From a bacterium (lineage in GTDB: Bacteria; UBP6; UBA1177; JAGLDR01), in the NCBI GenBank assembly GCA_023145475.1, contig JAGLDR010000027.1:1-51221 (forward strand): a DNA stretch of 51,221 nucleotides, read 5' to 3'. The number at the start of each line of letters is the position of its first letter. The first letter of the stretch is position 1. Under the pieces are notes generated by a model. That model saw only the letters and a list, made by a program, of their open reading frames with translations. It had not been told where the DNA came from and searched no databases. Position numbers and translations under genes: made by a program. Positions 1 to 51,221 of this stretch are shown in pieces.

Positions 1-248
1 GAACAGGAAACATGGAAATCCACCTTGACAGAAAGTTGATGGAAAAGAGAATTTTCCCTTGTTTGGATATCAACAAATCAGCAACAAGAAAAGAGGAGTT
101 GCTGCTTGATAAAGATGTACTTAATAAAGTATGGATTCTTCGTAAACTCCTTCACCCACTCAATGTTATTGACTCTATGGAATTTATGCTCGACAAGATG
201 GGCAAAACCAAGAGCAATGGTGACTTTATGAAGGCAATGAACGCATAG
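1..248 (+). CDS. rho: Transcription termination factor Rho, C-terminal part (5' truncated by window edge)
   Basis: TGNMEIHLDRKLMEKRIFPCLDINKSATRKEELLL...WILRK matches the conserved Rho C-terminus; frame is open back to the window start. Confidence 0.95.
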   Translation, partial: TGNMEIHLDRKLMEKRIFPCLDINKSATRKEELLLDKDVLNKVWILRKLLHPLNVIDSMEFMLDKMGKTKSNGDFMKAMNA

Positions 249-268
249 CTTTATCCCCTGATTTCGGA

Positions 269-309
269 GGTGTCAAACCGACGCACAAATAGTGCATCGG
301 AATGACACC
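269..309. repeat. Palindromic dispersed repeat, copy 1 (REP-like hairpin)
   Basis: ggtgtca-aa-ccgacgcac-aaata-gtgcatcgg-aa-tgacacc; the 32-nt core 272-303 is identical to 19366-19397. Confidence 0.85.
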
Positions 310-321
310 GTCACTTTCTAT

Positions 322-348
322 TAGGGCGCCCACAAGGAGTGTCCCTAC
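322..348 (-). repeat. GTAG-type REP-like palindrome
   Basis: Minus strand reads GTAGGGACACTCCTTGTGGGCGCCCTA: GTAG tetranucleotide followed by an imperfect hairpin. Confidence 0.55.
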
Positions 349-409
349 TTGTATTTCCTTTTATTATCAATATAATCCTTTTGACTGTAATCTTTTGTGA
401 GGCATTACC

Positions 410-1744
410 ATGAAAAAGCTCCTACTTATCGCACTCCTATTCACCCTTTTTGCATCTCTATTGGCCGATGATTCTTGGTTTATCATAAAACCAGGGAAGA
501 TGGTCAGTAGCGGTGGATTTATGTCAATGGCTGCAGGCTCACCTACGGCGATGGTAACACTGGGATTCTATGAAGATTCACAAGGTAACGGTAAGCTCGA
601 AGGGATGTTTGTCAACGATGGATACAACTTTTATCCTATCCCACGAGAACTTTCAGGATCAGATATTATGACTGAAGGTTTTCTGACAAATACAATTTTT
701 ATGGACAAGGAGAATATCGGCGGTATTCGCGAGAAATTTGAAGGTTCAGGACTCAATATGACACTGGTTACCGCGTTTGTTACCTCCAATATTTTCACTA
801 TGCATATGTTCAATATCGTTCATGTTTTTAACCCTAAACCTCAGATTTCTGGGGAATCGATGATCTATCGCAATGGAACACTCTATGTTGGAACCTCTGA
901 TGGCTCAATTCTTATCAGTAGCGACAGTGGGAAAACATGGGCATCACACAGGATTTGCACAAGTGATGAGGTAACTATCGACTCTATCTTTGCTTTAACT
1001 GACACACACCTTTTTGCAACTGGTGGAGCAAGCGAAGATGATGTAATGGAAGAAAAAGTCACAGTAAAGCCACTTGGTGGCGTATGGGAATCAACTGATG
1101 GTGGCAAAAACTGGACAGCGTTAAAAAATAATATGGACATTGTCCCTATAAAAGTAGTGGTAACACAGACGGGGACAATCTTTCTCAAATATATGACTGA
1201 AAGAGATCTCAACAGTGCTCAAAATCCTCTCCCCTCAAATATTGGAACAAGCAATGACAAGATGGCAACATTTGAAGAATATTTTACTCCATCACTGAAC
1301 ACAGGAAAAAATGTGGCAGGAGTAAAAGATATGGCCTATAACAATGGAATTCTTTGGCTCGTCGGTGCAGCAGGAGATTTTGCACCACTAACTGCCCAAT
1401 CCACCGATGATGGTACAACATGGATTGAGTACTTCTTACCACATCTTGGAGATGGAATGATGGTACAAGCAGACACTATACATATCTTAGATAAGAAACA
1501 TGTATATGCTGGATTTACCAATACTGCGATTGCAAAATTTGGGGATATCAATGAGGATTACTCCGCAATTCCTGATGACCCTCCAGAAACAAGCGATGAT
1601 GACATCCAAATACTATCAGACAGCGATACAGCAATAGCCGTCGATGAAAATGAAAATACAGATAATGAAACAGTCGATAAAGAAAGTGAAAATCCGGACA
1701 CTTCACCACTATCAGATAAGGGATGTAGCGCCCTCTTTATTTAA
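410..1744 (+). CDS. Secreted BNR/Asp-box beta-propeller protein with acidic stalk and C-terminal GCSALFI tail
   Basis: Signal peptide MKKLLLIALLFTLFASLLA; Asp-boxes SSDSGKTW, STDGGKNW, STDDGTTW; D/E/S/T-rich linker; ends DKGCSALFI. Confidence 0.75.
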   Translation: MKKLLLIALLFTLFASLLADDSWFIIKPGKMVSSGGFMSMAAGSPTAMVTLGFYEDSQGNGKLEGMFVNDGYNFYPIPRELSGSDIMTEGFLTNTIFMDKENIGGIREKFEGSGLNMTLVTAFVTSNIFTMHMFNIVHVFNPKPQISGESMIYRNGTLYVGTSDGSILISSDSGKTWASHRICTSDEVTIDSIFALTDTHLFATGGASEDDVMEEKVTVKPLGGVWESTDGGKNWTALKNNMDIVPIKVVVTQTGTIFLKYMTERDLNSAQNPLPSNIGTSNDKMATFEEYFTPSLNTGKNVAGVKDMAYNNGILWLVGAAGDFAPLTAQSTDDGTTWIEYFLPHLGDGMMVQADTIHILDKKHVYAGFTNTAIAKFGDINEDYSAIPDDPPETSDDDIQILSDSDTAIAVDENENTDNETVDKESENPDTSPLSDKGCSALFI

Positions 1745-1850
1745 GAGCTTAAAACCTTAAATAAAAAATTGCTTTCTCCCTTTAATGTAATACAATAATA
1801 ATGTTGCTTTTTTAGCAATTTGTAAGAAGTATTGCAGGAGGTATCGCTAC

Positions 1851-2435
1851 ATGACTTACTTACCACTTTCGTACATGCTTGGCTCAAGAGCAAAAATTGA
1901 CATCTTGAGAATTCTTGTCAACAAGCAGAATTACACTGGGAGAAAAATCGCCACTTTGAGTAGCACTAATCCCAATTCAAACAAAAAAGCCCTCGACTTT
2001 CTGATGGGTACAGGTTTGGTTGTCAGAGAACACATTGGCAATGCATTTCACTATCGTATCAACCAAAAACATTTGCTGTACGATTCAATTATCACCCTAT
2101 TTAAGGAGGAGGAGAAAACAATTAATCGTATCACAAAATCTGCTGCCGCCTTTATTGAAAATTATGCACCAAAAACACTTGCAGGATTCATTACACATCT
2201 AAAGAATGATGTTATGCTTACATTGCTTGCTCATAATTTCCCTACTGAAGATTTGAAAAAACACATTTTTGAAAACACTGGCTTTCTCGTACAAGTTCGT
2301 TTTGTTGACTCTTTTCATCTTAAAGAAGAAAACACTCAGGAGTTTGTCGGTAGAAACTACTTCTGGAATAATTACAAAATTATTATGAAGATGGTTAACA
2401 ATGAACACCTTGTTAAAAACTTCTTTAGCTTTTAG
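1851..2435 (+). CDS. Winged-helix DNA-binding protein with uncharacterised C-terminal domain
   Basis: LGSRAKIDILRIL...TGRKIA...ALDFLMGTGLVVREHIGNAFHYRINQKH is a wHTH pattern; RBS aggagg upstream. Confidence 0.65.
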   Translation: MTYLPLSYMLGSRAKIDILRILVNKQNYTGRKIATLSSTNPNSNKKALDFLMGTGLVVREHIGNAFHYRINQKHLLYDSIITLFKEEEKTINRITKSAAAFIENYAPKTLAGFITHLKNDVMLTLLAHNFPTEDLKKHIFENTGFLVQVRFVDSFHLKEENTQEFVGRNYFWNNYKIIMKMVNNEHLVKNFFSF

Positions 2436-2446
2436 GAGAAAGAACA

Positions 2447-2863
2447 ATGAATAAAGCAAAACTCAATATATTGATTCTTGATGATGAAAAGCATATCACA
2501 GCATCACTGAAACGACTGCTAGAAAGCACTGGATACAATGTTTTTACAACAAATACATCTGACGATGCAATTGATATCGTTCGTAATAAAGTTATCCACA
2601 TTGCTATTCTTGATATTTTAATTCCAAATATGGATGGGTTGACAGTCCTCAGTATCATCAAAGAGATTTCTGGACTAACACAAGTCATCATGATGAGTGC
2701 ATACAGTACTGTTGATAGAATTGTTGCAGCACTTGAAAATGGTGCAAATGACTTTCTTATCAAACCTTTTAGCAATATCGAAGATTTGATTGATGTCGTT
2801 GATCGTTCAGCTGAAAAACTCGATCGCTGGAAAGACATTCTTCACACAACTGGAGCAATCTAA
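2447..2863 (+). CDS. Single-domain response regulator (receiver domain)
   Basis: ILILDDE, ILDILIPNMDG (phospho-Asp), MMSAY, GANDFLIKPF. Confidence 0.92.
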   Translation: MNKAKLNILILDDEKHITASLKRLLESTGYNVFTTNTSDDAIDIVRNKVIHIAILDILIPNMDGLTVLSIIKEISGLTQVIMMSAYSTVDRIVAALENGANDFLIKPFSNIEDLIDVVDRSAEKLDRWKDILHTTGAI

Positions 2864-2865
2864 TT

Positions 2866-4146
2866 GTGAAATCCGAGGCAACTTTACCTCACACTCGGCT
2901 TACTTATACATCACTGCAAGAGCTCTCTCTAACGCCTACTTTTGCCTCAGATTTCATCACGCAATTTGTTACTCTCCTTGAATATTCTGAAGGACTCAAC
3001 CCTTCACACTCTATTCGTGTTACTGTTATTGCACACTTTCTTGGAAAATATATGAAGCTTTCAGACGGTGAGATGAAAGAGCTCTTTTTTGCCTCTATGT
3101 TACACGATATAGGTGGCGTATCTCCTGAGCACCATGTTGTCAATAAGCTGATTGAACTGCCGGATGTTTTTGGTCAAAAAACTGATTTCTTTGCCTTTTC
3201 ACATCCCTATCGAAGCTACTCTTTGCTCTCTACATTTCCAACATTCCAAAATATCGCTGCAATTATTTTTGCCCATCATGAGTTTTTTGATGGCTCTGGC
3301 TACCCACAAGGAATAAAGGGAGAACAAATACCACTGCTTGCACGAATTATTCGTATTGCTGACACGGTCGATATTCTTATGAATATTCACAAATTCTCTA
3401 CTATTGAAGAGCTTCATGCACTTCTGGGATTTTCATCAGAAGAGGAGTTTGGCACAGAGATTTACAACGCATTTCTCACGATGCTGAAAAACAATGTCTC
3501 AATTACTGATTTATTAGATGCCGACTTTATTAATGACTACTTTTTTACACTCCAGAAATCTGTAGAAGATCGCTACTACTTCTCATCAACAGAGACAATA
3601 ACAAAGTTTTTTAGAATGGTAGCCACAATTGTTGACAACCTGACAAATCTCGATGCAACTCACTCGCTCCATATTGAGGATTTCGCCGCACGCACAGGAC
3701 TTTTACTCAAGATGACAACTCAGGAAATTATGGATGTTCGCTGGACAGCATATCTCCATGACATTGGTAAAATAGCAAATAATAGAAATATCTATAGAAA
3801 AAAAGAGAAGCTGACTGACGATGAGTGGGCTGCTATCAAACGCCATCCTATTACATCGTATGAATATCTTAATCGTATCGGTGGATTTGATAAAATTGCC
3901 TACTACTCTCTCTATCATCATGAGAACTATGATGGCTCTGGGTACCCTGAAGGGCTCGCAGGAGAGAGAATCCCGCTTGTTTCACGCATTATGCGCGTTA
4001 CAGACGCTTTTGAAGCGATGACCGCAGAAAGAATCTATAATCGTAGGCGCGATTGGCAAAGAGCATTAAAAGAGCTTAAGAAATATTCAGGAACACAATT
4101 TGACCCAATCATTGTTGATATGTTTGTTGCTTACTATACAACATAA
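2866..4146 (+). CDS. Tandem HD-GYP domain cyclic dinucleotide phosphodiesterase
   Basis: Two motif sets: LHDIG...HHEFFDGSGYP and LHDIGK...HHENYDGSGYP, ending GTQFDP; GTG start. Confidence 0.9.
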   Translation: MKSEATLPHTRLTYTSLQELSLTPTFASDFITQFVTLLEYSEGLNPSHSIRVTVIAHFLGKYMKLSDGEMKELFFASMLHDIGGVSPEHHVVNKLIELPDVFGQKTDFFAFSHPYRSYSLLSTFPTFQNIAAIIFAHHEFFDGSGYPQGIKGEQIPLLARIIRIADTVDILMNIHKFSTIEELHALLGFSSEEEFGTEIYNAFLTMLKNNVSITDLLDADFINDYFFTLQKSVEDRYYFSSTETITKFFRMVATIVDNLTNLDATHSLHIEDFAARTGLLLKMTTQEIMDVRWTAYLHDIGKIANNRNIYRKKEKLTDDEWAAIKRHPITSYEYLNRIGGFDKIAYYSLYHHENYDGSGYPEGLAGERIPLVSRIMRVTDAFEAMTAERIYNRRRDWQRALKELKKYSGTQFDPIIVDMFVAYYTT

Positions 4147-4164
4147 AAGCACTGAAGACTTCTA

Positions 4165-5682
4165 CTAGGGTTCAATCAATCTTCCAACATCCATCATCGT
4201 TGACTCCATAAAAACACCCGTTTCTCTGCCATGAAGTGTCGCACACGATTCATAGCCTCCGTCATCATACTCTTCAGGAGTAACAATATATCCCACATAT
4301 CCGTTAGCAAGAGTGAAGAGGAATATCTGATTAAAGCCCCGTATTCTCATCTTTTCTTGCACCAAAAAACCAATAGTTGAAGTCGGCTCACCAGGAACGG
4401 TAAGAATTGCCGTATCGTTGATTTTAATTGCCATAAACTCACCGATAGTTTCAGCAAATGTTGAATCAAGAGGAAGTGGATTAGCCTTCAGAATCATTGC
4501 AAGAGTATCATCACACGCTGAGTAGTTAATAGCGAGTTGTGGCAACTCTTTATATATAGTTTCTGCATGAAATGAGATTGTATCTTCTGTCTTTGTTGTT
4601 TTCCATATATCAGCAATAGAGCTGCTCAATTTTTCACCGACAATCTCAGCTGATGCAAAGCCAACTGTTGTATCTTCCCTCGGACCAACATCCCCCGCGG
4701 CTCCGCTGATAAACATTGCAACAACTCCAGGAAGTTTTGCCTCTAAAGATCGCTCTGTATATCCGACATTGTCTGCGGTAAACTCAAGATTACTCATTCC
4801 AAGCGTTGTTGCGTGTTGTGCAAAGTTATAGATAAGTGCTAATGGTTTGTCATCTATCGTCTCAAACTTAAAAAGAGCAAATTCCTGATTGATAGGAACA
4901 TTTGTATCTCTACGATTCCTAGAAACACCTGTTTCAGTGCCTGTATCAACCCCATACTTAGCGGGAACTTTTGCTGTGTCGGCTGCTTTTATCGATGCAA
5001 CAATGTTTGCAATAACATGGTCATAAACTTCTTGACTAAAATCATCTACCGCGGCAAATTGCCAAAACTTCTTCTCTGTCAAAGCACCAGGACCACTGTG
5101 GGTATGAATTGCCGAGAAGACCATATTTTCTCGTTGTAAACCATTTTCTTTAAGATTAAATACAACGGTATTAATAATACTATTGGTAATTCCAATGGTA
5201 TCAATGCTTACAAATGCTAATTTTTGTGAGGGTTCATCTTTCATTTGAACAACAATTGATTTGACTCGAATGGCATCATGATACCCTGTTCCAGGTCTAA
5301 ATTGATTGCTATAACCCTCTTTCGATGGAAAGGTCTTTCTCCTGTCTACCCCACCATATCCCGCAATCGGAACGCCAGTAAGCGTAATAAGTGGCCTCAC
5401 ATCTGCGCCAACAAGAAAAGGAAATCGCATCACTGCTGGAGTATCAGGCACTTCAGCATTATCTTCATCTTGGTCCTGCATTTCGTCAACGAGAAGAGAA
5501 TCACTATCAACCAGAGGAGCATCGATATCAGGTCTATTTTTGTCCACATCACTCTGCTCAGAATCTTCATCAACTCGGATAGTTTCGGTATCGTCATCAT
5601 TTGCTGAATCTTGAGCAATCTTATCGCCACAACTTATAAAAAACAGCACAACTATCACGGCAAAAAATGTTTTATTTTTCAT
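4165..5682 (-). CDS. Neutral/alkaline ceramidase-family lipoprotein
   Basis: Start reassigned to MKNKTFF at 5682; lipobox FISC; motifs AGYG, SAIHTHSGPG, NFAQHAT, GAAGDVGP, VPGEP, LANGYVGYIVTPEEYDDGGYE. Confidence 0.85.
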   Translation of the reverse strand: MKNKTFFAVIVVLFFISCGDKIAQDSANDDDTETIRVDEDSEQSDVDKNRPDIDAPLVDSDSLLVDEMQDQDEDNAEVPDTPAVMRFPFLVGADVRPLITLTGVPIAGYGGVDRRKTFPSKEGYSNQFRPGTGYHDAIRVKSIVVQMKDEPSQKLAFVSIDTIGITNSIINTVVFNLKENGLQRENMVFSAIHTHSGPGALTEKKFWQFAAVDDFSQEVYDHVIANIVASIKAADTAKVPAKYGVDTGTETGVSRNRRDTNVPINQEFALFKFETIDDKPLALIYNFAQHATTLGMSNLEFTADNVGYTERSLEAKLPGVVAMFISGAAGDVGPREDTTVGFASAEIVGEKLSSSIADIWKTTKTEDTISFHAETIYKELPQLAINYSACDDTLAMILKANPLPLDSTFAETIGEFMAIKINDTAILTVPGEPTSTIGFLVQEKMRIRGFNQIFLFTLANGYVGYIVTPEEYDDGGYESCATLHGRETGVFMESTMMDVGRLIEP

Positions 5683-5729
5683 AGAAAAAGCACCCCTTTC
5701 AAAAACGATACGCCACACGATGCAACATA

Positions 5730-5757
5730 AGTATACTATGCTATTCTTTTATTGCAA
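5730..5757 (-). promoter_or_regulatory. Putative sigma70 promoter for the ceramidase gene
   Basis: Minus strand TTGCAA-16 nt-TATACT. Confidence 0.4.
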
Positions 5758-5794
5758 ATCTACTACACGAACCTATCTATAGAAAAAAGCTTTT

Positions 5795-6133
5795 TTATAA
5801 CTTCCGAAGAGGTTCTCCGGCCAGAAAATGCATATGAAAATGAGGAACTTCCTGTCCTGCATCTGAGCCGTTATTAACTGTTAAACGGTACCCTGATGCC
5901 ACAACATCTAACTTTTGAGCTATTTTTTTTGCCAAATCAAAGGCGGCAGAGAAATGTTCCATCTCATCAGCAGGAATATCTGAAACAGTCGCGATATGTG
6001 CCTTCGCAATAATGAGGAGATGAATTTTATAAAGTGGAGAGATATCTTTGATTGCAAAAAAATATTCATTTTCTGCTATCACTTCAGAAGGTATTTCGCG
6101 AGAGGCGATTTTACAAAAAATACAGTTATTCAT
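5795..6133 (-). CDS. hinT: Histidine triad nucleotide-binding protein
   Basis: MNNCIFCKI start; GQEVPHFHMHFLAG histidine triad; overlaps the recJ stop. Confidence 0.9.
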   Translation of the reverse strand: MNNCIFCKIASREIPSEVIAENEYFFAIKDISPLYKIHLLIIAKAHIATVSDIPADEMEHFSAAFDLAKKIAQKLDVVASGYRLTVNNGSDAGQEVPHFHMHFLAGEPLRKL

Positions 6134-7871
6134 CCTCTGTCTCACTACTTAATCTAAAATCCTTTATATAGAGTTGCAACGCCACATTGCCACCCCACAT
6201 ACTGATACGAGGATAGTAAATAATATCGATATAATCGCCTACTTTCGGTGGCGAGACATCGTTGTGCAAAAGTCCATAGCCAATACTGTTATAGCTAATC
6301 TTATGCCCTTCCATCTCTAGTTTCCAATGAATGTGAGCCTTATTGATTATACTCTGTTTAGTTATCACAACTTTCCGTGCTAGAAAATTCGGCTCAGGAT
6401 TATTCATCCCATACGGTTCAAGTTGTGCAAGTCCTACAACCTGCTCTGGAGAGAGTTGATTCAATGGAAGTTCGGCACTGATTTCTATAACATTTGGAGA
6501 GTCATCATCAGTTATTGCAAGTTTTACACCTTCATTAAATCTATCTGCAAACTCTTTGATATTGTCTTCGGCAATTGTCATTCCTGCAGCAAATTTATGC
6601 CCACCATACTGCACCAAAAGCCCTGACCATTTTTCAATAATATTATATATATGCACATTTCTTGCACTTCTTGCTGAGCCTCGACCAAGTCCACTATCAA
6701 TCGAAATCATAAGCGTTGGCATCGCATATATTTCAGTGAGACGACTTGCAACAATACCAATAACACCTGGATGCCACTTTTCTGATGCCAAGACCAACGC
6801 TGATCTCGTCTCATGAAGTTTGCCATCCTCAACCATTTTCACAGCCTGCTCAAAAATATCAGCCTCGAGCTGTTGACGATACTCATTGGTAAGGTTCAGC
6901 TCCTCAGCAATATGTCGCGCCTCATCAATATCTTCACTTAAAAGCAGGTCAACACCCTTAATAGCGTTTCCTATTCTTCCTGCGGCATTGAGTCGTGGCG
7001 CCATTTTATAGCTGATAACCGTTGGCGTTATATCGGCAAGTGATTTCACTCCGCAAATTTGTGCTAACGCTACCAAACCTGGTCTGTTATTTTTGACCAT
7101 CTGGGCCAACCCATACTTTACAAATATGCGATTAGACTCTTGCAAGGGAACCATATCCGCCACTGTTCCGAGAGCGACAATATCCATATAATCAAGAAGA
7201 TTTGGAAGTTGACCTTTAAAAAACCCATCTTCATCGACCTTCTTTTTAAGCACCATCAGCAGAGAGAAAGCAACACCAACTGCCGCCATATCCTCAAAGG
7301 GATATTGACACTCTTTTTGGTGAGGATTGACAATAGCAACAGCATCAGGAATCTTCTCCCCAACATGGTGATGATCGACAACAATGACATTCATACCAAG
7401 ATTTTTTGCGTATTCAACCTCTTTCCAGCTGGTAATACCGCAATCAACCGTTACGACTAGATTCCCACCATCTGTTGCAATCTCTTCAAGCGTATAGGTA
7501 TTAAGTCCATATCCATCTTCTAAACGCAGAGGAATATAGTAATCAACATGAGCGCCTAGCAAGAGAAGAAACTTATACATAACAACAGTCGAGGTAATAC
7601 CGTCTACATCGTAATCACCATAGATAACAATCTTCTTTTTTGTCTTAATGGCATCAATAAGAATGAGAGAGGCCTTTTCCGAATCATGCAATAAAAAGGG
7701 ATCAGGAAGTGCACGCAAACGATTCTGCAAGAAGAGACTAGCCGACTCAACATCATCAAGAGAACGATTGACAAGAGCCGCCGCAACAACATCTGATAAC
7801 CCAAGTGACCGAGCAATATGGGCTACACTTTGCGGGGCGGGGTGTAAAAACTCCCACTCCTTTTTTCTCAT
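6126..7871 (-). CDS. recJ: ssDNA-specific exonuclease RecJ
   Basis: YGDYDVDG, TVDCGI, DHH, ALGTVAD, PRLNAAGR, GHKFAAG. Confidence 0.96.
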   Translation of the reverse strand: MRKKEWEFLHPAPQSVAHIARSLGLSDVVAAALVNRSLDDVESASLFLQNRLRALPDPFLLHDSEKASLILIDAIKTKKKIVIYGDYDVDGITSTVVMYKFLLLLGAHVDYYIPLRLEDGYGLNTYTLEEIATDGGNLVVTVDCGITSWKEVEYAKNLGMNVIVVDHHHVGEKIPDAVAIVNPHQKECQYPFEDMAAVGVAFSLLMVLKKKVDEDGFFKGQLPNLLDYMDIVALGTVADMVPLQESNRIFVKYGLAQMVKNNRPGLVALAQICGVKSLADITPTVISYKMAPRLNAAGRIGNAIKGVDLLLSEDIDEARHIAEELNLTNEYRQQLEADIFEQAVKMVEDGKLHETRSALVLASEKWHPGVIGIVASRLTEIYAMPTLMISIDSGLGRGSARSARNVHIYNIIEKWSGLLVQYGGHKFAAGMTIAEDNIKEFADRFNEGVKLAITDDDSPNVIEISAELPLNQLSPEQVVGLAQLEPYGMNNPEPNFLARKVVITKQSIINKAHIHWKLEMEGHKISYNSIGYGLLHNDVSPPKVGDYIDIIYYPRISMWGGNVALQLYIKDFRLSSETEDE

Positions 7872-8998
7872 TTTTTATGACCTTGCTTTTCAATATATTT
7901 TTCAAGAAGAATGGTAACTGGTGTCGCAATAAAAATTGACGAATAGGTACCAATCACAACACCGATAGTCATCGCAAGAGCAAAGCCTCGGATAATACCA
8001 CCACCCCAAATCAGTAGGGCAACTAAAACAAAAATAGTCGTTGCTGATGTAAGAAGTGTACGATTCAGTGTCTCATTCAAACTGGTGTTAATCTTCATCG
8101 TGAGATTTGCACCTTTATTTGGATTATCCATATTCTCTCTGATTCTATCGTAAACAACAATTGTATCATTCAGAGAGTATCCAACAATCGTAAGCAGTGC
8201 AGCAACAATCGTCAAATCGAAGGTAATTCCAAGCAAAACAAAGATACCAAGCGTAATTGAAACATCGTGAATCAACGCAACAACAGCACCCGGAGAGAAC
8301 TGATAGTTAAAACGCAAAGCGATGTATAACAAAATGGCAATCAGTGCATACAAAAGCGACATAAAGGCATCAACTCGAAGTTGTTTTCCAACCTTTGGAC
8401 CAACTGCCTCAAGACGAAGGAGTGTCGGCGCAACCTTTAAAGTAGTCGTAAGTGAAGAGATTAACTTGTTAGAGATACCAACCAACAAAATGCGGTAAAT
8501 ATATCTGTCACCCATCTGCTTATATTCAATTTTTCCAGCAAGAGGCAACTTGTGTTTTTCGCCAACTGTTTTCAGCATTGTTTGATCAACACCTTTGTCA
8601 AACCAGAGCTCTATTCTATCGCCAACTTCACTGTCATAGTGCTTGTTAATCAACTTGGTGCCAGCAATTTTTGACTCAACATCTTTGATGTAAGCCTTAA
8701 TTTGCACATCATTAACAAGAGATATCTTGGGAAGTCGAATAAGAAATTCATCAGATTTCCCTTCAAACTGTTGAATCTCCATCTTTCCATACTCTGAAAG
8801 TGCTTGGCGAACTTGCCCAATTGTTGCACCATCTATACGAACTTGCAACTCTGTTCCACCTGCGAAATCGACACCATAGGTCAACCCCTTCACAAAGAAG
8901 AGCAAGAGGCTCAAAGTTACGATAACAGCCGAAATTATTCCAAAGGTCTTAAACCAACGATAAAAAGGAATAACTGGCGTCTTTTTAAACAATCTCAT
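7868..8998 (-). CDS. secF: Protein translocase subunit SecF
   Basis: GVDFAGGT, VGPKVG, GYSLNDTIVVYDRIRE, GTYSSIFIA. Confidence 0.96.
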   Translation of the reverse strand: MRLFKKTPVIPFYRWFKTFGIISAVIVTLSLLLFFVKGLTYGVDFAGGTELQVRIDGATIGQVRQALSEYGKMEIQQFEGKSDEFLIRLPKISLVNDVQIKAYIKDVESKIAGTKLINKHYDSEVGDRIELWFDKGVDQTMLKTVGEKHKLPLAGKIEYKQMGDRYIYRILLVGISNKLISSLTTTLKVAPTLLRLEAVGPKVGKQLRVDAFMSLLYALIAILLYIALRFNYQFSPGAVVALIHDVSITLGIFVLLGITFDLTIVAALLTIVGYSLNDTIVVYDRIRENMDNPNKGANLTMKINTSLNETLNRTLLTSATTIFVLVALLIWGGGIIRGFALAMTIGVVIGTYSSIFIATPVTILLEKYIEKQGHKK

Positions 8999-9020
8999 TA
9001 TCTATCTCCTTCCTTACAGC

Positions 9021-10748
9021 TTAAACAGAAAACTTTTTATAACCGATTTTGTGCAAGAAATGAAAAATCATTCTTGTTACAAAAATCGCCGTAAACATAC
9101 TACTAATGATACCAAGCAGCAAGGTGATTGCAAAGCCCTTTATTGGTCCACTTCCAAAATTCCAAAGGACAAATGCTGCAATTGCCGTCGTGAGATTAGC
9201 ATCAAAAATTGCTGACCACGCCTTGTCATATCCCGCATTAAGTGCCACAGTAAATGATTTGCCTGCTCGCAACTCCTCTCTGACTCTTTCAAAGATAATA
9301 ACATTCGCATCGACCGCCATACCAATCGTCAGAACAATACCTGCAATTCCAGGGAATGTCAGCGTTGCGCCAAACAGAGCGAGTCCAGCAAGCACAAAAA
9401 CGATATTCAAAAAGAGTGCAAAATCAGCAACCAATCCAGCAATGCCATACCAAAAAACCATAAAGAGAACAACCAAAAGGAAGCCAATCATAACAGACAT
9501 CTTTCCTTTTTGGATAGAGTCAGCACCAAGACTTGGACCAACTGTCCTGTTCTCCTCAAAAGTAACAGGAGCAGGAAGAGAGCCAGCTCTCAAAACAAGC
9601 GCCAAATCTTTTGCCTCTTGGAACATAGCATTGTAACCACCTGAAGAGTTCAGAGTTATCATCGCTTGTCCACCAGAAATTTTTGATTGAATAACTGGGG
9701 CAGAATTGACCTTATTATCAAGAACGATTGCCATCTTTCTTTTGGTAAATTTATCAGTAACTTCACCAAAAATACGAGCACCGTTTCTATCGAAGTTCAT
9801 ACTAACATATGGTTGATTTTTCTGTTGATCGATACTTACTCGAGCATCAGTTAACATCGCACCAGTAAGATATACGGCACGATTCATCAGATAGCCAGTA
9901 TAGCTTTTTTCGCCAGTTGCAAGAACTTTCTCTTCAAGTAAGAACTCCGTGCCTTCTGGAGCCTTCACTCGGTTATTTAAGAAATCAAGCAACAAATCTC
10001 TATCACTACTAGTAGCTGACTTATAGGCAAAAACATTGCCCTCTTTGTCTCCGCCACGCGATTGATGGATAGCGATACCTTCAGGAGTTTCACCTTGGTA
10101 GTTTCCTACAGGATCTTTATCCTCGGCAACGATACGAAACTCAAGCTGAGCAGTCTGTCCAATGATACTTCTTGCTCGTTGAATATCTTTGTAGCCTGGC
10201 AACTGAATCAAAATGTTGTTGTTACCCTGCTTTTGTACAAGCGGCTCTTTCAAGCCAAGCTCATCAATTCTGTTACGCAGAGTCTCTAACGCTTGATCTA
10301 TCGCACTCTGTTTCACACGATTTGCCTCTTCTTCACGCATTTTCAGCGTGTAGATATTCCCTGAAACAGCAACGCGTCTCAAATCACGGTAGTAGTCAAG
10401 AACTTCGTCCTTAAACTTATCTTTGTCTACACCATCGGCAACTTCAACTTGAATAGAGAGATTTTCAGAGCTCACTTTGACAGATTTAAATGCAATCTTT
10501 TGATCTTCTAATCGCATACGAATCTCATCACTACGACGATCCATCTTGTCTTGTAGTGCCTTCTCTGAGTCAACACTCAAAAGAAAGTGAATACCACCCT
10601 TTAAATCCAATCCAAGGCTGATGCCTTCGTTAATGTTTGACATCCAAGGATAATTCTTGTTTCCCATAAATGTCGGCAAAAGCGCAACTACCGCTGCTAC
10701 AATAAGCAGGAGAGTAACTATCGCTCTCCCTGTCCAATTCTTTTCCAT
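9021..10748 (-). CDS. secD: Protein translocase subunit SecD
   Basis: LGLDLKGG, RNRIDELG, VGPSLG, GMAVDANVIIFERVREE. Confidence 0.97.
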   Translation of the reverse strand: MEKNWTGRAIVTLLLIVAAVVALLPTFMGNKNYPWMSNINEGISLGLDLKGGIHFLLSVDSEKALQDKMDRRSDEIRMRLEDQKIAFKSVKVSSENLSIQVEVADGVDKDKFKDEVLDYYRDLRRVAVSGNIYTLKMREEEANRVKQSAIDQALETLRNRIDELGLKEPLVQKQGNNNILIQLPGYKDIQRARSIIGQTAQLEFRIVAEDKDPVGNYQGETPEGIAIHQSRGGDKEGNVFAYKSATSSDRDLLLDFLNNRVKAPEGTEFLLEEKVLATGEKSYTGYLMNRAVYLTGAMLTDARVSIDQQKNQPYVSMNFDRNGARIFGEVTDKFTKRKMAIVLDNKVNSAPVIQSKISGGQAMITLNSSGGYNAMFQEAKDLALVLRAGSLPAPVTFEENRTVGPSLGADSIQKGKMSVMIGFLLVVLFMVFWYGIAGLVADFALFLNIVFVLAGLALFGATLTFPGIAGIVLTIGMAVDANVIIFERVREELRAGKSFTVALNAGYDKAWSAIFDANLTTAIAAFVLWNFGSGPIKGFAITLLLGIISSMFTAIFVTRMIFHFLHKIGYKKFSV

Positions 10749-10797
10749 CGAACACTCCTGTTAACAATGCCTCAAAGGCATCTATATCATAAAAAAA

Positions 10798-11139
10798 CTA
10801 ATCCTTACCCTCTTCTGATTGCTCTGCAACCATGCCGGTAATCACATTGCGTTCAAACACAACGGTAACCTTTGGAGCAATCTCAATCTTCATGGTGGTA
10901 TCGCGAACTTCAACGATTTTACCACGCATTCCACTTGTTGTGGTAACCATATCTCCCTTTCGCAGCGTACTCAACATCTCTTGATGTTTTTTCTGCTGTT
11001 TTTTTTGTGGCATAATAACCAAAAAATAAAAGATACCAAAAATCAAGACCATCGGCAAAACAAATCCGGTCAACATCTCGCTACCGCCCGACTGACCAAC
11101 AACTGAATCATTCAATAATTTCAATGTGTTAAATAACAA
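10798..11139 (-). CDS. yajC: Preprotein translocase subunit YajC
   Basis: IFYFLVIMPQKKQQK...LRKGDMVTTTSGMRG; start reassigned to the TTG at 11139, 6 nt after AAGGAG. Confidence 0.9.
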   Translation of the reverse strand: MLFNTLKLLNDSVVGQSGGSEMLTGFVLPMVLIFGIFYFLVIMPQKKQQKKHQEMLSTLRKGDMVTTTSGMRGKIVEVRDTTMKIEIAPKVTVVFERNVITGMVAEQSEEGKD

Positions 11140-11253
11140 AGCAAACTCCTTCTCGTTTATCATAAAGCCCAGAAAGCGCTGATACAATAGCACAAAGACT
11201 CCTATCAAGCAAGAATTTAATTACAAGGTGTCAGAGTAGATGCTTTCGTTAGA

Positions 11254-12618
11254 TTAATGAGATAAAAAATCGAATTTTTCAGCGGCTTCAATCAGCACTT
11301 TTGCAGCATATTCAATCTGCTCTTTTGTATGCTCTGAGGTAACAAAAAGACGAATCCTCGCCTCACCTTTAGGAACGGCAGGAAAGTTCATCGGCTGACC
11401 ATCAAGCCCGTTGCGTTGCAACCAATCACTCAGCTCAAGGGTTTTGGTCTCATCACCATAGACAACGGGGACAATCCACGATGTTGTGTTAAGAAGGTTA
11501 ACCTTGTCTTGCAGCAGCTCTCTGATAAGTGTTACATTCTCTCTAATTCTCTTGCGTCGTGCATCACCATCTGCACTCCTCCCAAGCTCAAGTGCCTTAT
11601 GTGCAGCACCAATAATAGCCGGAGGAATAGCCGCCGAGAACATCCGACTGCGAGCATACCAGTTTACATATCTTGTTATCTCTTTCCTTGCAATCAGTGT
11701 TCCGCCAACCGAGCAAAATGCTTTAGAAAAGGTAATAATGAAAAGGTCAACTTGATCAAGAACGCCCTGCTCCTCTGCAACACCACGACCGTTTTCCCCA
11801 GCAATCATAATTGAATGAGCTTCATCAACAAGCGAAAATGCATCATATCTTTTTGCCAATTCAACAACGCCTTTGATGTTTCCTCTATCGCCATCTGCAC
11901 TGTAAACGCCCTCAATACAGATAAGTTTTCTTACTTTATCTTTTTCAATCGTTTTGAGAATTCTTTCCAAATCCTCCATATCATTATGCTTAAAAAGACG
12001 CATTTGCGCACCTGAAAGGGCTGCACCCTCCATAAGTGATGCATGTGCGGTCTCATCAAGAATAATATAACTTCCTGGCTTCATAAAAGAAGAGATTGTA
12101 CCAGTATTGACTGCGTATCCCGATGAAAAGAGGCTTATGCCGTGCGTTTTAGTCGAAAAACCCATAAAATCAATCAAAGATTTCTCAAAATCATCGTGAA
12201 GTTGAAATGTTCCACTGATAACAGGAGAACTTGCGGCACCTGTTCCGTATCTTTCAATCGCCGCTTGGGAGGCCTTCTTCACCTCTGGATGATAGCCATA
12301 TCCAAGATAGTTATAGCTTGAGAAGTTGACCATCGTCAACTCTTTCCCATCTTCTCTAATCAGCTCAATCTGCTCTTTTTGCTCATGTTGCCGAGGCGAC
12401 TCAAAGGCATAGAGAGCATTCTCCTGCGCCTTATCAACCCATGCACTGAACTGCTTAATCTCTTGCAAATCGGGAGAGTTTCCAAGGGCAAACATATCAT
12501 AGGTTTGCTTCTTAAAATCTGAGGGTATCTCAGCAACTTGCACCGCTGATGTCTTCTGTTTCTTTTCAAGCATTTTCTTGCGAAGAAGTGCTTTTTTCTC
12601 TGCTAATGATAATGCCAT
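11254..12618 (-). CDS. PLP-dependent alpha-oxoamine synthase (SPT/BioF/KBL family) with N-terminal docking-like extension
   Basis: NFSSYNYLG, FSSGYAVN, AHASL, EGVYSADGD, VDEAHS, ITFSKAF (PLP Lys), ARIRLF; start MALSLAEKK is 1 bp after the PKS stop. Confidence 0.9.
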   Translation of the reverse strand: MALSLAEKKALLRKKMLEKKQKTSAVQVAEIPSDFKKQTYDMFALGNSPDLQEIKQFSAWVDKAQENALYAFESPRQHEQKEQIELIREDGKELTMVNFSSYNYLGYGYHPEVKKASQAAIERYGTGAASSPVISGTFQLHDDFEKSLIDFMGFSTKTHGISLFSSGYAVNTGTISSFMKPGSYIILDETAHASLMEGAALSGAQMRLFKHNDMEDLERILKTIEKDKVRKLICIEGVYSADGDRGNIKGVVELAKRYDAFSLVDEAHSIMIAGENGRGVAEEQGVLDQVDLFIITFSKAFCSVGGTLIARKEITRYVNWYARSRMFSAAIPPAIIGAAHKALELGRSADGDARRKRIRENVTLIRELLQDKVNLLNTTSWIVPVVYGDETKTLELSDWLQRNGLDGQPMNFPAVPKGEARIRLFVTSEHTKEQIEYAAKVLIEAAEKFDFLSH

Positions 12619-12619
12619 C

Positions 12620-15600
12620 CTATTCCCCTTTCTCCTCTTCTGCTGCAAGTAAAGCGTCTATTTCCTCTTCACTCATATCATCAAGAGAGCCAAGAATCTC
12701 ATCCTCTTCTGTGATAATTTTTGGAAGCTGTTGGTCTGCCATCTGCATAATCGTTGGACCGTTCAGCAACTCCATACTGGTTATTGAAAGTCCAAACTCT
12801 GCTTGAATGGTACTACTCAGCTCAAGCGTCATCAATGAATCAACACCGAGGTTACTAATACTTTCGTTCATATCGATTTTGTCTGCTTGAAATTTAAGTA
12901 CGCGGGCAAAAACACCTCGCAACTTTTCAGCAACCAGTGTCAATCTCTCCTCTGGGTCTACAGCGAGCAACTCTTCTGTGAGTGCCGCAAGCTCTTCATT
13001 CAGCTCATCTCCACCGCTATTTTGCTCTGCAAGAATCGCAAAGCGACTCCCCTGTGCAGCGCGAGTGTTTGCCTGAAGCCATGTCGCCCAATTTATATCA
13101 AAAAGACCGACTTGACTCTCTTCTTGATGAGAGAGAATCAAATCAAGTGCATTAAGAACGGTATCGGTTGAGAGTCCATAAATACCTGATGCAGCTAAAA
13201 TATCCTCTAAATCATCATCACGAGAGACAACACCCGTTTCAGATAAAACGCCCCAGTTAATTGTCTGTGCAGGCAGATTAAGAGACTTTCTATACCACGC
13301 AAAGCTATCAAGCCATGCATTTCCCGCAACATAGTTTGCTTGACCGTTGTTTCCAACTAGCGAGGATATTGAACTGAAGTTAACAAAGAAATCGAGTGCA
13401 ATTCCAAGCTCCTGAGTCGCTGTATGAATGTTCCACGCACCCATAATTTTTGGTGTCAACACCTTTTTGAATATATCTCTATCTAAATTGACAAGAAAGC
13501 CATCTTCAAGCACCATCGCACCGTGAAAAACACCTTTAAGTGGCGCTTTTTTACTGTTTGCACGCACGATAACAGCGTGCATCTTTTCACTGTCCGCAAC
13601 ATCAACAGCCTCAACGACAACCTCTGTTCCTCGAGATTCCATCTCAGCTATTGCCTCTTTTGCCTCTGCACTCTTTGCACCACTTCTTGAAAGCAGTGAG
13701 AGACGAGTTGCCCCTGCCTTGCTCAACCAACCAGCAATTGCAAGTCCAAGCCCGCGTGTTCCGCCAGTAATCATATAGGTTGCATCTTCAGCAAGCCACT
13801 CTTTATCTTTATGCACGGTTGCTTCAACATCACAGGTAGTAAAATTGACAATAACCTTACCAATTTGTCGTGATTGTCCAAGAAAACGGAAGGCATCTCC
13901 AATCTCATTTGCTTGAAAAACTTTCACAGGATCTTTGCTGTATGTGCCATTTTCAAAGTTTGTGACAATCTCTTCCATCATCGATTTAATGGTGTCTTGT
14001 CGGTCGTTAAACATACGATCAATATCAATACCCGCAAAGGTGATATTTCGGTTGAAGTTATTCATTGGCAAGCCAGTATTTTCTGTGATATCTTTTTTAC
14101 CAATCTCAACAAAACGGCCATAAGGTGCAAGAAGATAGAAACTTTCAATCATCGTATCACCAGAGATTGCATTGATAACGACATCAACACCCTTACCGCC
14201 AGTATCTCTTTTGATGTGATCTATAAAATCAAGAGAGCGACTATCGTAGACATGCTTAATGCCAAGAGATCTCAAATAGTCTCGTTTTTCGTCGTTTCCA
14301 GCAGTTGCATATATCTCTGCACCTATCTCTTTTGCGACTTGGACAGCAGGAAGACCAACGCCGCCTGTCGCATTGTGAATCAAAATCTTTTCGCCCTTTT
14401 CAAGACGGCCAGCATATTCGATTGCCCGTTTTGCAGTCAAAAAGCCGATAGTATTTGTCGCCTCTTCCATTGTCAAAGTCGACGCTTTAGGAATAACATA
14501 AAAATCAGGAACTGTTGCGTATGTTCTAAAGCCACCACCAACAATTGGTGTTACCACTTCATCCCCTACCTTCCATCTCGTCACCCCTGTACCAACAGCA
14601 ACAACATGGCCAGAGACCTCCATCGCAATTCCATTCCCAAAATAGGTATCTTCGAGTGCTTTTGGATTAATCTGTCCATACACCTTGAGCAAATCTTTAA
14701 AATTAAGAGATGCAGAGTGGATACGAATCTCTATTTCGCCCTCTTGTGGCACGACGCGCTCTGTCTGTCTGAATTCAAAACTATCCAAATTTCCAGGCTG
14801 TGTAATATCGGCAACCAGTGGCATATCTGTTGATACTGTCTCAACAGAAACTGTGGTATCTTCAATTGCACTTCCCACTAAACGGCGAATAAATCTGCGA
14901 GAACCTCTCACAACGATATCTGAATCGCCCTCCTTCGAAAGTGCCTCTTCAACAATGTGAAGAGCATCTGAAAGAGCAGCAATATCAACTGAACGACAAG
15001 TCAACTGTGGATGTTCATTCTCAACAAGTTGCCCAAGTGAGGTCAGCGCAGTTGTTATAAGAGAGAATGAGTCGTCAACTTCAAAAGGCTGTCCATTTTT
15101 TGTAACCGTTGTAATGGTTAACTCTCTGGTAATTTCATTTGCTGCAAATGCTTGAACAGTATAGGTAAGTGGCATTAGAGCATCTGTTATCAACTCAATA
15201 TCGACATCATTCCCGACCTCTTTTGTCGCGGTCAAATCAATGAGCGTATCAAAAGGCTTTGATTTCAACAGTGCAAAAAGCTCTTTAAAACTTTCGGATG
15301 AAACTGCATCAAGAGTAAAAAGAGTATCAGAAACAGCTGCTGTTTTTTCACCCATATCAACACGGTAGAATGAAGTTCCTTTCTGTTTTAGCTCATCGGT
15401 AACAGCTGCGGTCAACGCCTCTTCACCTGCCAAAACAACAACGCCAGAAGAGAGAGCAGCACTCTTATCAAACTTTTTCTCTTCCCACTCTACTGCATAA
15501 ATCAACTTATCAAGTGCACCCTCTTTTGCCTTCTCAGCGCGAGGAATCACTTGACACTTTAAATTGTCAACATGAGCAAGTACAACACCGTTATCATCAA

Positions 15601-18600
15601 CAAGGGTGATATTTCCCCAAATCGCACTCTCTGTCTGCTTAGTTATTTCACCAAAACTGTAACATTTACGCCCAGGAGCTGAAATCAAACTCAACCGATC
15701 GATAGTAACAGGAACAAATGGATCAGAGGAGCCATCATCATCAGAAACAATGGCAATCAGTGATTGAAAAGAGGCATCTAAAATAGTCGGATGAAGTAAA
15801 TACTCACCTTTTGTATCTTCCATCTCTTCGTGTGCTTCAATGCGAGTTAACACCTGTTTGTGGTTGGTATAAATCTCTTTTACTGGTCTAAACCATGGTC
15901 CATAGTTAAGCCCTTGATCATCTAAATCACGATAAAACTTCTCTGCATCAATCTCTGTATTTAACTCAAACTTCAGTTCATCAATTGCGAGCTTCTCAAA
16001 GGGTGTCGTCCGTGACTTCTCAATAATACGCCCTGTTGCGTGAAGCTTCCACGAACCATCTTCATCAAGTCTATCTTTGCTGTGCATCGAAAACTTTTGT
16101 GATTCAGAGTTGAAGCTGCTCATCAACATTGGCAAAGTATTCGGCTGAATTGCAAGCACATTATGAAGTGTAATATCGGTAATAGTTGCGGCAACTTCAC
16201 CAAAAATATTATGATGCATTGCAAGAGCCGCATCACAATATCCAGCACCTGGGAAAATGGTCATTCCATCAACTTTGTGATCAGGAAGATAGGGAAGAAG
16301 ATGTTTGTTTACCTCAACTTGCCATGTTGGATTTGGTGTCCGTAACCACTCGTTAAAATAGATATATCCTGGTCGTCCAAGACGATCCTCTCGTGATCGA
16401 GCACTCTCTTGCCAATAGATATCTCTCTGCCAAGGATAGGAGGGCAAATCAATAAAGTGACCTTTCGTTGGTAACAGTTTTTCCCAATCAGGCGAATGGC
16501 CAATGGTATGCATCGTGCCAAGTGAGGCATAATAGGTATTGCGCTCTTCGAGTTTTCTATTCAGTGTCTGTACGGTTTCAGCTTGTGCTCCAAGCTCTGC
16601 AACCACCTCTTTAATTGAGTTTTTAAGCACTGGATGTGGTCCAACCTCTACAAAATCACAACTTTCAAGATTCGCAAGAATAGAGCGAATACCATCAGCA
16701 AAACGAACACTTCCGCGAGCGTTATGCCACCAGTAATCTGCGGTTATCTCTTTTCCATCTATCATTTTTCCTGTTACGGTCGAATAGAGTGGCGTCGTTG
16801 TTGTCTGTGGTTTTAACTTTTTAAGAACAGAAAAAAGTTCATCGTGAATTGGATCCATATGAGATGAGTGGTAGGCAACCTCAACTTTTAACGCACGGTT
16901 AAAAACGCCTCTCTTATCTAAATTTTCACCAATTTTCTTTAATGATGATTCATTTCCGGAGAGTGTTACCGCTGTCGCACTGTTGATTGCGGCAATCGAA
17001 ACATCATTATATGTGGCTATCTCTGCCATTGCGTCTTGCTCTGAAAGACCAATTGCAATCATTCCACCACCTTGATTTGCCACACTCTGCTGGAGACGGC
17101 TGCGGTGATAACTGACAAGTACACCATCTTCAAGTGAGAGTGCACCCGAAAGATAGGCCGCTGAAACCTCGCCAACACTGTGGCCAATTACTGCATCAGG
17201 CACAACACCGTGTGATTCAAGAAGAGCGGCAATGCCAGCTTGAATAACAAAGTTTGCCGGTTGAGCAATACGAGTTTGAGACATATTTGTTGACTTCTCA
17301 TCCTTCATCATCTCTTCAAGGATAGACCAGCCACTATACTTCTTAAAAAGAGCATCACACTTATCAACAACAGTACGGTAAACATCCTCTGTTTCATAGA
17401 GCTCACGCCCCATATTCCACCACTGAGGACCCATACCTGTACAGACAAAGACAAGTGGTTTTTTATCAAGTGAACTCATCTGAAATGAGACCGCTTTCTC
17501 TGCCATGCCATCTTTTCCGTACGCTTTCAGTGAGGCAATCAAATCCTCTCTTGAGTCAGCAACAATTGCCAAACGGTTTTTATGGTGCGAACGGCGAGTA
17601 CTTACACTATAGACAAAATCTGTCATCGTAACATCTTTATCATTAAGCACATTAACATAGTTTAAAGCCTGCTGACGCAGTGCATCATCGCCCCGTGCGG
17701 AGACAGGAACAAGCCATTTATGCCCATCTTCAAGCGTTACATCAACAGGAGGAATTTCCTCAATCTGAGGCGCTGTTGAAAGCAGTGCATGTGCATTCGT
17801 TCCACCATATCCAAAAGAGTTGACGCTACTATAAACGATACCTTCTGTTGGAAGTGGCTCAGGTTTTACTGGCACTTGCAATCTAATATTTTCAAAATCC
17901 ACTGCTGGATTTGGTGTGTTAAAGTGAATATTAGGCGCAACCACTCGGTGTTTCATCGTAAGAGCGGCTTTGATAATACCCGCAACACCTGCACCAGCTT
18001 CCATATGACCAATATTACTTTTGATTGAGCCAACCCACGCTTTATCATCAACATCACGCACTTCTTGAAAGACTGCGTTTAGTGCATTCAATTCTGCTGG
18101 ATCACCTGCTTTTGTCCCTGTTCCATGTGCTTCAACATAGGCAACATCTTTTGCCGAGACACCTGCTCTTCCATATACTTCACGCACTAACTCTTCCTGT
18201 GCTACTGGGTTTGGCAGTGAAATACCAGCTGTTTGACCATCTTGATTTGCGCCAGTTTCAATAATAACGGCATCCACTCGGTCACCATCTTCAAGCGCCT
18301 TTGCAAGTGGTTTCAGGACGATAAACCCAGCACCTTCAGCGCGGGTATATCCATTTCCTTCACCATCAAATGCTTTACAACGGGCGTGAGTACTTAAAAA
18401 GCCACCTTTACACATCGCAATCGGATAATCAGGCTTTAACATAATGTTTACGCCACCAACAAGTGCCATATCACAGTCACCGTTTCTCAGACTTTGAACG
18501 GCATAGTGCGTTGCAATAACCGATGATGAACAGGCAGTATCCATTGTTACTGCGGGTCCACGCAAGTTGTACATATATGAAATTCTATTGGACATAATAA

Positions 18601-19102
18601 CCATGGTTGAACTGGTTGCTGTGTGAGAATTTATCAAATCTCTATTGAGCTCACCAAGCTGAATTAACTTGTTATCAACCGTAAACCCACCAACAAAAAC
18701 ACCGGTTTTTGAACCGTATATCTTCTCTCTTGTCAAACCAGCATTTTCAAATGCCTCCCACGAAACTTCAAGAAGAAGTTTTTGTTGGGGATCGACAACA
18801 GCAGCCTCACGAGGAGACATCCCAAAAAAGAGTGGGTCGAACTCATCAACTCGCTCTTGAAGAAAGCCACCCTGTTTTACAAACATTTTACCGGGTGCAT
18901 CTTTATCCTCATCAAAGAATTTGCGAATATCCCAACGATCTTCAGGAATATCACGAATTCCATCAACACCATTCAAAAGATTTTGCCACAACTGTTCAGG
19001 ATCTGCTGCACCACCAGGAAAACGGCACCCGATACCGATAATTGCAATTGGCTCCCTTTTGTAGACTGTTTGCTTTGCTGTTTGACTCACTGAGGCCTCC
19101 AT
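12620..19102 (-). CDS. Single-module fully reducing type I PKS, KS-AT-DH-ER-KR-ACP, no TE
   Basis: KS DTACSSS/HGTGT/KSNIGH; AT GHSVG and VEVAYHS; DH HKVDGMTIFP and HPTILDASFQ; ER LIHNATGGVG; KR ITGGTRGLG, VLED, GQANY; ACP LGVDSL. Confidence 0.96.
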   Translation of the reverse strand: MEASVSQTAKQTVYKREPIAIIGIGCRFPGGAADPEQLWQNLLNGVDGIRDIPEDRWDIRKFFDEDKDAPGKMFVKQGGFLQERVDEFDPLFFGMSPREAAVVDPQQKLLLEVSWEAFENAGLTREKIYGSKTGVFVGGFTVDNKLIQLGELNRDLINSHTATSSTMVIMSNRISYMYNLRGPAVTMDTACSSSVIATHYAVQSLRNGDCDMALVGGVNIMLKPDYPIAMCKGGFLSTHARCKAFDGEGNGYTRAEGAGFIVLKPLAKALEDGDRVDAVIIETGANQDGQTAGISLPNPVAQEELVREVYGRAGVSAKDVAYVEAHGTGTKAGDPAELNALNAVFQEVRDVDDKAWVGSIKSNIGHMEAGAGVAGIIKAALTMKHRVVAPNIHFNTPNPAVDFENIRLQVPVKPEPLPTEGIVYSSVNSFGYGGTNAHALLSTAPQIEEIPPVDVTLEDGHKWLVPVSARGDDALRQQALNYVNVLNDKDVTMTDFVYSVSTRRSHHKNRLAIVADSREDLIASLKAYGKDGMAEKAVSFQMSSLDKKPLVFVCTGMGPQWWNMGRELYETEDVYRTVVDKCDALFKKYSGWSILEEMMKDEKSTNMSQTRIAQPANFVIQAGIAALLESHGVVPDAVIGHSVGEVSAAYLSGALSLEDGVLVSYHRSRLQQSVANQGGGMIAIGLSEQDAMAEIATYNDVSIAAINSATAVTLSGNESSLKKIGENLDKRGVFNRALKVEVAYHSSHMDPIHDELFSVLKKLKPQTTTTPLYSTVTGKMIDGKEITADYWWHNARGSVRFADGIRSILANLESCDFVEVGPHPVLKNSIKEVVAELGAQAETVQTLNRKLEERNTYYASLGTMHTIGHSPDWEKLLPTKGHFIDLPSYPWQRDIYWQESARSREDRLGRPGYIYFNEWLRTPNPTWQVEVNKHLLPYLPDHKVDGMTIFPGAGYCDAALAMHHNIFGEVAATITDITLHNVLAIQPNTLPMLMSSFNSESQKFSMHSKDRLDEDGSWKLHATGRIIEKSRTTPFEKLAIDELKFELNTEIDAEKFYRDLDDQGLNYGPWFRPVKEIYTNHKQVLTRIEAHEEMEDTKGEYLLHPTILDASFQSLIAIVSDDDGSSDPFVPVTIDRLSLISAPGRKCYSFGEITKQTESAIWGNITLVDDNGVVLAHVDNLKCQVIPRAEKAKEGALDKLIYAVEWEEKKFDKSAALSSGVVVLAGEEALTAAVTDELKQKGTSFYRVDMGEKTAAVSDTLFTLDAVSSESFKELFALLKSKPFDTLIDLTATKEVGNDVDIELITDALMPLTYTVQAFAANEITRELTITTVTKNGQPFEVDDSFSLITTALTSLGQLVENEHPQLTCRSVDIAALSDALHIVEEALSKEGDSDIVVRGSRRFIRRLVGSAIEDTTVSVETVSTDMPLVADITQPGNLDSFEFRQTERVVPQEGEIEIRIHSASLNFKDLLKVYGQINPKALEDTYFGNGIAMEVSGHVVAVGTGVTRWKVGDEVVTPIVGGGFRTYATVPDFYVIPKASTLTMEEATNTIGFLTAKRAIEYAGRLEKGEKILIHNATGGVGLPAVQVAKEIGAEIYATAGNDEKRDYLRSLGIKHVYDSRSLDFIDHIKRDTGGKGVDVVINAISGDTMIESFYLLAPYGRFVEIGKKDITENTGLPMNNFNRNITFAGIDIDRMFNDRQDTIKSMMEEIVTNFENGTYSKDPVKVFQANEIGDAFRFLGQSRQIGKVIVNFTTCDVEATVHKDKEWLAEDATYMITGGTRGLGLAIAGWLSKAGATRLSLLSRSGAKSAEAKEAIAEMESRGTEVVVEAVDVADSEKMHAVIVRANSKKAPLKGVFHGAMVLEDGFLVNLDRDIFKKVLTPKIMGAWNIHTATQELGIALDFFVNFSSISSLVGNNGQANYVAGNAWLDSFAWYRKSLNLPAQTINWGVLSETGVVSRDDDLEDILAASGIYGLSTDTVLNALDLILSHQEESQVGLFDINWATWLQANTRAAQGSRFAILAEQNSGGDELNEELAALTEELLAVDPEERLTLVAEKLRGVFARVLKFQADKIDMNESISNLGVDSLMTLELSSTIQAEFGLSITSMELLNGPTIMQMADQQLPKIITEEDEILGSLDDMSEEEIDALLAAEEEKGE

Positions 19103-19362
19103 ATCTTGTATAGCAATATTCTAAAAATACACTCTATTGCGCAATCATAGTCGATTACGATAAAACCAGGCTCTTGTTAATGCAATTTTTGTGCCTGAAA
19201 AACAGGCAATAATTACAAGAGAATATAAAAGGGAACGATAGATTAGTGTAAATATTTCATAGCAAAGTAAAAATTTATATTATTATAAAATGAGCTATTA
19301 AAGCAAAGTAAAAATGTCCGACTTGAACGATTTGTTTGATTTTTTATAATAGAATGCCGCTC

Positions 19363-19403
19363 GGGGTCAAACCGACGCACAAATAGTGCATCGGAATTAC
19401 CCC
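19363..19403. repeat. Palindromic dispersed repeat, copy 2
   Basis: ggggtca-aa-ccgacgcac-aaata-gtgcatcgg-aa-ttacccc; same core as 269-309. Confidence 0.85.
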
Positions 19404-19432
19404 CTTCACGTGACTTAACACCTTTCTCAAAT

Positions 19433-21628
19433 CTACTCCTCACAATCGGGATCCTTTCCGCCGTCATTAATTTCCCATTTATAAGTGCTGATTAGTTTCT
19501 GCCTCGCTGCTTCGCTCGTGCAGTATTTGCTGCCGCCTGCGTCAAATCGCACACCGAAACGAGGTGTTAATTTACTCCACGCTTGCAGTGTATCATCATA
19601 ATTTGCGGTGGAGAGAGTCACGCCTTCAAACATTTCTAACATACTTGTTTTTGTTGGTGGATCAAAAGGTCCGCCATTATCCATTGGATATATATTTGAA
19701 ATATCCCACGCAGCTAAACTTTGATCAAATGAGGTGGCTCCTTTGAATAGTGAGTACATATTCTCAAAGTTTGAAACATCCCATGAGCTGAGATCTTGAT
19801 TAAACGAAACGGCATTTTGAAAAACAAACGGCATCGATAAAAAATTTGAAGTGTCCCAAGAATTTATTTTACCATTGAATGATTGTGCTCCTAAAAACAT
19901 AGATACAATAAATGGAGTATTACTCATATCCCAAGAATCCAAACTTTGATTAAATGTAACATTGTCTCTAAATAGAGAGCTCATATCTTTTATTTGTAAA
20001 ATATCCCAAGAGTCTATTTTTTGATTAAATGCTACTGCCTCCCTAAACATTCCATGTATGTTTTCTACTTTTGACACATTCCACAAGTCTATTTCTTGAT
20101 TAAATACTACTGATCCTAGAAACATCTCTTGCATTGTGGTGACGCTTGAAACATCCCACTTATCTATTTTTCCGTTAAATGTCACTGATTCTGCAAACAT
20201 TCTTTCCATTGTGGTGACTTTTGAGGTGTTCCAACCATTTAAATCGTGGTTAAATGCTTCTGCTTTTTCAAACATTCCACTCATATCGGTGACATTTGAA
20301 ACATCCCATGAACTGATATCTTGGTTGAATGCTTCCGCTCCTTCAAACATTCTACTCATATCGGTGACATTTGAAAAATCCCATAAGCTGATATCTTGAT
20401 TAAATGCTTTTGTATATGAAAACATACCACTCATATCGGTGACATTGGAAACATCCCATGAGCTAATATCTTTATTAAAAACGCCACCAAACATCCAGCT
20501 CATATTAATAACATTCGAAACATTCCAAGAATTAAGATCCTGATTGAAATAAGCGTTAGCAAGCATTCCTCTCATATTTGTGACACTCGAAACATTCCAC
20601 GAATTGATGTTTTGATTAAATGATGATCCACTAAACATACTACCCATATCGGTGACATTAGAGACATCCCACGAACTGATATCTTGATTAAACCCTGATT
20701 CCTTAAACATCATATTCATATCGGTAACATTGGAAACATTCCATCCACTGATATCTTGATTAAAATTCTTAACTCCATAAAACATCATATTCATATTGGT
20801 AACACTAGACACATTCCATCCACTGATATCTTGATTAAAATCTTTTACTCCACAAAACATTCCATTCATATCCTGTATATGTGAGAGATCCCATGAACTG
20901 ACGCCCTGATTAATCACCATTATTTTAAAGAACATAAATTTTGCACTTATAACATTTAGAAGATTTGGAGCATCTATCGCCTTCAAACTCAGATTTTCAC
21001 AACTAGAAAAAGCTTTTTCCATTGATTTCCATTCAATTGTTCCCCACTGTTCAATCGACACAATCTTTTCATTATCATAGTCATTACGAGAAGAGTTGTC
21101 ATCAAAGTAAATCCGAGGGAAATCTCCTGTGATTGAAACGGTGTAAGTTCCCGGTGTTTCATATTCACAGGTGTAATCTCCCGTTTGATGGTGCGCCTCT
21201 ACAATACCATCACTATTGCAGTCAATAGCGTAATTGTATCCATCACCTTGTGTTGGAATAATGATTTGATTATCTTCGGAAACGCCCTCGTTGTCAGTCT
21301 TCCAAGTGGTAACAAATGCTCCTGGAATAAACTCACAATTTCGACCACTGAAACCAGTGCCTAAGCAGTTGCAATGATAACCATCAGTTTTGTCAGTGCA
21401 AATTCCGCCGTTTTCACAAGGGCTTGAGTCACAATAAATGATAATAATATCTTCATCCTGAATTTCATCTTTATCAGGAATCAAATCTTGATCAAAAGTG
21501 GTATCTTTATCGTGGACAACATCATCAATAATAACTGAATCTTCATCTGAAGTTGCAATGTTGTGTACCGAGTGAGTGCAACCTATTTGTAAAAAGAGAA
21601 GTAGTAATAGTAGTTTTTTCATTTTCAT
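19433..21628 (-). CDS. Surface lipoprotein: EGF domain plus BspA-like/DUF285 (PARCEL) repeats
   Basis: Lipobox QIGC; EGF CDSSPCENGGICTDKTDGYHCNCLGTGFSGRNCE; FVTTWKTD domain; many ~25-aa FNQDISSWDVSNVTDMSGMF repeats; start overlaps upstream stop (TGATG). Confidence 0.88.
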   Translation of the reverse strand: MKMKKLLLLLLFLQIGCTHSVHNIATSDEDSVIIDDVVHDKDTTFDQDLIPDKDEIQDEDIIIIYCDSSPCENGGICTDKTDGYHCNCLGTGFSGRNCEFIPGAFVTTWKTDNEGVSEDNQIIIPTQGDGYNYAIDCNSDGIVEAHHQTGDYTCEYETPGTYTVSITGDFPRIYFDDNSSRNDYDNEKIVSIEQWGTIEWKSMEKAFSSCENLSLKAIDAPNLLNVISAKFMFFKIMVINQGVSSWDLSHIQDMNGMFCGVKDFNQDISGWNVSSVTNMNMMFYGVKNFNQDISGWNVSNVTDMNMMFKESGFNQDISSWDVSNVTDMGSMFSGSSFNQNINSWNVSSVTNMRGMLANAYFNQDLNSWNVSNVINMSWMFGGVFNKDISSWDVSNVTDMSGMFSYTKAFNQDISLWDFSNVTDMSRMFEGAEAFNQDISSWDVSNVTDMSGMFEKAEAFNHDLNGWNTSKVTTMERMFAESVTFNGKIDKWDVSSVTTMQEMFLGSVVFNQEIDLWNVSKVENIHGMFREAVAFNQKIDSWDILQIKDMSSLFRDNVTFNQSLDSWDMSNTPFIVSMFLGAQSFNGKINSWDTSNFLSMPFVFQNAVSFNQDLSSWDVSNFENMYSLFKGATSFDQSLAAWDISNIYPMDNGGPFDPPTKTSMLEMFEGVTLSTANYDDTLQAWSKLTPRFGVRFDAGGSKYCTSEAARQKLISTYKWEINDGGKDPDCEE

Positions 21629-24129
21629 CACCACATAAATAGAGTGTTTGAGGTGCCTGAATTTTGATTACAGGTTGGAGTAGTCCATGGTAAAATATAT
21701 GGAGTTGAGTTAATCTTAGGTTTTGAAGAGAGATAAAAAGTACTATAGAAGTGTTCTATATTACTAGAAGCATTTGAAAGAGTATAGGTGACATCAGCAA
21801 AATAAAATGAGGTGGAATTATTGAAATTATCAGGTAAAAACATGGTATCATTTAAGGTATAAATAAGATCTCCATTTAGAATAAAGTGCATTGGTAAACT
21901 TACTTTATAATAATTCAATCCTTGCTCTTCCAACACTTCATTACTACTATAATAAAAATTAACTTCCTCAATATTTAAATTATTAGGATTATAAACTATA
22001 ACCTCTGGTTTATATTTACCATCTTGATTAACAGGAGTTGTAACTGTTGGGATATTTGGTATTGTTCCTAATCTATCATCATCTAAGTTAACATCTTGAT
22101 TATTATTTGGAAAATCAAGATGATTTTTTAACCAGTGATAAGTTCCGCTATTGAGACGCATATAAAGCATATGAAGAAACTCAACTGTATCACCTATTTG
22201 AGGTGTAACCCAATCATGCCCTCTGTTATATTGAATTGAAAATCTGCTTAAATCCTTATTGGCCATAGAATCATAAGTGCTATTCAGAGCATTCAGTGGA
22301 AAATATTCATCTGTTGCACCATTAAGAAAAAGTGTTGGCACACGATTTCTTGTTATAAGTGCATCTTTTCCAACAATTTGATCTATAAATGCCATCCAAT
22401 CGGGTGTTGTATCATCCTGCGCGTTATCTGTACAAACTCTTAAAGCATTTATCCAAGAATTCTGTGAAGCGACCGCATCTTCAATCGCAAGAGATGAAAT
22501 AGTGGGAACAGCAACTTTAATTCTATCATCAACTGATGATGCCAACAGTGTTGCAATACCTCCAGCAGAGCCACCAAGCATGGCAACATTCTCCATGTCA
22601 ATGTCATCATTCTCGGCGGCAAGTGTGATAGCTCGCATTGCGGCGACAGTGTGTCCCCACATCCAAGAACCTCGTGGATCTGGTGAGGAATCAAAAAACT
22701 TATCATTTTTATCAGGAACACTATAATAAGTATGATCTGTGCCTGTTGACCATTCAGTGTTAAAATTAATTTCCGTCAAACCTCCGCTCTCATCTCGGAT
22801 AGGTTCTTTATTTATAAGATCCCATTCATAAGGACCTCTTCCAGGACCTGAATAATAAATTACAAACATATTAAGCTCTGCAGCAAGAGTTTTTGTATAT
22901 TTATGACTAGCAAACCCACCGCCACCATGAGACACAATTAAAAGTGGCAATTGTTCTGTTACATTTGCCGGCTTTGCCGCATAAAAATAAATTTCAATAT
23001 CTTCTTTCTCTCCATTATTATATTCCCATGATTTGAACTTTCCTTCATAGGAAATCACATCTTTTGATATACAATTTCCAAGTTTATCACTAGTTCCAAG
23101 AATACAGGCATAGGTTTCTGTTTCATTAAAATTATTCCAAGAATCAGTGCTATTTGCGATGAACGGATTTTCTGTGGTGATTGCCGCCATTTCACTATCA
23201 AGCCATGAAATACAAGTTAAATCTGAGTTTGCACCATTTAAATAGCCACTATCACAATTACAAAAAGGTTCATTTGTACTATAGTTATAATGACAAGTTC
23301 CATCATTACATCTATCAGTGAAAAATGGAGAAGGACAATCTCCCACATACATTGCATCATCACATGAAGGTATATACAGGCGCCTACAGGCAATATGCTC
23401 TCGTATCCACTGCTTGAAAACGGTCAAATCATCATCCATTATTATATATATCGAGCCATTTGCCTCAAGGAAAGAAAATGAAAGAAGCGAACTCGATTGC
23501 AACACCGGTGAAAGATCACTCACACTGCTTCCCGCAATATTCAAACTTTCCAGCGAAGTGAGCAGTTCAACACCTTCAATCGAAGTAAGAGCGATGCTAT
23601 TACAACTGAGAGTTGTTATCTGATTAATATTTGTATAACCATTAATATCCATTTCAGCGGTAATACATGCCTGAAAACCAGGATCAGGAACCGTAAACAG
23701 CTCAACGGAATGATTCAGCGTCGCAGCAGCGTAATCACCACCCCAATAATCTTCAACCTGCATATTGACCACAACGGCGCCACTATCTGGATGCGTATAA
23801 TTAAAATCAACATGATCAGACGCAATCGCCGTGCAAACACCACTGCTCATACAATCAAGAAGCGTCCCATTTGTGCTGTGCCAATTGTTTTGAGGATCTT
23901 TTATATTCCTATAATAATCATAATCTTCTGGATAGCTTGGATTGATTGAAAACCATGATGAGAACTGCATTCTATAGTGACAAACGCCCGTCTGTTCGCA
24001 CTCGGAGCCATTCAAAATGGTGATTGTGTCAACTGACGCAAAAAGATTCATAACAAGCAAAATAGTTGCAACAAAAACGGCTAGTTTGGCACGATTCTTA
24101 CAAAAAATAAAACGAGAAAAAAGACTCAT
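21628..24129 (-). CDS. Secreted mosaic protein: internalin-like LRR, EGF-like domain and alpha/beta hydrolase
   Basis: Signal-like N-terminus after AAGGAG RBS; VPDPGFQACI cap plus LRRs; C-x-C-D-S-G-Y EGF-like segment; SHGGGG, GGSAGG nucleophile elbow, GATDE, RGH. Confidence 0.7.
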   Translation of the reverse strand: MSLFSRFIFCKNRAKLAVFVATILLVMNLFASVDTITILNGSECEQTGVCHYRMQFSSWFSINPSYPEDYDYYRNIKDPQNNWHSTNGTLLDCMSSGVCTAIASDHVDFNYTHPDSGAVVVNMQVEDYWGGDYAAATLNHSVELFTVPDPGFQACITAEMDINGYTNINQITTLSCNSIALTSIEGVELLTSLESLNIAGSSVSDLSPVLQSSSLLSFSFLEANGSIYIIMDDDLTVFKQWIREHIACRRLYIPSCDDAMYVGDCPSPFFTDRCNDGTCHYNYSTNEPFCNCDSGYLNGANSDLTCISWLDSEMAAITTENPFIANSTDSWNNFNETETYACILGTSDKLGNCISKDVISYEGKFKSWEYNNGEKEDIEIYFYAAKPANVTEQLPLLIVSHGGGGFASHKYTKTLAAELNMFVIYYSGPGRGPYEWDLINKEPIRDESGGLTEINFNTEWSTGTDHTYYSVPDKNDKFFDSSPDPRGSWMWGHTVAAMRAITLAAENDDIDMENVAMLGGSAGGIATLLASSVDDRIKVAVPTISSLAIEDAVASQNSWINALRVCTDNAQDDTTPDWMAFIDQIVGKDALITRNRVPTLFLNGATDEYFPLNALNSTYDSMANKDLSRFSIQYNRGHDWVTPQIGDTVEFLHMLYMRLNSGTYHWLKNHLDFPNNNQDVNLDDDRLGTIPNIPTVTTPVNQDGKYKPEVIVYNPNNLNIEEVNFYYSSNEVLEEQGLNYYKVSLPMHFILNGDLIYTLNDTMFLPDNFNNSTSFYFADVTYTLSNASSNIEHFYSTFYLSSKPKINSTPYILPWTTPTCNQNSGTSNTLFMW

Positions 24130-24349
24130 GACGGACTCCTTTAAATTATGCAAGAAACAACATTCTATTTTTTATAACATTTGCTGAAAAAGATGTCAAG
24201 GGGATATTTGAAGGAGAGTATCCACTTCTCTCAACAATGACTTGATATTTGTCAGCTAAACAATAATTTTAAAATAATTTCAATAAATATCTCTCTCTAT
24301 GGTTACTAAACTCTTAAATGTTTGTGCTAACCAATTAGGAGAAGCTATT

Positions 24350-27300
24350 ATGAAGAATTTTCAAATGTTGTTCGTCTTATTTCTTACCTTTTTTACCATC
24401 TTTTCTTGTGGTGGCGGAGATTCGACATCCCCGCAGAGTCAAAATCCATTTAAGGATGGAGAATCTCACCTTATTCGAGTTGGAAATCTTGAGATTGATG
24501 AGGGGAGAATCTATATATCACTTGATACAAAAGGTGAATATAGTATGAATATCCCCTTTAAACTATACGATAAGAACAGCATCACTACAGATATTAAGAT
24601 TGTTGTTACCGATCTCAATGGAGAAGAGAAAAGTGATATGGAACGAGAGGATTCAACAAAAATCTCAAAAGATAACACAGAGATTAAAATAGCCCTTGGA
24701 AAAGATTTTCTTCCCGAACTTGAAGAGCTCACCCCACTGCTCATGGACTATCAAATTAGATGGGAAACTTTCACATTGCGTGGCATTACCTCCCTCTTTA
24801 GAATTTCACCTCGCATTAAAACGAAGGTTTTAGGTGGAGAGACGATTCAGACAGGTGAGCCATCAACATTTAGACTTTTTGTGAATGACATGCGCTCTGG
24901 CCAGCCGCTCAACTCATCTCATGACACCACACCTCTAAAAGAGTTGAAAATCTCACTCTACAATGATGAAACACTCCTTTCAGAATTCACTGGAAAAACA
25001 GATAAGTTTGGAATGGCAACAATTCCTATCACCGTTGATCAAGTAGTTGACACATCCTTAAAGATGATTATTACAACCGAAACAGAGATGGGCACACGAA
25101 GTATTGAAACAACTATCAGCGAAAACAATACTCCAAAAGGAAGCAAGGTACTTCTCACCACCGATAAACCCATATATCAACCAGGACAAATTATCCACAT
25201 TCGTTCACTCTTTTTAAACACTCCCGATAAAACACCAATCCCAAACCGCACGGCAACACTAGAAATTAGTGATTCAAAAGGCAATAAAGTATTTAAGAAA
25301 ACGGCGAAAACCAGTGATTATGGTGTCTTCTCTGCTGATTTCAAATTAGCAACGCTTGTCAATATTGGAGCATATACAATCACCTTTATTGCCAATGAGA
25401 CAATCCTTCAAGAAAAAACAGTCAAAGTGGAGCATTATGTGCTTCCAAAATTTAGCATTGAGTTTAAGTCAGAAAAACAATTTTATCTTCCTGGCGACAC
25501 GCTAAAGGGTGAAATTTCATCTCAATATTTTTATGGAAAACCTGTTTCAAATGCACTGGTTCATATAGAAGCAAAAAAGACTGACATATCTGAAACAACC
25601 TTTAAAATTATAGATGCCACTTTAACAAAAGAGGGAAAATATAATTTTGAACTTACCCTGCCATCTTACTTTACAGGCACCCTGCTCGATCAAGGAAAAG
25701 CATCAGTATCACTTGAAATCACTGTTACAGACTCTGCCAATCATACTCAATCAATAAAAAAGAGTCGCACAGTGGCTAAATCTCCCATTATTGCAACAAT
25801 TGTCCCGGTTGCTGGTAAAATACTTCCTGGTGTTGAGCAACAAATATATCTCATCTTGACCGATCCAAATGGTGCTCCTATCGCTAGCGAAGTGGTTATA
25901 ACATCCGGAGAAGAGAGCAAGAAAGTTATGACTGATGCGGCTGGTTTTAATGAGTTCTCAATTACTATCGCCGATTCCCAGTTAATTACGGCTACTGTCA
26001 TCGTTAATGGAAAGAAATATTTCTTTAGCAGCAGTGCAAGAAAAGCGGCAACAGATGAGTTCCTCTTTCTTACTACCGATGCCTCTATATATACGGTCGG
26101 AGAGAGCATATCTATCAACCTTTTCACAGGATTTGACCCATCTACACCCGAACCTTCAGATCTTCCCGACAGAGCATATCTCGACATTCTGCTTGGTGGG
26201 CAGATATATCTTACGAAAACCATTGAACTTTCTGAAGGAAGTGGCACACTTGAGGTCACTATCGATGAGAATCTTTCTGGTCCTGTTGAGATGATTGCCT
26301 ACTATCTCACAGATGAAGGTAATATCATTCGTGCATCAAAAGTTATCTTTATAAGAAAAACATCATCTCTCGCTATCGAATTTTCCACTGACAAAAAAGA
26401 GTATCGCCCTCGTGATAAGGCGGTCGTCACTCTTACGGTGAAGGATAACGATGGAGAGGCCGTAGAAGCGGCATTAGGTATCGCAATGGTTGATGAAGCT
26501 GTATTCCATGTCATTGACTTTTTACCGGGAATGGAACAGAGTTATTTTGATATCGAAAATTCAATAATGGAGTCTAATTATACCATATATGGCATCAGCT
26601 ATGACGACATTTGTACAGAGTCAGAAGATGAAGAGAGAGATGAAGTGGTCAACAAAAAAACAGAGGCATTTTTCTCAAGCAATGACGCATTTATGCAACA
26701 CGAAATCTCTCTGGACAACTATACAAGTATTGAGAAGGATTATCACCGTAAAGCACGCGAAGTAACAGCGAGACAGATTCAACAGATATTCCAAGATTAT
26801 AAGGACAACAACCATCCTAACTGCCTAGATTTTAACATGAATGACAGCAGAATTGCATCAATTCTAGAAAAGAGTGAAAACGCAGACTCGTGGAACAACA
26901 CAATGAGTGGAACAGCAGACGAATTCACAGAGTTGAGCGGTAGAATAACAGTAATATCCGCCGGTCCAGATGAGATGGTTGAGACAGAGGATGATATTCT
27001 CGTTACTACGACCATCTGCATACAAAGAGATGACTGGGGTGAAACAAGTGATGAAGCTGTTGGTGACACAGGTGATACATGCGACACCGGCAACACGGGA
27101 GATACAGCCGACACAGCCGACACCGGAAGCAGCAGTGTTAAAGTTCGTGAGTGGTTTCCTGAAACGCTCTATTACAATCCTGAATTGATAACCGATGAAA
27201 AAGGGATAGCAACGATAAACCTCACAATGCCTGATTCTATTACTACCTGGCGAGTAACAACACTCGCAAACTCAATGGGTGGCGATTTAGGAAGCTCTTT

Positions 27301-29239
27301 AAATTCTATCCGCGTATTTCAAGACTTTTTTGTTGATATTGATTTTCCTGTTTTTCTCACACAAGATGATGAGATATCACTCCCCGTTGGCATATATAAC
27401 TATCTTCCACAGCCACAGACAATCAAGCTAACAGCCGATTCTGAAGCGTGGTTCTCAATGTTAGGAAGTGCAACAGTTGAGGTTACCGTTCCTGCAAACT
27501 CGGTCTCTGCTATCTACTTCCCTATCAAAGTGCTTAAAATAGGGAAACATACAATGACGATTCATGCTGAGGGAACACTTCTTTCGGATGCGGTTAAACG
27601 CTCTGTTACTGTCCTTCCAAACGGCATAAAGCAATCGGCATCTGACAGTGGAATACTCAAGGAAAATAAAAACATAACTCTCACCATTCCACCAAATGCC
27701 ATCAAAGATAGTGAAGAGCTCTTTATAAAAATATATCCAAAACTAATATCACAGACAATTGAGGGGCTAGATGCCATATTGAAAATGCCATACGGCTGCT
27801 TTGAACAGACATCATCTGCTACCTATCCAAATGTGCTTCTTCTCAACTATCTTGCAAAAACAGATGCTCTTACTCCCGAAATTGATTTGAAAGCGAGAGA
27901 TTATGTGGCACAAGGATATCAGCGTCTGCTCACATACGAGTGCACAAATGGAGGCTTCGAGTGGTTTGGAGAGGATCCCGCACACTTTGTTCTCACCGCA
28001 TACGGACTTTTAGAATTTGTCGATATGAGTGCCGTACACTCTGTTGACCCTGACATTATCACGAGAACAGCAAAATGGATGGTAGAGAAGCAAAATAGTG
28101 ACGGCTCATTTGAACCATCAAGTGGTGGAATTCAAGAGGGAGCAATCAATAATTTTACGAGCTCTCTCTTACGAACAACAGCCTATGGCGTCTGGGCACT
28201 ATCGCGCGCCGAGAAAGAGGATAGCGCTGTAGCAAAAGGGGTGAGCTATATAGAAGCTAACTGTTCAGGAGATGAAGATGCCTACACTATCGCAATGAGT
28301 GCTATCGCCATTCTTAATGGCGGCGGAAACTCATCTGCGGTGGATACATTGATTACTAAACTGTTAGAACTGAAGTCAACAACCGAAGATGGTGCCACAT
28401 ACTGGACGCAGACAGAAAAGACAGAGACATACAGCGACGGGGATAATGCAACTCTTGAAACAACGGCACTTGTTGGACTTCTTCTTGTGCAAGATGGTGG
28501 ATACAACACAACGGTACAAGAAATTCTTGATTGGATTACACAACAAAAGGATTCGATGGGAACATGGCAAACCACGCAGGGAACAGTCCTTGCTCTTCGT
28601 TTTATGATTGAGTCTCTTGGCGGCACTCCGACAGAGACAAATGCAACAGTTAAAGTCAGTGCCAATGGCTCACCTGAGAAAACCATTATTATTACTCCTG
28701 AAAACTCAGATGTCTTACGATTAATAGATTTCAAAGAAAATAGAGTCGCTGGTGACAACACCATTGACCTCTCTTTTACGGGAAGTGGAATGATGGCCTA
28801 TCAATCTGTTGCCTCATGGTATATTCCAGGCGAAGAGGTAGCAGAGTCAGGACCTCTTGAAATCCAGGTAACATACGACAAGACAACGCTCCAGGTAAAC
28901 GATACAGTCGCTGTCACAGTAACCGTCAAAAATATATCTGATAGTGGCGTGAATGTTATTCTCGCAAGCATCGGTCTGCCTCCAGGCTTCACCCTGGTTA
29001 GCGACAAACTGACAGCTGCTGTTACAAGTGGGGAATACCTCCAAAAATTTGAGACAACGCCGCGACAAATCATTCTCTATATTAACCACATCAACCCTCT
29101 TACCACCGCAACATTTCACTATGATTTAATAGCCGATTATCCAATAAAAGGCTCGACTGGAGAGTCATCTGTAAAACCTTACTACAACCCACAAGAGAAA
29201 AACATCAACACAGCTCAAACTATTACCGTCTCAGAGTAA
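24350..29239 (+). CDS. Alpha-2-macroglobulin family lipoprotein with intact thioester motif
   Basis: Lipobox IFSC; TDKPIYQPGQ, YVLPKF, VREWFPET, MPDSITTW, MPYGCFEQ, TTQGT; start reassigned to MKNFQ after AGGAG. Confidence 0.93.
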   Translation: MKNFQMLFVLFLTFFTIFSCGGGDSTSPQSQNPFKDGESHLIRVGNLEIDEGRIYISLDTKGEYSMNIPFKLYDKNSITTDIKIVVTDLNGEEKSDMEREDSTKISKDNTEIKIALGKDFLPELEELTPLLMDYQIRWETFTLRGITSLFRISPRIKTKVLGGETIQTGEPSTFRLFVNDMRSGQPLNSSHDTTPLKELKISLYNDETLLSEFTGKTDKFGMATIPITVDQVVDTSLKMIITTETEMGTRSIETTISENNTPKGSKVLLTTDKPIYQPGQIIHIRSLFLNTPDKTPIPNRTATLEISDSKGNKVFKKTAKTSDYGVFSADFKLATLVNIGAYTITFIANETILQEKTVKVEHYVLPKFSIEFKSEKQFYLPGDTLKGEISSQYFYGKPVSNALVHIEAKKTDISETTFKIIDATLTKEGKYNFELTLPSYFTGTLLDQGKASVSLEITVTDSANHTQSIKKSRTVAKSPIIATIVPVAGKILPGVEQQIYLILTDPNGAPIASEVVITSGEESKKVMTDAAGFNEFSITIADSQLITATVIVNGKKYFFSSSARKAATDEFLFLTTDASIYTVGESISINLFTGFDPSTPEPSDLPDRAYLDILLGGQIYLTKTIELSEGSGTLEVTIDENLSGPVEMIAYYLTDEGNIIRASKVIFIRKTSSLAIEFSTDKKEYRPRDKAVVTLTVKDNDGEAVEAALGIAMVDEAVFHVIDFLPGMEQSYFDIENSIMESNYTIYGISYDDICTESEDEERDEVVNKKTEAFFSSNDAFMQHEISLDNYTSIEKDYHRKAREVTARQIQQIFQDYKDNNHPNCLDFNMNDSRIASILEKSENADSWNNTMSGTADEFTELSGRITVISAGPDEMVETEDDILVTTTICIQRDDWGETSDEAVGDTGDTCDTGNTGDTADTADTGSSSVKVREWFPETLYYNPELITDEKGIATINLTMPDSITTWRVTTLANSMGGDLGSSLNSIRVFQDFFVDIDFPVFLTQDDEISLPVGIYNYLPQPQTIKLTADSEAWFSMLGSATVEVTVPANSVSAIYFPIKVLKIGKHTMTIHAEGTLLSDAVKRSVTVLPNGIKQSASDSGILKENKNITLTIPPNAIKDSEELFIKIYPKLISQTIEGLDAILKMPYGCFEQTSSATYPNVLLLNYLAKTDALTPEIDLKARDYVAQGYQRLLTYECTNGGFEWFGEDPAHFVLTAYGLLEFVDMSAVHSVDPDIITRTAKWMVEKQNSDGSFEPSSGGIQEGAINNFTSSLLRTTAYGVWALSRAEKEDSAVAKGVSYIEANCSGDEDAYTIAMSAIAILNGGGNSSAVDTLITKLLELKSTTEDGATYWTQTEKTETYSDGDNATLETTALVGLLLVQDGGYNTTVQEILDWITQQKDSMGTWQTTQGTVLALRFMIESLGGTPTETNATVKVSANGSPEKTIIITPENSDVLRLIDFKENRVAGDNTIDLSFTGSGMMAYQSVASWYIPGEEVAESGPLEIQVTYDKTTLQVNDTVAVTVTVKNISDSGVNVILASIGLPPGFTLVSDKLTAAVTSGEYLQKFETTPRQIILYINHINPLTTATFHYDLIADYPIKGSTGESSVKPYYNPQEKNINTAQTITVSE

Positions 29240-29308
29240 AAATTTGCAATCAATACCCATTCTTGTAAAATGAAATCGAACTTTTTGCAGGAGATGTAAA
29301 CAGATTTT

Positions 29309-29956
29309 ATGATTGCTCTAAACACGATATTCTCATCACTTCAAGGCGAAGGTCCATTTCAAGGGTATAACACTCTTTTTGTCCGCTTACACGGCTGTAA
29401 TTTGCGCTGCAGCTGGTGCGATACAGCAGAATCCCAATCGGGAGATGCCCCACAAACCGTATCAACCTCAGAGTTAATTGCTCTGATGGGACAAAACAGT
29501 GCAAAACATCTCTGTATAACGGGAGGCGAGCCACTTTTACAAGAGGATGAGTTAACAACCATGCTTACTGCCATATCACAAAACTATACAACAATTTCTA
29601 TTGAAACTAATGGTACCTTACCAATTACAAAAATGGCATATCGCGTGCCAAAAGCACTCTTTTCTGTCGATTTAAAGCCACCTTCAAGTGGGCATAACAT
29701 TTTTGACACAGACAACTACAAACTGCTTGCACAACGAGGATGGCTGAAAATTATTGCTAACGATGAAGATGATTTAGCCTGGATTGAACGGCAGCTTGAC
29801 TATCTTGCCACACTTAAATGTGAAATCTTCATATCTCCCGTTGCTCAAAATGGTGACGAATGGTACAAAACTGTTGCTCACTGGATTATGAAACATGGCA
29901 ACAAGGCTCCGCTTCGAATGCAGCTACAACTTCACAAACAGATTGGTCTTTTGTAG
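29309..29956 (+). CDS. queE: 7-carboxy-7-deazaguanine synthase, radical SAM
   Basis: SLQGEG, FVRLHGCNLRCSWCDT, ITGGEPLLQ, IETNGT, QLQLHK. Confidence 0.9.
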   Translation: MIALNTIFSSLQGEGPFQGYNTLFVRLHGCNLRCSWCDTAESQSGDAPQTVSTSELIALMGQNSAKHLCITGGEPLLQEDELTTMLTAISQNYTTISIETNGTLPITKMAYRVPKALFSVDLKPPSSGHNIFDTDNYKLLAQRGWLKIIANDEDDLAWIERQLDYLATLKCEIFISPVAQNGDEWYKTVAHWIMKHGNKAPLRMQLQLHKQIGLL

Positions 29957-29976
29957 TGCAATTGAAAGATGAATAA

Positions 29977-31383
29977 TTATTGTGCAAAGACCACAACATT
30001 ATCAATATAAATACCCGATTGGTTAATCATATTGTCGGAATGGAATATAAAAGATATGGTCGTCTCCGTGCCAATGGTATCAGTCAAATCAACATAAATT
30101 TCCTTATATGCATCACTCGAATCTTCATTTAAATACTCGGCACTATTACTATCCCAATACATCGTTGCATTTGTATCTCCTCCGCCTGCATCAGAAAGTC
30201 GCACACCAAATATATCAGTTGGCCCGCCAGCGCCTCCGCAACCACCACTTGACTCACCTTGAATATCCCACCACGCATAAAAAATGACGCCAGCAGTTGA
30301 AAATGAAGATGGAATAGTAATGGTAAACATCGTCTCGGAAGTCGTATCATTATTATAATCATCGTCCAAGATTGTTGCTAAGACATTGCTTCCTTCGTAT
30401 GGGGAATTTGGTCCACTGGTTGGTGCACCACTTTCCCAATCACCACCGATAGCATCCCAAGAAAATGGTGACGCTCCTTCAAAATCATCCCAGAAAAGAA
30501 TAAAATAACAGCTTGATGGGGAAACATCATTATCACATACCCAGCCAGCTTCAAGAGCGCAAATTGAGGAACAACCATCATCATTATCATTGCCGCCATC
30601 ATCACACGCTTCACCTACATCTAACACACCATTACCACAAAGAGAGCCACTATCACCAGTGTCTGCAGTGTCGGCTGTGTCTGCGGTATCACCAGTGTCC
30701 GCGGTATCACCAGTGTCTGCGGTATCACCAGTGTCGGCAGTATCAGCTGTGTCTGCAGTATCAGCTGTATCGGCTGTATCGGCTGTATCTGCAGTATCGG
30801 CTGTGTCGGCTGTGTCGGCAGTATCGGCTGTGTCGGCTGTGTCGGCTGTATCTGCTGTATCTGCTGTGTCGGCAGTGTCGGCTGTGTCCGCTGTGTCTGC
30901 TGTGTCCGCTGTGTCTGCGGTATCCGCAGTATCGGCTGTGTCTGCAGTATCTGCAGTATCTGCAGTGTCCGCTGTGTCCGCTGTATCTGCAGTATCCGCT
31001 GTATCTGCAGTATCCGCTGTATCTGCTGTATCTGCTGTGTCCGCTGTGTCTGCAGTATCGGCCGTATCAGCGGTGTCAGCTGTATCTGCAGTATCGGCAG
31101 TATCTGCGGTATCCGCAGTGTCCGCTGTATCGGCTGTATCTGCTGTATCTGCTGTATCAGCTGTATCCGCTGTGTCAGCGGTGTCGGCCGTATCGGCTGT
31201 GTCTGCTGTGTCTGCTGTATCGGCTGTGTCTGCAGTATCGGCACTGTCAGAATCACTGCCCGAATCAGCTGTGTCAACACTATCGGCATCACTTCCTGTA
31301 TCACCAGCTGGTCGCCTTACGACATCATCACATGACGCAAACAAAAAAAGTGCCAAAAACAAAATAAAAATAAATCGACGCAT
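29977..31383 (-). CDS. Lipoprotein with (Asp-Thr-Ala)n stalk, Myxococcus Cys-rich repeat and C-terminal beta-sandwich domain
   Basis: Lipobox FASC; DTA tandem; CGNGVLDVGEACDDGGNDNDDGCSSIC; FWDDFE...WESGAP...GIYIDNV (cleaved-adhesin/MAM-like). Confidence 0.85.
   Translation of the reverse strand: MRRFIFILFLALFLFASCDDVVRRPAGDTGSDADSVDTADSGSDSDSADTADTADTADTADTADTADTADTADTADTADTADTADTADTADTADTADTADTADTADTADTADTADTADTADTADTADTADTADTADTADTADTADTADTADTADTADTADTADTADTADTADTADTADTADTADTADTADTADTADTADTADTADTADTADTADTADTGDTADTGDTADTGDTADTADTADTGDSGSLCGNGVLDVGEACDDGGNDNDDGCSSICALEAGWVCDNDVSPSSCYFILFWDDFEGASPFSWDAIGGDWESGAPTSGPNSPYEGSNVLATILDDDYNNDTTSETMFTITIPSSFSTAGVIFYAWWDIQGESSGGCGGAGGPTDIFGVRLSDAGGGDTNATMYWDSNSAEYLNEDSSDAYKEIYVDLTDTIGTETTISFIFHSDNMINQSGIYIDNVVVFAQ
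30655..31239 (-). repeat. Coding 9-bp tandem repeat, ~65 units (DTA, four DTG)
   Basis: 585 bp of GAY-ACN-GCN units with synonymous variation. Confidence 0.95.
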
Positions 31384-31456
31384 AATACTTCTCCCACATA
31401 GCAATTACTCTTACAGAAAGTATAGCACCATCGATATTTATTGCAACAGGAAACTA

Positions 31457-31775
31457 CTTCCGAAGCACGAGGATAGGTGCAGTTCGAGGCATTTTCATCC
31501 GAATAAACGAAGGAATATACTTATATTTCGAGTGAACAGAATGATAAAAACTTACCGAAGCACGAGGATAGGTGCAGTTCGAGGCGTTTTCATCCGAATA
31601 AACGAAGGAATATACCTATATTTCGAGTGAACAGAATGATAAAAACTTACCGAAGCACGAGGATAGGTGCAGTTCGAGGCGTTTTCATCCGAATAAACGA
31701 AGGAATATACTTATATTTCGAGTGCAATGAGAGAGGAAAACAACGAAGAAATGCCCTATCCTCGTGCTTCGGAGG
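31457..31775. mobile_element. MITE-like palindromic element with internal 95-bp tandem triplication
   Basis: Units start at 31460, 31555 and 31650 (ccgaagcacgaggataggtgcagttcgaggc...); inverted copy cctatcctcgtgcttcgg at 31755-31772. Confidence 0.75.
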
Positions 31776-33624
31776 CTTTTTTAGCTTTACCACTTGATAT
31801 ATGCCGCTTCTGAGCGGAAAGAACCCGCTTACGAAGACGAATCGAAAGTGGCGTAATCTCGACAAGCTCATCATCCCCAATAAAGTGGATTGCTCGCTCC
31901 AGACTCATTGATTTAATTGGACGCAAAGTAACAGCTTCATCTTTACTTGATGTTCTGATATTTGACAACTTCTTAACTTTACAAGGATTGACATTGATAT
32001 CGCGATCTTTTGCATGCTCTCCAACAATCATTCCTTCGTATACTTTCACTCCTGAAGTGATAAACATCTCACCTCGTGGCTCAAGATTGAAAAGAGCATA
32101 GGGAACTGAAACACCCGTTCTATCACCAACAATAGAGCCTGTATGCCTTACAGCAAACTCACCACGGTGTTCTTCATATCCATCAAAAATAGCATTCATA
32201 ATGCCTGTGCCCTTAGTATCAGTCAAAAACTCATCTCTGTAACCAATCAGTCCTCGTGATGGGATAGAAAATTCAATCCGCACTCGACCACTACCACTAT
32301 TTTTCATATTGAGCATTCGACCCTTTCTCATCGATAACTTTTCAGTTACAACACCCATAAAACTATCTTCACAGTCGATATAAACATGTTCTATTGGCTC
32401 TAAAGTCTTTCCATCAACCTTTTTGAAGATAACTTCTGGACGACCGACACAGAGTTCGAAACCCTCTCTCCGCATCTGCTCAATCAAAATAGCCATTTGA
32501 AATTCACCACGACCCTGCACAATCGTACTATCCGATTCGGCACCATCTAACAATTTAATAGAGACATTGTAGAGCGTCTCTTTGTGTAAGCGAGCTTTAA
32601 TCTTTGTAGATTGCACAAATTTCCCTTCGGTTCCTGCAAGGGGCGAAGTGTTGATGCTAAACATCATACTTACTGTTGGCGCATCGACAGTAATTCTTTT
32701 GAGCGCAACACCACCATCAGCTGTCGAGATGGTATCTCCAATCTCCACATCTTCAATTCCTGCTAAAAGAACGATATCGCCTGGGGCTGTCTCTTCTACA
32801 GGAAGCACAGAGAGTCCACTATACGACTGCAATTTTGAAACACGCAACGGACGATTCCCGCCGAGTTGCATACAGATAAGCTTATCATTTGATTTTGCGG
32901 TGCCACTTATCGCCTTACCAATCGCAATACGGCCCAAATAATCACTGTAGCTCAAATCACTCACCAACAACTGAAAAGGTGTGTTTTCATTGTAGAATGG
33001 TCCATGAACTTTTTCGACAAGGGTATCGAGAAGAGGTTTAAGGCTTACGCCCTTCTCTTCTAAAGTATATTGTGCTATTCCATCTCGTCCAATTGCATAT
33101 AAAAGAGGAAATTCCAACTGTTCCTCATCGGCATCTAAATCTATAAAGAGGTCATAAATCTCATCAAGAACCTCTGCAACTCGTGCATCTTGTCTATCGA
33201 TTTTATTTATAACAACAACCATATTCAATCCCGCTTCGAGCGCCTTGCTCAAAACAAAACGAGTTTGAGGAAGTGGGCCCTCTGACGCATCAACTAAAAG
33301 AACCGCACCATCAGCCATTGAAAGTGCTCGCTCAACTTCACCACCAAAATCAGCGTGACCAGGAGTATCAATAATATTAATCTTTACATCATCCCACATA
33401 ATAGAGCTATTCTTAGCTGCGATGGTAATTCCACGCTCTTTTTCAAGGTCCATGCTGTCCATCAGACGATCTTCAACATCAACACCTTCACGAAAAAGCC
33501 CTGACTGCTTAAACATTGCATCAACCAAAGTCGTTTTACCATGATCAACATGAGCAATGATAGCTATGTTACGAATATTTTTGTTTTCACTCTTTTGAGT
33601 CTGTCCTGAAGTGTGACGATCCAT
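31756..33624 (-). CDS. typA: Translational GTPase TypA/BipA
   Basis: IRNIAIIAHVDHGKTTLVD, ERGITI, DTPGHADFGGEVER, NKID, GRGE, DELVEITP. Confidence 0.97.
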   Translation of the reverse strand: MDRHTSGQTQKSENKNIRNIAIIAHVDHGKTTLVDAMFKQSGLFREGVDVEDRLMDSMDLEKERGITIAAKNSSIMWDDVKINIIDTPGHADFGGEVERALSMADGAVLLVDASEGPLPQTRFVLSKALEAGLNMVVVINKIDRQDARVAEVLDEIYDLFIDLDADEEQLEFPLLYAIGRDGIAQYTLEEKGVSLKPLLDTLVEKVHGPFYNENTPFQLLVSDLSYSDYLGRIAIGKAISGTAKSNDKLICMQLGGNRPLRVSKLQSYSGLSVLPVEETAPGDIVLLAGIEDVEIGDTISTADGGVALKRITVDAPTVSMMFSINTSPLAGTEGKFVQSTKIKARLHKETLYNVSIKLLDGAESDSTIVQGRGEFQMAILIEQMRREGFELCVGRPEVIFKKVDGKTLEPIEHVYIDCEDSFMGVVTEKLSMRKGRMLNMKNSGSGRVRIEFSIPSRGLIGYRDEFLTDTKGTGIMNAIFDGYEEHRGEFAVRHTGSIVGDRTGVSVPYALFNLEPRGEMFITSGVKVYEGMIVGEHAKDRDINVNPCKVKKLSNIRTSSKDEAVTLRPIKSMSLERAIHFIGDDELVEITPLSIRLRKRVLSAQKRHISSGKAKKASEARG

Positions 33625-33773
33625 AAGATTCCCTCCCAGAAAATTCAGCGTGAACTATAGCCATGAAGTGAATTAAAGCAAGGGAGTAGCAAAAAAATGT
33701 CAGAGCAAAGTAGTAATGTCCTATTTGAGCAATGTCGCAGTAAGCCCGTTCCGGTTGGAAGATTGCAACATCG

Positions 33774-34676
33774 TTATCCAATTAATGGACAGTCTTCAGG
33801 GAGAACAAGAGAGATGCTATTAGGTTGCATTGTATAAGAGATTGATTTATTCATTACTGGCTCACCATCAAGGTTTACTGGGATAATTTCACTTCCCTCC
33901 ATCGTAAGTTCTGTACATTGAAAACGATAAATAAATTGAGGTTCTTTTATTACACCACGAAACTCACGGATTACCGTATCTAAATCTTTGATGGTAAAAT
34001 CTCGAAGAAAGAGAACATCCATAAGACCATCGTTAATAAAAGCATGGGGAGCTAAAACCTGCCCGCCACCGGCCTGCCTTCCATTACAGATAGCTCCTAC
34101 AATAATTTCTCTCTCATAGACTTCATCACCAATCTTTATGGAACCTTTATAAGGTTTAAAAGAGGCTGCTTTGAGAATTCCCATTAAAGTATAGGCGCCC
34201 CCACCTAAAAAGTTCTTAAGCTCTACGGGAGTGGAGACTGTAACCTCAGCTCCAAAACCAATTGAGGCAACATTTATGAGAATGGTATTATTTACTTTAA
34301 TGGTATCAATCTCCTCCGCATCACCAGTAAGGGCTAAATTAAGTGCATCAAAAGAGTTGAGAGGAATGGTGCAGGCAGTAGCAAAATCATTGGCAGTGCC
34401 CATGGGTATTATAGCCATCTCTGGTCGCTTTTCTGAAGCAATTGTCAAGAAAGCATCAGCAAGTTCATTCACGGAACCATCACCACCAGCTATAGCAACT
34501 CGTGTTGCACCTTTAGAGACAGCTTCATGAAGAAACCGCTTAACATCTCCCGACTCATAGGTGACTCGAATAGATATATCAAAAGCATCATTCCGATACT
34601 GCATTATTGCATTGCGAAGTATTTGATCAGCAGACTTTTTGCCATTAATAATAAGAAAAAGAGATTTTTTTTTCAT
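33774..34676 (-). CDS. yegS: YegS/DAGK-family lipid kinase
   Basis: IINGK, AGGDGSVNE, PMGTANDFA, NGRQAGGG, NLDGEP. Confidence 0.85.
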   Translation of the reverse strand: MKKKSLFLIINGKKSADQILRNAIMQYRNDAFDISIRVTYESGDVKRFLHEAVSKGATRVAIAGGDGSVNELADAFLTIASEKRPEMAIIPMGTANDFATACTIPLNSFDALNLALTGDAEEIDTIKVNNTILINVASIGFGAEVTVSTPVELKNFLGGGAYTLMGILKAASFKPYKGSIKIGDEVYEREIIVGAICNGRQAGGGQVLAPHAFINDGLMDVLFLRDFTIKDLDTVIREFRGVIKEPQFIYRFQCTELTMEGSEIIPVNLDGEPVMNKSISYTMQPNSISLVLPEDCPLIG

Positions 34677-34906
34677 ACTGTTTCCTCACAAGCATAAATA
34701 CAATTGTATCGTCCCTCATTATTGAGATATTCCTGCAACGCAAGTAGGGAACTCGTCTTTCCTGTCTGACGAGGTGCGTGGAGGATAAAATACTTTCGCT
34801 GCTCTATCAGATTAAAAATCTCTTCATTGTCCCATCTTTGCAGTGGATCTATTTTATAGTGTGCTTCCTGATTTACAGAACCTGCGGTATTAAAAAACTT
34901 TTTCAT
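34673..34906 (-). pseudogene. N-terminal fragment of an AAA-like P-loop ATPase
   Basis: MKKFFNTAG...YFILHAPRQTGKTSSL (Walker A); stops at 77 aa with no Walker B. Confidence 0.75.
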
Positions 34907-35072
34907 CTTACTCCTCCATAACTCCTCATATAACTCTTTATATCATAAAACCTTTTGATTGTCACATATATCGGGGAATCGTAGGGGTGGCGACTTAGCG
35001 CGGACATAGTCCTCAGTCTTGCGGAAAAACGCGCACAGTATAGTAAAATCGCTTGGAGCGGAACGAAGTAGC

Positions 35073-35101
35073 AAAAAAAGCCTCCCCCGAAGGGAAGGCT
35101 T
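35073..35101 (-). terminator. Intrinsic terminator downstream of HU
   Basis: Minus strand AAGCCTTCCC-TTCG-GGGGAGGC followed by T7. Confidence 0.85.
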
Positions 35102-35130
35102 ACAAAAACAATCAAAAGAAAGTGTAGTAT

Positions 35131-35436
35131 CTACAGTTCACCCTTGAAAGAAGGAGCTGGTTTGAATCCAACAGTCTTAGAAGCTTTAATCTTCATATCT
35201 TCGCCTGTTTGAGGATTTTTGCCCATACGAGCCTTTCTCTTGTTTACTTTGAATGTTCCCATGCCATTCATTGTCAGTTTTTCTTGACCAACAATAGTCT
35301 CTTTCATAATTTTTGTGAAAACATCATACATTTGTTTCGCTTGATCATTGGTCAAAGCAACTTCGCTTTGCTCTTTAATCAATTTAACAAAATCACTCTT
35401 GGTTGCTGCTACGAGCAAGTTTTTCTTTTTAGCCAT
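35131..35436 (-). CDS. hup: HU family DNA-binding protein
   Basis: TKSDFV...GMGTFKVNKRKARMGKNPQTGE...FKPA; start MAKKK after AGGAG. Confidence 0.92.
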   Translation of the reverse strand: MAKKKNLLVAATKSDFVKLIKEQSEVALTNDQAKQMYDVFTKIMKETIVGQEKLTMNGMGTFKVNKRKARMGKNPQTGEDMKIKASKTVGFKPAPSFKGEL

Positions 35437-35476
35437 TTGACAACTCCTGAAAAAAGTTAGTAAAAAGAACAAAGAC

Positions 35477-35505
35477 ATTCTAGGGAATCTTTTTTGCTTT
35501 GTCAA
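35477..35505 (-). promoter_or_regulatory. Sigma70 promoter of HU
   Basis: Minus strand TTGACA-17 nt-TAGAAT, ~40 nt upstream of the start. Confidence 0.75.
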
Positions 35506-35896
35506 CACCATTTTAGAAAAAAAATGAAAATATTTTTTTCACAACACCCGATTACAGCTAGGATTAATGATAGGCGTACCGCACTTTATCGCTTAAAATA
35601 AACAATAAGCGAGCGCCACTCTCGCCACAGAACAATAAAGCACAGTAATTACAAGCAGTTATGAAGTACCCGCTTTTGGCCGATTTTGCATATATGTTTC
35701 AAAAATGATAAAGCAGTATTTTTTAGCTACACAGCGTCTTTCGATGCAAAAAAAATGCTTTTTTTCTGTATTAATGTCGTAAAACAACGAAAGAAAGCTG
35801 TTTTCATCACTGAATTAACAAAAAAAATGCGGGAAACTCACCAGGTATCAGACATTAAGACTTGTAAATAGTGAGTGGTGAGGCTCGTTCGTTTTC

Positions 35897-37279
35897 TCAG
35901 ACATAGAGATCTGTTGACCCATTCTCAATCGCTTTCAACATCTTTCTTGTCCGCTCTTGCACATCCTTACCTGGAATCTCTGAAATCATCTCTTCTATCA
36001 GTTTTTCACCGTCAGCTTGTGTTTTAGCACTGGCATAGTTAATCAAATACTCTTTAAATGTCGTAAGGGCATTGGGAAGACAGTAGTGTTTAATCAATCC
36101 TGGTTTTGCTAAATCCATAAAGTCAGCGCCTGTTCGTCCAAGGCGATAGCAACCGGTACAGAAACTGGGAATATGCTTCATCTCTATAATATCTTTAATA
36201 ACGGCATCCAAAGATCTGTGATCACCAAGACTAAACTGCTCGGCAGAATCACTCTCACTATACCCACCGGGATTTGTGCGGCTTCCTGCGCTGATTTGAC
36301 TAATCCCCAGGCGAAGTGCATCTCGTCTCATCTCTGCTGTTTCGCGGGTACTGAGAATCAGTCCAGTATAGGGAATGGTAATTCTTAAAATTGCCAAAAT
36401 CTTCTTAAATGTCTCATCATCAACTGGATGTGGCGGATTACAACTTACATCAGAATTTGTTGCTGGTTCAAGTCGCGGAACACTGATGGTATGCACCCCA
36501 AATCCAAAACGATCTTCAAGATGACGAATATGTTGCAGCAATGCCATAATTTCAAAACGGTAATCAGCAAGGCCAAATAGAATACCAACACCGACATCAT
36601 CAATTCCCGCTTCCATCGCTCTATCCATTGCGGTCAGATGGTAAAGATAGTCAGATTTTGGCCCACTAACATGCATCTTCTTATAAGTATCATAGTGATA
36701 AGTCTCTTGAAAAAGTTGGTAGGTTCCAATCTTCGCATCTTTCAACTTCTTGAAATCTTCAACTTCCATCGCAGCAACATTGACATTGACTCGGCGAATC
36801 TCACCCTTTCCAACCTTAACTGAATAGATGGTTTTCAACGATTCGATGGTATAATCAAGAGCATTTTTTCCCAAACCTTCGCCACTGACAAGAAGCACTC
36901 TCTTATGTCCTTGACTGACTAATGCCTCAACCTCTTTTTCAATCTCTTCTTGTGTCAGTGTTCGGCGGGGAATCATACTGTTTGACTTTTTAAATGCACA
37001 GTAGAGACACTCATTTCGACAAAAACTTGAAAGATAGAGTGGTGCAAACAAGACAAGACGACTGCCATAAATCTCTGTCTTAATATAATTTGCCACTTCA
37101 AACATCTTTTCAAGATGAGCGGGGTCTTCCACCATCAAAAGTCGTTCTGCCTCCTCAAAGGAGATTCCCTGCATTTCGCGGGCATGAGTCAGAATCTTTG
37201 CCAATTCTTCTGCATTAGGTGGTGTTGTCTCTTCTAAATAACGATAAATCTTTTCTTGATCAATAAATCCCGTATTCAT
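35897..37279 (-). CDS. hydG: [FeFe]-hydrogenase H-cluster radical SAM maturase HydG
   Basis: CRNECLYC, FQETY, and the C-terminal second-cluster motif PSFCTGCYR-x-CLPNA that distinguishes HydG from ThiH. Confidence 0.9.
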   Translation of the reverse strand: MNTGFIDQEKIYRYLEETTPPNAEELAKILTHAREMQGISFEEAERLLMVEDPAHLEKMFEVANYIKTEIYGSRLVLFAPLYLSSFCRNECLYCAFKKSNSMIPRRTLTQEEIEKEVEALVSQGHKRVLLVSGEGLGKNALDYTIESLKTIYSVKVGKGEIRRVNVNVAAMEVEDFKKLKDAKIGTYQLFQETYHYDTYKKMHVSGPKSDYLYHLTAMDRAMEAGIDDVGVGILFGLADYRFEIMALLQHIRHLEDRFGFGVHTISVPRLEPATNSDVSCNPPHPVDDETFKKILAILRITIPYTGLILSTRETAEMRRDALRLGISQISAGSRTNPGGYSESDSAEQFSLGDHRSLDAVIKDIIEMKHIPSFCTGCYRLGRTGADFMDLAKPGLIKHYCLPNALTTFKEYLINYASAKTQADGEKLIEEMISEIPGKDVQERTRKMLKAIENGSTDLYV

Positions 37280-37393
37280 AACATTCTCCCTGTTTTAAAT
37301 CGTACACATTTGTACAGGACACTCTAGTCCTCTTTAACCCCTTTGTAAAGAGTTTTTTTTGTTTATTTTCAAAAATAAGAAAAGCAAATTTAC

Positions 37394-38218
37394 TCACTCA
37401 ATATAAGCAAGAAATCGTCCTTGAACTTTCACCTTTATCGGCCCTTGATACATCTCTAATTGTACAATGAAATCACCAGTTCCAATCTCTCCATGCGTTA
37501 CTTTTGACGAGACATACCACGCCAGTTCGTAGACAGCTAAAGTTTTTGGGTTTTTCTCAAAAAAGTGCATTCGATAGCTGTATGGTGTCCCTGTAAACAT
37601 TGTTAAAGCAACATCTTTAAGCTTTGTGGCGCGTATAAAATCCTCAGTACCAGTATAAGATTTATGATTCCCAGATGATTGATACTCAACATCAATACGG
37701 TATTGAATTGTTGAAACATCGACTCCTGGAAATTTTTCTTCAAAATAGGCAGGATCAATTTCAAAGTCATAGAGGGTTATATCCCACGCAATCTCACCAA
37801 TTTGCCAGCAATAGTTATAGTAACAGTATCCTAAATCAGCTGGATCAACCGCTTCTGCACATACACCATGTGACGAACAAGAGAGAAAGGTCGCATCACT
37901 ATCAGGAAGTTCAAAACCGTCATCGGAATCGCCATCATCACCGTCTGGAATCGATGAATCATCATCATCAGAAGCATCGCCATCACCGTCTGGAATCGAT
38001 GAATCATCATCATCAGAAGTATCGCCATCACCGTCTGGAATTGATGAATCGTCATCATCGGAAGCGGCAACATCACCGTCTGGAATCAATAAATCACCGT
38101 CACTGTCTGGGCGCGATGAATCGTCGCCCCTACAATCATCATCGGTTATTGCAGGCGTTGTTTTTGAGGAGCAGGAAAAAACGAAAAAAATAGATAAGAT
38201 AAGAAAAAAATATCTCAT
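37394..38218 (-). CDS. Hypothetical lipoprotein with acidic repeats and small Cys-rich domain
   Basis: Lipobox VFSC; SDDDDSSIPDGDG repeats; CSSHGVC...GYCYYNYC. Confidence 0.7.
   Translation of the reverse strand: MRYFFLILSIFFVFSCSSKTTPAITDDDCRGDDSSRPDSDGDLLIPDGDVAASDDDDSSIPDGDGDTSDDDDSSIPDGDGDASDDDDSSIPDGDDGDSDDGFELPDSDATFLSCSSHGVCAEAVDPADLGYCYYNYCWQIGEIAWDITLYDFEIDPAYFEEKFPGVDVSTIQYRIDVEYQSSGNHKSYTGTEDFIRATKLKDVALTMFTGTPYSYRMHFFEKNPKTLAVYELAWYVSSKVTHGEIGTGDFIVQLEMYQGPIKVKVQGRFLAYIE
37931..38088 (-). repeat. Coding ~45-bp tandem repeat (SDDDDSSIPDGDGD), ~3.5 copies
   Basis: catcaccgtctggaat recurs four times at roughly 45-48 bp spacing. Confidence 0.85.
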
Positions 38219-38227
38219 GAAATCTAA

Positions 38228-40303
38228 CTAGTAGTTATCATTAACTTTCTTAAGATTCAAACCACCAGGATACGCATACGAAACATCCATCTCCCAACCG
38301 TAAACAAAGAGTCCACACGCAGGATCACATTCAAGGGTGTGGCTGTTAAACTCGGCACCCAAATCAACAATCGTATAACTGTATGGAGAGTCAGCAATAT
38401 CGGTGATATCTGTTATCTTTGTCCCATCCACAACCGGTTCAACACCATCTGCAAGAAGAATAGTTGCATAATTACTGGCATATGATCCTGGAGTCAGAAA
38501 TGAATAGGTTGTTCTAAACTGTGCAAACGGAGGAATAAGCATCATCGCAGGATCTCCAACGCAGTTGTTTGCCAATGTGTGCTCCGTTTCACAGATAGTT
38601 GAAACCATGCTAGATGCCGTAAGATACTGCGCAACCATAACTGGTTTATCTGCAGTAATTGTTACCGCATCCTTAAAATAGAACTCACTATATTCACCAG
38701 CTTTTACAATCACCTCTTTTGTAGGTGTTGTTAAGTGTGGAGGCAATGTAGCAGGAACGCCAGGAGCAAATGTCAAAGTAGTGTTATCTGCAGAGGCAAC
38801 TATACGGATAAAGTCACTCTCCTCGCCTCTAGCGTGGCTTTTTACAACCACAAACTCCTTACCCCATGTTTCAACTGGAAAAAGTTGTTGCTGCAAGTGG
38901 TCGGCATATCCAAGGTCAAGTGGAAAGTTAATTGCTGAGTGGCCAGAAAAAACCACAAATGGCTCACACTTGTCATCATCATTCTTACATTTAATCAGAG
39001 AACCAGACAAATCAGCGTCAGCAGCAGTAGCCTCTAAATTGAGTGTCGAGAACTTTTTAAGAATAAAAGATTGTGTCGCACCGGCTGCGATTGCAGGAAC
39101 ACCTGTTCCGGCAACAATAGGAGCTGTTGGGGTAACCTCAATCTCTACATCGTTATCAGAAACACCAATAATAGTGATGAAGTTTGCTCTATCGGCATAA
39201 ACTGCATCATAATTTTTCATACTAATAGCACGGTAGTGAGTATAAACACTGGTAGTTGGAATCAAAAGAGAGGCATCATTTGAGTACGATCCGACACCAT
39301 CACACATGCCAAGAAAACAATCCACACTTTTGCCACTTGCCTCAAATGGATTATCTGCTGAATTATCTAGCGGGGAGAACTGATAAACCGTTGCAGGAAC
39401 AGAAGTAACAATGTGGTATGCCTTTGTTGTCATTCCACTCTCTTTCAACATTCTGGTATGTGGATATTGAAAAATTGCAAGCTGTCCAGGAGCAATTGTA
39501 ATCGCTTTTGAGCTTGATTTCATACTACAACCACTGCTATTATTGACGCAGAAATAAACCTGTCCCGCATCTTTCTCAGTTGTTCCATCATCACTAATCG
39601 TAATATCAATAGTCATGTTTTGAGTCTCATTAATATTACTCACAACAATAGCAAAAATAGGATCACTTCTTCCTGTTGCATCATGGAGATTCGCCGTGAA
39701 ATAATCACATCCTTCATAACTCTTATCTTCTGCATTCATCTCACACAGAGTTTGACACGCTCCATCTTTACAGGTACCACCAACGCAGACTCCTGTTGGC
39801 TCTGTTGTTGGACCTTTACCATCTTCATCACATGCATAGAGATTATCTAAATCTTCTGGAACACAGAGTGGTTCACCTGGTTCACACTGTTTTTGGTGAC
39901 ACATATCCTCATAACAGATTCCATCATCGCCACAAGAAACCTCTAAAACATCCGTTCCATCTGAGTTACAGCGAATAACGACATTTTTATCTGTATCTGA
40001 ACACCGCAGAAACGCATCAGCCTCACACAGTGTACCACCACTGTCTTCATCCGTCTCCTCTTTATCTGGTTTTGGATCGACAACATCGGCATCACTAGTT
40101 CCTTCATCAACAATCAAAGTGGCATCATCATCCTCTTGTTCAGCTCGAGGAGCACAGAGACTGTCGATACAATCAAGTCCTGGCAGACAGTCATTGACCG
40201 TAGCACACGGACCACCAATAGCCTGCTGTGTTGAGGGCTCATCACCACAGGAAACAAATAAAAGTGCAGCCATCACAACAACAAGATAAATCAAACGCTT
40301 CAT
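38228..40303 (-). CDS. IgGFc-binding-protein-domain lipoprotein (myxobacterial type)
   Basis: Lipobox FVSC; Cys-rich repeats; SYEGCDYF, YQFSPL, SNDASLLIP, DHLQQQLFP, GDPAM, SYAYPGG. Confidence 0.85.
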   Translation of the reverse strand: MKRLIYLVVVMAALLFVSCGDEPSTQQAIGGPCATVNDCLPGLDCIDSLCAPRAEQEDDDATLIVDEGTSDADVVDPKPDKEETDEDSGGTLCEADAFLRCSDTDKNVVIRCNSDGTDVLEVSCGDDGICYEDMCHQKQCEPGEPLCVPEDLDNLYACDEDGKGPTTEPTGVCVGGTCKDGACQTLCEMNAEDKSYEGCDYFTANLHDATGRSDPIFAIVVSNINETQNMTIDITISDDGTTEKDAGQVYFCVNNSSGCSMKSSSKAITIAPGQLAIFQYPHTRMLKESGMTTKAYHIVTSVPATVYQFSPLDNSADNPFEASGKSVDCFLGMCDGVGSYSNDASLLIPTTSVYTHYRAISMKNYDAVYADRANFITIIGVSDNDVEIEVTPTAPIVAGTGVPAIAAGATQSFILKKFSTLNLEATAADADLSGSLIKCKNDDDKCEPFVVFSGHSAINFPLDLGYADHLQQQLFPVETWGKEFVVVKSHARGEESDFIRIVASADNTTLTFAPGVPATLPPHLTTPTKEVIVKAGEYSEFYFKDAVTITADKPVMVAQYLTASSMVSTICETEHTLANNCVGDPAMMLIPPFAQFRTTYSFLTPGSYASNYATILLADGVEPVVDGTKITDITDIADSPYSYTIVDLGAEFNSHTLECDPACGLFVYGWEMDVSYAYPGGLNLKKVNDNY

Positions 40304-40407
40304 GTCACATCCTCTCAAAAGTTCTGCAATAGTATACTTATTAGAGACCATTGGTCAAACAGCAATATTTAGTGTGTAGCGATTATTCCAGCATCAATTC
40401 AAACGAG

Positions 40408-41565
40408 CTACCGAGCGATAAGCATCGCCGTCTTTTCACTTACTTCAGAAATAAAATTTTCAACATCTTCGGCGGTGTGAAACAGGCGTTTCTCCTTGCG
40501 AAAAGTGGCAGTAACTTCAAGAACAATATCAACAAGTTGCCCAAGATTTATCCTGCCTTTTGAAAAGGCATCAACAGCAACCTCATCAGATATAGCGTAG
40601 GCTATCATTCCCGCTGTTGCACTCTCCTTGAGCAATTCAAGTGCAAGATTCAACAGAGGATATTTATTCATATCGGGTTTATGAAAGTGGAGTGTTGTGT
40701 CAGCAGCCGAGTACGAAAGATTTTCAAGTCTCTCTGTCAGTGGCAACATCTTTGGATAGGAGAGAGCAGCACCGATTGGTATTCTCATATCACTGACAGC
40801 CATCTGCGCTGTTGCAGAGCCATCTTTGAAGTGGACCATTGCGTGAGCGGCAACCTCTGGATGCAAAAGAGCACCAAGTTGCGCAGCCTCAACATCAAAC
40901 AGCCACCACGCCTCCATCAGCTCCATCCCTTTGTTCAACATTGTTGCACTGTCAACAGTAACTTTTGCCCCCATCTCCCAAACGGGATGTTTAAGCGCCT
41001 CTTCGTATGTTGCTTTTCGCATCTTTTCTGCTGAAACATCACGGAAAGCACCACCAGAAGCAGTGAGAATCACTTTTGTAATATCATTTTTATCAACACC
41101 GTGTAACAGCTGCATCAATGCGGCATGTTCACTGTCAATTGGGATAAGTTTTTCTCTGTTTTGGGTATTTTTACGCCCCATCACGACACCTGCAATGAGC
41201 AACGCCTCTTTATTGGCGAGCGCAACAGGAATATCCATCTGAAGTGCGGCAAGTGTCACCTTCCACCCTGCACTGCCTGGCAAAGCCATCACAACAAGAT
41301 CAGGTTTTGTTTCCAGTAACCACTCTTGAGATAATTCACTGCTCTGCTTGACAGGAAAGTCGAATTGACCATCTAAATCGTGATCAGAGTGTATCCAGCC
41401 GGCTTTGAGTGTATGAGAATATTTATGAAGCAGTGATGAAAAAAGTTTTTGATTTGTTCCGGCACTTACTGCAATTATTGAAAACTCCTCTGGAAACGCA
41501 TCAACAACAGAAAGTGTTGAGATTCCTATGCTGCCAGTTACACCAAAAAGAGCAATCTTTTTCAT
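40408..41565 (-). CDS. dxr: 1-deoxy-D-xylulose 5-phosphate reductoisomerase
   Basis: GVTGSIG, LANKE, PIDSEH, LTASGG, HPVWEMGAKVTVDSATMLNKG; start reassigned to MKKIAL. Confidence 0.95.
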   Translation of the reverse strand: MKKIALFGVTGSIGISTLSVVDAFPEEFSIIAVSAGTNQKLFSSLLHKYSHTLKAGWIHSDHDLDGQFDFPVKQSSELSQEWLLETKPDLVVMALPGSAGWKVTLAALQMDIPVALANKEALLIAGVVMGRKNTQNREKLIPIDSEHAALMQLLHGVDKNDITKVILTASGGAFRDVSAEKMRKATYEEALKHPVWEMGAKVTVDSATMLNKGMELMEAWWLFDVEAAQLGALLHPEVAAHAMVHFKDGSATAQMAVSDMRIPIGAALSYPKMLPLTERLENLSYSAADTTLHFHKPDMNKYPLLNLALELLKESATAGMIAYAISDEVAVDAFSKGRINLGQLVDIVLEVTATFRKEKRLFHTAEDVENFISEVSEKTAMLIAR

Positions 41566-41566
41566 A

Positions 41567-42364
41567 TTAAAGGTGTGCCATAAATTGTAACGCAAGCCAA
41601 GTAATCGTAATTGAATAGAGGAGAGAGTCGGTTCTATCGAGAAGTCCGCCATGTCCAGGAAAGAGGTTGCTAGAATCTTTCACTCCTGCTCCTCGTTTGA
41701 GCAGTGATTCAACCAAATCACCCAACTGTCCAAAAACGCCAATCAGCGCGGAAACAACAAGGATAAAAACAAGATATTTCCCTTCAAAAACAGCGTATGA
41801 CCAGACAGCTCCAGAAATTATACTCATAAGAAGACCGCCAACAGCGCCCTCCCATGTCTTGTTTGGACTAATCGCTGGTGCAAACTTATGTTTTCCAAAT
41901 GTACGACCAGTGAAATAGGCTCCTGAATCACACAACCACGGAACAACTAGAGCAAACATAAGCCAGTGATGTGGATTAATTGAATCCTCCCTTAAAATTG
42001 GAAAGAGACCAAACGGAATGGTAAGATAGAAAAATCCTGCAGTCTGCGTAATAGCATATCGCCACTTCTTATCAACTGGCTCAGAGCCAGGAAGTGCCAT
42101 CAATGGAACACCAACAGCTCCGCCAAAAAGAAGAATTTTAGCCATCACCATATCGTGAGTCATATAGTGTATTGTCAGCATCATCAGCAGTCCAAGTGGC
42201 ATAAAACGCCAATCAGTCGTCTTGTGCATCATTACGGTATATTCACGATAGGTAAAATAGGCGCCAATCATGATAAGGTAGAGAAAAAGCTCTCGTGGCA
42301 GATAATAGACCGAACTAACGGCTACAACAATAAGAATCAACCCAGTAATGTACCTTTTATTCAT
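41567..42364 (-). CDS. cdsA: Phosphatidate cytidylyltransferase
   Basis: DSGAYFTG, ISPNKTWEG, GDLVESLLKR, KDSSNLFPGHGGLLDRTDS. Confidence 0.96.
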   Translation of the reverse strand: MNKRYITGLILIVVAVSSVYYLPRELFLYLIMIGAYFTYREYTVMMHKTTDWRFMPLGLLMMLTIHYMTHDMVMAKILLFGGAVGVPLMALPGSEPVDKKWRYAITQTAGFFYLTIPFGLFPILREDSINPHHWLMFALVVPWLCDSGAYFTGRTFGKHKFAPAISPNKTWEGAVGGLLMSIISGAVWSYAVFEGKYLVFILVVSALIGVFGQLGDLVESLLKRGAGVKDSSNLFPGHGGLLDRTDSLLYSITITWLALQFMAHL

Positions 42365-43126
42365 CTATTTCTCCTCGTTCAATTGCTCATCTGTTTTTCC
42401 AAATCTTCGTGTGCGATTGCCAAAACTATGCAATGCTTTTGCCATCTCAGCTTCGCCAAAATCGGGCCATAAAACAGGGGTAAAATAAAATTCGGCATAG
42501 GCAATTTGCCACAACAAAAAGTTACTTATTCGCTGCTCACCTGAAGTTCTAATCACCAAATCTGGATCCGGCATCCCACTTGTATAAAGACTTGAGTTCA
42601 TTACCTTATCATCAATATCATGAACAGACATTTCGCCTGACTCAACTTTTTGTGCAATCGTTTTGACGGCCGAGACAATCTCCTCTCTTGAGCCATAGCT
42701 CAGAGCAAGAGTCAGCGTCATTTTATAATCATTTGCTGTCTCTTTCATCAAATCTTCTGCTCGATTTCTTACAAAATCGGGAAGCCGTTCAATCGAGCCG
42801 ATAACATTGAGTCGAATACTGTTTTTCAACAGAGTCTCTCGCTTATCACGCAAAAATTCATCAAGCAGATTCATCAGAGCATCGACCTCTTTTTTTGGTC
42901 GATTCCAATTTTCAGTGGAAAAGGCGTAAAGCGTCAAATATTCAACGCCAACTGCGCGACAAAATGTGGTGATTTCATCAACGGTTTTTGCCCCTTGTTT
43001 GTGCCCTCGCACACGATTCCACAACCGTTTTTTTGCCCACCGACCGTTGCCATCCATAATAATTGCAACATGTTTAGGCATTGTAATATCAGTCAAATTA
43101 TAGGCAGAAAGTGTATTAGAATTCAT
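42365..43126 (-). CDS. uppS: Undecaprenyl diphosphate synthase
   Basis: PKHVAIIMDGNGRWA, YAFSTENW, RTSGEQRISNFLLWQ. Confidence 0.97.
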   Translation of the reverse strand: MNSNTLSAYNLTDITMPKHVAIIMDGNGRWAKKRLWNRVRGHKQGAKTVDEITTFCRAVGVEYLTLYAFSTENWNRPKKEVDALMNLLDEFLRDKRETLLKNSIRLNVIGSIERLPDFVRNRAEDLMKETANDYKMTLTLALSYGSREEIVSAVKTIAQKVESGEMSVHDIDDKVMNSSLYTSGMPDPDLVIRTSGEQRISNFLLWQIAYAEFYFTPVLWPDFGEAEMAKALHSFGNRTRRFGKTDEQLNEEK

Positions 43127-43134
43127 TGTTTTTA

Positions 43135-44052
43135 CTAATCAACAAGGTGAAGGGTGTTATCGTATTTTTCTTGAGCCTCTTTAAGCAAATCCTCAATATA
43201 GGTATTTCCTTTTTCAATTGAGCCTGCCATTTTTAGCTGTGTTATTGCCTGCTTATACTCTTTGAGTTCGATTGCCTCTTGTGCAAGCGTTACCATCTTT
43301 CTTACATTTAAATTTTTGATGGTATCCTCTGGATTGTCAGAATAAGAGACTTTAACATGAAAATCAAACCGTTTTTTATCAGGAGAATCATGCAGTTGCT
43401 TATCATATACAACACGACGATTCGGATGGTTAAGCACCGCGTACGCTTCATTAATTCGCTTGGTAATATCATATGCCGTCTTCTGACTCTCTTCACTGTT
43501 CGTACGAAATTTATCAGGATGAAATTTGCGAGCTAAAGTAACATAGCCCCTCTTAATATCCGCTGCTGCTGCGCCCTTTCTCACAAAGAAGAGCTCGTAG
43601 TAATTTCGCCTATCTAGCGCCGTATAGTATTCTGTAAGCTCCTGAAGAATTGGTGTGTTTTCTTCTACAGCCCTAGAGATATTCAACTTATCAACAAGTG
43701 AGGTCAGCGCACTTGTTAATTCATCACTTTTAAACGGAGCCTTAAAAAAAGCAGACGCGCCATATTTATCAGCAATTTCTTGCGATACAGCCTCTACTCC
43801 CTGTTGAAAAGAGATAAGAATAAAGCCGCCAATCTTTCGAGCAACTGGCATTGTTGCAACCCATGAATCATCGGGAAGCTCATCACTTATGACAAGAATA
43901 TCTTTCGATGTAACCGCAATTTGAAATAGTTGTTTGGTGTTTTTTAGCACCGCAATTGGCACATCTTCAACTTTCGAACCCAACAAAGATTTTACAGACG
44001 CAGAGTGCTTTTCCTCTTTCATCAGAATCATTATTCTCGTTTGCGTTTTCAT
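43135..44052 (-). CDS. J-domain protein with degenerate receiver-like N-terminus
   Basis: NYYELF...IKRGYVTLARKFHPD...INEAYAVL...YD; N-terminal alpha/beta region ending FFKAPF; C-terminal TPR-like helices. Confidence 0.8.
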   Translation of the reverse strand: MKTQTRIMILMKEEKHSASVKSLLGSKVEDVPIAVLKNTKQLFQIAVTSKDILVISDELPDDSWVATMPVARKIGGFILISFQQGVEAVSQEIADKYGASAFFKAPFKSDELTSALTSLVDKLNISRAVEENTPILQELTEYYTALDRRNYYELFFVRKGAAAADIKRGYVTLARKFHPDKFRTNSEESQKTAYDITKRINEAYAVLNHPNRRVVYDKQLHDSPDKKRFDFHVKVSYSDNPEDTIKNLNVRKMVTLAQEAIELKEYKQAITQLKMAGSIEKGNTYIEDLLKEAQEKYDNTLHLVD

Positions 44053-45587
44053 TCTTCCCCCTTACTGTCAAGACCCAAAATATTCAACTCAATTTTCTGC
44101 AACTTTCCTGTCTCTATATCAACCGCGCTCACATGAAGAACGCCATTTGTATCAATATCAAAGGTAACCTCTATCTTCAACTCACCACGCTGTGCTTTTC
44201 GTAAGTTGCTTAAGAGCAGTTTCCCCATCAGATGTGAACGCTGCTTGCTCTGCTCATCACCTTGATAGACCTCAATTACAACTGAATTTTGATTGTCTGA
44301 TGCATTGGTAAACACAGTCGTTCTATCGAGAGGCAATGGATCATTTTTTTCCACTAAAATCTCAATATAGTCTCCGACACTTCCCACCCCAAGAGAGAGA
44401 GGAACAACATCCATAAGTACCGGGGCATCAGAGTGGGCATCAGAGCTCAATGTACTTCCAAGAATTGAGGCACCCATTGATATAACAAGCTCTGTTTCAA
44501 TCCCTAAAAAGGGAGCTTTTCCAAAATACTCCTCTACTTGCAGTTGGACAAATGGCACTTTTGTTGAACCGCCAACCAAAACAATCGCATCAATCTCGCC
44601 TTTGTCTACATGGGCATTTTCAAGCGTTTTATCACAAATTGCCAGGGTGTTTTGTATGATATTTGACATAATATTATCAAATGTATCACGAGAAATATCC
44701 CGACGATAATCCTTAAATCCGCCCTCTTTTGTTGGAACAATATTTTTTATAATTACATGAGCTTCATCTTGCTCAGACAGAATAATTTTAATTCTTTCCG
44801 CTTCTGAGCGCAAAATCCCCTTCACTTCAGGAGAGACAGTCAAACCGATACCCGACTCACTCTCAATATCCGACATAATGAATTCAGCTAATGTATCATC
44901 CATATCATCGCCACCGAGAAAACTATCACCACCTGTTGATAAAACCTCAAAAAAGTTATCTTTTACCTCAAGGACCGTAATATCAAATGTTCCGCCACCA
45001 AAATCATAGACGGCAATCTTCTCATTCAGACTGTTACCAAATCCATAGGCAAGTGCTGCTGCTGTTGGCTCGTTAATTATGCGAATAACATTGAGTCCAG
45101 CCAATCGTCCCGCCTCTTGGGTTGCCCTTCTCTGCGCTTCGTTATAATTTGCAGGCACCGTAATAACAGCGTCACGAATATCTTCACCAACCGCCTCTTG
45201 AACCGCCTTTCTGATTTTCATCAAAACCATTGCAGAAATCTGTTGCGGGGTAAATCTCTTTCCAAAAATATCAACTTCAACAGAGTCGTTATCTCCCTGA
45301 ACAACATTGTATGGAAATTTTTCTGCATAAATTATCGTTTCTGGATGGCTAAATTTTCGACCAATAATTCTTTTAATAGAGTAAATTGTTGTCTCTGGGT
45401 GAAAACTCTTCTCTTTTTTTGCGGGAGATCCTATAAGAATCTTGTTTCCTCGATTCAAAAAAGAGACAACAGAGGGCATAATTGCTGTTTTTTCACCAGG
45501 AATTGACAAAACCTCTGCCATTCCATCTCGCACAACCGATACCGTAGTTGTCGATGTTCCTAAATCAATTCCAAGCACTAATCCCAT
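44049..45587 (-). CDS. Hsp70-family protein (non-canonical DnaK paralogue lacking the C-terminal lid)
   Basis: GIDLGTS, TVPANY, INEPTAAALAYG, DFGGGTFD, LVGGSTK, linker VLMDVVPLSLG; ends at 512 aa after the SBD beta-sandwich. Confidence 0.9.
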   Translation of the reverse strand: MGLVLGIDLGTSTTTVSVVRDGMAEVLSIPGEKTAIMPSVVSFLNRGNKILIGSPAKKEKSFHPETTIYSIKRIIGRKFSHPETIIYAEKFPYNVVQGDNDSVEVDIFGKRFTPQQISAMVLMKIRKAVQEAVGEDIRDAVITVPANYNEAQRRATQEAGRLAGLNVIRIINEPTAAALAYGFGNSLNEKIAVYDFGGGTFDITVLEVKDNFFEVLSTGGDSFLGGDDMDDTLAEFIMSDIESESGIGLTVSPEVKGILRSEAERIKIILSEQDEAHVIIKNIVPTKEGGFKDYRRDISRDTFDNIMSNIIQNTLAICDKTLENAHVDKGEIDAIVLVGGSTKVPFVQLQVEEYFGKAPFLGIETELVISMGASILGSTLSSDAHSDAPVLMDVVPLSLGVGSVGDYIEILVEKNDPLPLDRTTVFTNASDNQNSVVIEVYQGDEQSKQRSHLMGKLLLSNLRKAQRGELKIEVTFDIDTNGVLHVSAVDIETGKLQKIELNILGLDSKGEE

Positions 45588-45589
45588 TG

Positions 45590-46153
45590 TTATACCTGCA
45601 TTATTTCATCACTTTTTTTCGTCGAAATCGCTTCAAGTTGCTTGATAAACTCATTCAATCTTTTCTGAATATCATCAAAGTACTTTTTCTCTTCATCTTC
45701 TGTTATATCTTTCTCTTTTTGTGCATTTTTCACTTCATCAATAGCGTCACGACGCACTGTTCGCAAGCTGATTTTGAATTTTTCAGTTAATTGATGCAAC
45801 TGCTTAACAATATCTTTCCTGCGATCTTCTGTCAGAGCAGGAACAGGCATTTTAATCGTCAATCCATCATTGTTTGGATTAAAGCCCAAATTAGCGGCAA
45901 TAATTGCCGTCTCAATATCTTTAATAATACTTCTATCAAACGGCTGAATAACAAGCAATCTGGCATCAGGTGTTGTAATACTCGCCATCTGATTTAGCGG
46001 AGTTTTTGTGCCATAATAATCAACCATGACTCCATCAAGAAGAACAGGAGAAGCCCCACCAGTGCGATAGAGCGATAGTTCATGATGGTACGCCTCTATT
46101 GATTTTTCAAAATGTTGTTTCAACTCAACAAAAAACTGTTTTTGATCAAACAT
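45590..46153 (-). CDS. frr: Ribosome recycling factor
   Basis: RTGGASP, VDYYG, PALTEDRRK, VRRDA; probable ATG at 46153 after GGAGG. Confidence 0.95.
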   Translation of the reverse strand: MFDQKQFFVELKQHFEKSIEAYHHELSLYRTGGASPVLLDGVMVDYYGTKTPLNQMASITTPDARLLVIQPFDRSIIKDIETAIIAANLGFNPNNDGLTIKMPVPALTEDRRKDIVKQLHQLTEKFKISLRTVRRDAIDEVKNAQKEKDITEDEEKKYFDDIQKRLNEFIKQLEAISTKKSDEIMQV

Positions 46154-46169
46154 AGTATCCTCCAAACTG

Positions 46170-46877
46170 TTATTTTACTGTCACTAAACTTCCAACTTGT
46201 TCACCAGCAACCGCCTGCTGCATTGCGCCACTTTTAAAGATGTTAACAATACGCAAAGATAAATTATTTTCTGCACACAGCGTCAGCGCTGTCGTATCCA
46301 TCACCTTCAAACCCTGCTCAATTGCCTGTTTAAAAGTGGTTTTCTCTATCAATATCGCGTCATCAAAACGCATCGGATCTTTGTCATACAATCCATCAAC
46401 TTTTGTCGCTTTAATCAAGATATCAGCACCTATTTCCACTGCTCTCAGCGCTGCTGCTGTATCGGTAGTAAAAAACGGATTTCCCGTCCCACCACCAAAA
46501 ATGACAACACGCCCTTTTTCAAGATGTCGAATAGCACGACCACGAATAAAAGGCTCAGCAAGAGGATCAACCTCAACGGCACTCATGACACGAGCAACCA
46601 ATCCCGCACTTTGAAATGCACTTGAAAGAGCCAAAGAGTTGATGATAGTTGCAAGCATACCCATATGGTCGCCTGTTACACGATCAATGCCGCTGTCTCC
46701 TGCTTGAAGCCCACGAAAAATATTTCCGCCACCGACAACAACAGCAACTTGAACGCCATCATTTACCAGCATTGCAACCTCTTTAGAGATATAGGAGAGA
46801 AAATCTTGGCTGATTGGGGCTCCAGTAGGGTCTAGAAGAGCCTCACCGCTCAACTTCAAAAGGACACGACGATACAT
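46170..46877 (-). CDS. pyrH: UMP kinase
   Basis: LLKLSGEAL, GGGNIFRG, GTGNPFFTTDTAAALRA, VMDTTA. Confidence 0.97.
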   Translation of the reverse strand: MYRRVLLKLSGEALLDPTGAPISQDFLSYISKEVAMLVNDGVQVAVVVGGGNIFRGLQAGDSGIDRVTGDHMGMLATIINSLALSSAFQSAGLVARVMSAVEVDPLAEPFIRGRAIRHLEKGRVVIFGGGTGNPFFTTDTAAALRAVEIGADILIKATKVDGLYDKDPMRFDDAILIEKTTFKQAIEQGLKVMDTTALTLCAENNLSLRIVNIFKSGAMQQAVAGEQVGSLVTVK

Positions 46878-46958
46878 AACAGATAAACTCCTTATTCGTT
46901 TAGTTGCCCTATCCTAGCCATCTGTGAAAGTGATTGCAACTTTTTCGCTGTTTCTAGG

Positions 46959-48842
46959 CTACTTTCCTACAAAGGGAAGAATATTCTTTTTATAACCACG
47001 GTAGAGTTGTTGCATCATCATAAACTGTTGTTGTGCTGAAAGGTAGAGGTCACTTGCGTCACTCCATCGCTCTTCACTCAACGCCGTCTCTATCTGTGTA
47101 AGCAGACAATCTGTAGATGTCTCATCACGCATCAATGAGGTTGCTATCTCCACTAAAACGCCCCATTGGTTTTGTTCATGCTCATTTTCATACTCTGAAA
47201 ATCGCTGAAATCCAGCAAAAGTAGTACGCATTGCGGGCAACTCCTTCTCGACCAATTCAACCTGCCACTTATGCAGTGCACTTTCATAAAAAGAGTGAAC
47301 AATCCTGCTGTCAAGAGGAACATTTTCAAAAAGAGGTGTCTCTCGCTGAAGTATTTCTATCACCTCCCACACTGTTCGTGGGCTTTGACCAAATCGTTTT
47401 GCTCGCTCCTCTTCTGTATATTTCTCGAACAAATCATCTTCACAAATATAGGCACGAGAGAGTTCAAGATAATCACCCTCTTGCCCTGGCTCTTTTTTCA
47501 GCTCCTGTAAAAGGAGTTTAGCATCGCGTCTATAATTCTTTTTTATTCCGTCAAGCATCGCGGTATAAAATGCAGCTGTTGCAAGATAGGTATTTGTATG
47601 AGGATTAGGCGCACGCACCTCAAAACGAACTGAATAGGGAGATTCGCCACCAACAACACCAACAAGAACAGTACGGTTTCGTGACGGCATTGCAGGGGTA
47701 TTGCCACCAAGACTTGCTACAACACTAACGGGTGATTCAAAGCCTGGTTGCAGACGCTTTAATGCCGATATTGAGTGCGTTACAAAAGGATTAACTTGTT
47801 GCCAATTTTTAAGAAGTCCCATCAACGCACTATAGCCAATTGATGAAAGATGAAGCTCCTCTTTTTCAGGAGCAAAGAGATTTATTCTCTTATCATTTTT
47901 CAACATCACAGAGATTCCGACATGCATATGCTCACCATTACCAGCAACGCCCTCTGCTGGCTTTGCAATAACCGTTGCCTCTAGTCCATGTCTTCGGAAG
48001 ACCTCTTTCACAAGAATACGAACAAAAAGTTCATTATCAGCAGCTTGCAGCGGTGTTGTAAAACGCCAGTCAATCTCTAACTGCTCCATAACATTAGCAA
48101 TACTACCGTCATTAGATATTTTACCTTTGACACCACCAACCTCTTTATGGCCCATTTCTGGCTCCAACCCATACTCTTGCAACAACATTAAACACTCTTC
48201 AAGAGAGGTGCGAACTTGCCCTTTTGTCCGCTTCCAATAATGCTCTTTCAGTGTTTGGCTCAGCGAAAGTTGCTGAATTGATGTCTCATCAACTTGGCTT
48301 CTTACCCAAAACTCAAGCTCAGTTCCTAAAGAGAAGTTGATGCTTGCAATATCATTCTTAGTGATAGAGTGGTGTGCTAGAAATTGTATATCATTGCGCA
48401 AAATTTCAAGCAATTCAGCTTCAACAACCGCAAGAGTCTCCTTTAAGACGCTACGACTACAAACGAGCTTATTGTTATGTCTAAAGAAGATAGGAATTCT
48501 TACCGTTCCTATTGAATCATCCTCTTGCATAGATGGCGATTCAAATGTCCAATCGACAAACCAACTGCTTTCTGTATCGATAATAAAATCAACTTTTGCA
48601 TCGGAGAGTGTTGCAATACCCGGCAAGTTAACACTACTACCATCTGTTTGGATACCACCAGCAAAAATATCATCTAAATGTTTGACAAAATATTCAACGG
48701 GGATGCGCTCATCTGTATCGTTTCCTAAAAAATCAATTCCAACGAGTGAAACAAATTTTAGACGCGGATGCCTCAAAATAAAATCTTTAAATGTTACATT
48801 GTTACGACACTCTGCTGGCACACGCCTAATAATGTTGTGCAT
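46959..48842 (-). CDS. Glutamine synthetase-family protein (long atypical type)
   Basis: TDGSS, GTELEFW, HKEVG, QLEI, KP...AGNGEHMH, RLQPGFESP, RNRT, RFEVRAP. Confidence 0.85.
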   Translation of the reverse strand: MHNIIRRVPAECRNNVTFKDFILRHPRLKFVSLVGIDFLGNDTDERIPVEYFVKHLDDIFAGGIQTDGSSVNLPGIATLSDAKVDFIIDTESSWFVDWTFESPSMQEDDSIGTVRIPIFFRHNNKLVCSRSVLKETLAVVEAELLEILRNDIQFLAHHSITKNDIASINFSLGTELEFWVRSQVDETSIQQLSLSQTLKEHYWKRTKGQVRTSLEECLMLLQEYGLEPEMGHKEVGGVKGKISNDGSIANVMEQLEIDWRFTTPLQAADNELFVRILVKEVFRRHGLEATVIAKPAEGVAGNGEHMHVGISVMLKNDKRINLFAPEKEELHLSSIGYSALMGLLKNWQQVNPFVTHSISALKRLQPGFESPVSVVASLGGNTPAMPSRNRTVLVGVVGGESPYSVRFEVRAPNPHTNTYLATAAFYTAMLDGIKKNYRRDAKLLLQELKKEPGQEGDYLELSRAYICEDDLFEKYTEEERAKRFGQSPRTVWEVIEILQRETPLFENVPLDSRIVHSFYESALHKWQVELVEKELPAMRTTFAGFQRFSEYENEHEQNQWGVLVEIATSLMRDETSTDCLLTQIETALSEERWSDASDLYLSAQQQFMMMQQLYRGYKKNILPFVGK

Positions 48843-49004
48843 AAATAACTCCCTTAGATATAGTTATTAACGGGTCTTCGTCCACTGAAATTGTAAAAAA
48901 ACCTTCTCTTTTTGCAATTTTTTTGCAAGAAAAAGAATTTCCAATTTGACATTTCAATATTTTTACCCTTAGATAGGGGGCGTATAACCTTGGGGAGGGC
49001 GTGT

Positions 49005-50114
49005 ATGGACTTTTCATTTGGAACACTATTCGGCGCAGGATTGCTGACCTTTTTTACACCCTGTGTTTTGCCTATGATTCCTGTCTATTTTGCAGCGATG
49101 ACTGGTGGATCACTTTCACAAAACAAAAAGGGAACTCTTTTTGTTCGCTCTATCTTCTTTTCATTAGGCTTTATTCTTGTCTTTACACTGATGGGAGCAG
49201 CAGCAAGTAGTATCGGATCACTCGTTCGGGTATATCAACACTATATTATGCTCGGTGGTGGAATTTTGATTCTTCTTTTTGGTCTTAAGTTTGTCCACTT
49301 CATTCACATTCCGCTTTTTGATAGAATTGCACGAGTCGACGATTCAAAACTCTCTGTTAAATTCGGCCCACTGAACGCCTTTATCTTTGGAGTCGTATTT
49401 GCCGCCGGATGGAGCCCCTGCATTGGCCCAATACTTGGAAGTGTTCTAACATGGACGGCATCATCAGCGGAGAATGCAACAGAAGGAATGCTCTATCTTG
49501 CCCTCTACGGTGCAGGATTTGCCACTCCATTTCTCCTCACTGCCGCATTTGCAGAAAAGGGAATTGCATTTATACGAAAAAGTGGCTCAAAACTGTTGTT
49601 ATTTGAAAAAATAACGGGCATTCTTCTTATTGCAGCATCACTCTATATGATTGCTCTGTCTCAAACTATGCAGCAACCAATTCCTGGAAGTATTACCAAA
49701 CCATCTGACATCCTCTTTGTCAACCACGACCACCCTGTTTTAGTTGAATTTTATCGAGATAACTGCCCCGTTTGTAAAGGGATGGAGCCTGTGGTAAATG
49801 AAATATTCCAAAAATGTGATGGCAAAAATGTAGCTCTCAGAAAAATCAACCTTTCGAAACCAGAGAATAAGGGTTTTGTGAGTGAATACCGGATATTAGG
49901 TGTTCCAACATTTGTTCTTTTTGACAAATCTGGCAACGAACAAAGCAGACTTATTGGCCACCAAGAGACAGACAATATATATAGAGCAATCGCCCTTCTT
50001 CGGGGAGAACAATGTGAAGGTGTCGGCGCACTTCCTGAGGGTCTTAATCTTTCTGAAGGTGCATCATGTGGAAGCAAAGATAGTGAGAATGAGACAACGC
50101 CCTCCTGCGAATAA
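49005..50114 (+). CDS. ccdA: CcdA (DsbD transmembrane) and thioredoxin fusion
   Basis: FTPCVLPMIP, WSPCIGP, six or so TM segments, then CPVC and GVPTF; start reassigned to MDFSF. Confidence 0.88.
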   Translation: MDFSFGTLFGAGLLTFFTPCVLPMIPVYFAAMTGGSLSQNKKGTLFVRSIFFSLGFILVFTLMGAAASSIGSLVRVYQHYIMLGGGILILLFGLKFVHFIHIPLFDRIARVDDSKLSVKFGPLNAFIFGVVFAAGWSPCIGPILGSVLTWTASSAENATEGMLYLALYGAGFATPFLLTAAFAEKGIAFIRKSGSKLLLFEKITGILLIAASLYMIALSQTMQQPIPGSITKPSDILFVNHDHPVLVEFYRDNCPVCKGMEPVVNEIFQKCDGKNVALRKINLSKPENKGFVSEYRILGVPTFVLFDKSGNEQSRLIGHQETDNIYRAIALLRGEQCEGVGALPEGLNLSEGASCGSKDSENETTPSCE

Positions 50115-50227
50115 TTCTGATTACGACCACCTTTTTATGACAATTATTGTAGCGAAGTTGAGCAAAATAAAATAAAATAACAAGATGCTGTATTTACTAG
50201 ACATCTTCCAAAAGCACAGATTTTGCA

Positions 50228-50256
50228 TTGACATTATAGGTGCCGTTGTGTAAACT
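50228..50256 (+). promoter_or_regulatory. Sigma70 promoter
   Basis: TTGACA-17 nt-TAAACT upstream of a GGAGGAGG RBS. Confidence 0.7.
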
Positions 50257-50301
50257 GGCGTTAGGAATTTGTTTTTTTACAAATAAATGGAGGAGGATTC
50301 C

Positions 50302-51221
50302 ATGAAGAAGATTTTTTTGACCGTCATAGTTATGATGGCTGCGTTGTTTGTTTTGTCTTGTGATGACAAAAAAACATCAACTACAGATGATGACACAGGC
50401 AACACAACAGATAGTGCTGTCGATGATGACAATGTTGACACTGCTGACAATCCAGCAGTAGATGATGACACAGCAGACACAGGCGAAGATACCTGCCGTC
50501 TTGACAGTGCATTTTTAGAAGCAAAGTATGACCAGTATGTTACTATTCGTCAAACTGGTAAAATCTTTGATTATGATGCAGTTAATGCTGATGGTAGCGA
50601 TATTGATCCATCTGCAGTTGCATCTGAATCAAAAATCAAATTGGACGATGTATCAATGGAAGGTACTTGGGGTTCTTATATGAATTATCAAGGAACAACT
50701 CTTCTTGCACAAATTCAAGCGTATGACTTTGTTAAGACAGACGAAGCAAAGAGTGCAACAAGAATTCAGTTGCTTACTGCTATGGCTCAGTTGAATCTTC
50801 AATTGATTCCTGCAATGATTGGTGACGGCATCAAAGAAGTTGACTTTGGCGCATACACCTTTTTGCAAGAAGTTTATATTGATGCTAAATTTGATGCAGG
50901 TACAGGCCAAATCACCGAACAAAATGTTCGTAGAATGTGTATGGCTGCTGTTTCAAAGACAGAAGAAGTTGAAGAAGAAGGCGAGACATATGATGTTGCC
51001 ATTGGCGGAATCTATGCTTGTTTAGAAGACGATCAAGTTGGCGCTGTAGGCGAAACATTGAAGATGATGTTTAACCTTGAGATGACAACAGACGAAGATG
51101 CTGTTATAGCATTCCAAAACACCAGATCAGATGGCACTATTGCAAAGCCAGAAGATGATGACTACACAGAACAGTGTACTTGTTACTCACTTTATGAAAA
51201 AGATGCTTCAGGCGACCCAGC
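50302..51221 (+). CDS. Hypothetical lipoprotein with acidic tether (3' truncated; absent from ORF track)
   Basis: Manual translation MKKIFLTVIVMMAALFVLSC-DDKKTSTTDDDTGN...DDDTADTGEDTC; open to the window end; strong RBS and promoter. Confidence 0.85.
   Translation, partial: MKKIFLTVIVMMAALFVLSCDDKKTSTTDDDTGNTTDSAVDDDNVDTADNPAVDDDTADTGEDTCRLDSAFLEAKYDQYVTIRQTGKIFDYDAVNADGSDIDPSAVASESKIKLDDVSMEGTWGSYMNYQGTTLLAQIQAYDFVKTDEAKSATRIQLLTAMAQLNLQLIPAMIGDGIKEVDFGAYTFLQEVYIDAKFDAGTGQITEQNVRRMCMAAVSKTEEVEEEGETYDVAIGGIYACLEDDQVGAVGETLKMMFNLEMTTDEDAVIAFQNTRSDGTIAKPEDDDYTEQCTCYSLYEKDASGDP

Follow-up and report, generated by a model that had tools for sequence, protein, structure and literature searches.

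Polyketide synthases (PKSs) whose chains are taken up by alpha-oxoamine synthases (AOSs) have been described in fungi and in bacteria. In the fungal fumonisin (Fum1/Fum8) and sphingofungin systems, an AOS frees the chain of a highly reducing iterative PKS as a sphinganine analogue (PMC12134224). In Pseudomonas fluorescens MYb115, the PfSgaAB system combines an iterative PKS with an AOS that has serine palmitoyltransferase (SPT) activity and makes C24-C28 sphinganines (Peters et al., 2025, Nat Commun, PMC12134224). According to the available sections of that article, PfSgaB condenses acyl-CoA with L-serine and hardly uses Ala or Gly, the unit is termed a secondary-metabolite biosynthetic gene cluster, 6101 homologous clusters occur in NR, and the participation of SgaC, a KDSR-like short-chain dehydrogenase/reductase (SDR), is a proposal of the authors only (PMC12134224). 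With its publication in 2025, the premise of the initial annotation of the present locus, that characterised bacterial SPTs use only acyl-CoA or acyl-ACP, is out of date. The bacterial ceramide pathway proper comprises Spt, the acyltransferase bCerS and the reductase CerR, the genes for which are often clustered (PMC11087976, PMC11334938, as far as the sections available describe it).

The window (the whole stretch of 51,221 nucleotides analysed here) contains a two-gene PKS-AOS unit, and its genome is referred to below as G000. The features of the pair are:

12620..19102, minus strand: type I PKS, 2160 aa, one fully reducing KS-AT-DH-ER-KR-ACP module without a release domain (ORF, Pfam, motifs)
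17768..19054, minus strand: KS, residues 17-445, active-site Cys in DTACSS at 188-193 (PF00109, PF02801)
16496..17452, minus strand: AT, residues 551-869, GHSVG at 640 (PF00698, 7.8e-73)
15530..16330, minus strand: DH, residues 925-1191, HKVDGMTIFP (PF21089, PF14765)
13844..14743, minus strand: ER, residues 1454-1753, GGVG at 1580 (PF08240, PF00107, PF13602)
13241..13783, minus strand: KR, residues 1774-1954, GGTRGLG at 1780, YVAGN at 1924 (PF08659, 1.2e-59)
12734..12928, minus strand: ACP, residues 2059-2123, GVDS at 2086 (PF00550, 1e-13)
11254..12618, minus strand: AOS, 454 aa, SPT-like (PF00155, trees, structure model)

Pfam and motif searches bear out the initial description of the PKS as a single module with intact motifs; no thioesterase, reductase or condensation family is among the 16 Pfam families listed for it. 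The KS matches over residues 17-269 (7.5e-86), with its C-terminal part at 278-394, and carries the further motifs EAHGTGT at 324 and KSNIGH at 361 (regular expressions and reading of the sequence). The DH consists of PKS_DH_N (925-1007) and PS-DH (1046-1191) parts, and the ER of ADH_N (1454-1538) and ADH_zinc_N (1581-1709). The catalytic patterns (DTACSS, GHSVG, GVDS and others) are those that we take to be general for PKSs. The AT specificity motif, VAYHS, is not enough to assign the extender unit. The ACP fold is predicted with a pLDDT of about 90, and 37 residues follow it at the C-terminus. The search for a phosphopantetheinyl transferase in G000 found one of the AcpS type only, a point against the pathway proposed below. 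The Pfam E-values for the PKS, the AOS and their neighbours are far beyond chance.

The two genes lie on the same strand and, as first annotated, are 1 bp apart (12619): the PKS stop codon, TAG, ends at 12620 and the AOS starts with the ATG at 12618. The AOS reading frame had been listed as 11254..12648 (minus strand); a ribosome-binding stretch, AAAGGGGAA, just precedes the real start. The protein has the Aminotran_1_2 fold (PF00155, 1.1e-42, residues 96-442; model pLDDT 88.7), and its best solved relative, with which it was aligned, is the SPT of Sphingobacterium multivorum (8guh/3a2b, E 4e-64; aligned with 8guh). K299 (TFSK), D265/H268 (DEAHS), H141 and R421/R423 are invariant in alignments of the family; K299 is the PLP lysine, and the Asp and His residues hold PLP.

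Curated models are all missed. The AOS scores 322 bits on the BioF model TIGR00858 (cut-off 426), 295 and 243 on the Kbl models NF005394 and TIGR01822 (460 and 493), and 293, 272 and 242 on the canonical Spt models NF047600, NF047599 and NF047603 (640, 500 and 670). The top NCBIfam scores are thus those for bioF and Kbl, both under the cut-off, and this is what speaks for a housekeeping BioF or Kbl that happens to stand beside a PKS. This reading is barely credible, as a careful tree of 31 rows and a larger one of 96, which agree, place the AOS outside the BioF and Kbl clades. In the 31-row tree, BioF (E. coli with contig C209 of G000) and Kbl form separate clades (97/95 and 91/98). Moreover, a separate BioF-like gene (C209, 401 bits; cut-off 426), a Kbl (C140) and bioB are present in G000, and both the 1-bp junction and the conservation of the pairing across phyla argue against chance adjacency.

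The family of the window AOS spans several phyla (support 100/99) and is sister to a second PKS-linked class common in Burkholderiaceae (96/92). The support for its grouping with canonical Spt-like proteins is 88/77, which places it nearer Spt than BioF or Kbl (all in the 31-row tree). In both trees it lies outside the clade of Spt proteins from relatives in the same order, to which the AOS is 34-38% identical. As no curated cut-off is reached, the use of serine is argued by analogy, and serine is the most likely substrate. The enzyme might instead take alanine, glycine or another amino acid and form a 1-deoxy-sphingoid or other long-chain amino ketone rather than a true sphingoid base. The failure to reach the curated Spt models would fit this, an identity of 34-38% to canonical Spt is the distance seen between AOSs of differing specificity, and a Black Sea study, in the sections available, suggests that Spt-like enzymes may use other amino acids (PMC11334938). 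Such a specificity nevertheless appears improbable: among bacterial AOSs linked to a PKS, PfSgaB alone has been characterised, and it accepts L-serine almost exclusively (PMC12134224, available text), the family is nearer Spt than BioF or Kbl, and the best solved match is an SPT.

The pairing recurs. Of the 47 loci in which 7 kb or more of sequence precede the AOS, six have a full collinear PKS that ends 27-241 nt before it (Chitinophagales, Saprospiraceae, two Anaerolineales, Paraburkholderia and Acidobacteriota), and two more are cut inside such a PKS. In all, PKS-AOS pairing is found in at least six phyla; collinear pairs occur in Paraburkholderia, Aquabacterium and five other lineages. The window PKS is collinear over about 2140 residues with the PKSs preceding related AOS genes in five loci, with identities of 45% (L016), 44% (L009), 40% (L059), 38% (L033) and 37% (L020). 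Elsewhere, this AOS family is usually followed by an SDR gene or by an unknown gene that codes for about 235 aa. G000 has neither, a point against the reading given below, and the SDRs of those loci find only generic matches of 25-29% there.

The ends of the two proteins that would meet carry conserved motifs:

12623..12733, minus strand: acidic C-terminal tail of the PKS, residues 2124-2160, candidate docking helix (alignment of PKS tails)
12550..12618, minus strand: basic N-terminal helix of the AOS, residues 1-23, candidate docking helix (motif and model)

The PKS tail has the motif [IV]D-x-[ML]-[STD]-E-x-[EK]-[LI]-[DN]-x-L-[LI], which is present in nine of nine PKSs preceding a related AOS, while the linker ahead of it varies. 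The AOS motif, L-[ST]-[LI]-E-[EQ]-K-[RK], is found at all eight PKS-adjacent loci and in the window (9/9 N-termini) versus 1 of 72 other loci, a count made on the same rows from which the expression was derived. Both ends are predicted helices set apart from the folded domains: the tail helix covers residues 106-119 of a 121-residue fragment (pLDDT 64-68), and the AOS helix residues 5-23 (pLDDT about 74), with a linker at 22-29 below 50. These models and alignments make the acidic and basic helices a candidate docking pair. The AOS of locus L010 (Jettenia) also bears the motif; no PKS lies in the 10 kb upstream of it, and a query with ER-KR-ACP found none in that genome.

The genes around the pair are:

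4165-5718, minus strand: neutral-ceramidase-like protein, catalytic domain only, 5.5 kb downstream (PF04734, 1.5e-36)
5795-6145: HIT, downstream
6126-7871: recJ, downstream
7868-8998: secF, downstream
9021-10748: secD, downstream
10798-11208: yajC, downstream
19433-21634: DUF285/PARCEL repeat protein, upstream
21628-24153: S9-like hydrolase, upstream
33774-34676: DAGK_cat/YegS-type lipid kinase, 14.7 kb upstream

The absence of adjacent tailoring, transport and regulatory genes, as originally reported, holds for the direct neighbours. The case made for a membrane lipid from the housekeeping location is weak, because G001, the only close relative with the pair, does not share its position upstream of yajC-secDF. 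The ceramidase-like protein aligns with solved structures (4wgk, 3.9e-19; 2zws, 2.1e-13), including the HTHSGP motif, and is possibly related to sphingolipid turnover; outside G000, its gene has a weak match in one other of 41 genomes.

These 41 genomes, namely G000, 35 others of its order and five from outside, were surveyed for the remainder of the pathway. bCerS is a GNAT-type protein, and a bCerS-like gene is found in 15 of the 36 order genomes. In 12 of the 15, an Spt of roughly 400 aa is encoded directly beside it; two of these Spt proteins were scanned and score 602 and 623 bits on NF047600 (cut-off 640). The PKS-AOS pair is present in G000 and G001 only (2/41). A further bCerS-like carrier, G019 (65% complete), yielded neither Spt nor PKS-AOS. 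The genome check named in the initial annotation therefore gives bCerS-like, CerR-like and BioF-like genes in G000, and canonical Spt was found neither there (246 contigs, 94.6% complete) nor in G001 (85% complete). Gene order points the same way. In G002, G006 and G011 it is citryl-CoA-lyase-like, Spt, bCerS-like; on contig C105 of G000, a contig other than that of the pair, the lyase-like gene (identity 56-57%) and the bCerS-like gene share 4 bp, which leaves the Spt slot empty, and a CerR-like gene follows. In G001 the bCerS-like and CerR-like genes adjoin with no Spt between them. The names of the C105 genes derive from a weak GNAT match (PF00583, 4.9e-6; 374 aa), an epimerase-family match (PF01370, 5.4e-36; 326 aa) and synteny with Spt in relatives, where the flanking genes encode proteins 40-46% identical to these two.

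The two genes are thus probably a self-contained unit that starts a sphingoid long-chain base by making its 3-keto form. Distribution and synteny suggest that this unit has displaced Spt as the step ahead of bCerS and CerR. Judged by its domain set and by PfSgaA, the PKS would work iteratively, in the manner of a fatty acid synthase, with its own ACP as the carrier on which a long saturated acyl chain is built. The AOS, probably held on the PKS by pairing of its basic N-terminal helix with the acidic helix after the ACP, would then join the acyl-ACP thioester to an amino acid, most likely L-serine, in a PLP-dependent decarboxylative Claisen condensation. By analogy with PfSgaB and Fum8, this step would also release the chain from a PKS without a release domain, as a 3-ketosphinganine-like amino ketone. 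The pair thus appears to replace canonical soluble Spt in G000, and two proteins encoded on C105 would complete the route to ceramide-type membrane lipids, the bCerS-like GNAT by N-acylating the 3-keto base and the CerR-like epimerase-family reductase by reducing it. [quoted passage not shown]

A different role, judged unlikely, would be that of a stand-alone secondary-metabolite cassette whose product is a free lipid, either sphinganine-like with a very long chain or another amino-polyketide, while the bCerS-like and CerR-like genes would be served by an unassembled Spt or another AOS paralogue. PfSgaAB is described in these terms, and a free product is proposed for P. fluorescens (PMC12134224, available sections). 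A mobile cassette would be expected to differ in position between genomes, as the pair does between G000 and G001. The distribution of the pair is patchy (2/41), canonical spt could lie elsewhere in two incomplete assemblies, and three further AOS paralogues are encoded in G000, among them a very divergent one (C9, 410 aa). On the other side, Spt and PKS-AOS are complementary among bCerS carriers (12 versus 2, none with both), the Spt slot on C105 is empty, and the other paralogues of G000 group with BioF or Kbl in the 31-row tree. The identity between G000 and G001 is 64% for the AOS and 62% for SecD, which fits long residence and not recent transfer. Displacement of Spt is therefore retained as the preferred reading. 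Its fullest form, in which the PKS-AOS took the place of Spt in the ordinary ceramide pathway to give polyketide-derived primary membrane sphingolipids, by way of a new, dedicated docking pair conserved across at least six phyla, is put forward tentatively, at slightly less than even chances.

Sphingolipid-producing bacteria are usually recognised in genome and metagenome surveys by the presence of spt. Curated models would score G000 as lacking Spt, yet it has the downstream ceramide genes and the PKS-AOS pair. If displacement is correct, spt-based surveys undercount sphingolipid producers, the long-chain bases may have unusual lengths, which matters for environmental sphingolipid biomarkers, and the tail and helix motifs can serve as a simple signature of PKS-coupled AOSs and as a starting point for the engineering of chain release. 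On the fullest form of the reading, PKS-fed sphingolipid synthesis would be a widespread primary-metabolic alternative and not a host-associated secondary-metabolite curiosity. If displacement is wrong, the pair is one more of the thousands of SgaAB-like clusters reported.

Several known systems share part of this architecture. Mycobacterial MAS-like PKSs, which pass their chains to acyltransferases and not to an AOS, are alike in domain order: the best whole-length NCBIfam match is NF041183 Pks2 (residues 18-2124), at 1248 bits far under its 2400-bit cut-off. The fungal systems are multi-gene toxin clusters with many tailoring enzymes, whereas the window pair has no tailoring genes, and the solved sphingofungin SphA matches the AOS at E 2.7e-23 only. 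The canonical Spt-bCerS-CerR pathway of Caulobacter, Bacteroidota and others has the same first-step chemistry. Relatives of G000 carry Spt/bCerS-like/CerR-like operons, of which it retains the latter two genes; however, canonical Spt uses acyl-CoA or discrete acyl-ACP, and at about 400 aa it is without the N-terminal helix. A PKS / LpxC-like / AOS cluster of Burkholderiaceae likewise combines a reducing single-module PKS with an AOS that has a basic N-terminal helix and belongs to the class sister to the window's family. Its PKS is longer, at 2545-2645 aa, the stretch from DH to ER having some 400 more residues; the PKS tail lacks a DEMSExELDALL-type motif, and in three of the four loci fetched an LpxC-like gene, presumably LpxC by its motifs, lies between PKS and AOS.

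PfSgaAB has the same layout of two genes, the first for a monomodular iterative type I PKS and the second for an AOS. Since it has been published, the window pair resembles an already characterised kind of cluster, a possibility that the initial annotation had named as counting against novelty. There are differences. A KDSR-like SDR of the SgaC type is found neither among the neighbours of the pair nor as a close homologue in G000, although SgaC, being only proposed by Peters et al., may not be a defining feature. The window pair co-occurs with bCerS-like and CerR-like genes, which the available sections of PMC12134224 do not connect to the PKS route, and its host is an uncultured marine lineage and not a host-associated proteobacterium. 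There are at least two classes of PKS-linked AOS, 31-32% identical to each other. PfSgaB may belong to the other class, because the majority of Burkholderiaceae PKS-linked AOSs are only 31-32% identical to the window AOS, and, with the Paraburkholderia member of its family as the query, the 120 best relatives include no named Burkholderia or Pseudomonas protein. The PKS-AOS idea itself is thus already known from PfSgaAB; what is new here is the AOS family, its distribution, the empty Spt slot and the candidate docking pair.

The PKS-AOS pair is real and intact, and its initial annotation proved accurate in the two open reading frames, the 1-bp gap, the domain order, the motifs and the neighbours.

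Features of the locus in the window
12620-19102, minus strand: PKS open reading frame from the ORF scan, 2160 aa
11254-12618, minus strand: AOS, downstream of the PKS, 454 aa with its start re-read at the junction
Immediate neighbours downstream of the pair: yajC, secD, secF, recJ and a HIT protein
19433-21634, minus strand: 733-aa DUF285/PARCEL repeat surface protein, immediate neighbour upstream of the pair, on the PKS side
24299-29239, plus strand: 1646-aa bacterial alpha-2-macroglobulin (MG2, A2M, TED and receptor-binding domains), on the PKS side

At the junction, the TAG stop of the PKS ends at 12620 and is followed by a single spacer base and the ATG at 12618, ahead of which stands AAAGGGGAA. 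This reading sets the start at 12618, and hence the AOS length at 454 aa and the gap at 1 bp. The PKS has the Pfam domain order KS, AT, DH, ER, KR, ACP (E-values 1e-13 to 7.5e-86), with no thioesterase, reductase or condensation domain listed by Pfam. It carries the full set of usual catalytic motifs. The AOS is an Aminotran_1_2 enzyme (Pfam, 1.1e-42), and its top solved relative is the serine palmitoyltransferase of Sphingobacterium multivorum (8guh/3a2b, E 4e-64). Very probably the pair makes a sphingoid-type amino ketone, with the PKS feeding the AOS. The only phosphopantetheinyl transferase found in the window's genome (G000) is of the AcpS type. Promoter and terminator scans of 10600-19600 are uninformative on operon structure, because their counts are not above those of shuffled sequences. 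The sequencing runs listed as containing all or part of the window are four DNA runs from two studies, two of which may be the source of this DNA; no RNA run is among them.

The AOS scores below every curated NCBIfam cut-off (bioF 322/426, Kbl 295/460, Spt-CFB 293/640). Relatives 50-57% identical to it are numerous among metagenome-assembled genomes. When one genome per species was scanned, 197 relatives were confirmed, and the best 80 were kept; these represent Bacteroidota, Planctomycetota, Nitrospinota, Chloroflexota, Acidobacteriota, Myxococcota, Fidelibacterota/Marinimicrobia and Pseudomonadota. A tblastn search of plasmids with the AOS gave no match at 1e-80. In a 96-row tree, the window's AOS and the best 80 relatives form one clade (SH-aLRT 100, stem 1.24), apart from the Spt-like proteins of the window's relatives and from E. 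coli BioF, Kbl and the paralogues of G000 itself. A more careful tree of 31 rows under a mixture model, chosen from the 96-row set with four Burkholderiaceae rows added, recovers this family (support 100/99), unites it with a second PKS-linked AOS class from Burkholderiaceae (96/92) and joins both PKS-linked groups to the Spt-like clade (88/77). The BioF clade (97/95) and the Kbl clade (91/98) lie outside, so the grouping with BioF/KBL that the initial annotation had set against its own proposal is not seen. A BioF or Kbl identity of the AOS is rejected on the sub-cut-off scores, the tree placement and the BioF-like, Kbl and bioB genes that G000 has of its own. Its BioF-like gene (contig C209; 401 bits, cut-off 426) belongs to a plus-strand stretch (locus L005, 5589-9462) in which it comes directly after a CrtD-like desaturase and a FlxY-like acyl-CoA ligase (439 bits on NF053551 against a cut-off of 520), and its BioF role is not certain, because these neighbours are not biotin genes. 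G000 further has bioB and two more AOS paralogues, a Kbl fragment on C140 and a divergent Kbl-like gene on C9. Two relatives inside the window's AOS family, P0114 (526 aa) and P0323 (632 aa), are ACP-AOS fusions, with a PP-binding (ACP) domain in precomputed Pfam annotation.

A place of the pair in lipid synthesis is suggested by a comparison of G000 with 40 relatives (35 from its order, five from outside it). The nearest relatives of the G000 SecD are labelled 'bacterium', and the next tier (48-50% identity) Myxococcales, Deltaproteobacteria or Desulfobacteraceae. Among the 40 relatives, orthologues of the AOS (64%) and the PKS (62% over KS-AT) occur only in G001, from another family of the order; G001 and the AOS locus L008 are probably the same source and are counted once. 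Instead, 13 genomes carry an AOS of ~400 aa that is 34-38% identical to the window's. On NF047600 ('serine palmitoyltransferase'), with its cut-off of 640 bits, the two of these proteins that were scanned reach 602 and 623, and ten of the 13 form one clade (support 100, 96-row tree). The next gene, in 13/13 genomes, encodes a protein of ~375-390 aa, which has no Pfam match in the two relatives scanned and a weak GNAT match (PF00583, 4.9e-6) in its G000 homologue; bCerS is GNAT-like. A PDB sequence search with the bCerS-like protein gave nothing useful. A NAD-epimerase-family protein comes next in G003, G006 and G011, and passages of two reports describe spt, bcerS (acyltransferase) and cerR (reductase) in such an arrangement (PMC11087976, PMC11334938). 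G000 holds counterparts of the last two:

C105 6486-7610, minus strand: bCerS-like gene, 40-46% identical to the relatives' genes
C105 5503-6483, minus strand: CerR-like gene, adjoining the bCerS-like gene, 40-46% identical to the relatives' genes

Of the separate SPT, bCerS, CerR and BioF genes for which the initial annotation had suggested searching, bCerS-like, CerR-like and BioF-like genes are thus found in G000, and no canonical Spt is found in its assembly (2.35 Mb in 246 contigs, 94.6% complete, 40.6% GC). G002, G006 and G011 share the gene order citryl-CoA-lyase-like, Spt, bCerS-like. In G000 a 4-bp overlap joins the lyase-like gene, 56-57% identical to theirs, directly to the bCerS-like gene, and in G001 the bCerS-like and CerR-like genes are adjacent, without Spt. 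A bCerS-like gene is present in 15/36 genomes of the order: 12 have Spt beside it, G000 and G001 have PKS-AOS, and G019 (65% complete, partial bCerS-like match) has neither. Spt beside the bCerS-like gene and PKS-AOS occur together in none of the 15. This distribution is given as a pattern, with no statistical test, because the relatives are non-independent and the two PKS-AOS genomes perhaps reflect a single event. On this comparative evidence we infer that PKS-AOS would stand in for the canonical Spt of the bCerS/CerR pathway.

Further genes of G000 and its order are of note. The C105 genes belong to a minus-strand run (locus L103, 2827-8458) encoding a citryl-CoA-lyase-like protein (Citrate_synt C-terminal domain), the GNAT protein, the epimerase-family reductase, a GFO/IDH/MocA oxidoreductase, a hexapeptide acyltransferase and a DegT aminotransferase. 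The last three resemble an amino-sugar cassette and may form a glycosphingolipid head-group unit; in L101, a locus from a relative, the CerR-like gene likewise has a DegT gene after it. At window 4165-5718, on the minus strand like the AOS and 5.5 kb downstream of it, lies a gene for a neutral-ceramidase-like protein that consists of the catalytic domain alone (PF04734 1.5e-36, PDB 4wgk 3.9e-19, HTHSGP motif aligned). The gene is found in G000 and weakly in G040 (2/41 genomes), and its product could serve ceramide turnover or a reverse reaction. The window also encodes a DAGK_cat/YegS-type lipid kinase (33774-34676, minus strand; PF00781 9.4e-24, PF19279 6.2e-15), a broad family that includes the Caulobacter ceramide kinase. 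Genus g6 of the order (G010, G012, G022, G034 and G035) lacks Spt, the bCerS-like gene and PKS-AOS; its ORFs of 1718-1754 aa, 28-30% identical to the PKS KS-AT, represent a different PKS- or PUFA-synthase-like gene.

The pairing, whose conservation the initial proposal needed, recurs across at least six phyla when the best 80 AOS loci are searched with the window PKS by tblastn. At least 7 kb of upstream DNA is available for 47 loci, and in six of these a full-length collinear PKS (2136-2146/2160 residues) ends 27-241 nt before the AOS (L009 Chitinophagales, L016 Saprospiraceae, L020 and L021 Anaerolineales, L033 Paraburkholderia sp., L059 Acidobacteriota). Two further loci, L008 and L046 Aquabacterium, are cut inside a collinear PKS. 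Identity of these PKSs to the window PKS is 37-45% over ~2140 residues. KS(-AT)-like matches alone lie 3.9-8.9 kb upstream of the AOS in 16 of the best 80 loci; in the one inspected, L011, the AOS is immediately preceded by a discrete ACP and an SDR and followed by another SDR, which looks like a dissociated version of PKS-AOS. In the remaining loci, largely from Fidelibacterota/Marinimicrobia and with many Bacteroidota, the available DNA shows no PKS. The AOS family is not defined by PKS linkage, because the PKS-linked rows are scattered on the trees (four changes in the 96-row tree, three to four in the 31-row tree).

The genes that follow the AOS also vary. A gene for a ~235-aa protein, with no Pfam family and no PDB sequence match, lies directly after the AOS in 43-45 of the best 80 loci (L033:11374-12084, L016:11358-12092, L048:11297-11995 and about 40 others), both PKS-linked (Paraburkholderia, Acidobacteriota, Anaerolineales, Saprospiraceae) and unlinked (Fidelibacterota); it is not in G000 or L008. 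In about 30 of the best 80 loci its place is taken by an SDR, with mutual identity of at least 69%. These loci are all labelled Bacteroidota except two Saccharibacteria, which fall among Bacteroidota in the tree. For this SDR, G000 has generic matches alone (25-29% identity).

The two proteins of linked loci share terminal motifs. The motif [IV]D-x-[ML]-[STD]-E-x-[EK]-[LI]-[DN]-x-L-[LI] ends 9/9 PKSs that precede a family AOS, after a variable linker (alignment A3), and 9/9 PKS-linked AOSs start with a basic amphipathic stretch holding L-[ST]-[LI]-E-[EQ]-K-[RK]. AlphaFold places an AOS helix at 5-23 (pLDDT about 74), then a low-confidence linker (22-29) and a confident core; in the PKS, a confidently modelled ACP precedes a helical tail (pLDDT 64-68). 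This conserved pair is a candidate that may dock the AOS on the PKS. Across all best 80 loci, a regular expression for the AOS motif finds 8/8 PKS-linked loci against 1/72 others, of which 1/72 is the informative part, because the expression was derived from the PKS-linked rows and the 8/8 is circular. The exception, L010 (Candidatus Jettenia ecosi record, 9977-11344), has an AOS with the N-terminal docking-type 'ISLEEKR' and no PKS within 10 kb upstream or, by the ER-KR-ACP query, in its genome; it rules out the AOS motif as a predictor of a PKS partner.

As to history, the yajC-secD-secF-recJ block is kept in G001, G006 and G024 without a PKS upstream, and in G001 the PKS-AOS pair lies elsewhere. 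Between G000 and G001, AOS identity (64%) is close to that of SecD (62%). Composition gives no signal of recent horizontal arrival, with a GC content of 41-43% in the PKS region against 40.6% for the genome. The pair may reflect old vertical inheritance with rearrangement or an old transfer.

The Burkholderiaceae class is distinct. Among the best 120 relatives of L033, the Paraburkholderia AOS, no protein bears a Burkholderia or Pseudomonas name. With the ER-KR-ACP segment of the window PKS as query, 120 genomes from the taxonomic family of G042, the genome of L033, were sampled (G163 not scored). Besides G042, 11/120 encode a PKS 2230-2645 aa long and 35-38% identical; three more give weaker matches (E about 1e-60). 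In the four fetched loci (L140-L143, from G063, G083, G118 and G108), the PKSs are 2545-2604 aa long, with ~400 extra residues between DH and ER. In 3/4 the PKS is followed by a presumably LpxC-like gene, a label taken from motifs alone, and in all four an AOS comes next. The AOSs of these loci (448-482 aa, 31-32% identical to the window's) have a different basic N-terminal helix, and the class lacks the PKS tail motif.

The closest known system is SgaAB of Pseudomonas fluorescens MYb115. The main text of Peters et al. (2025; PMC12134224) describes two genes (KW062_RS19805 and KW062_RS19800 of NZ_CP078138), for an iterative type I PKS and an AOS, which yield sphinganines of C24-C28 along with phosphoglycerol sphingolipids. 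Purified SgaB takes L-serine as the partner of acyl-CoAs in the condensation and hardly accepts alanine or glycine, and 6101 homologous clusters are reported in NR, with Burkholderia holding most. The word 'docking' is absent from that main text. This paper and its preprint (February 2024) are the only work on PKS-derived bacterial sphingolipids that literature searches retrieved. PKS-fed bacterial sphingoid synthesis is therefore a published idea and a known kind of system, and SgaAB makes outdated the initial annotation's premise of bacterial SPTs characterised solely with acyl-CoA or acyl-ACP substrates. Since Burkholderia is the main carrier according to Peters et al., PfSgaB may belong to the second PKS-linked class. 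A match to a characterised cluster, also raised by the initial annotation, is seen at the level of architecture and of the shared PKS-linked AOS super-clade. To SgaAB, the window pair would add a minimal, two-gene representative from an uncultured marine lineage.

Follow-up and report, generated by a model that had tools for sequence, protein, structure and literature searches.

Organization of the PKS-AOS locus

The window, a 51,221-nt stretch of bacterial DNA (assembly GCA_023145475.1, contig JAGLDR010000027.1), carries a polyketide synthase (PKS) gene and an alpha-oxoamine synthase (AOS) gene in direct succession, flanked by yajC-secD-secF and a DUF285 gene (Table 1). The PKS has the domain order KS-AT-DH-(pseudo-KR)-ER-KR-ACP, with neither a TE nor an MT domain detected by Pfam, and its catalytic motifs are intact (DTACSS, HGTGT, KSNIGH, GHSVG, VAYHS, DH His942/Asp, KR LEDG and Tyr, LGVDSL). 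Its stop codon (TAG, 12622-12620) is separated by a single G from the AOS ATG at 12618; AGGGG (12629-12625), 6 nt ahead of this ATG, and GAGGAG (12637-12632) lie within the end codons of the PKS and make a plausible ribosome-binding site, through which translation of the AOS is likely to be coupled to that of the PKS. A TTG at 12648 was rejected as the AOS start, because the closest homologue starts at the same Met as annotated.

Table 1. Coordinates of features at the PKS-AOS locus
Feature	Position	Strand	Extent and basis
PKS gene	12620..19102	−	2160 aa; single-module reducing type I PKS; Pfam and motif check
ACP domain of the PKS	12734..12928	−	PKS residues 2059-2123; PF00550
Acidic C-terminal tail, putative C-terminal docking domain	12629..12712	−	PKS residues 2131-2158; AF2, conservation, PaxA match
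Putative Shine-Dalgarno-like motifs in final PKS codons	12625..12637	−	Sequence
AOS gene	11254..12618	−	454 aa; PLP fold type I; Pfam/NCBIfam, structure match
Basic N-terminal helix, putative N-terminal docking domain	12550..12618	−	AOS residues 1-23; AF2, conservation
Flexible linker, helix to catalytic body	12514..12549	−	AOS residues 24-35; pLDDT <50 at 25-30; without conservation

The AOS has H192, D265, H268 and K299, and its nearest solved structure is S. multivorum SPT (33% identity, TM 0.82/0.94), in which an Arg takes the place of P132; it falls below the cut-off of every Pfam and NCBIfam family model (SPT models, 293 versus 640 bits). A TE-less, fully reducing single-module PKS beside an AOS with an intact PLP site is the arrangement of SgaA and SgaB from Pseudomonas fluorescens MYb115, an iterative type I PKS and an AOS that is a proven SPT (PMC12134224), and SgaA/SgaB(/SgaC) and the wcb/rkp PKS clusters likewise hold the two enzymes as a two-gene unit. 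SgaB, however, belongs to a different AOS subfamily and, unlike in SgaAB, no KDS reductase or capsule genes adjoin the pair in the window; the SDRs of related loci find nothing closer in the genome than SDRs of 24-35% identity, which lie on other contigs.

The PKS would repeatedly extend and fully reduce an acyl chain which, with no TE present, the AOS would take off the ACP and condense with an amino acid, most likely serine, to give a 3-ketosphinganine-like long-chain amino-ketone. The product is uncertain because of the missing reductase neighbour, the sub-threshold SPT models and the replacement of Arg by P132. Fungal HR-PKS/AOS pairs such as Fum1/Fum8 and SphB/SphA also use a stand-alone AOS to release the polyketide from a TE-less PKS. 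The same holds for the reduced polyketide of MyrB/MyrA, but the accessible part of that report does not mention terminal docking helices such as those described below (PMC13612406).

Terminal elements of the two proteins

In its AF2 model the AOS opens with a basic helix (residues 5-23, net charge +6), which lies well outside the region where solved AOS/SPT chains align, none of them earlier than residue 53; K8 and K9 are Lys or Arg in 36 of 36 aligned extensions. The PKS ends in an acidic tail (net charge −13 over residues 2131-2160), predicted at a pLDDT of about 60 to form a helix (2132-2141), a turn and a second helix (2145-2158). Alignment of 12 tails places the conserved core at 2131-2152, and the terminal residues EEKGE, which overlap the putative ribosome-binding site, are not conserved. 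An earlier, sequence-only reading of this DNA is borne out in its claim that a basic helix precedes the catalytic fold and, for a plausible site, in its claim that the AOS ribosome-binding site lies inside the PKS tail; its acidic helix at the PKS end is correct in place and character, except that two helices are predicted, the first of which (E2132-D2141) starts at 12709, just beyond the range that had been assigned (12555..12695).

Profiles of tail and helix, built from homologues with the window's own rows included, were run against the 3738 reading frames of the genome. The PKS is the sole frame with a tail score of at least 15 bits (81.3; next, 12.6), and the AOS ranks first of two for the N-terminal helix (37.5 bits; next, 15.3).

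Resemblance to docking domains

Docking domains are known for ordering the subunits of assembly lines. In the PaxA T1-CDD/PaxB NDD pair of the Xenorhabdus PAX NRPS (PDB 7B2B, PMC8251938), regarded as type 2-related (PMC11221535), an acidic two-helix carrier C-terminus is matched with a basic N-terminal helix, as in the window. PaxA E1060/E1061, I1064, L1068 and F1071 map to PKS E2132/E2133, I2136, L2140 and M2143, and L1076, I1079, Y1080 and E1084 to I2148, L2151, L2152 and E2156; PaxB L9, L11, E13, R14, K15, L17 and L18 map to AOS L3, L5, E7, K8, K9, L11 and L12, whereas PaxB R16, L20, A21 and K22 have no matching equivalents. Double mutation of PaxB R14/K15 abolishes binding (PMC8251938), and these residues correspond to the two fully conserved basic positions of the AOS; with Asp or Glu in 92% of tails at E2132 and in 75% at E2133, an acidic/basic pair of the PaxA/PaxB type is present at the sequence level. 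The tail agrees with PaxA in 9 of 12 interface classes, a level reached by 7 of 1644 C-termini; the helix matches 6 of 13 PaxB classes, equal to the background mode of 6 (mode 8 among helix-bearing homologues, 6 among helix-less ones).

The two systems also differ. The N-terminal partner is a PLP enzyme in the window and a C domain in PaxB, and the first tail helix is predicted to stand separately right after ACP helix 4, whereas that of PaxA is an extension of helix 4. Moreover, the AOS lacks the first NDD helix of PaxB (L6) and its Pro kink, having a single AF2-predicted helix that begins at the T7 equivalent; a hydrophobic L6 equivalent is found in 23 of 38 homologues, and deletion of the first PaxB helix abolished binding in that system (PMC8251938).

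Type 2 CDDs carry hydrophobic residues at i, i+3, i+8 and i+12 (PMC11221535), occupied in the tail by L2140, M2143, I2148 and L2152, and all four positions are hydrophobic in 12 of 12 tails. As in type 2-related CDDs, the carrier domain is immediately followed by a predicted pair of helices. The same spacing and a two-helix CDD occur in PaxB CDD/PaxC NDD (3HBa, PDB 6TRP) and in the class 2 pairs CurG/H, CurK/L and Bamb_5925/5924, and PaxC and CurL have a single-helix NDD like that of the AOS. These pairs, in contrast, have an acidic residue before the first hydrophobic one, where the window has Ser (Asp/Glu in 42% of tails), and in a hand-picked, ambiguous register the AOS family fits the PaxC NDD pattern (L8, L11, V15, L16, K19, R23) at positions 11, 15, 16 and 19 but not at 8 and 23.

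Neither profiles nor single sequences of the helix and the tail retrieved a solved docking domain from the PDB at E<=10, and Foldseek with the ACP-tail model gave ACPs only among the matches listed. The ESM Atlas yielded nothing for the helix and, for the tail, only a sub-threshold lead to PF09277 clusters (0.78). A predicted complex between the AOS dimer and the tail (40 residues) scored 0.06 against a mark of 0.32, in a job unlike the calibration and with controls not folded, and counts neither for nor against docking.

Co-occurrence of helix and tail

In 83 related loci, helix and tail were each counted as present from a score of >=15 bits, using a tail profile free of rows from any locus and a helix profile stripped of the five rows found in the loci. 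The helix occurs on 8 of the 83 AOSs, six of which have the tail directly upstream, one a shortened tail and one no tail; the six tails end 127-231 bp ahead of the AOS core, and in each tail locus the gene that comes next is the AOS. None of the 75 helix-less loci has a tail (all at or below 7.1 bits); 31 of them hold a free ACP that is likewise tail-less, and their KS/AT matches are all separate ORFs of at most 490 aa. Counted as 90% clusters with at least 300 bp upstream, whose members as kin are not independent, six have both elements, two the helix only, none the tail only and 38 neither. These counts draw on only six tail loci with DNA context, in three of which the contig breaks off inside the ACP or shortly before it; sampling of further genomes yielded 2 of 39 in the window's own phylum (its genome included), then 1/401, 0/401 and 0/301. 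A search of 1.84 billion representatives with the helix profile, which is too short to be an informative query, gave three matches: one repeat protein and two fragments, one from the family and one of 91 aa.

Natural ACP-AOS fusions (P0113, P0157, P0158, L095), at four separate positions in the AOS tree, have neither helix nor tail, and the helix label requires 14 changes on that tree, at least seven of them forced by starred branches. The sequence-only reading had asked whether the extension is confined to PKS-linked homologues, which is not strictly the case: in L132 the helix-bearing AOS comes after an ACP that stands free and has a one-helix tail, and a weaker copy of about 18 bits is carried by the AOS of L127/P0055 (the P0055 cluster has five full-length members at >=90% identity) and genome G276, the one instance of an outcome that the same reading had named as refuting docking, the extension on an AOS that lacks a PKS. 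G276 contains no type I PKS and no tail, its three ACPs being tail-less; weak tail matches there were rejected as lying inside PAS/HD-type signalling proteins. The plasmid PKS-AOS pairs L192, L194 and L195 (about 33% identity) have no such tail either, so PKS-AOS pairs as a whole do not depend on this kind of docking.

The AOSs of L081-083/P0011, counted as helix-negative, have a Lys-rich N-terminus (5.6-6.4 bits), possibly a decayed copy of the helix, and a patatin gene adjoins them.

Probable docking of the AOS and alternative explanations

Since helix and tail are mostly kept or lost together, they likely dock the AOS to the PKS: we consider it probable that they form a type 2-related, PAX-like pair holding the AOS by the ACP of a likely iterative, AOS-released PKS. 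The earlier proposal of a physically docked release enzyme thus gains substantially, on comparative grounds, from the co-occurrence, the joint absence in fusions and free-ACP clusters and the tail-PaxA match, and is tempered by its inferential nature and the G276 exception. If the contacts follow those of PaxA/PaxB, E2132/E2133 would face K9/K8, while I2136, L2140, M2143, I2148, L2151 and L2152 would pack on L3, L5, L11, L12 and M16; avidity would be added by the probable dimeric state of both enzymes. As part of this explanation, the AOS family likely couples to its carrier in three ways, by a docking pair, by covalent fusion or with a tail-less free type II ACP.

The best alternative, though unlikely, takes the helices for remnants of an inherited docking pair or for helpers of marginal effect, with the AOS reading the ACP surface directly, as BioF does, and translational coupling doing the rest. 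A model of MyrB/MyrA shows such direct contact on the ACP surface, and so does a solved BioF-ACP structure (PDB 8DLE), according to the accessible part of PMC13612406; the G276 helix without partner, the tail-less distant pairs and the missing first PaxB helix would all suit a remnant. A remnant would not be expected, however, to hold its hydrophobic and charge pattern, as helix and tail do across AOSs about 50% identical beside an unconserved linker, nor both to be missing from four separate fusions and from free-ACP clades. The BioF complex also bears on the earlier statement that stand-alone SPT/BioF proteins are not docked: the helix is indeed absent from 77 of 77 distant AOS-family loci (at most 2.9 bits), but BioF binds its ACP directly, so the contrast was drawn too sharply.

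A role of the basic helix for the AOS only, in anionic membrane or product binding or in self-association, with the tail acting otherwise, for instance in PKS dimerisation, appears improbable. A +6 helix on a flexible linker, a lipid-like expected product and a G276 helix that would then require no partner agree with this, but the window's helix has a low hydrophobic moment (0.12), and neither the lack of any tail without a helix (0/75 loci) nor the loss of both elements in fusions is explained. Least probable is a tail that docks a protein other than the AOS, such as a further PKS subunit or some tailoring enzyme: motifs similar to its second helix also end the unrelated PKS/NRPS proteins P0133, P0138 and P0137 (14.8, 11.2 and 10.4 bits), the PpsC tail aligns with it and a PfaA-like multi-ACP protein lies on contig C72 of the same genome, but no other frame of that genome comes near the AOS in its helix score, the AOS gene adjoins every tail, and the PKS's own N-terminus scores −1.3 on the helix profile.

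Docking of the AOS, if true, would show how a TE-less iterative PKS recruits its off-loader and would provide a handle of about 25 residues by which enzymes that form amino-ketones could be attached to engineered PKSs; it makes the AOS family a natural experiment in docked, fused and free-ACP coupling and hints at sphingolipid-like lipids across scattered uncultured lineages. The SgaAB-like gene pair and the docking type are each known already, and their combination was not found in the literature; a docking domain on an AOS or SPT was likewise not found in the largely open-access literature searched, although an earlier mention elsewhere is possible, and the word 'docking' is absent from the main text of the SgaAB paper (PMC12134224), of whose 20 supplementary files 12 were covered.

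More tentatively, an iterative PKS may have come to hold its stand-alone PLP release enzyme through docking domains taken over from assembly lines, as a portable, repeatedly lost module that fusion or a type II ACP in free form could replace and whose affinity would set the timing of chain release. The SgaB N-terminus would be an unrecognised instance of this module, and the principle would then reach many bacterial clusters for sphingolipids built by PKS and SPT. In the Pseudomonas plasmid pair L194 the AOS (35% identical, 7 bits on the helix profile) has an SgaB-like start but no matching tail accompanies it, and SgaB itself, read by eye (Fig. S6 of the SgaAB paper), also starts with a basic helix-like stretch, LSVGIKQRLIQQALERRR.

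The PKS–AOS gene pair

The PKS, the only one of its kind found in this genome, has the domain order KS-AT-DH-ER-KR-ACP with all catalytic motifs intact (the ER motif being read directly at residues 1574-1584), and neither a thioesterase nor a methyltransferase was found in its ORF. The adjoining α-oxoamine synthase (AOS) retains H192, D265, H268 and K299, reaches the cut-off of no NCBIfam model and is closest among solved structures to S. multivorum serine palmitoyltransferase (SPT; 33% identity, with the alignment beginning at AOS residue 53). The acidic peptide closing the PKS and the basic one opening the AOS, both described in the sequence-only reading, are present and encoded on the minus strand; as that reading also stated, the putative AOS ribosome-binding site lies within the PKS end, with AGGGG and GAGGAG located 6 and 13 nt upstream of the ATG in the last PKS codons. 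The pair is flanked by yajC-secD-secF-recJ and a DUF285 gene; since the AOS family was found in 2 of 39 genomes from the phylum, its history suggests transfer or frequent loss. AOS P132, invariant in 76 family members, stands where the SPT has the Arg of its G-S-R motif and may bear on substrate choice.

Anatomy of the helix and tail

In AF2 models, a helix (residues 5-23) precedes the well-folded body of the AOS, the linker between them being modelled with low confidence (pLDDT <50 at 25-30), and the PKS tail forms helices 2132-2141 and 2145-2158 directly after the last ACP helix (pLDDT near 60). I2136, L2140, M2143, I2148, L2151 and L2152 are hydrophobic in every one of 12 tails, 92% and 75% of which are acidic at E2132 and E2133, respectively; conservation spans 2131-2152 and does not include the terminal EEKGE, whose sequence may be shaped by the overlapping Shine-Dalgarno-like site. 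Across 36 AOS extensions, chosen by eye so that percentages describe the motif and not its frequency, K8 and K9 are always K/R, positions 3, 5, 11, 15 and 16 are hydrophobic in 86-100%, and the linker is not conserved. Among the 120 family proteins listed, 46 score at least 15 bits with the helix profile, which was itself built from most of the helix-bearing rows.

Co-occurrence of helix and tail

Co-occurrence was assessed over 83 loci of AOS relatives (L001-003 and L081-160; 51 clusters at 90% and 25 at 75%), using a tail profile built from the window plus five proteins that have no locus, and a helix profile excluding the five rows that occur in loci. Eight AOSs carry the helix at ≥15 bits, and six of their loci (L001, L094, L096, L110, L120 and L139) also have the tail at ≥15 bits, ending 127-231 bp upstream of the AOS core and preceded by KR-ACP (three), an ACP on a cut contig (two) or an ACP end alone (one); the L001 genome contains an entire PKS split over two contigs. 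Of the remaining two, L127 has no tail and L132 has one of a single helix (6.2 bits), carried by a free-standing ACP of 105 aa. None of the 75 helix-less loci, six of which have <300 bp upstream, exceeds 7.1 bits for the tail. Counted as both/helix only/tail only/neither, and leaving out L095, a fusion, as well as six short loci, clusters number 6/2/0/38 at 90% and 5/2/0/16 at 75%; because relatives are non-independent, we give the Fisher p no weight. As controls, the helix was found in 0/77 distant AOS loci, and among 3738 frames of the window's genome the tail occurs in one and the helix (≥15 bits) in two.

Both elements are absent from four natural ACP-AOS fusions (P0113, L095, P0157 and P0158), the last of which, KR-ACP-AOS, has a Pro/Ala-rich linker in their place. 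In a rapid ML tree built from 175 cores (omitting P0008, P0035, L085, L126 and 90%-redundant loci), the fusions lie at four separate points and the helix requires 14 changes, at least seven of them forced by starred branches. Equal-sized contigs, rather than direct observation, suggest three further PKS-AOS pairs (P0123/P0003, P0124/P0007 and P0127/P0068).

A tail-less free ACP with discrete KS and AT genes occurs in 31 helix-less loci, and several of the scanned helix-less free-ACP loci contain HMG-CoA synthase, ECH and SDR genes. Free ACP and KS type II clusters surround the AOSs of L084, L113, L124, L137, L002 and L003, several with HMG-CoA synthase and enoyl-CoA hydratases in a β-branching-like cassette, their gene content suggesting branched long-chain amino-ketones as possible products.

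The sequence-only reading, which paired tail and helix as docking partners, had named a helix-bearing AOS without a PKS as an observation that would refute the pairing. One such case exists, in genome G276. This AOS (helix ~18 bits) resembles at its start and end that of L127, whose core is identical to that of P0055, named by sources as Ca. Jettenia. KS matches in G276, which has many FabF paralogues, are all FabF-sized or weak, and no tail was found there, its three ACPs being tail-less. By eye, the surroundings include transposase-like and CRISPR-like ORFs; this AOS may be an orphan. The radical SAM gene downstream is intact in L166; in L127 its ORF passes into sequence of ribosomal protein S12 where the contig ends, which probably reflects a chimeric assembly. 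The tail is also absent from plasmid PKS-AOS pairs L192, L194 and L195 (~33% identical to the window's pair).

Comparison with known docking domains

The tail has the hydrophobics at i, i+3, i+8 and i+12 that define type 2-related C-terminal docking domains in PMC9113145 and PMC11221535, and at the sequence level tail and helix behave like such a pair. In PaxA/PaxB (PMC8251938; also PMC7973640), E1060/E1061 bind K15/R14, and R14E/K15E abolishes binding; these residues correspond to PKS E2132/E2133 and AOS K9/K8. At a single offset the tail matches 9/12 PaxA interface classes, as do 7/1644 C-termini of the genome, tail included, whereas the AOS helix matches 6/13 PaxB classes, equal to background. 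The AOS lacks the first PaxB helix, deletion of which abolished binding in that system (PMC8251938); this is compatible with docking because PaxC and CurL function with a single helix. Strictly defined, the pair falls outside the PaxA/PaxB subtype, and profile searches with helix and tail retrieved no solved docking domain.

Proposed mechanism and product

Taken together, we consider it reasonably probable that the AOS docks to the PKS through tail and helix. Most likely, the PKS would make a saturated acyl chain iteratively, the tail would capture the AOS helix, the flexible linker would give the acyl-ACP access to the PLP site, and the chain would leave as a long-chain amino-ketone by decarboxylative condensation with an amino acid. 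PKS-AOS gene pairs and this docking class are each already known; the literature searched, which covers only a minority of subscription papers, contained no docking pair attached to a stand-alone PLP release enzyme. The wcb/rkp PKS clusters include an AOS gene. These clusters are described in PMC3908369. The chemistry proposed here was demonstrated, with serine, for SgaAB of Pseudomonas fluorescens MYb115 (PMC12134224). By eye, SgaB (Fig. S6 therein) has a similar basic N-terminal stretch, but a Pseudomonas plasmid AOS with an SgaB-like start scores just 7 bits on the helix profile and its PKS tail differs. No KDS reductase adjoins the window's pair.

Other genes

A family without Pfam match lies downstream of the AOS in 11/11 candidate loci compared, helix present or not; no member turned up in the genome from which the window comes.

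Coordinates of the gene pair, related loci and other genes
Feature	Coordinates	Strand	Remark
PKS ORF, 2160 aa	19102-12620	minus	stop TAG
AOS ORF, 454 aa	12618-11254	minus	ATG one base past PKS TAG
AOS P132 codon	12223-12225	minus	
Helix-bearing AOS without PKS (G276)	L166:9957-11324		upstream of B12-binding radical SAM gene
Helix-bearing AOS without PKS	L127:9971-11341		upstream of B12-binding radical SAM gene
Radical SAM/S12 ORF	L127:11693-13506		
~230-280 aa family	L003:11275-12009		
~230-280 aa family	L084:9073-9912		
~230-280 aa family	L094:1585-2085		
~230-280 aa family	L096:1837-3105 (N-part)		fused to aminotransferase class III
~230-280 aa family	L119:11300-12004		
~230-280 aa family	L120:1833-2354		
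~230-280 aa family	L132:1836-2588		
~230-280 aa family	L137:11245-11964		
~230-280 aa family	L141:11280-11969		
~230-280 aa family	L143:5062-5751		
~230-280 aa family	L146:11264-11953		
Neutral/alkaline ceramidase homologue (PF04734)	4165-5718	minus	E 1.5e-36, below NCBIfam cut-off; same strand as AOS, 5.5 kb downstream
YegS/DAGK-like kinase	33774-34676		
α2-Macroglobulin-family protein, 1646 aa	24299-29239	plus	TED and receptor-binding domains
PfaA-like KS-AT-multi-ACP protein	contig C72, 18955-23841		elsewhere in the window's genome (G000)
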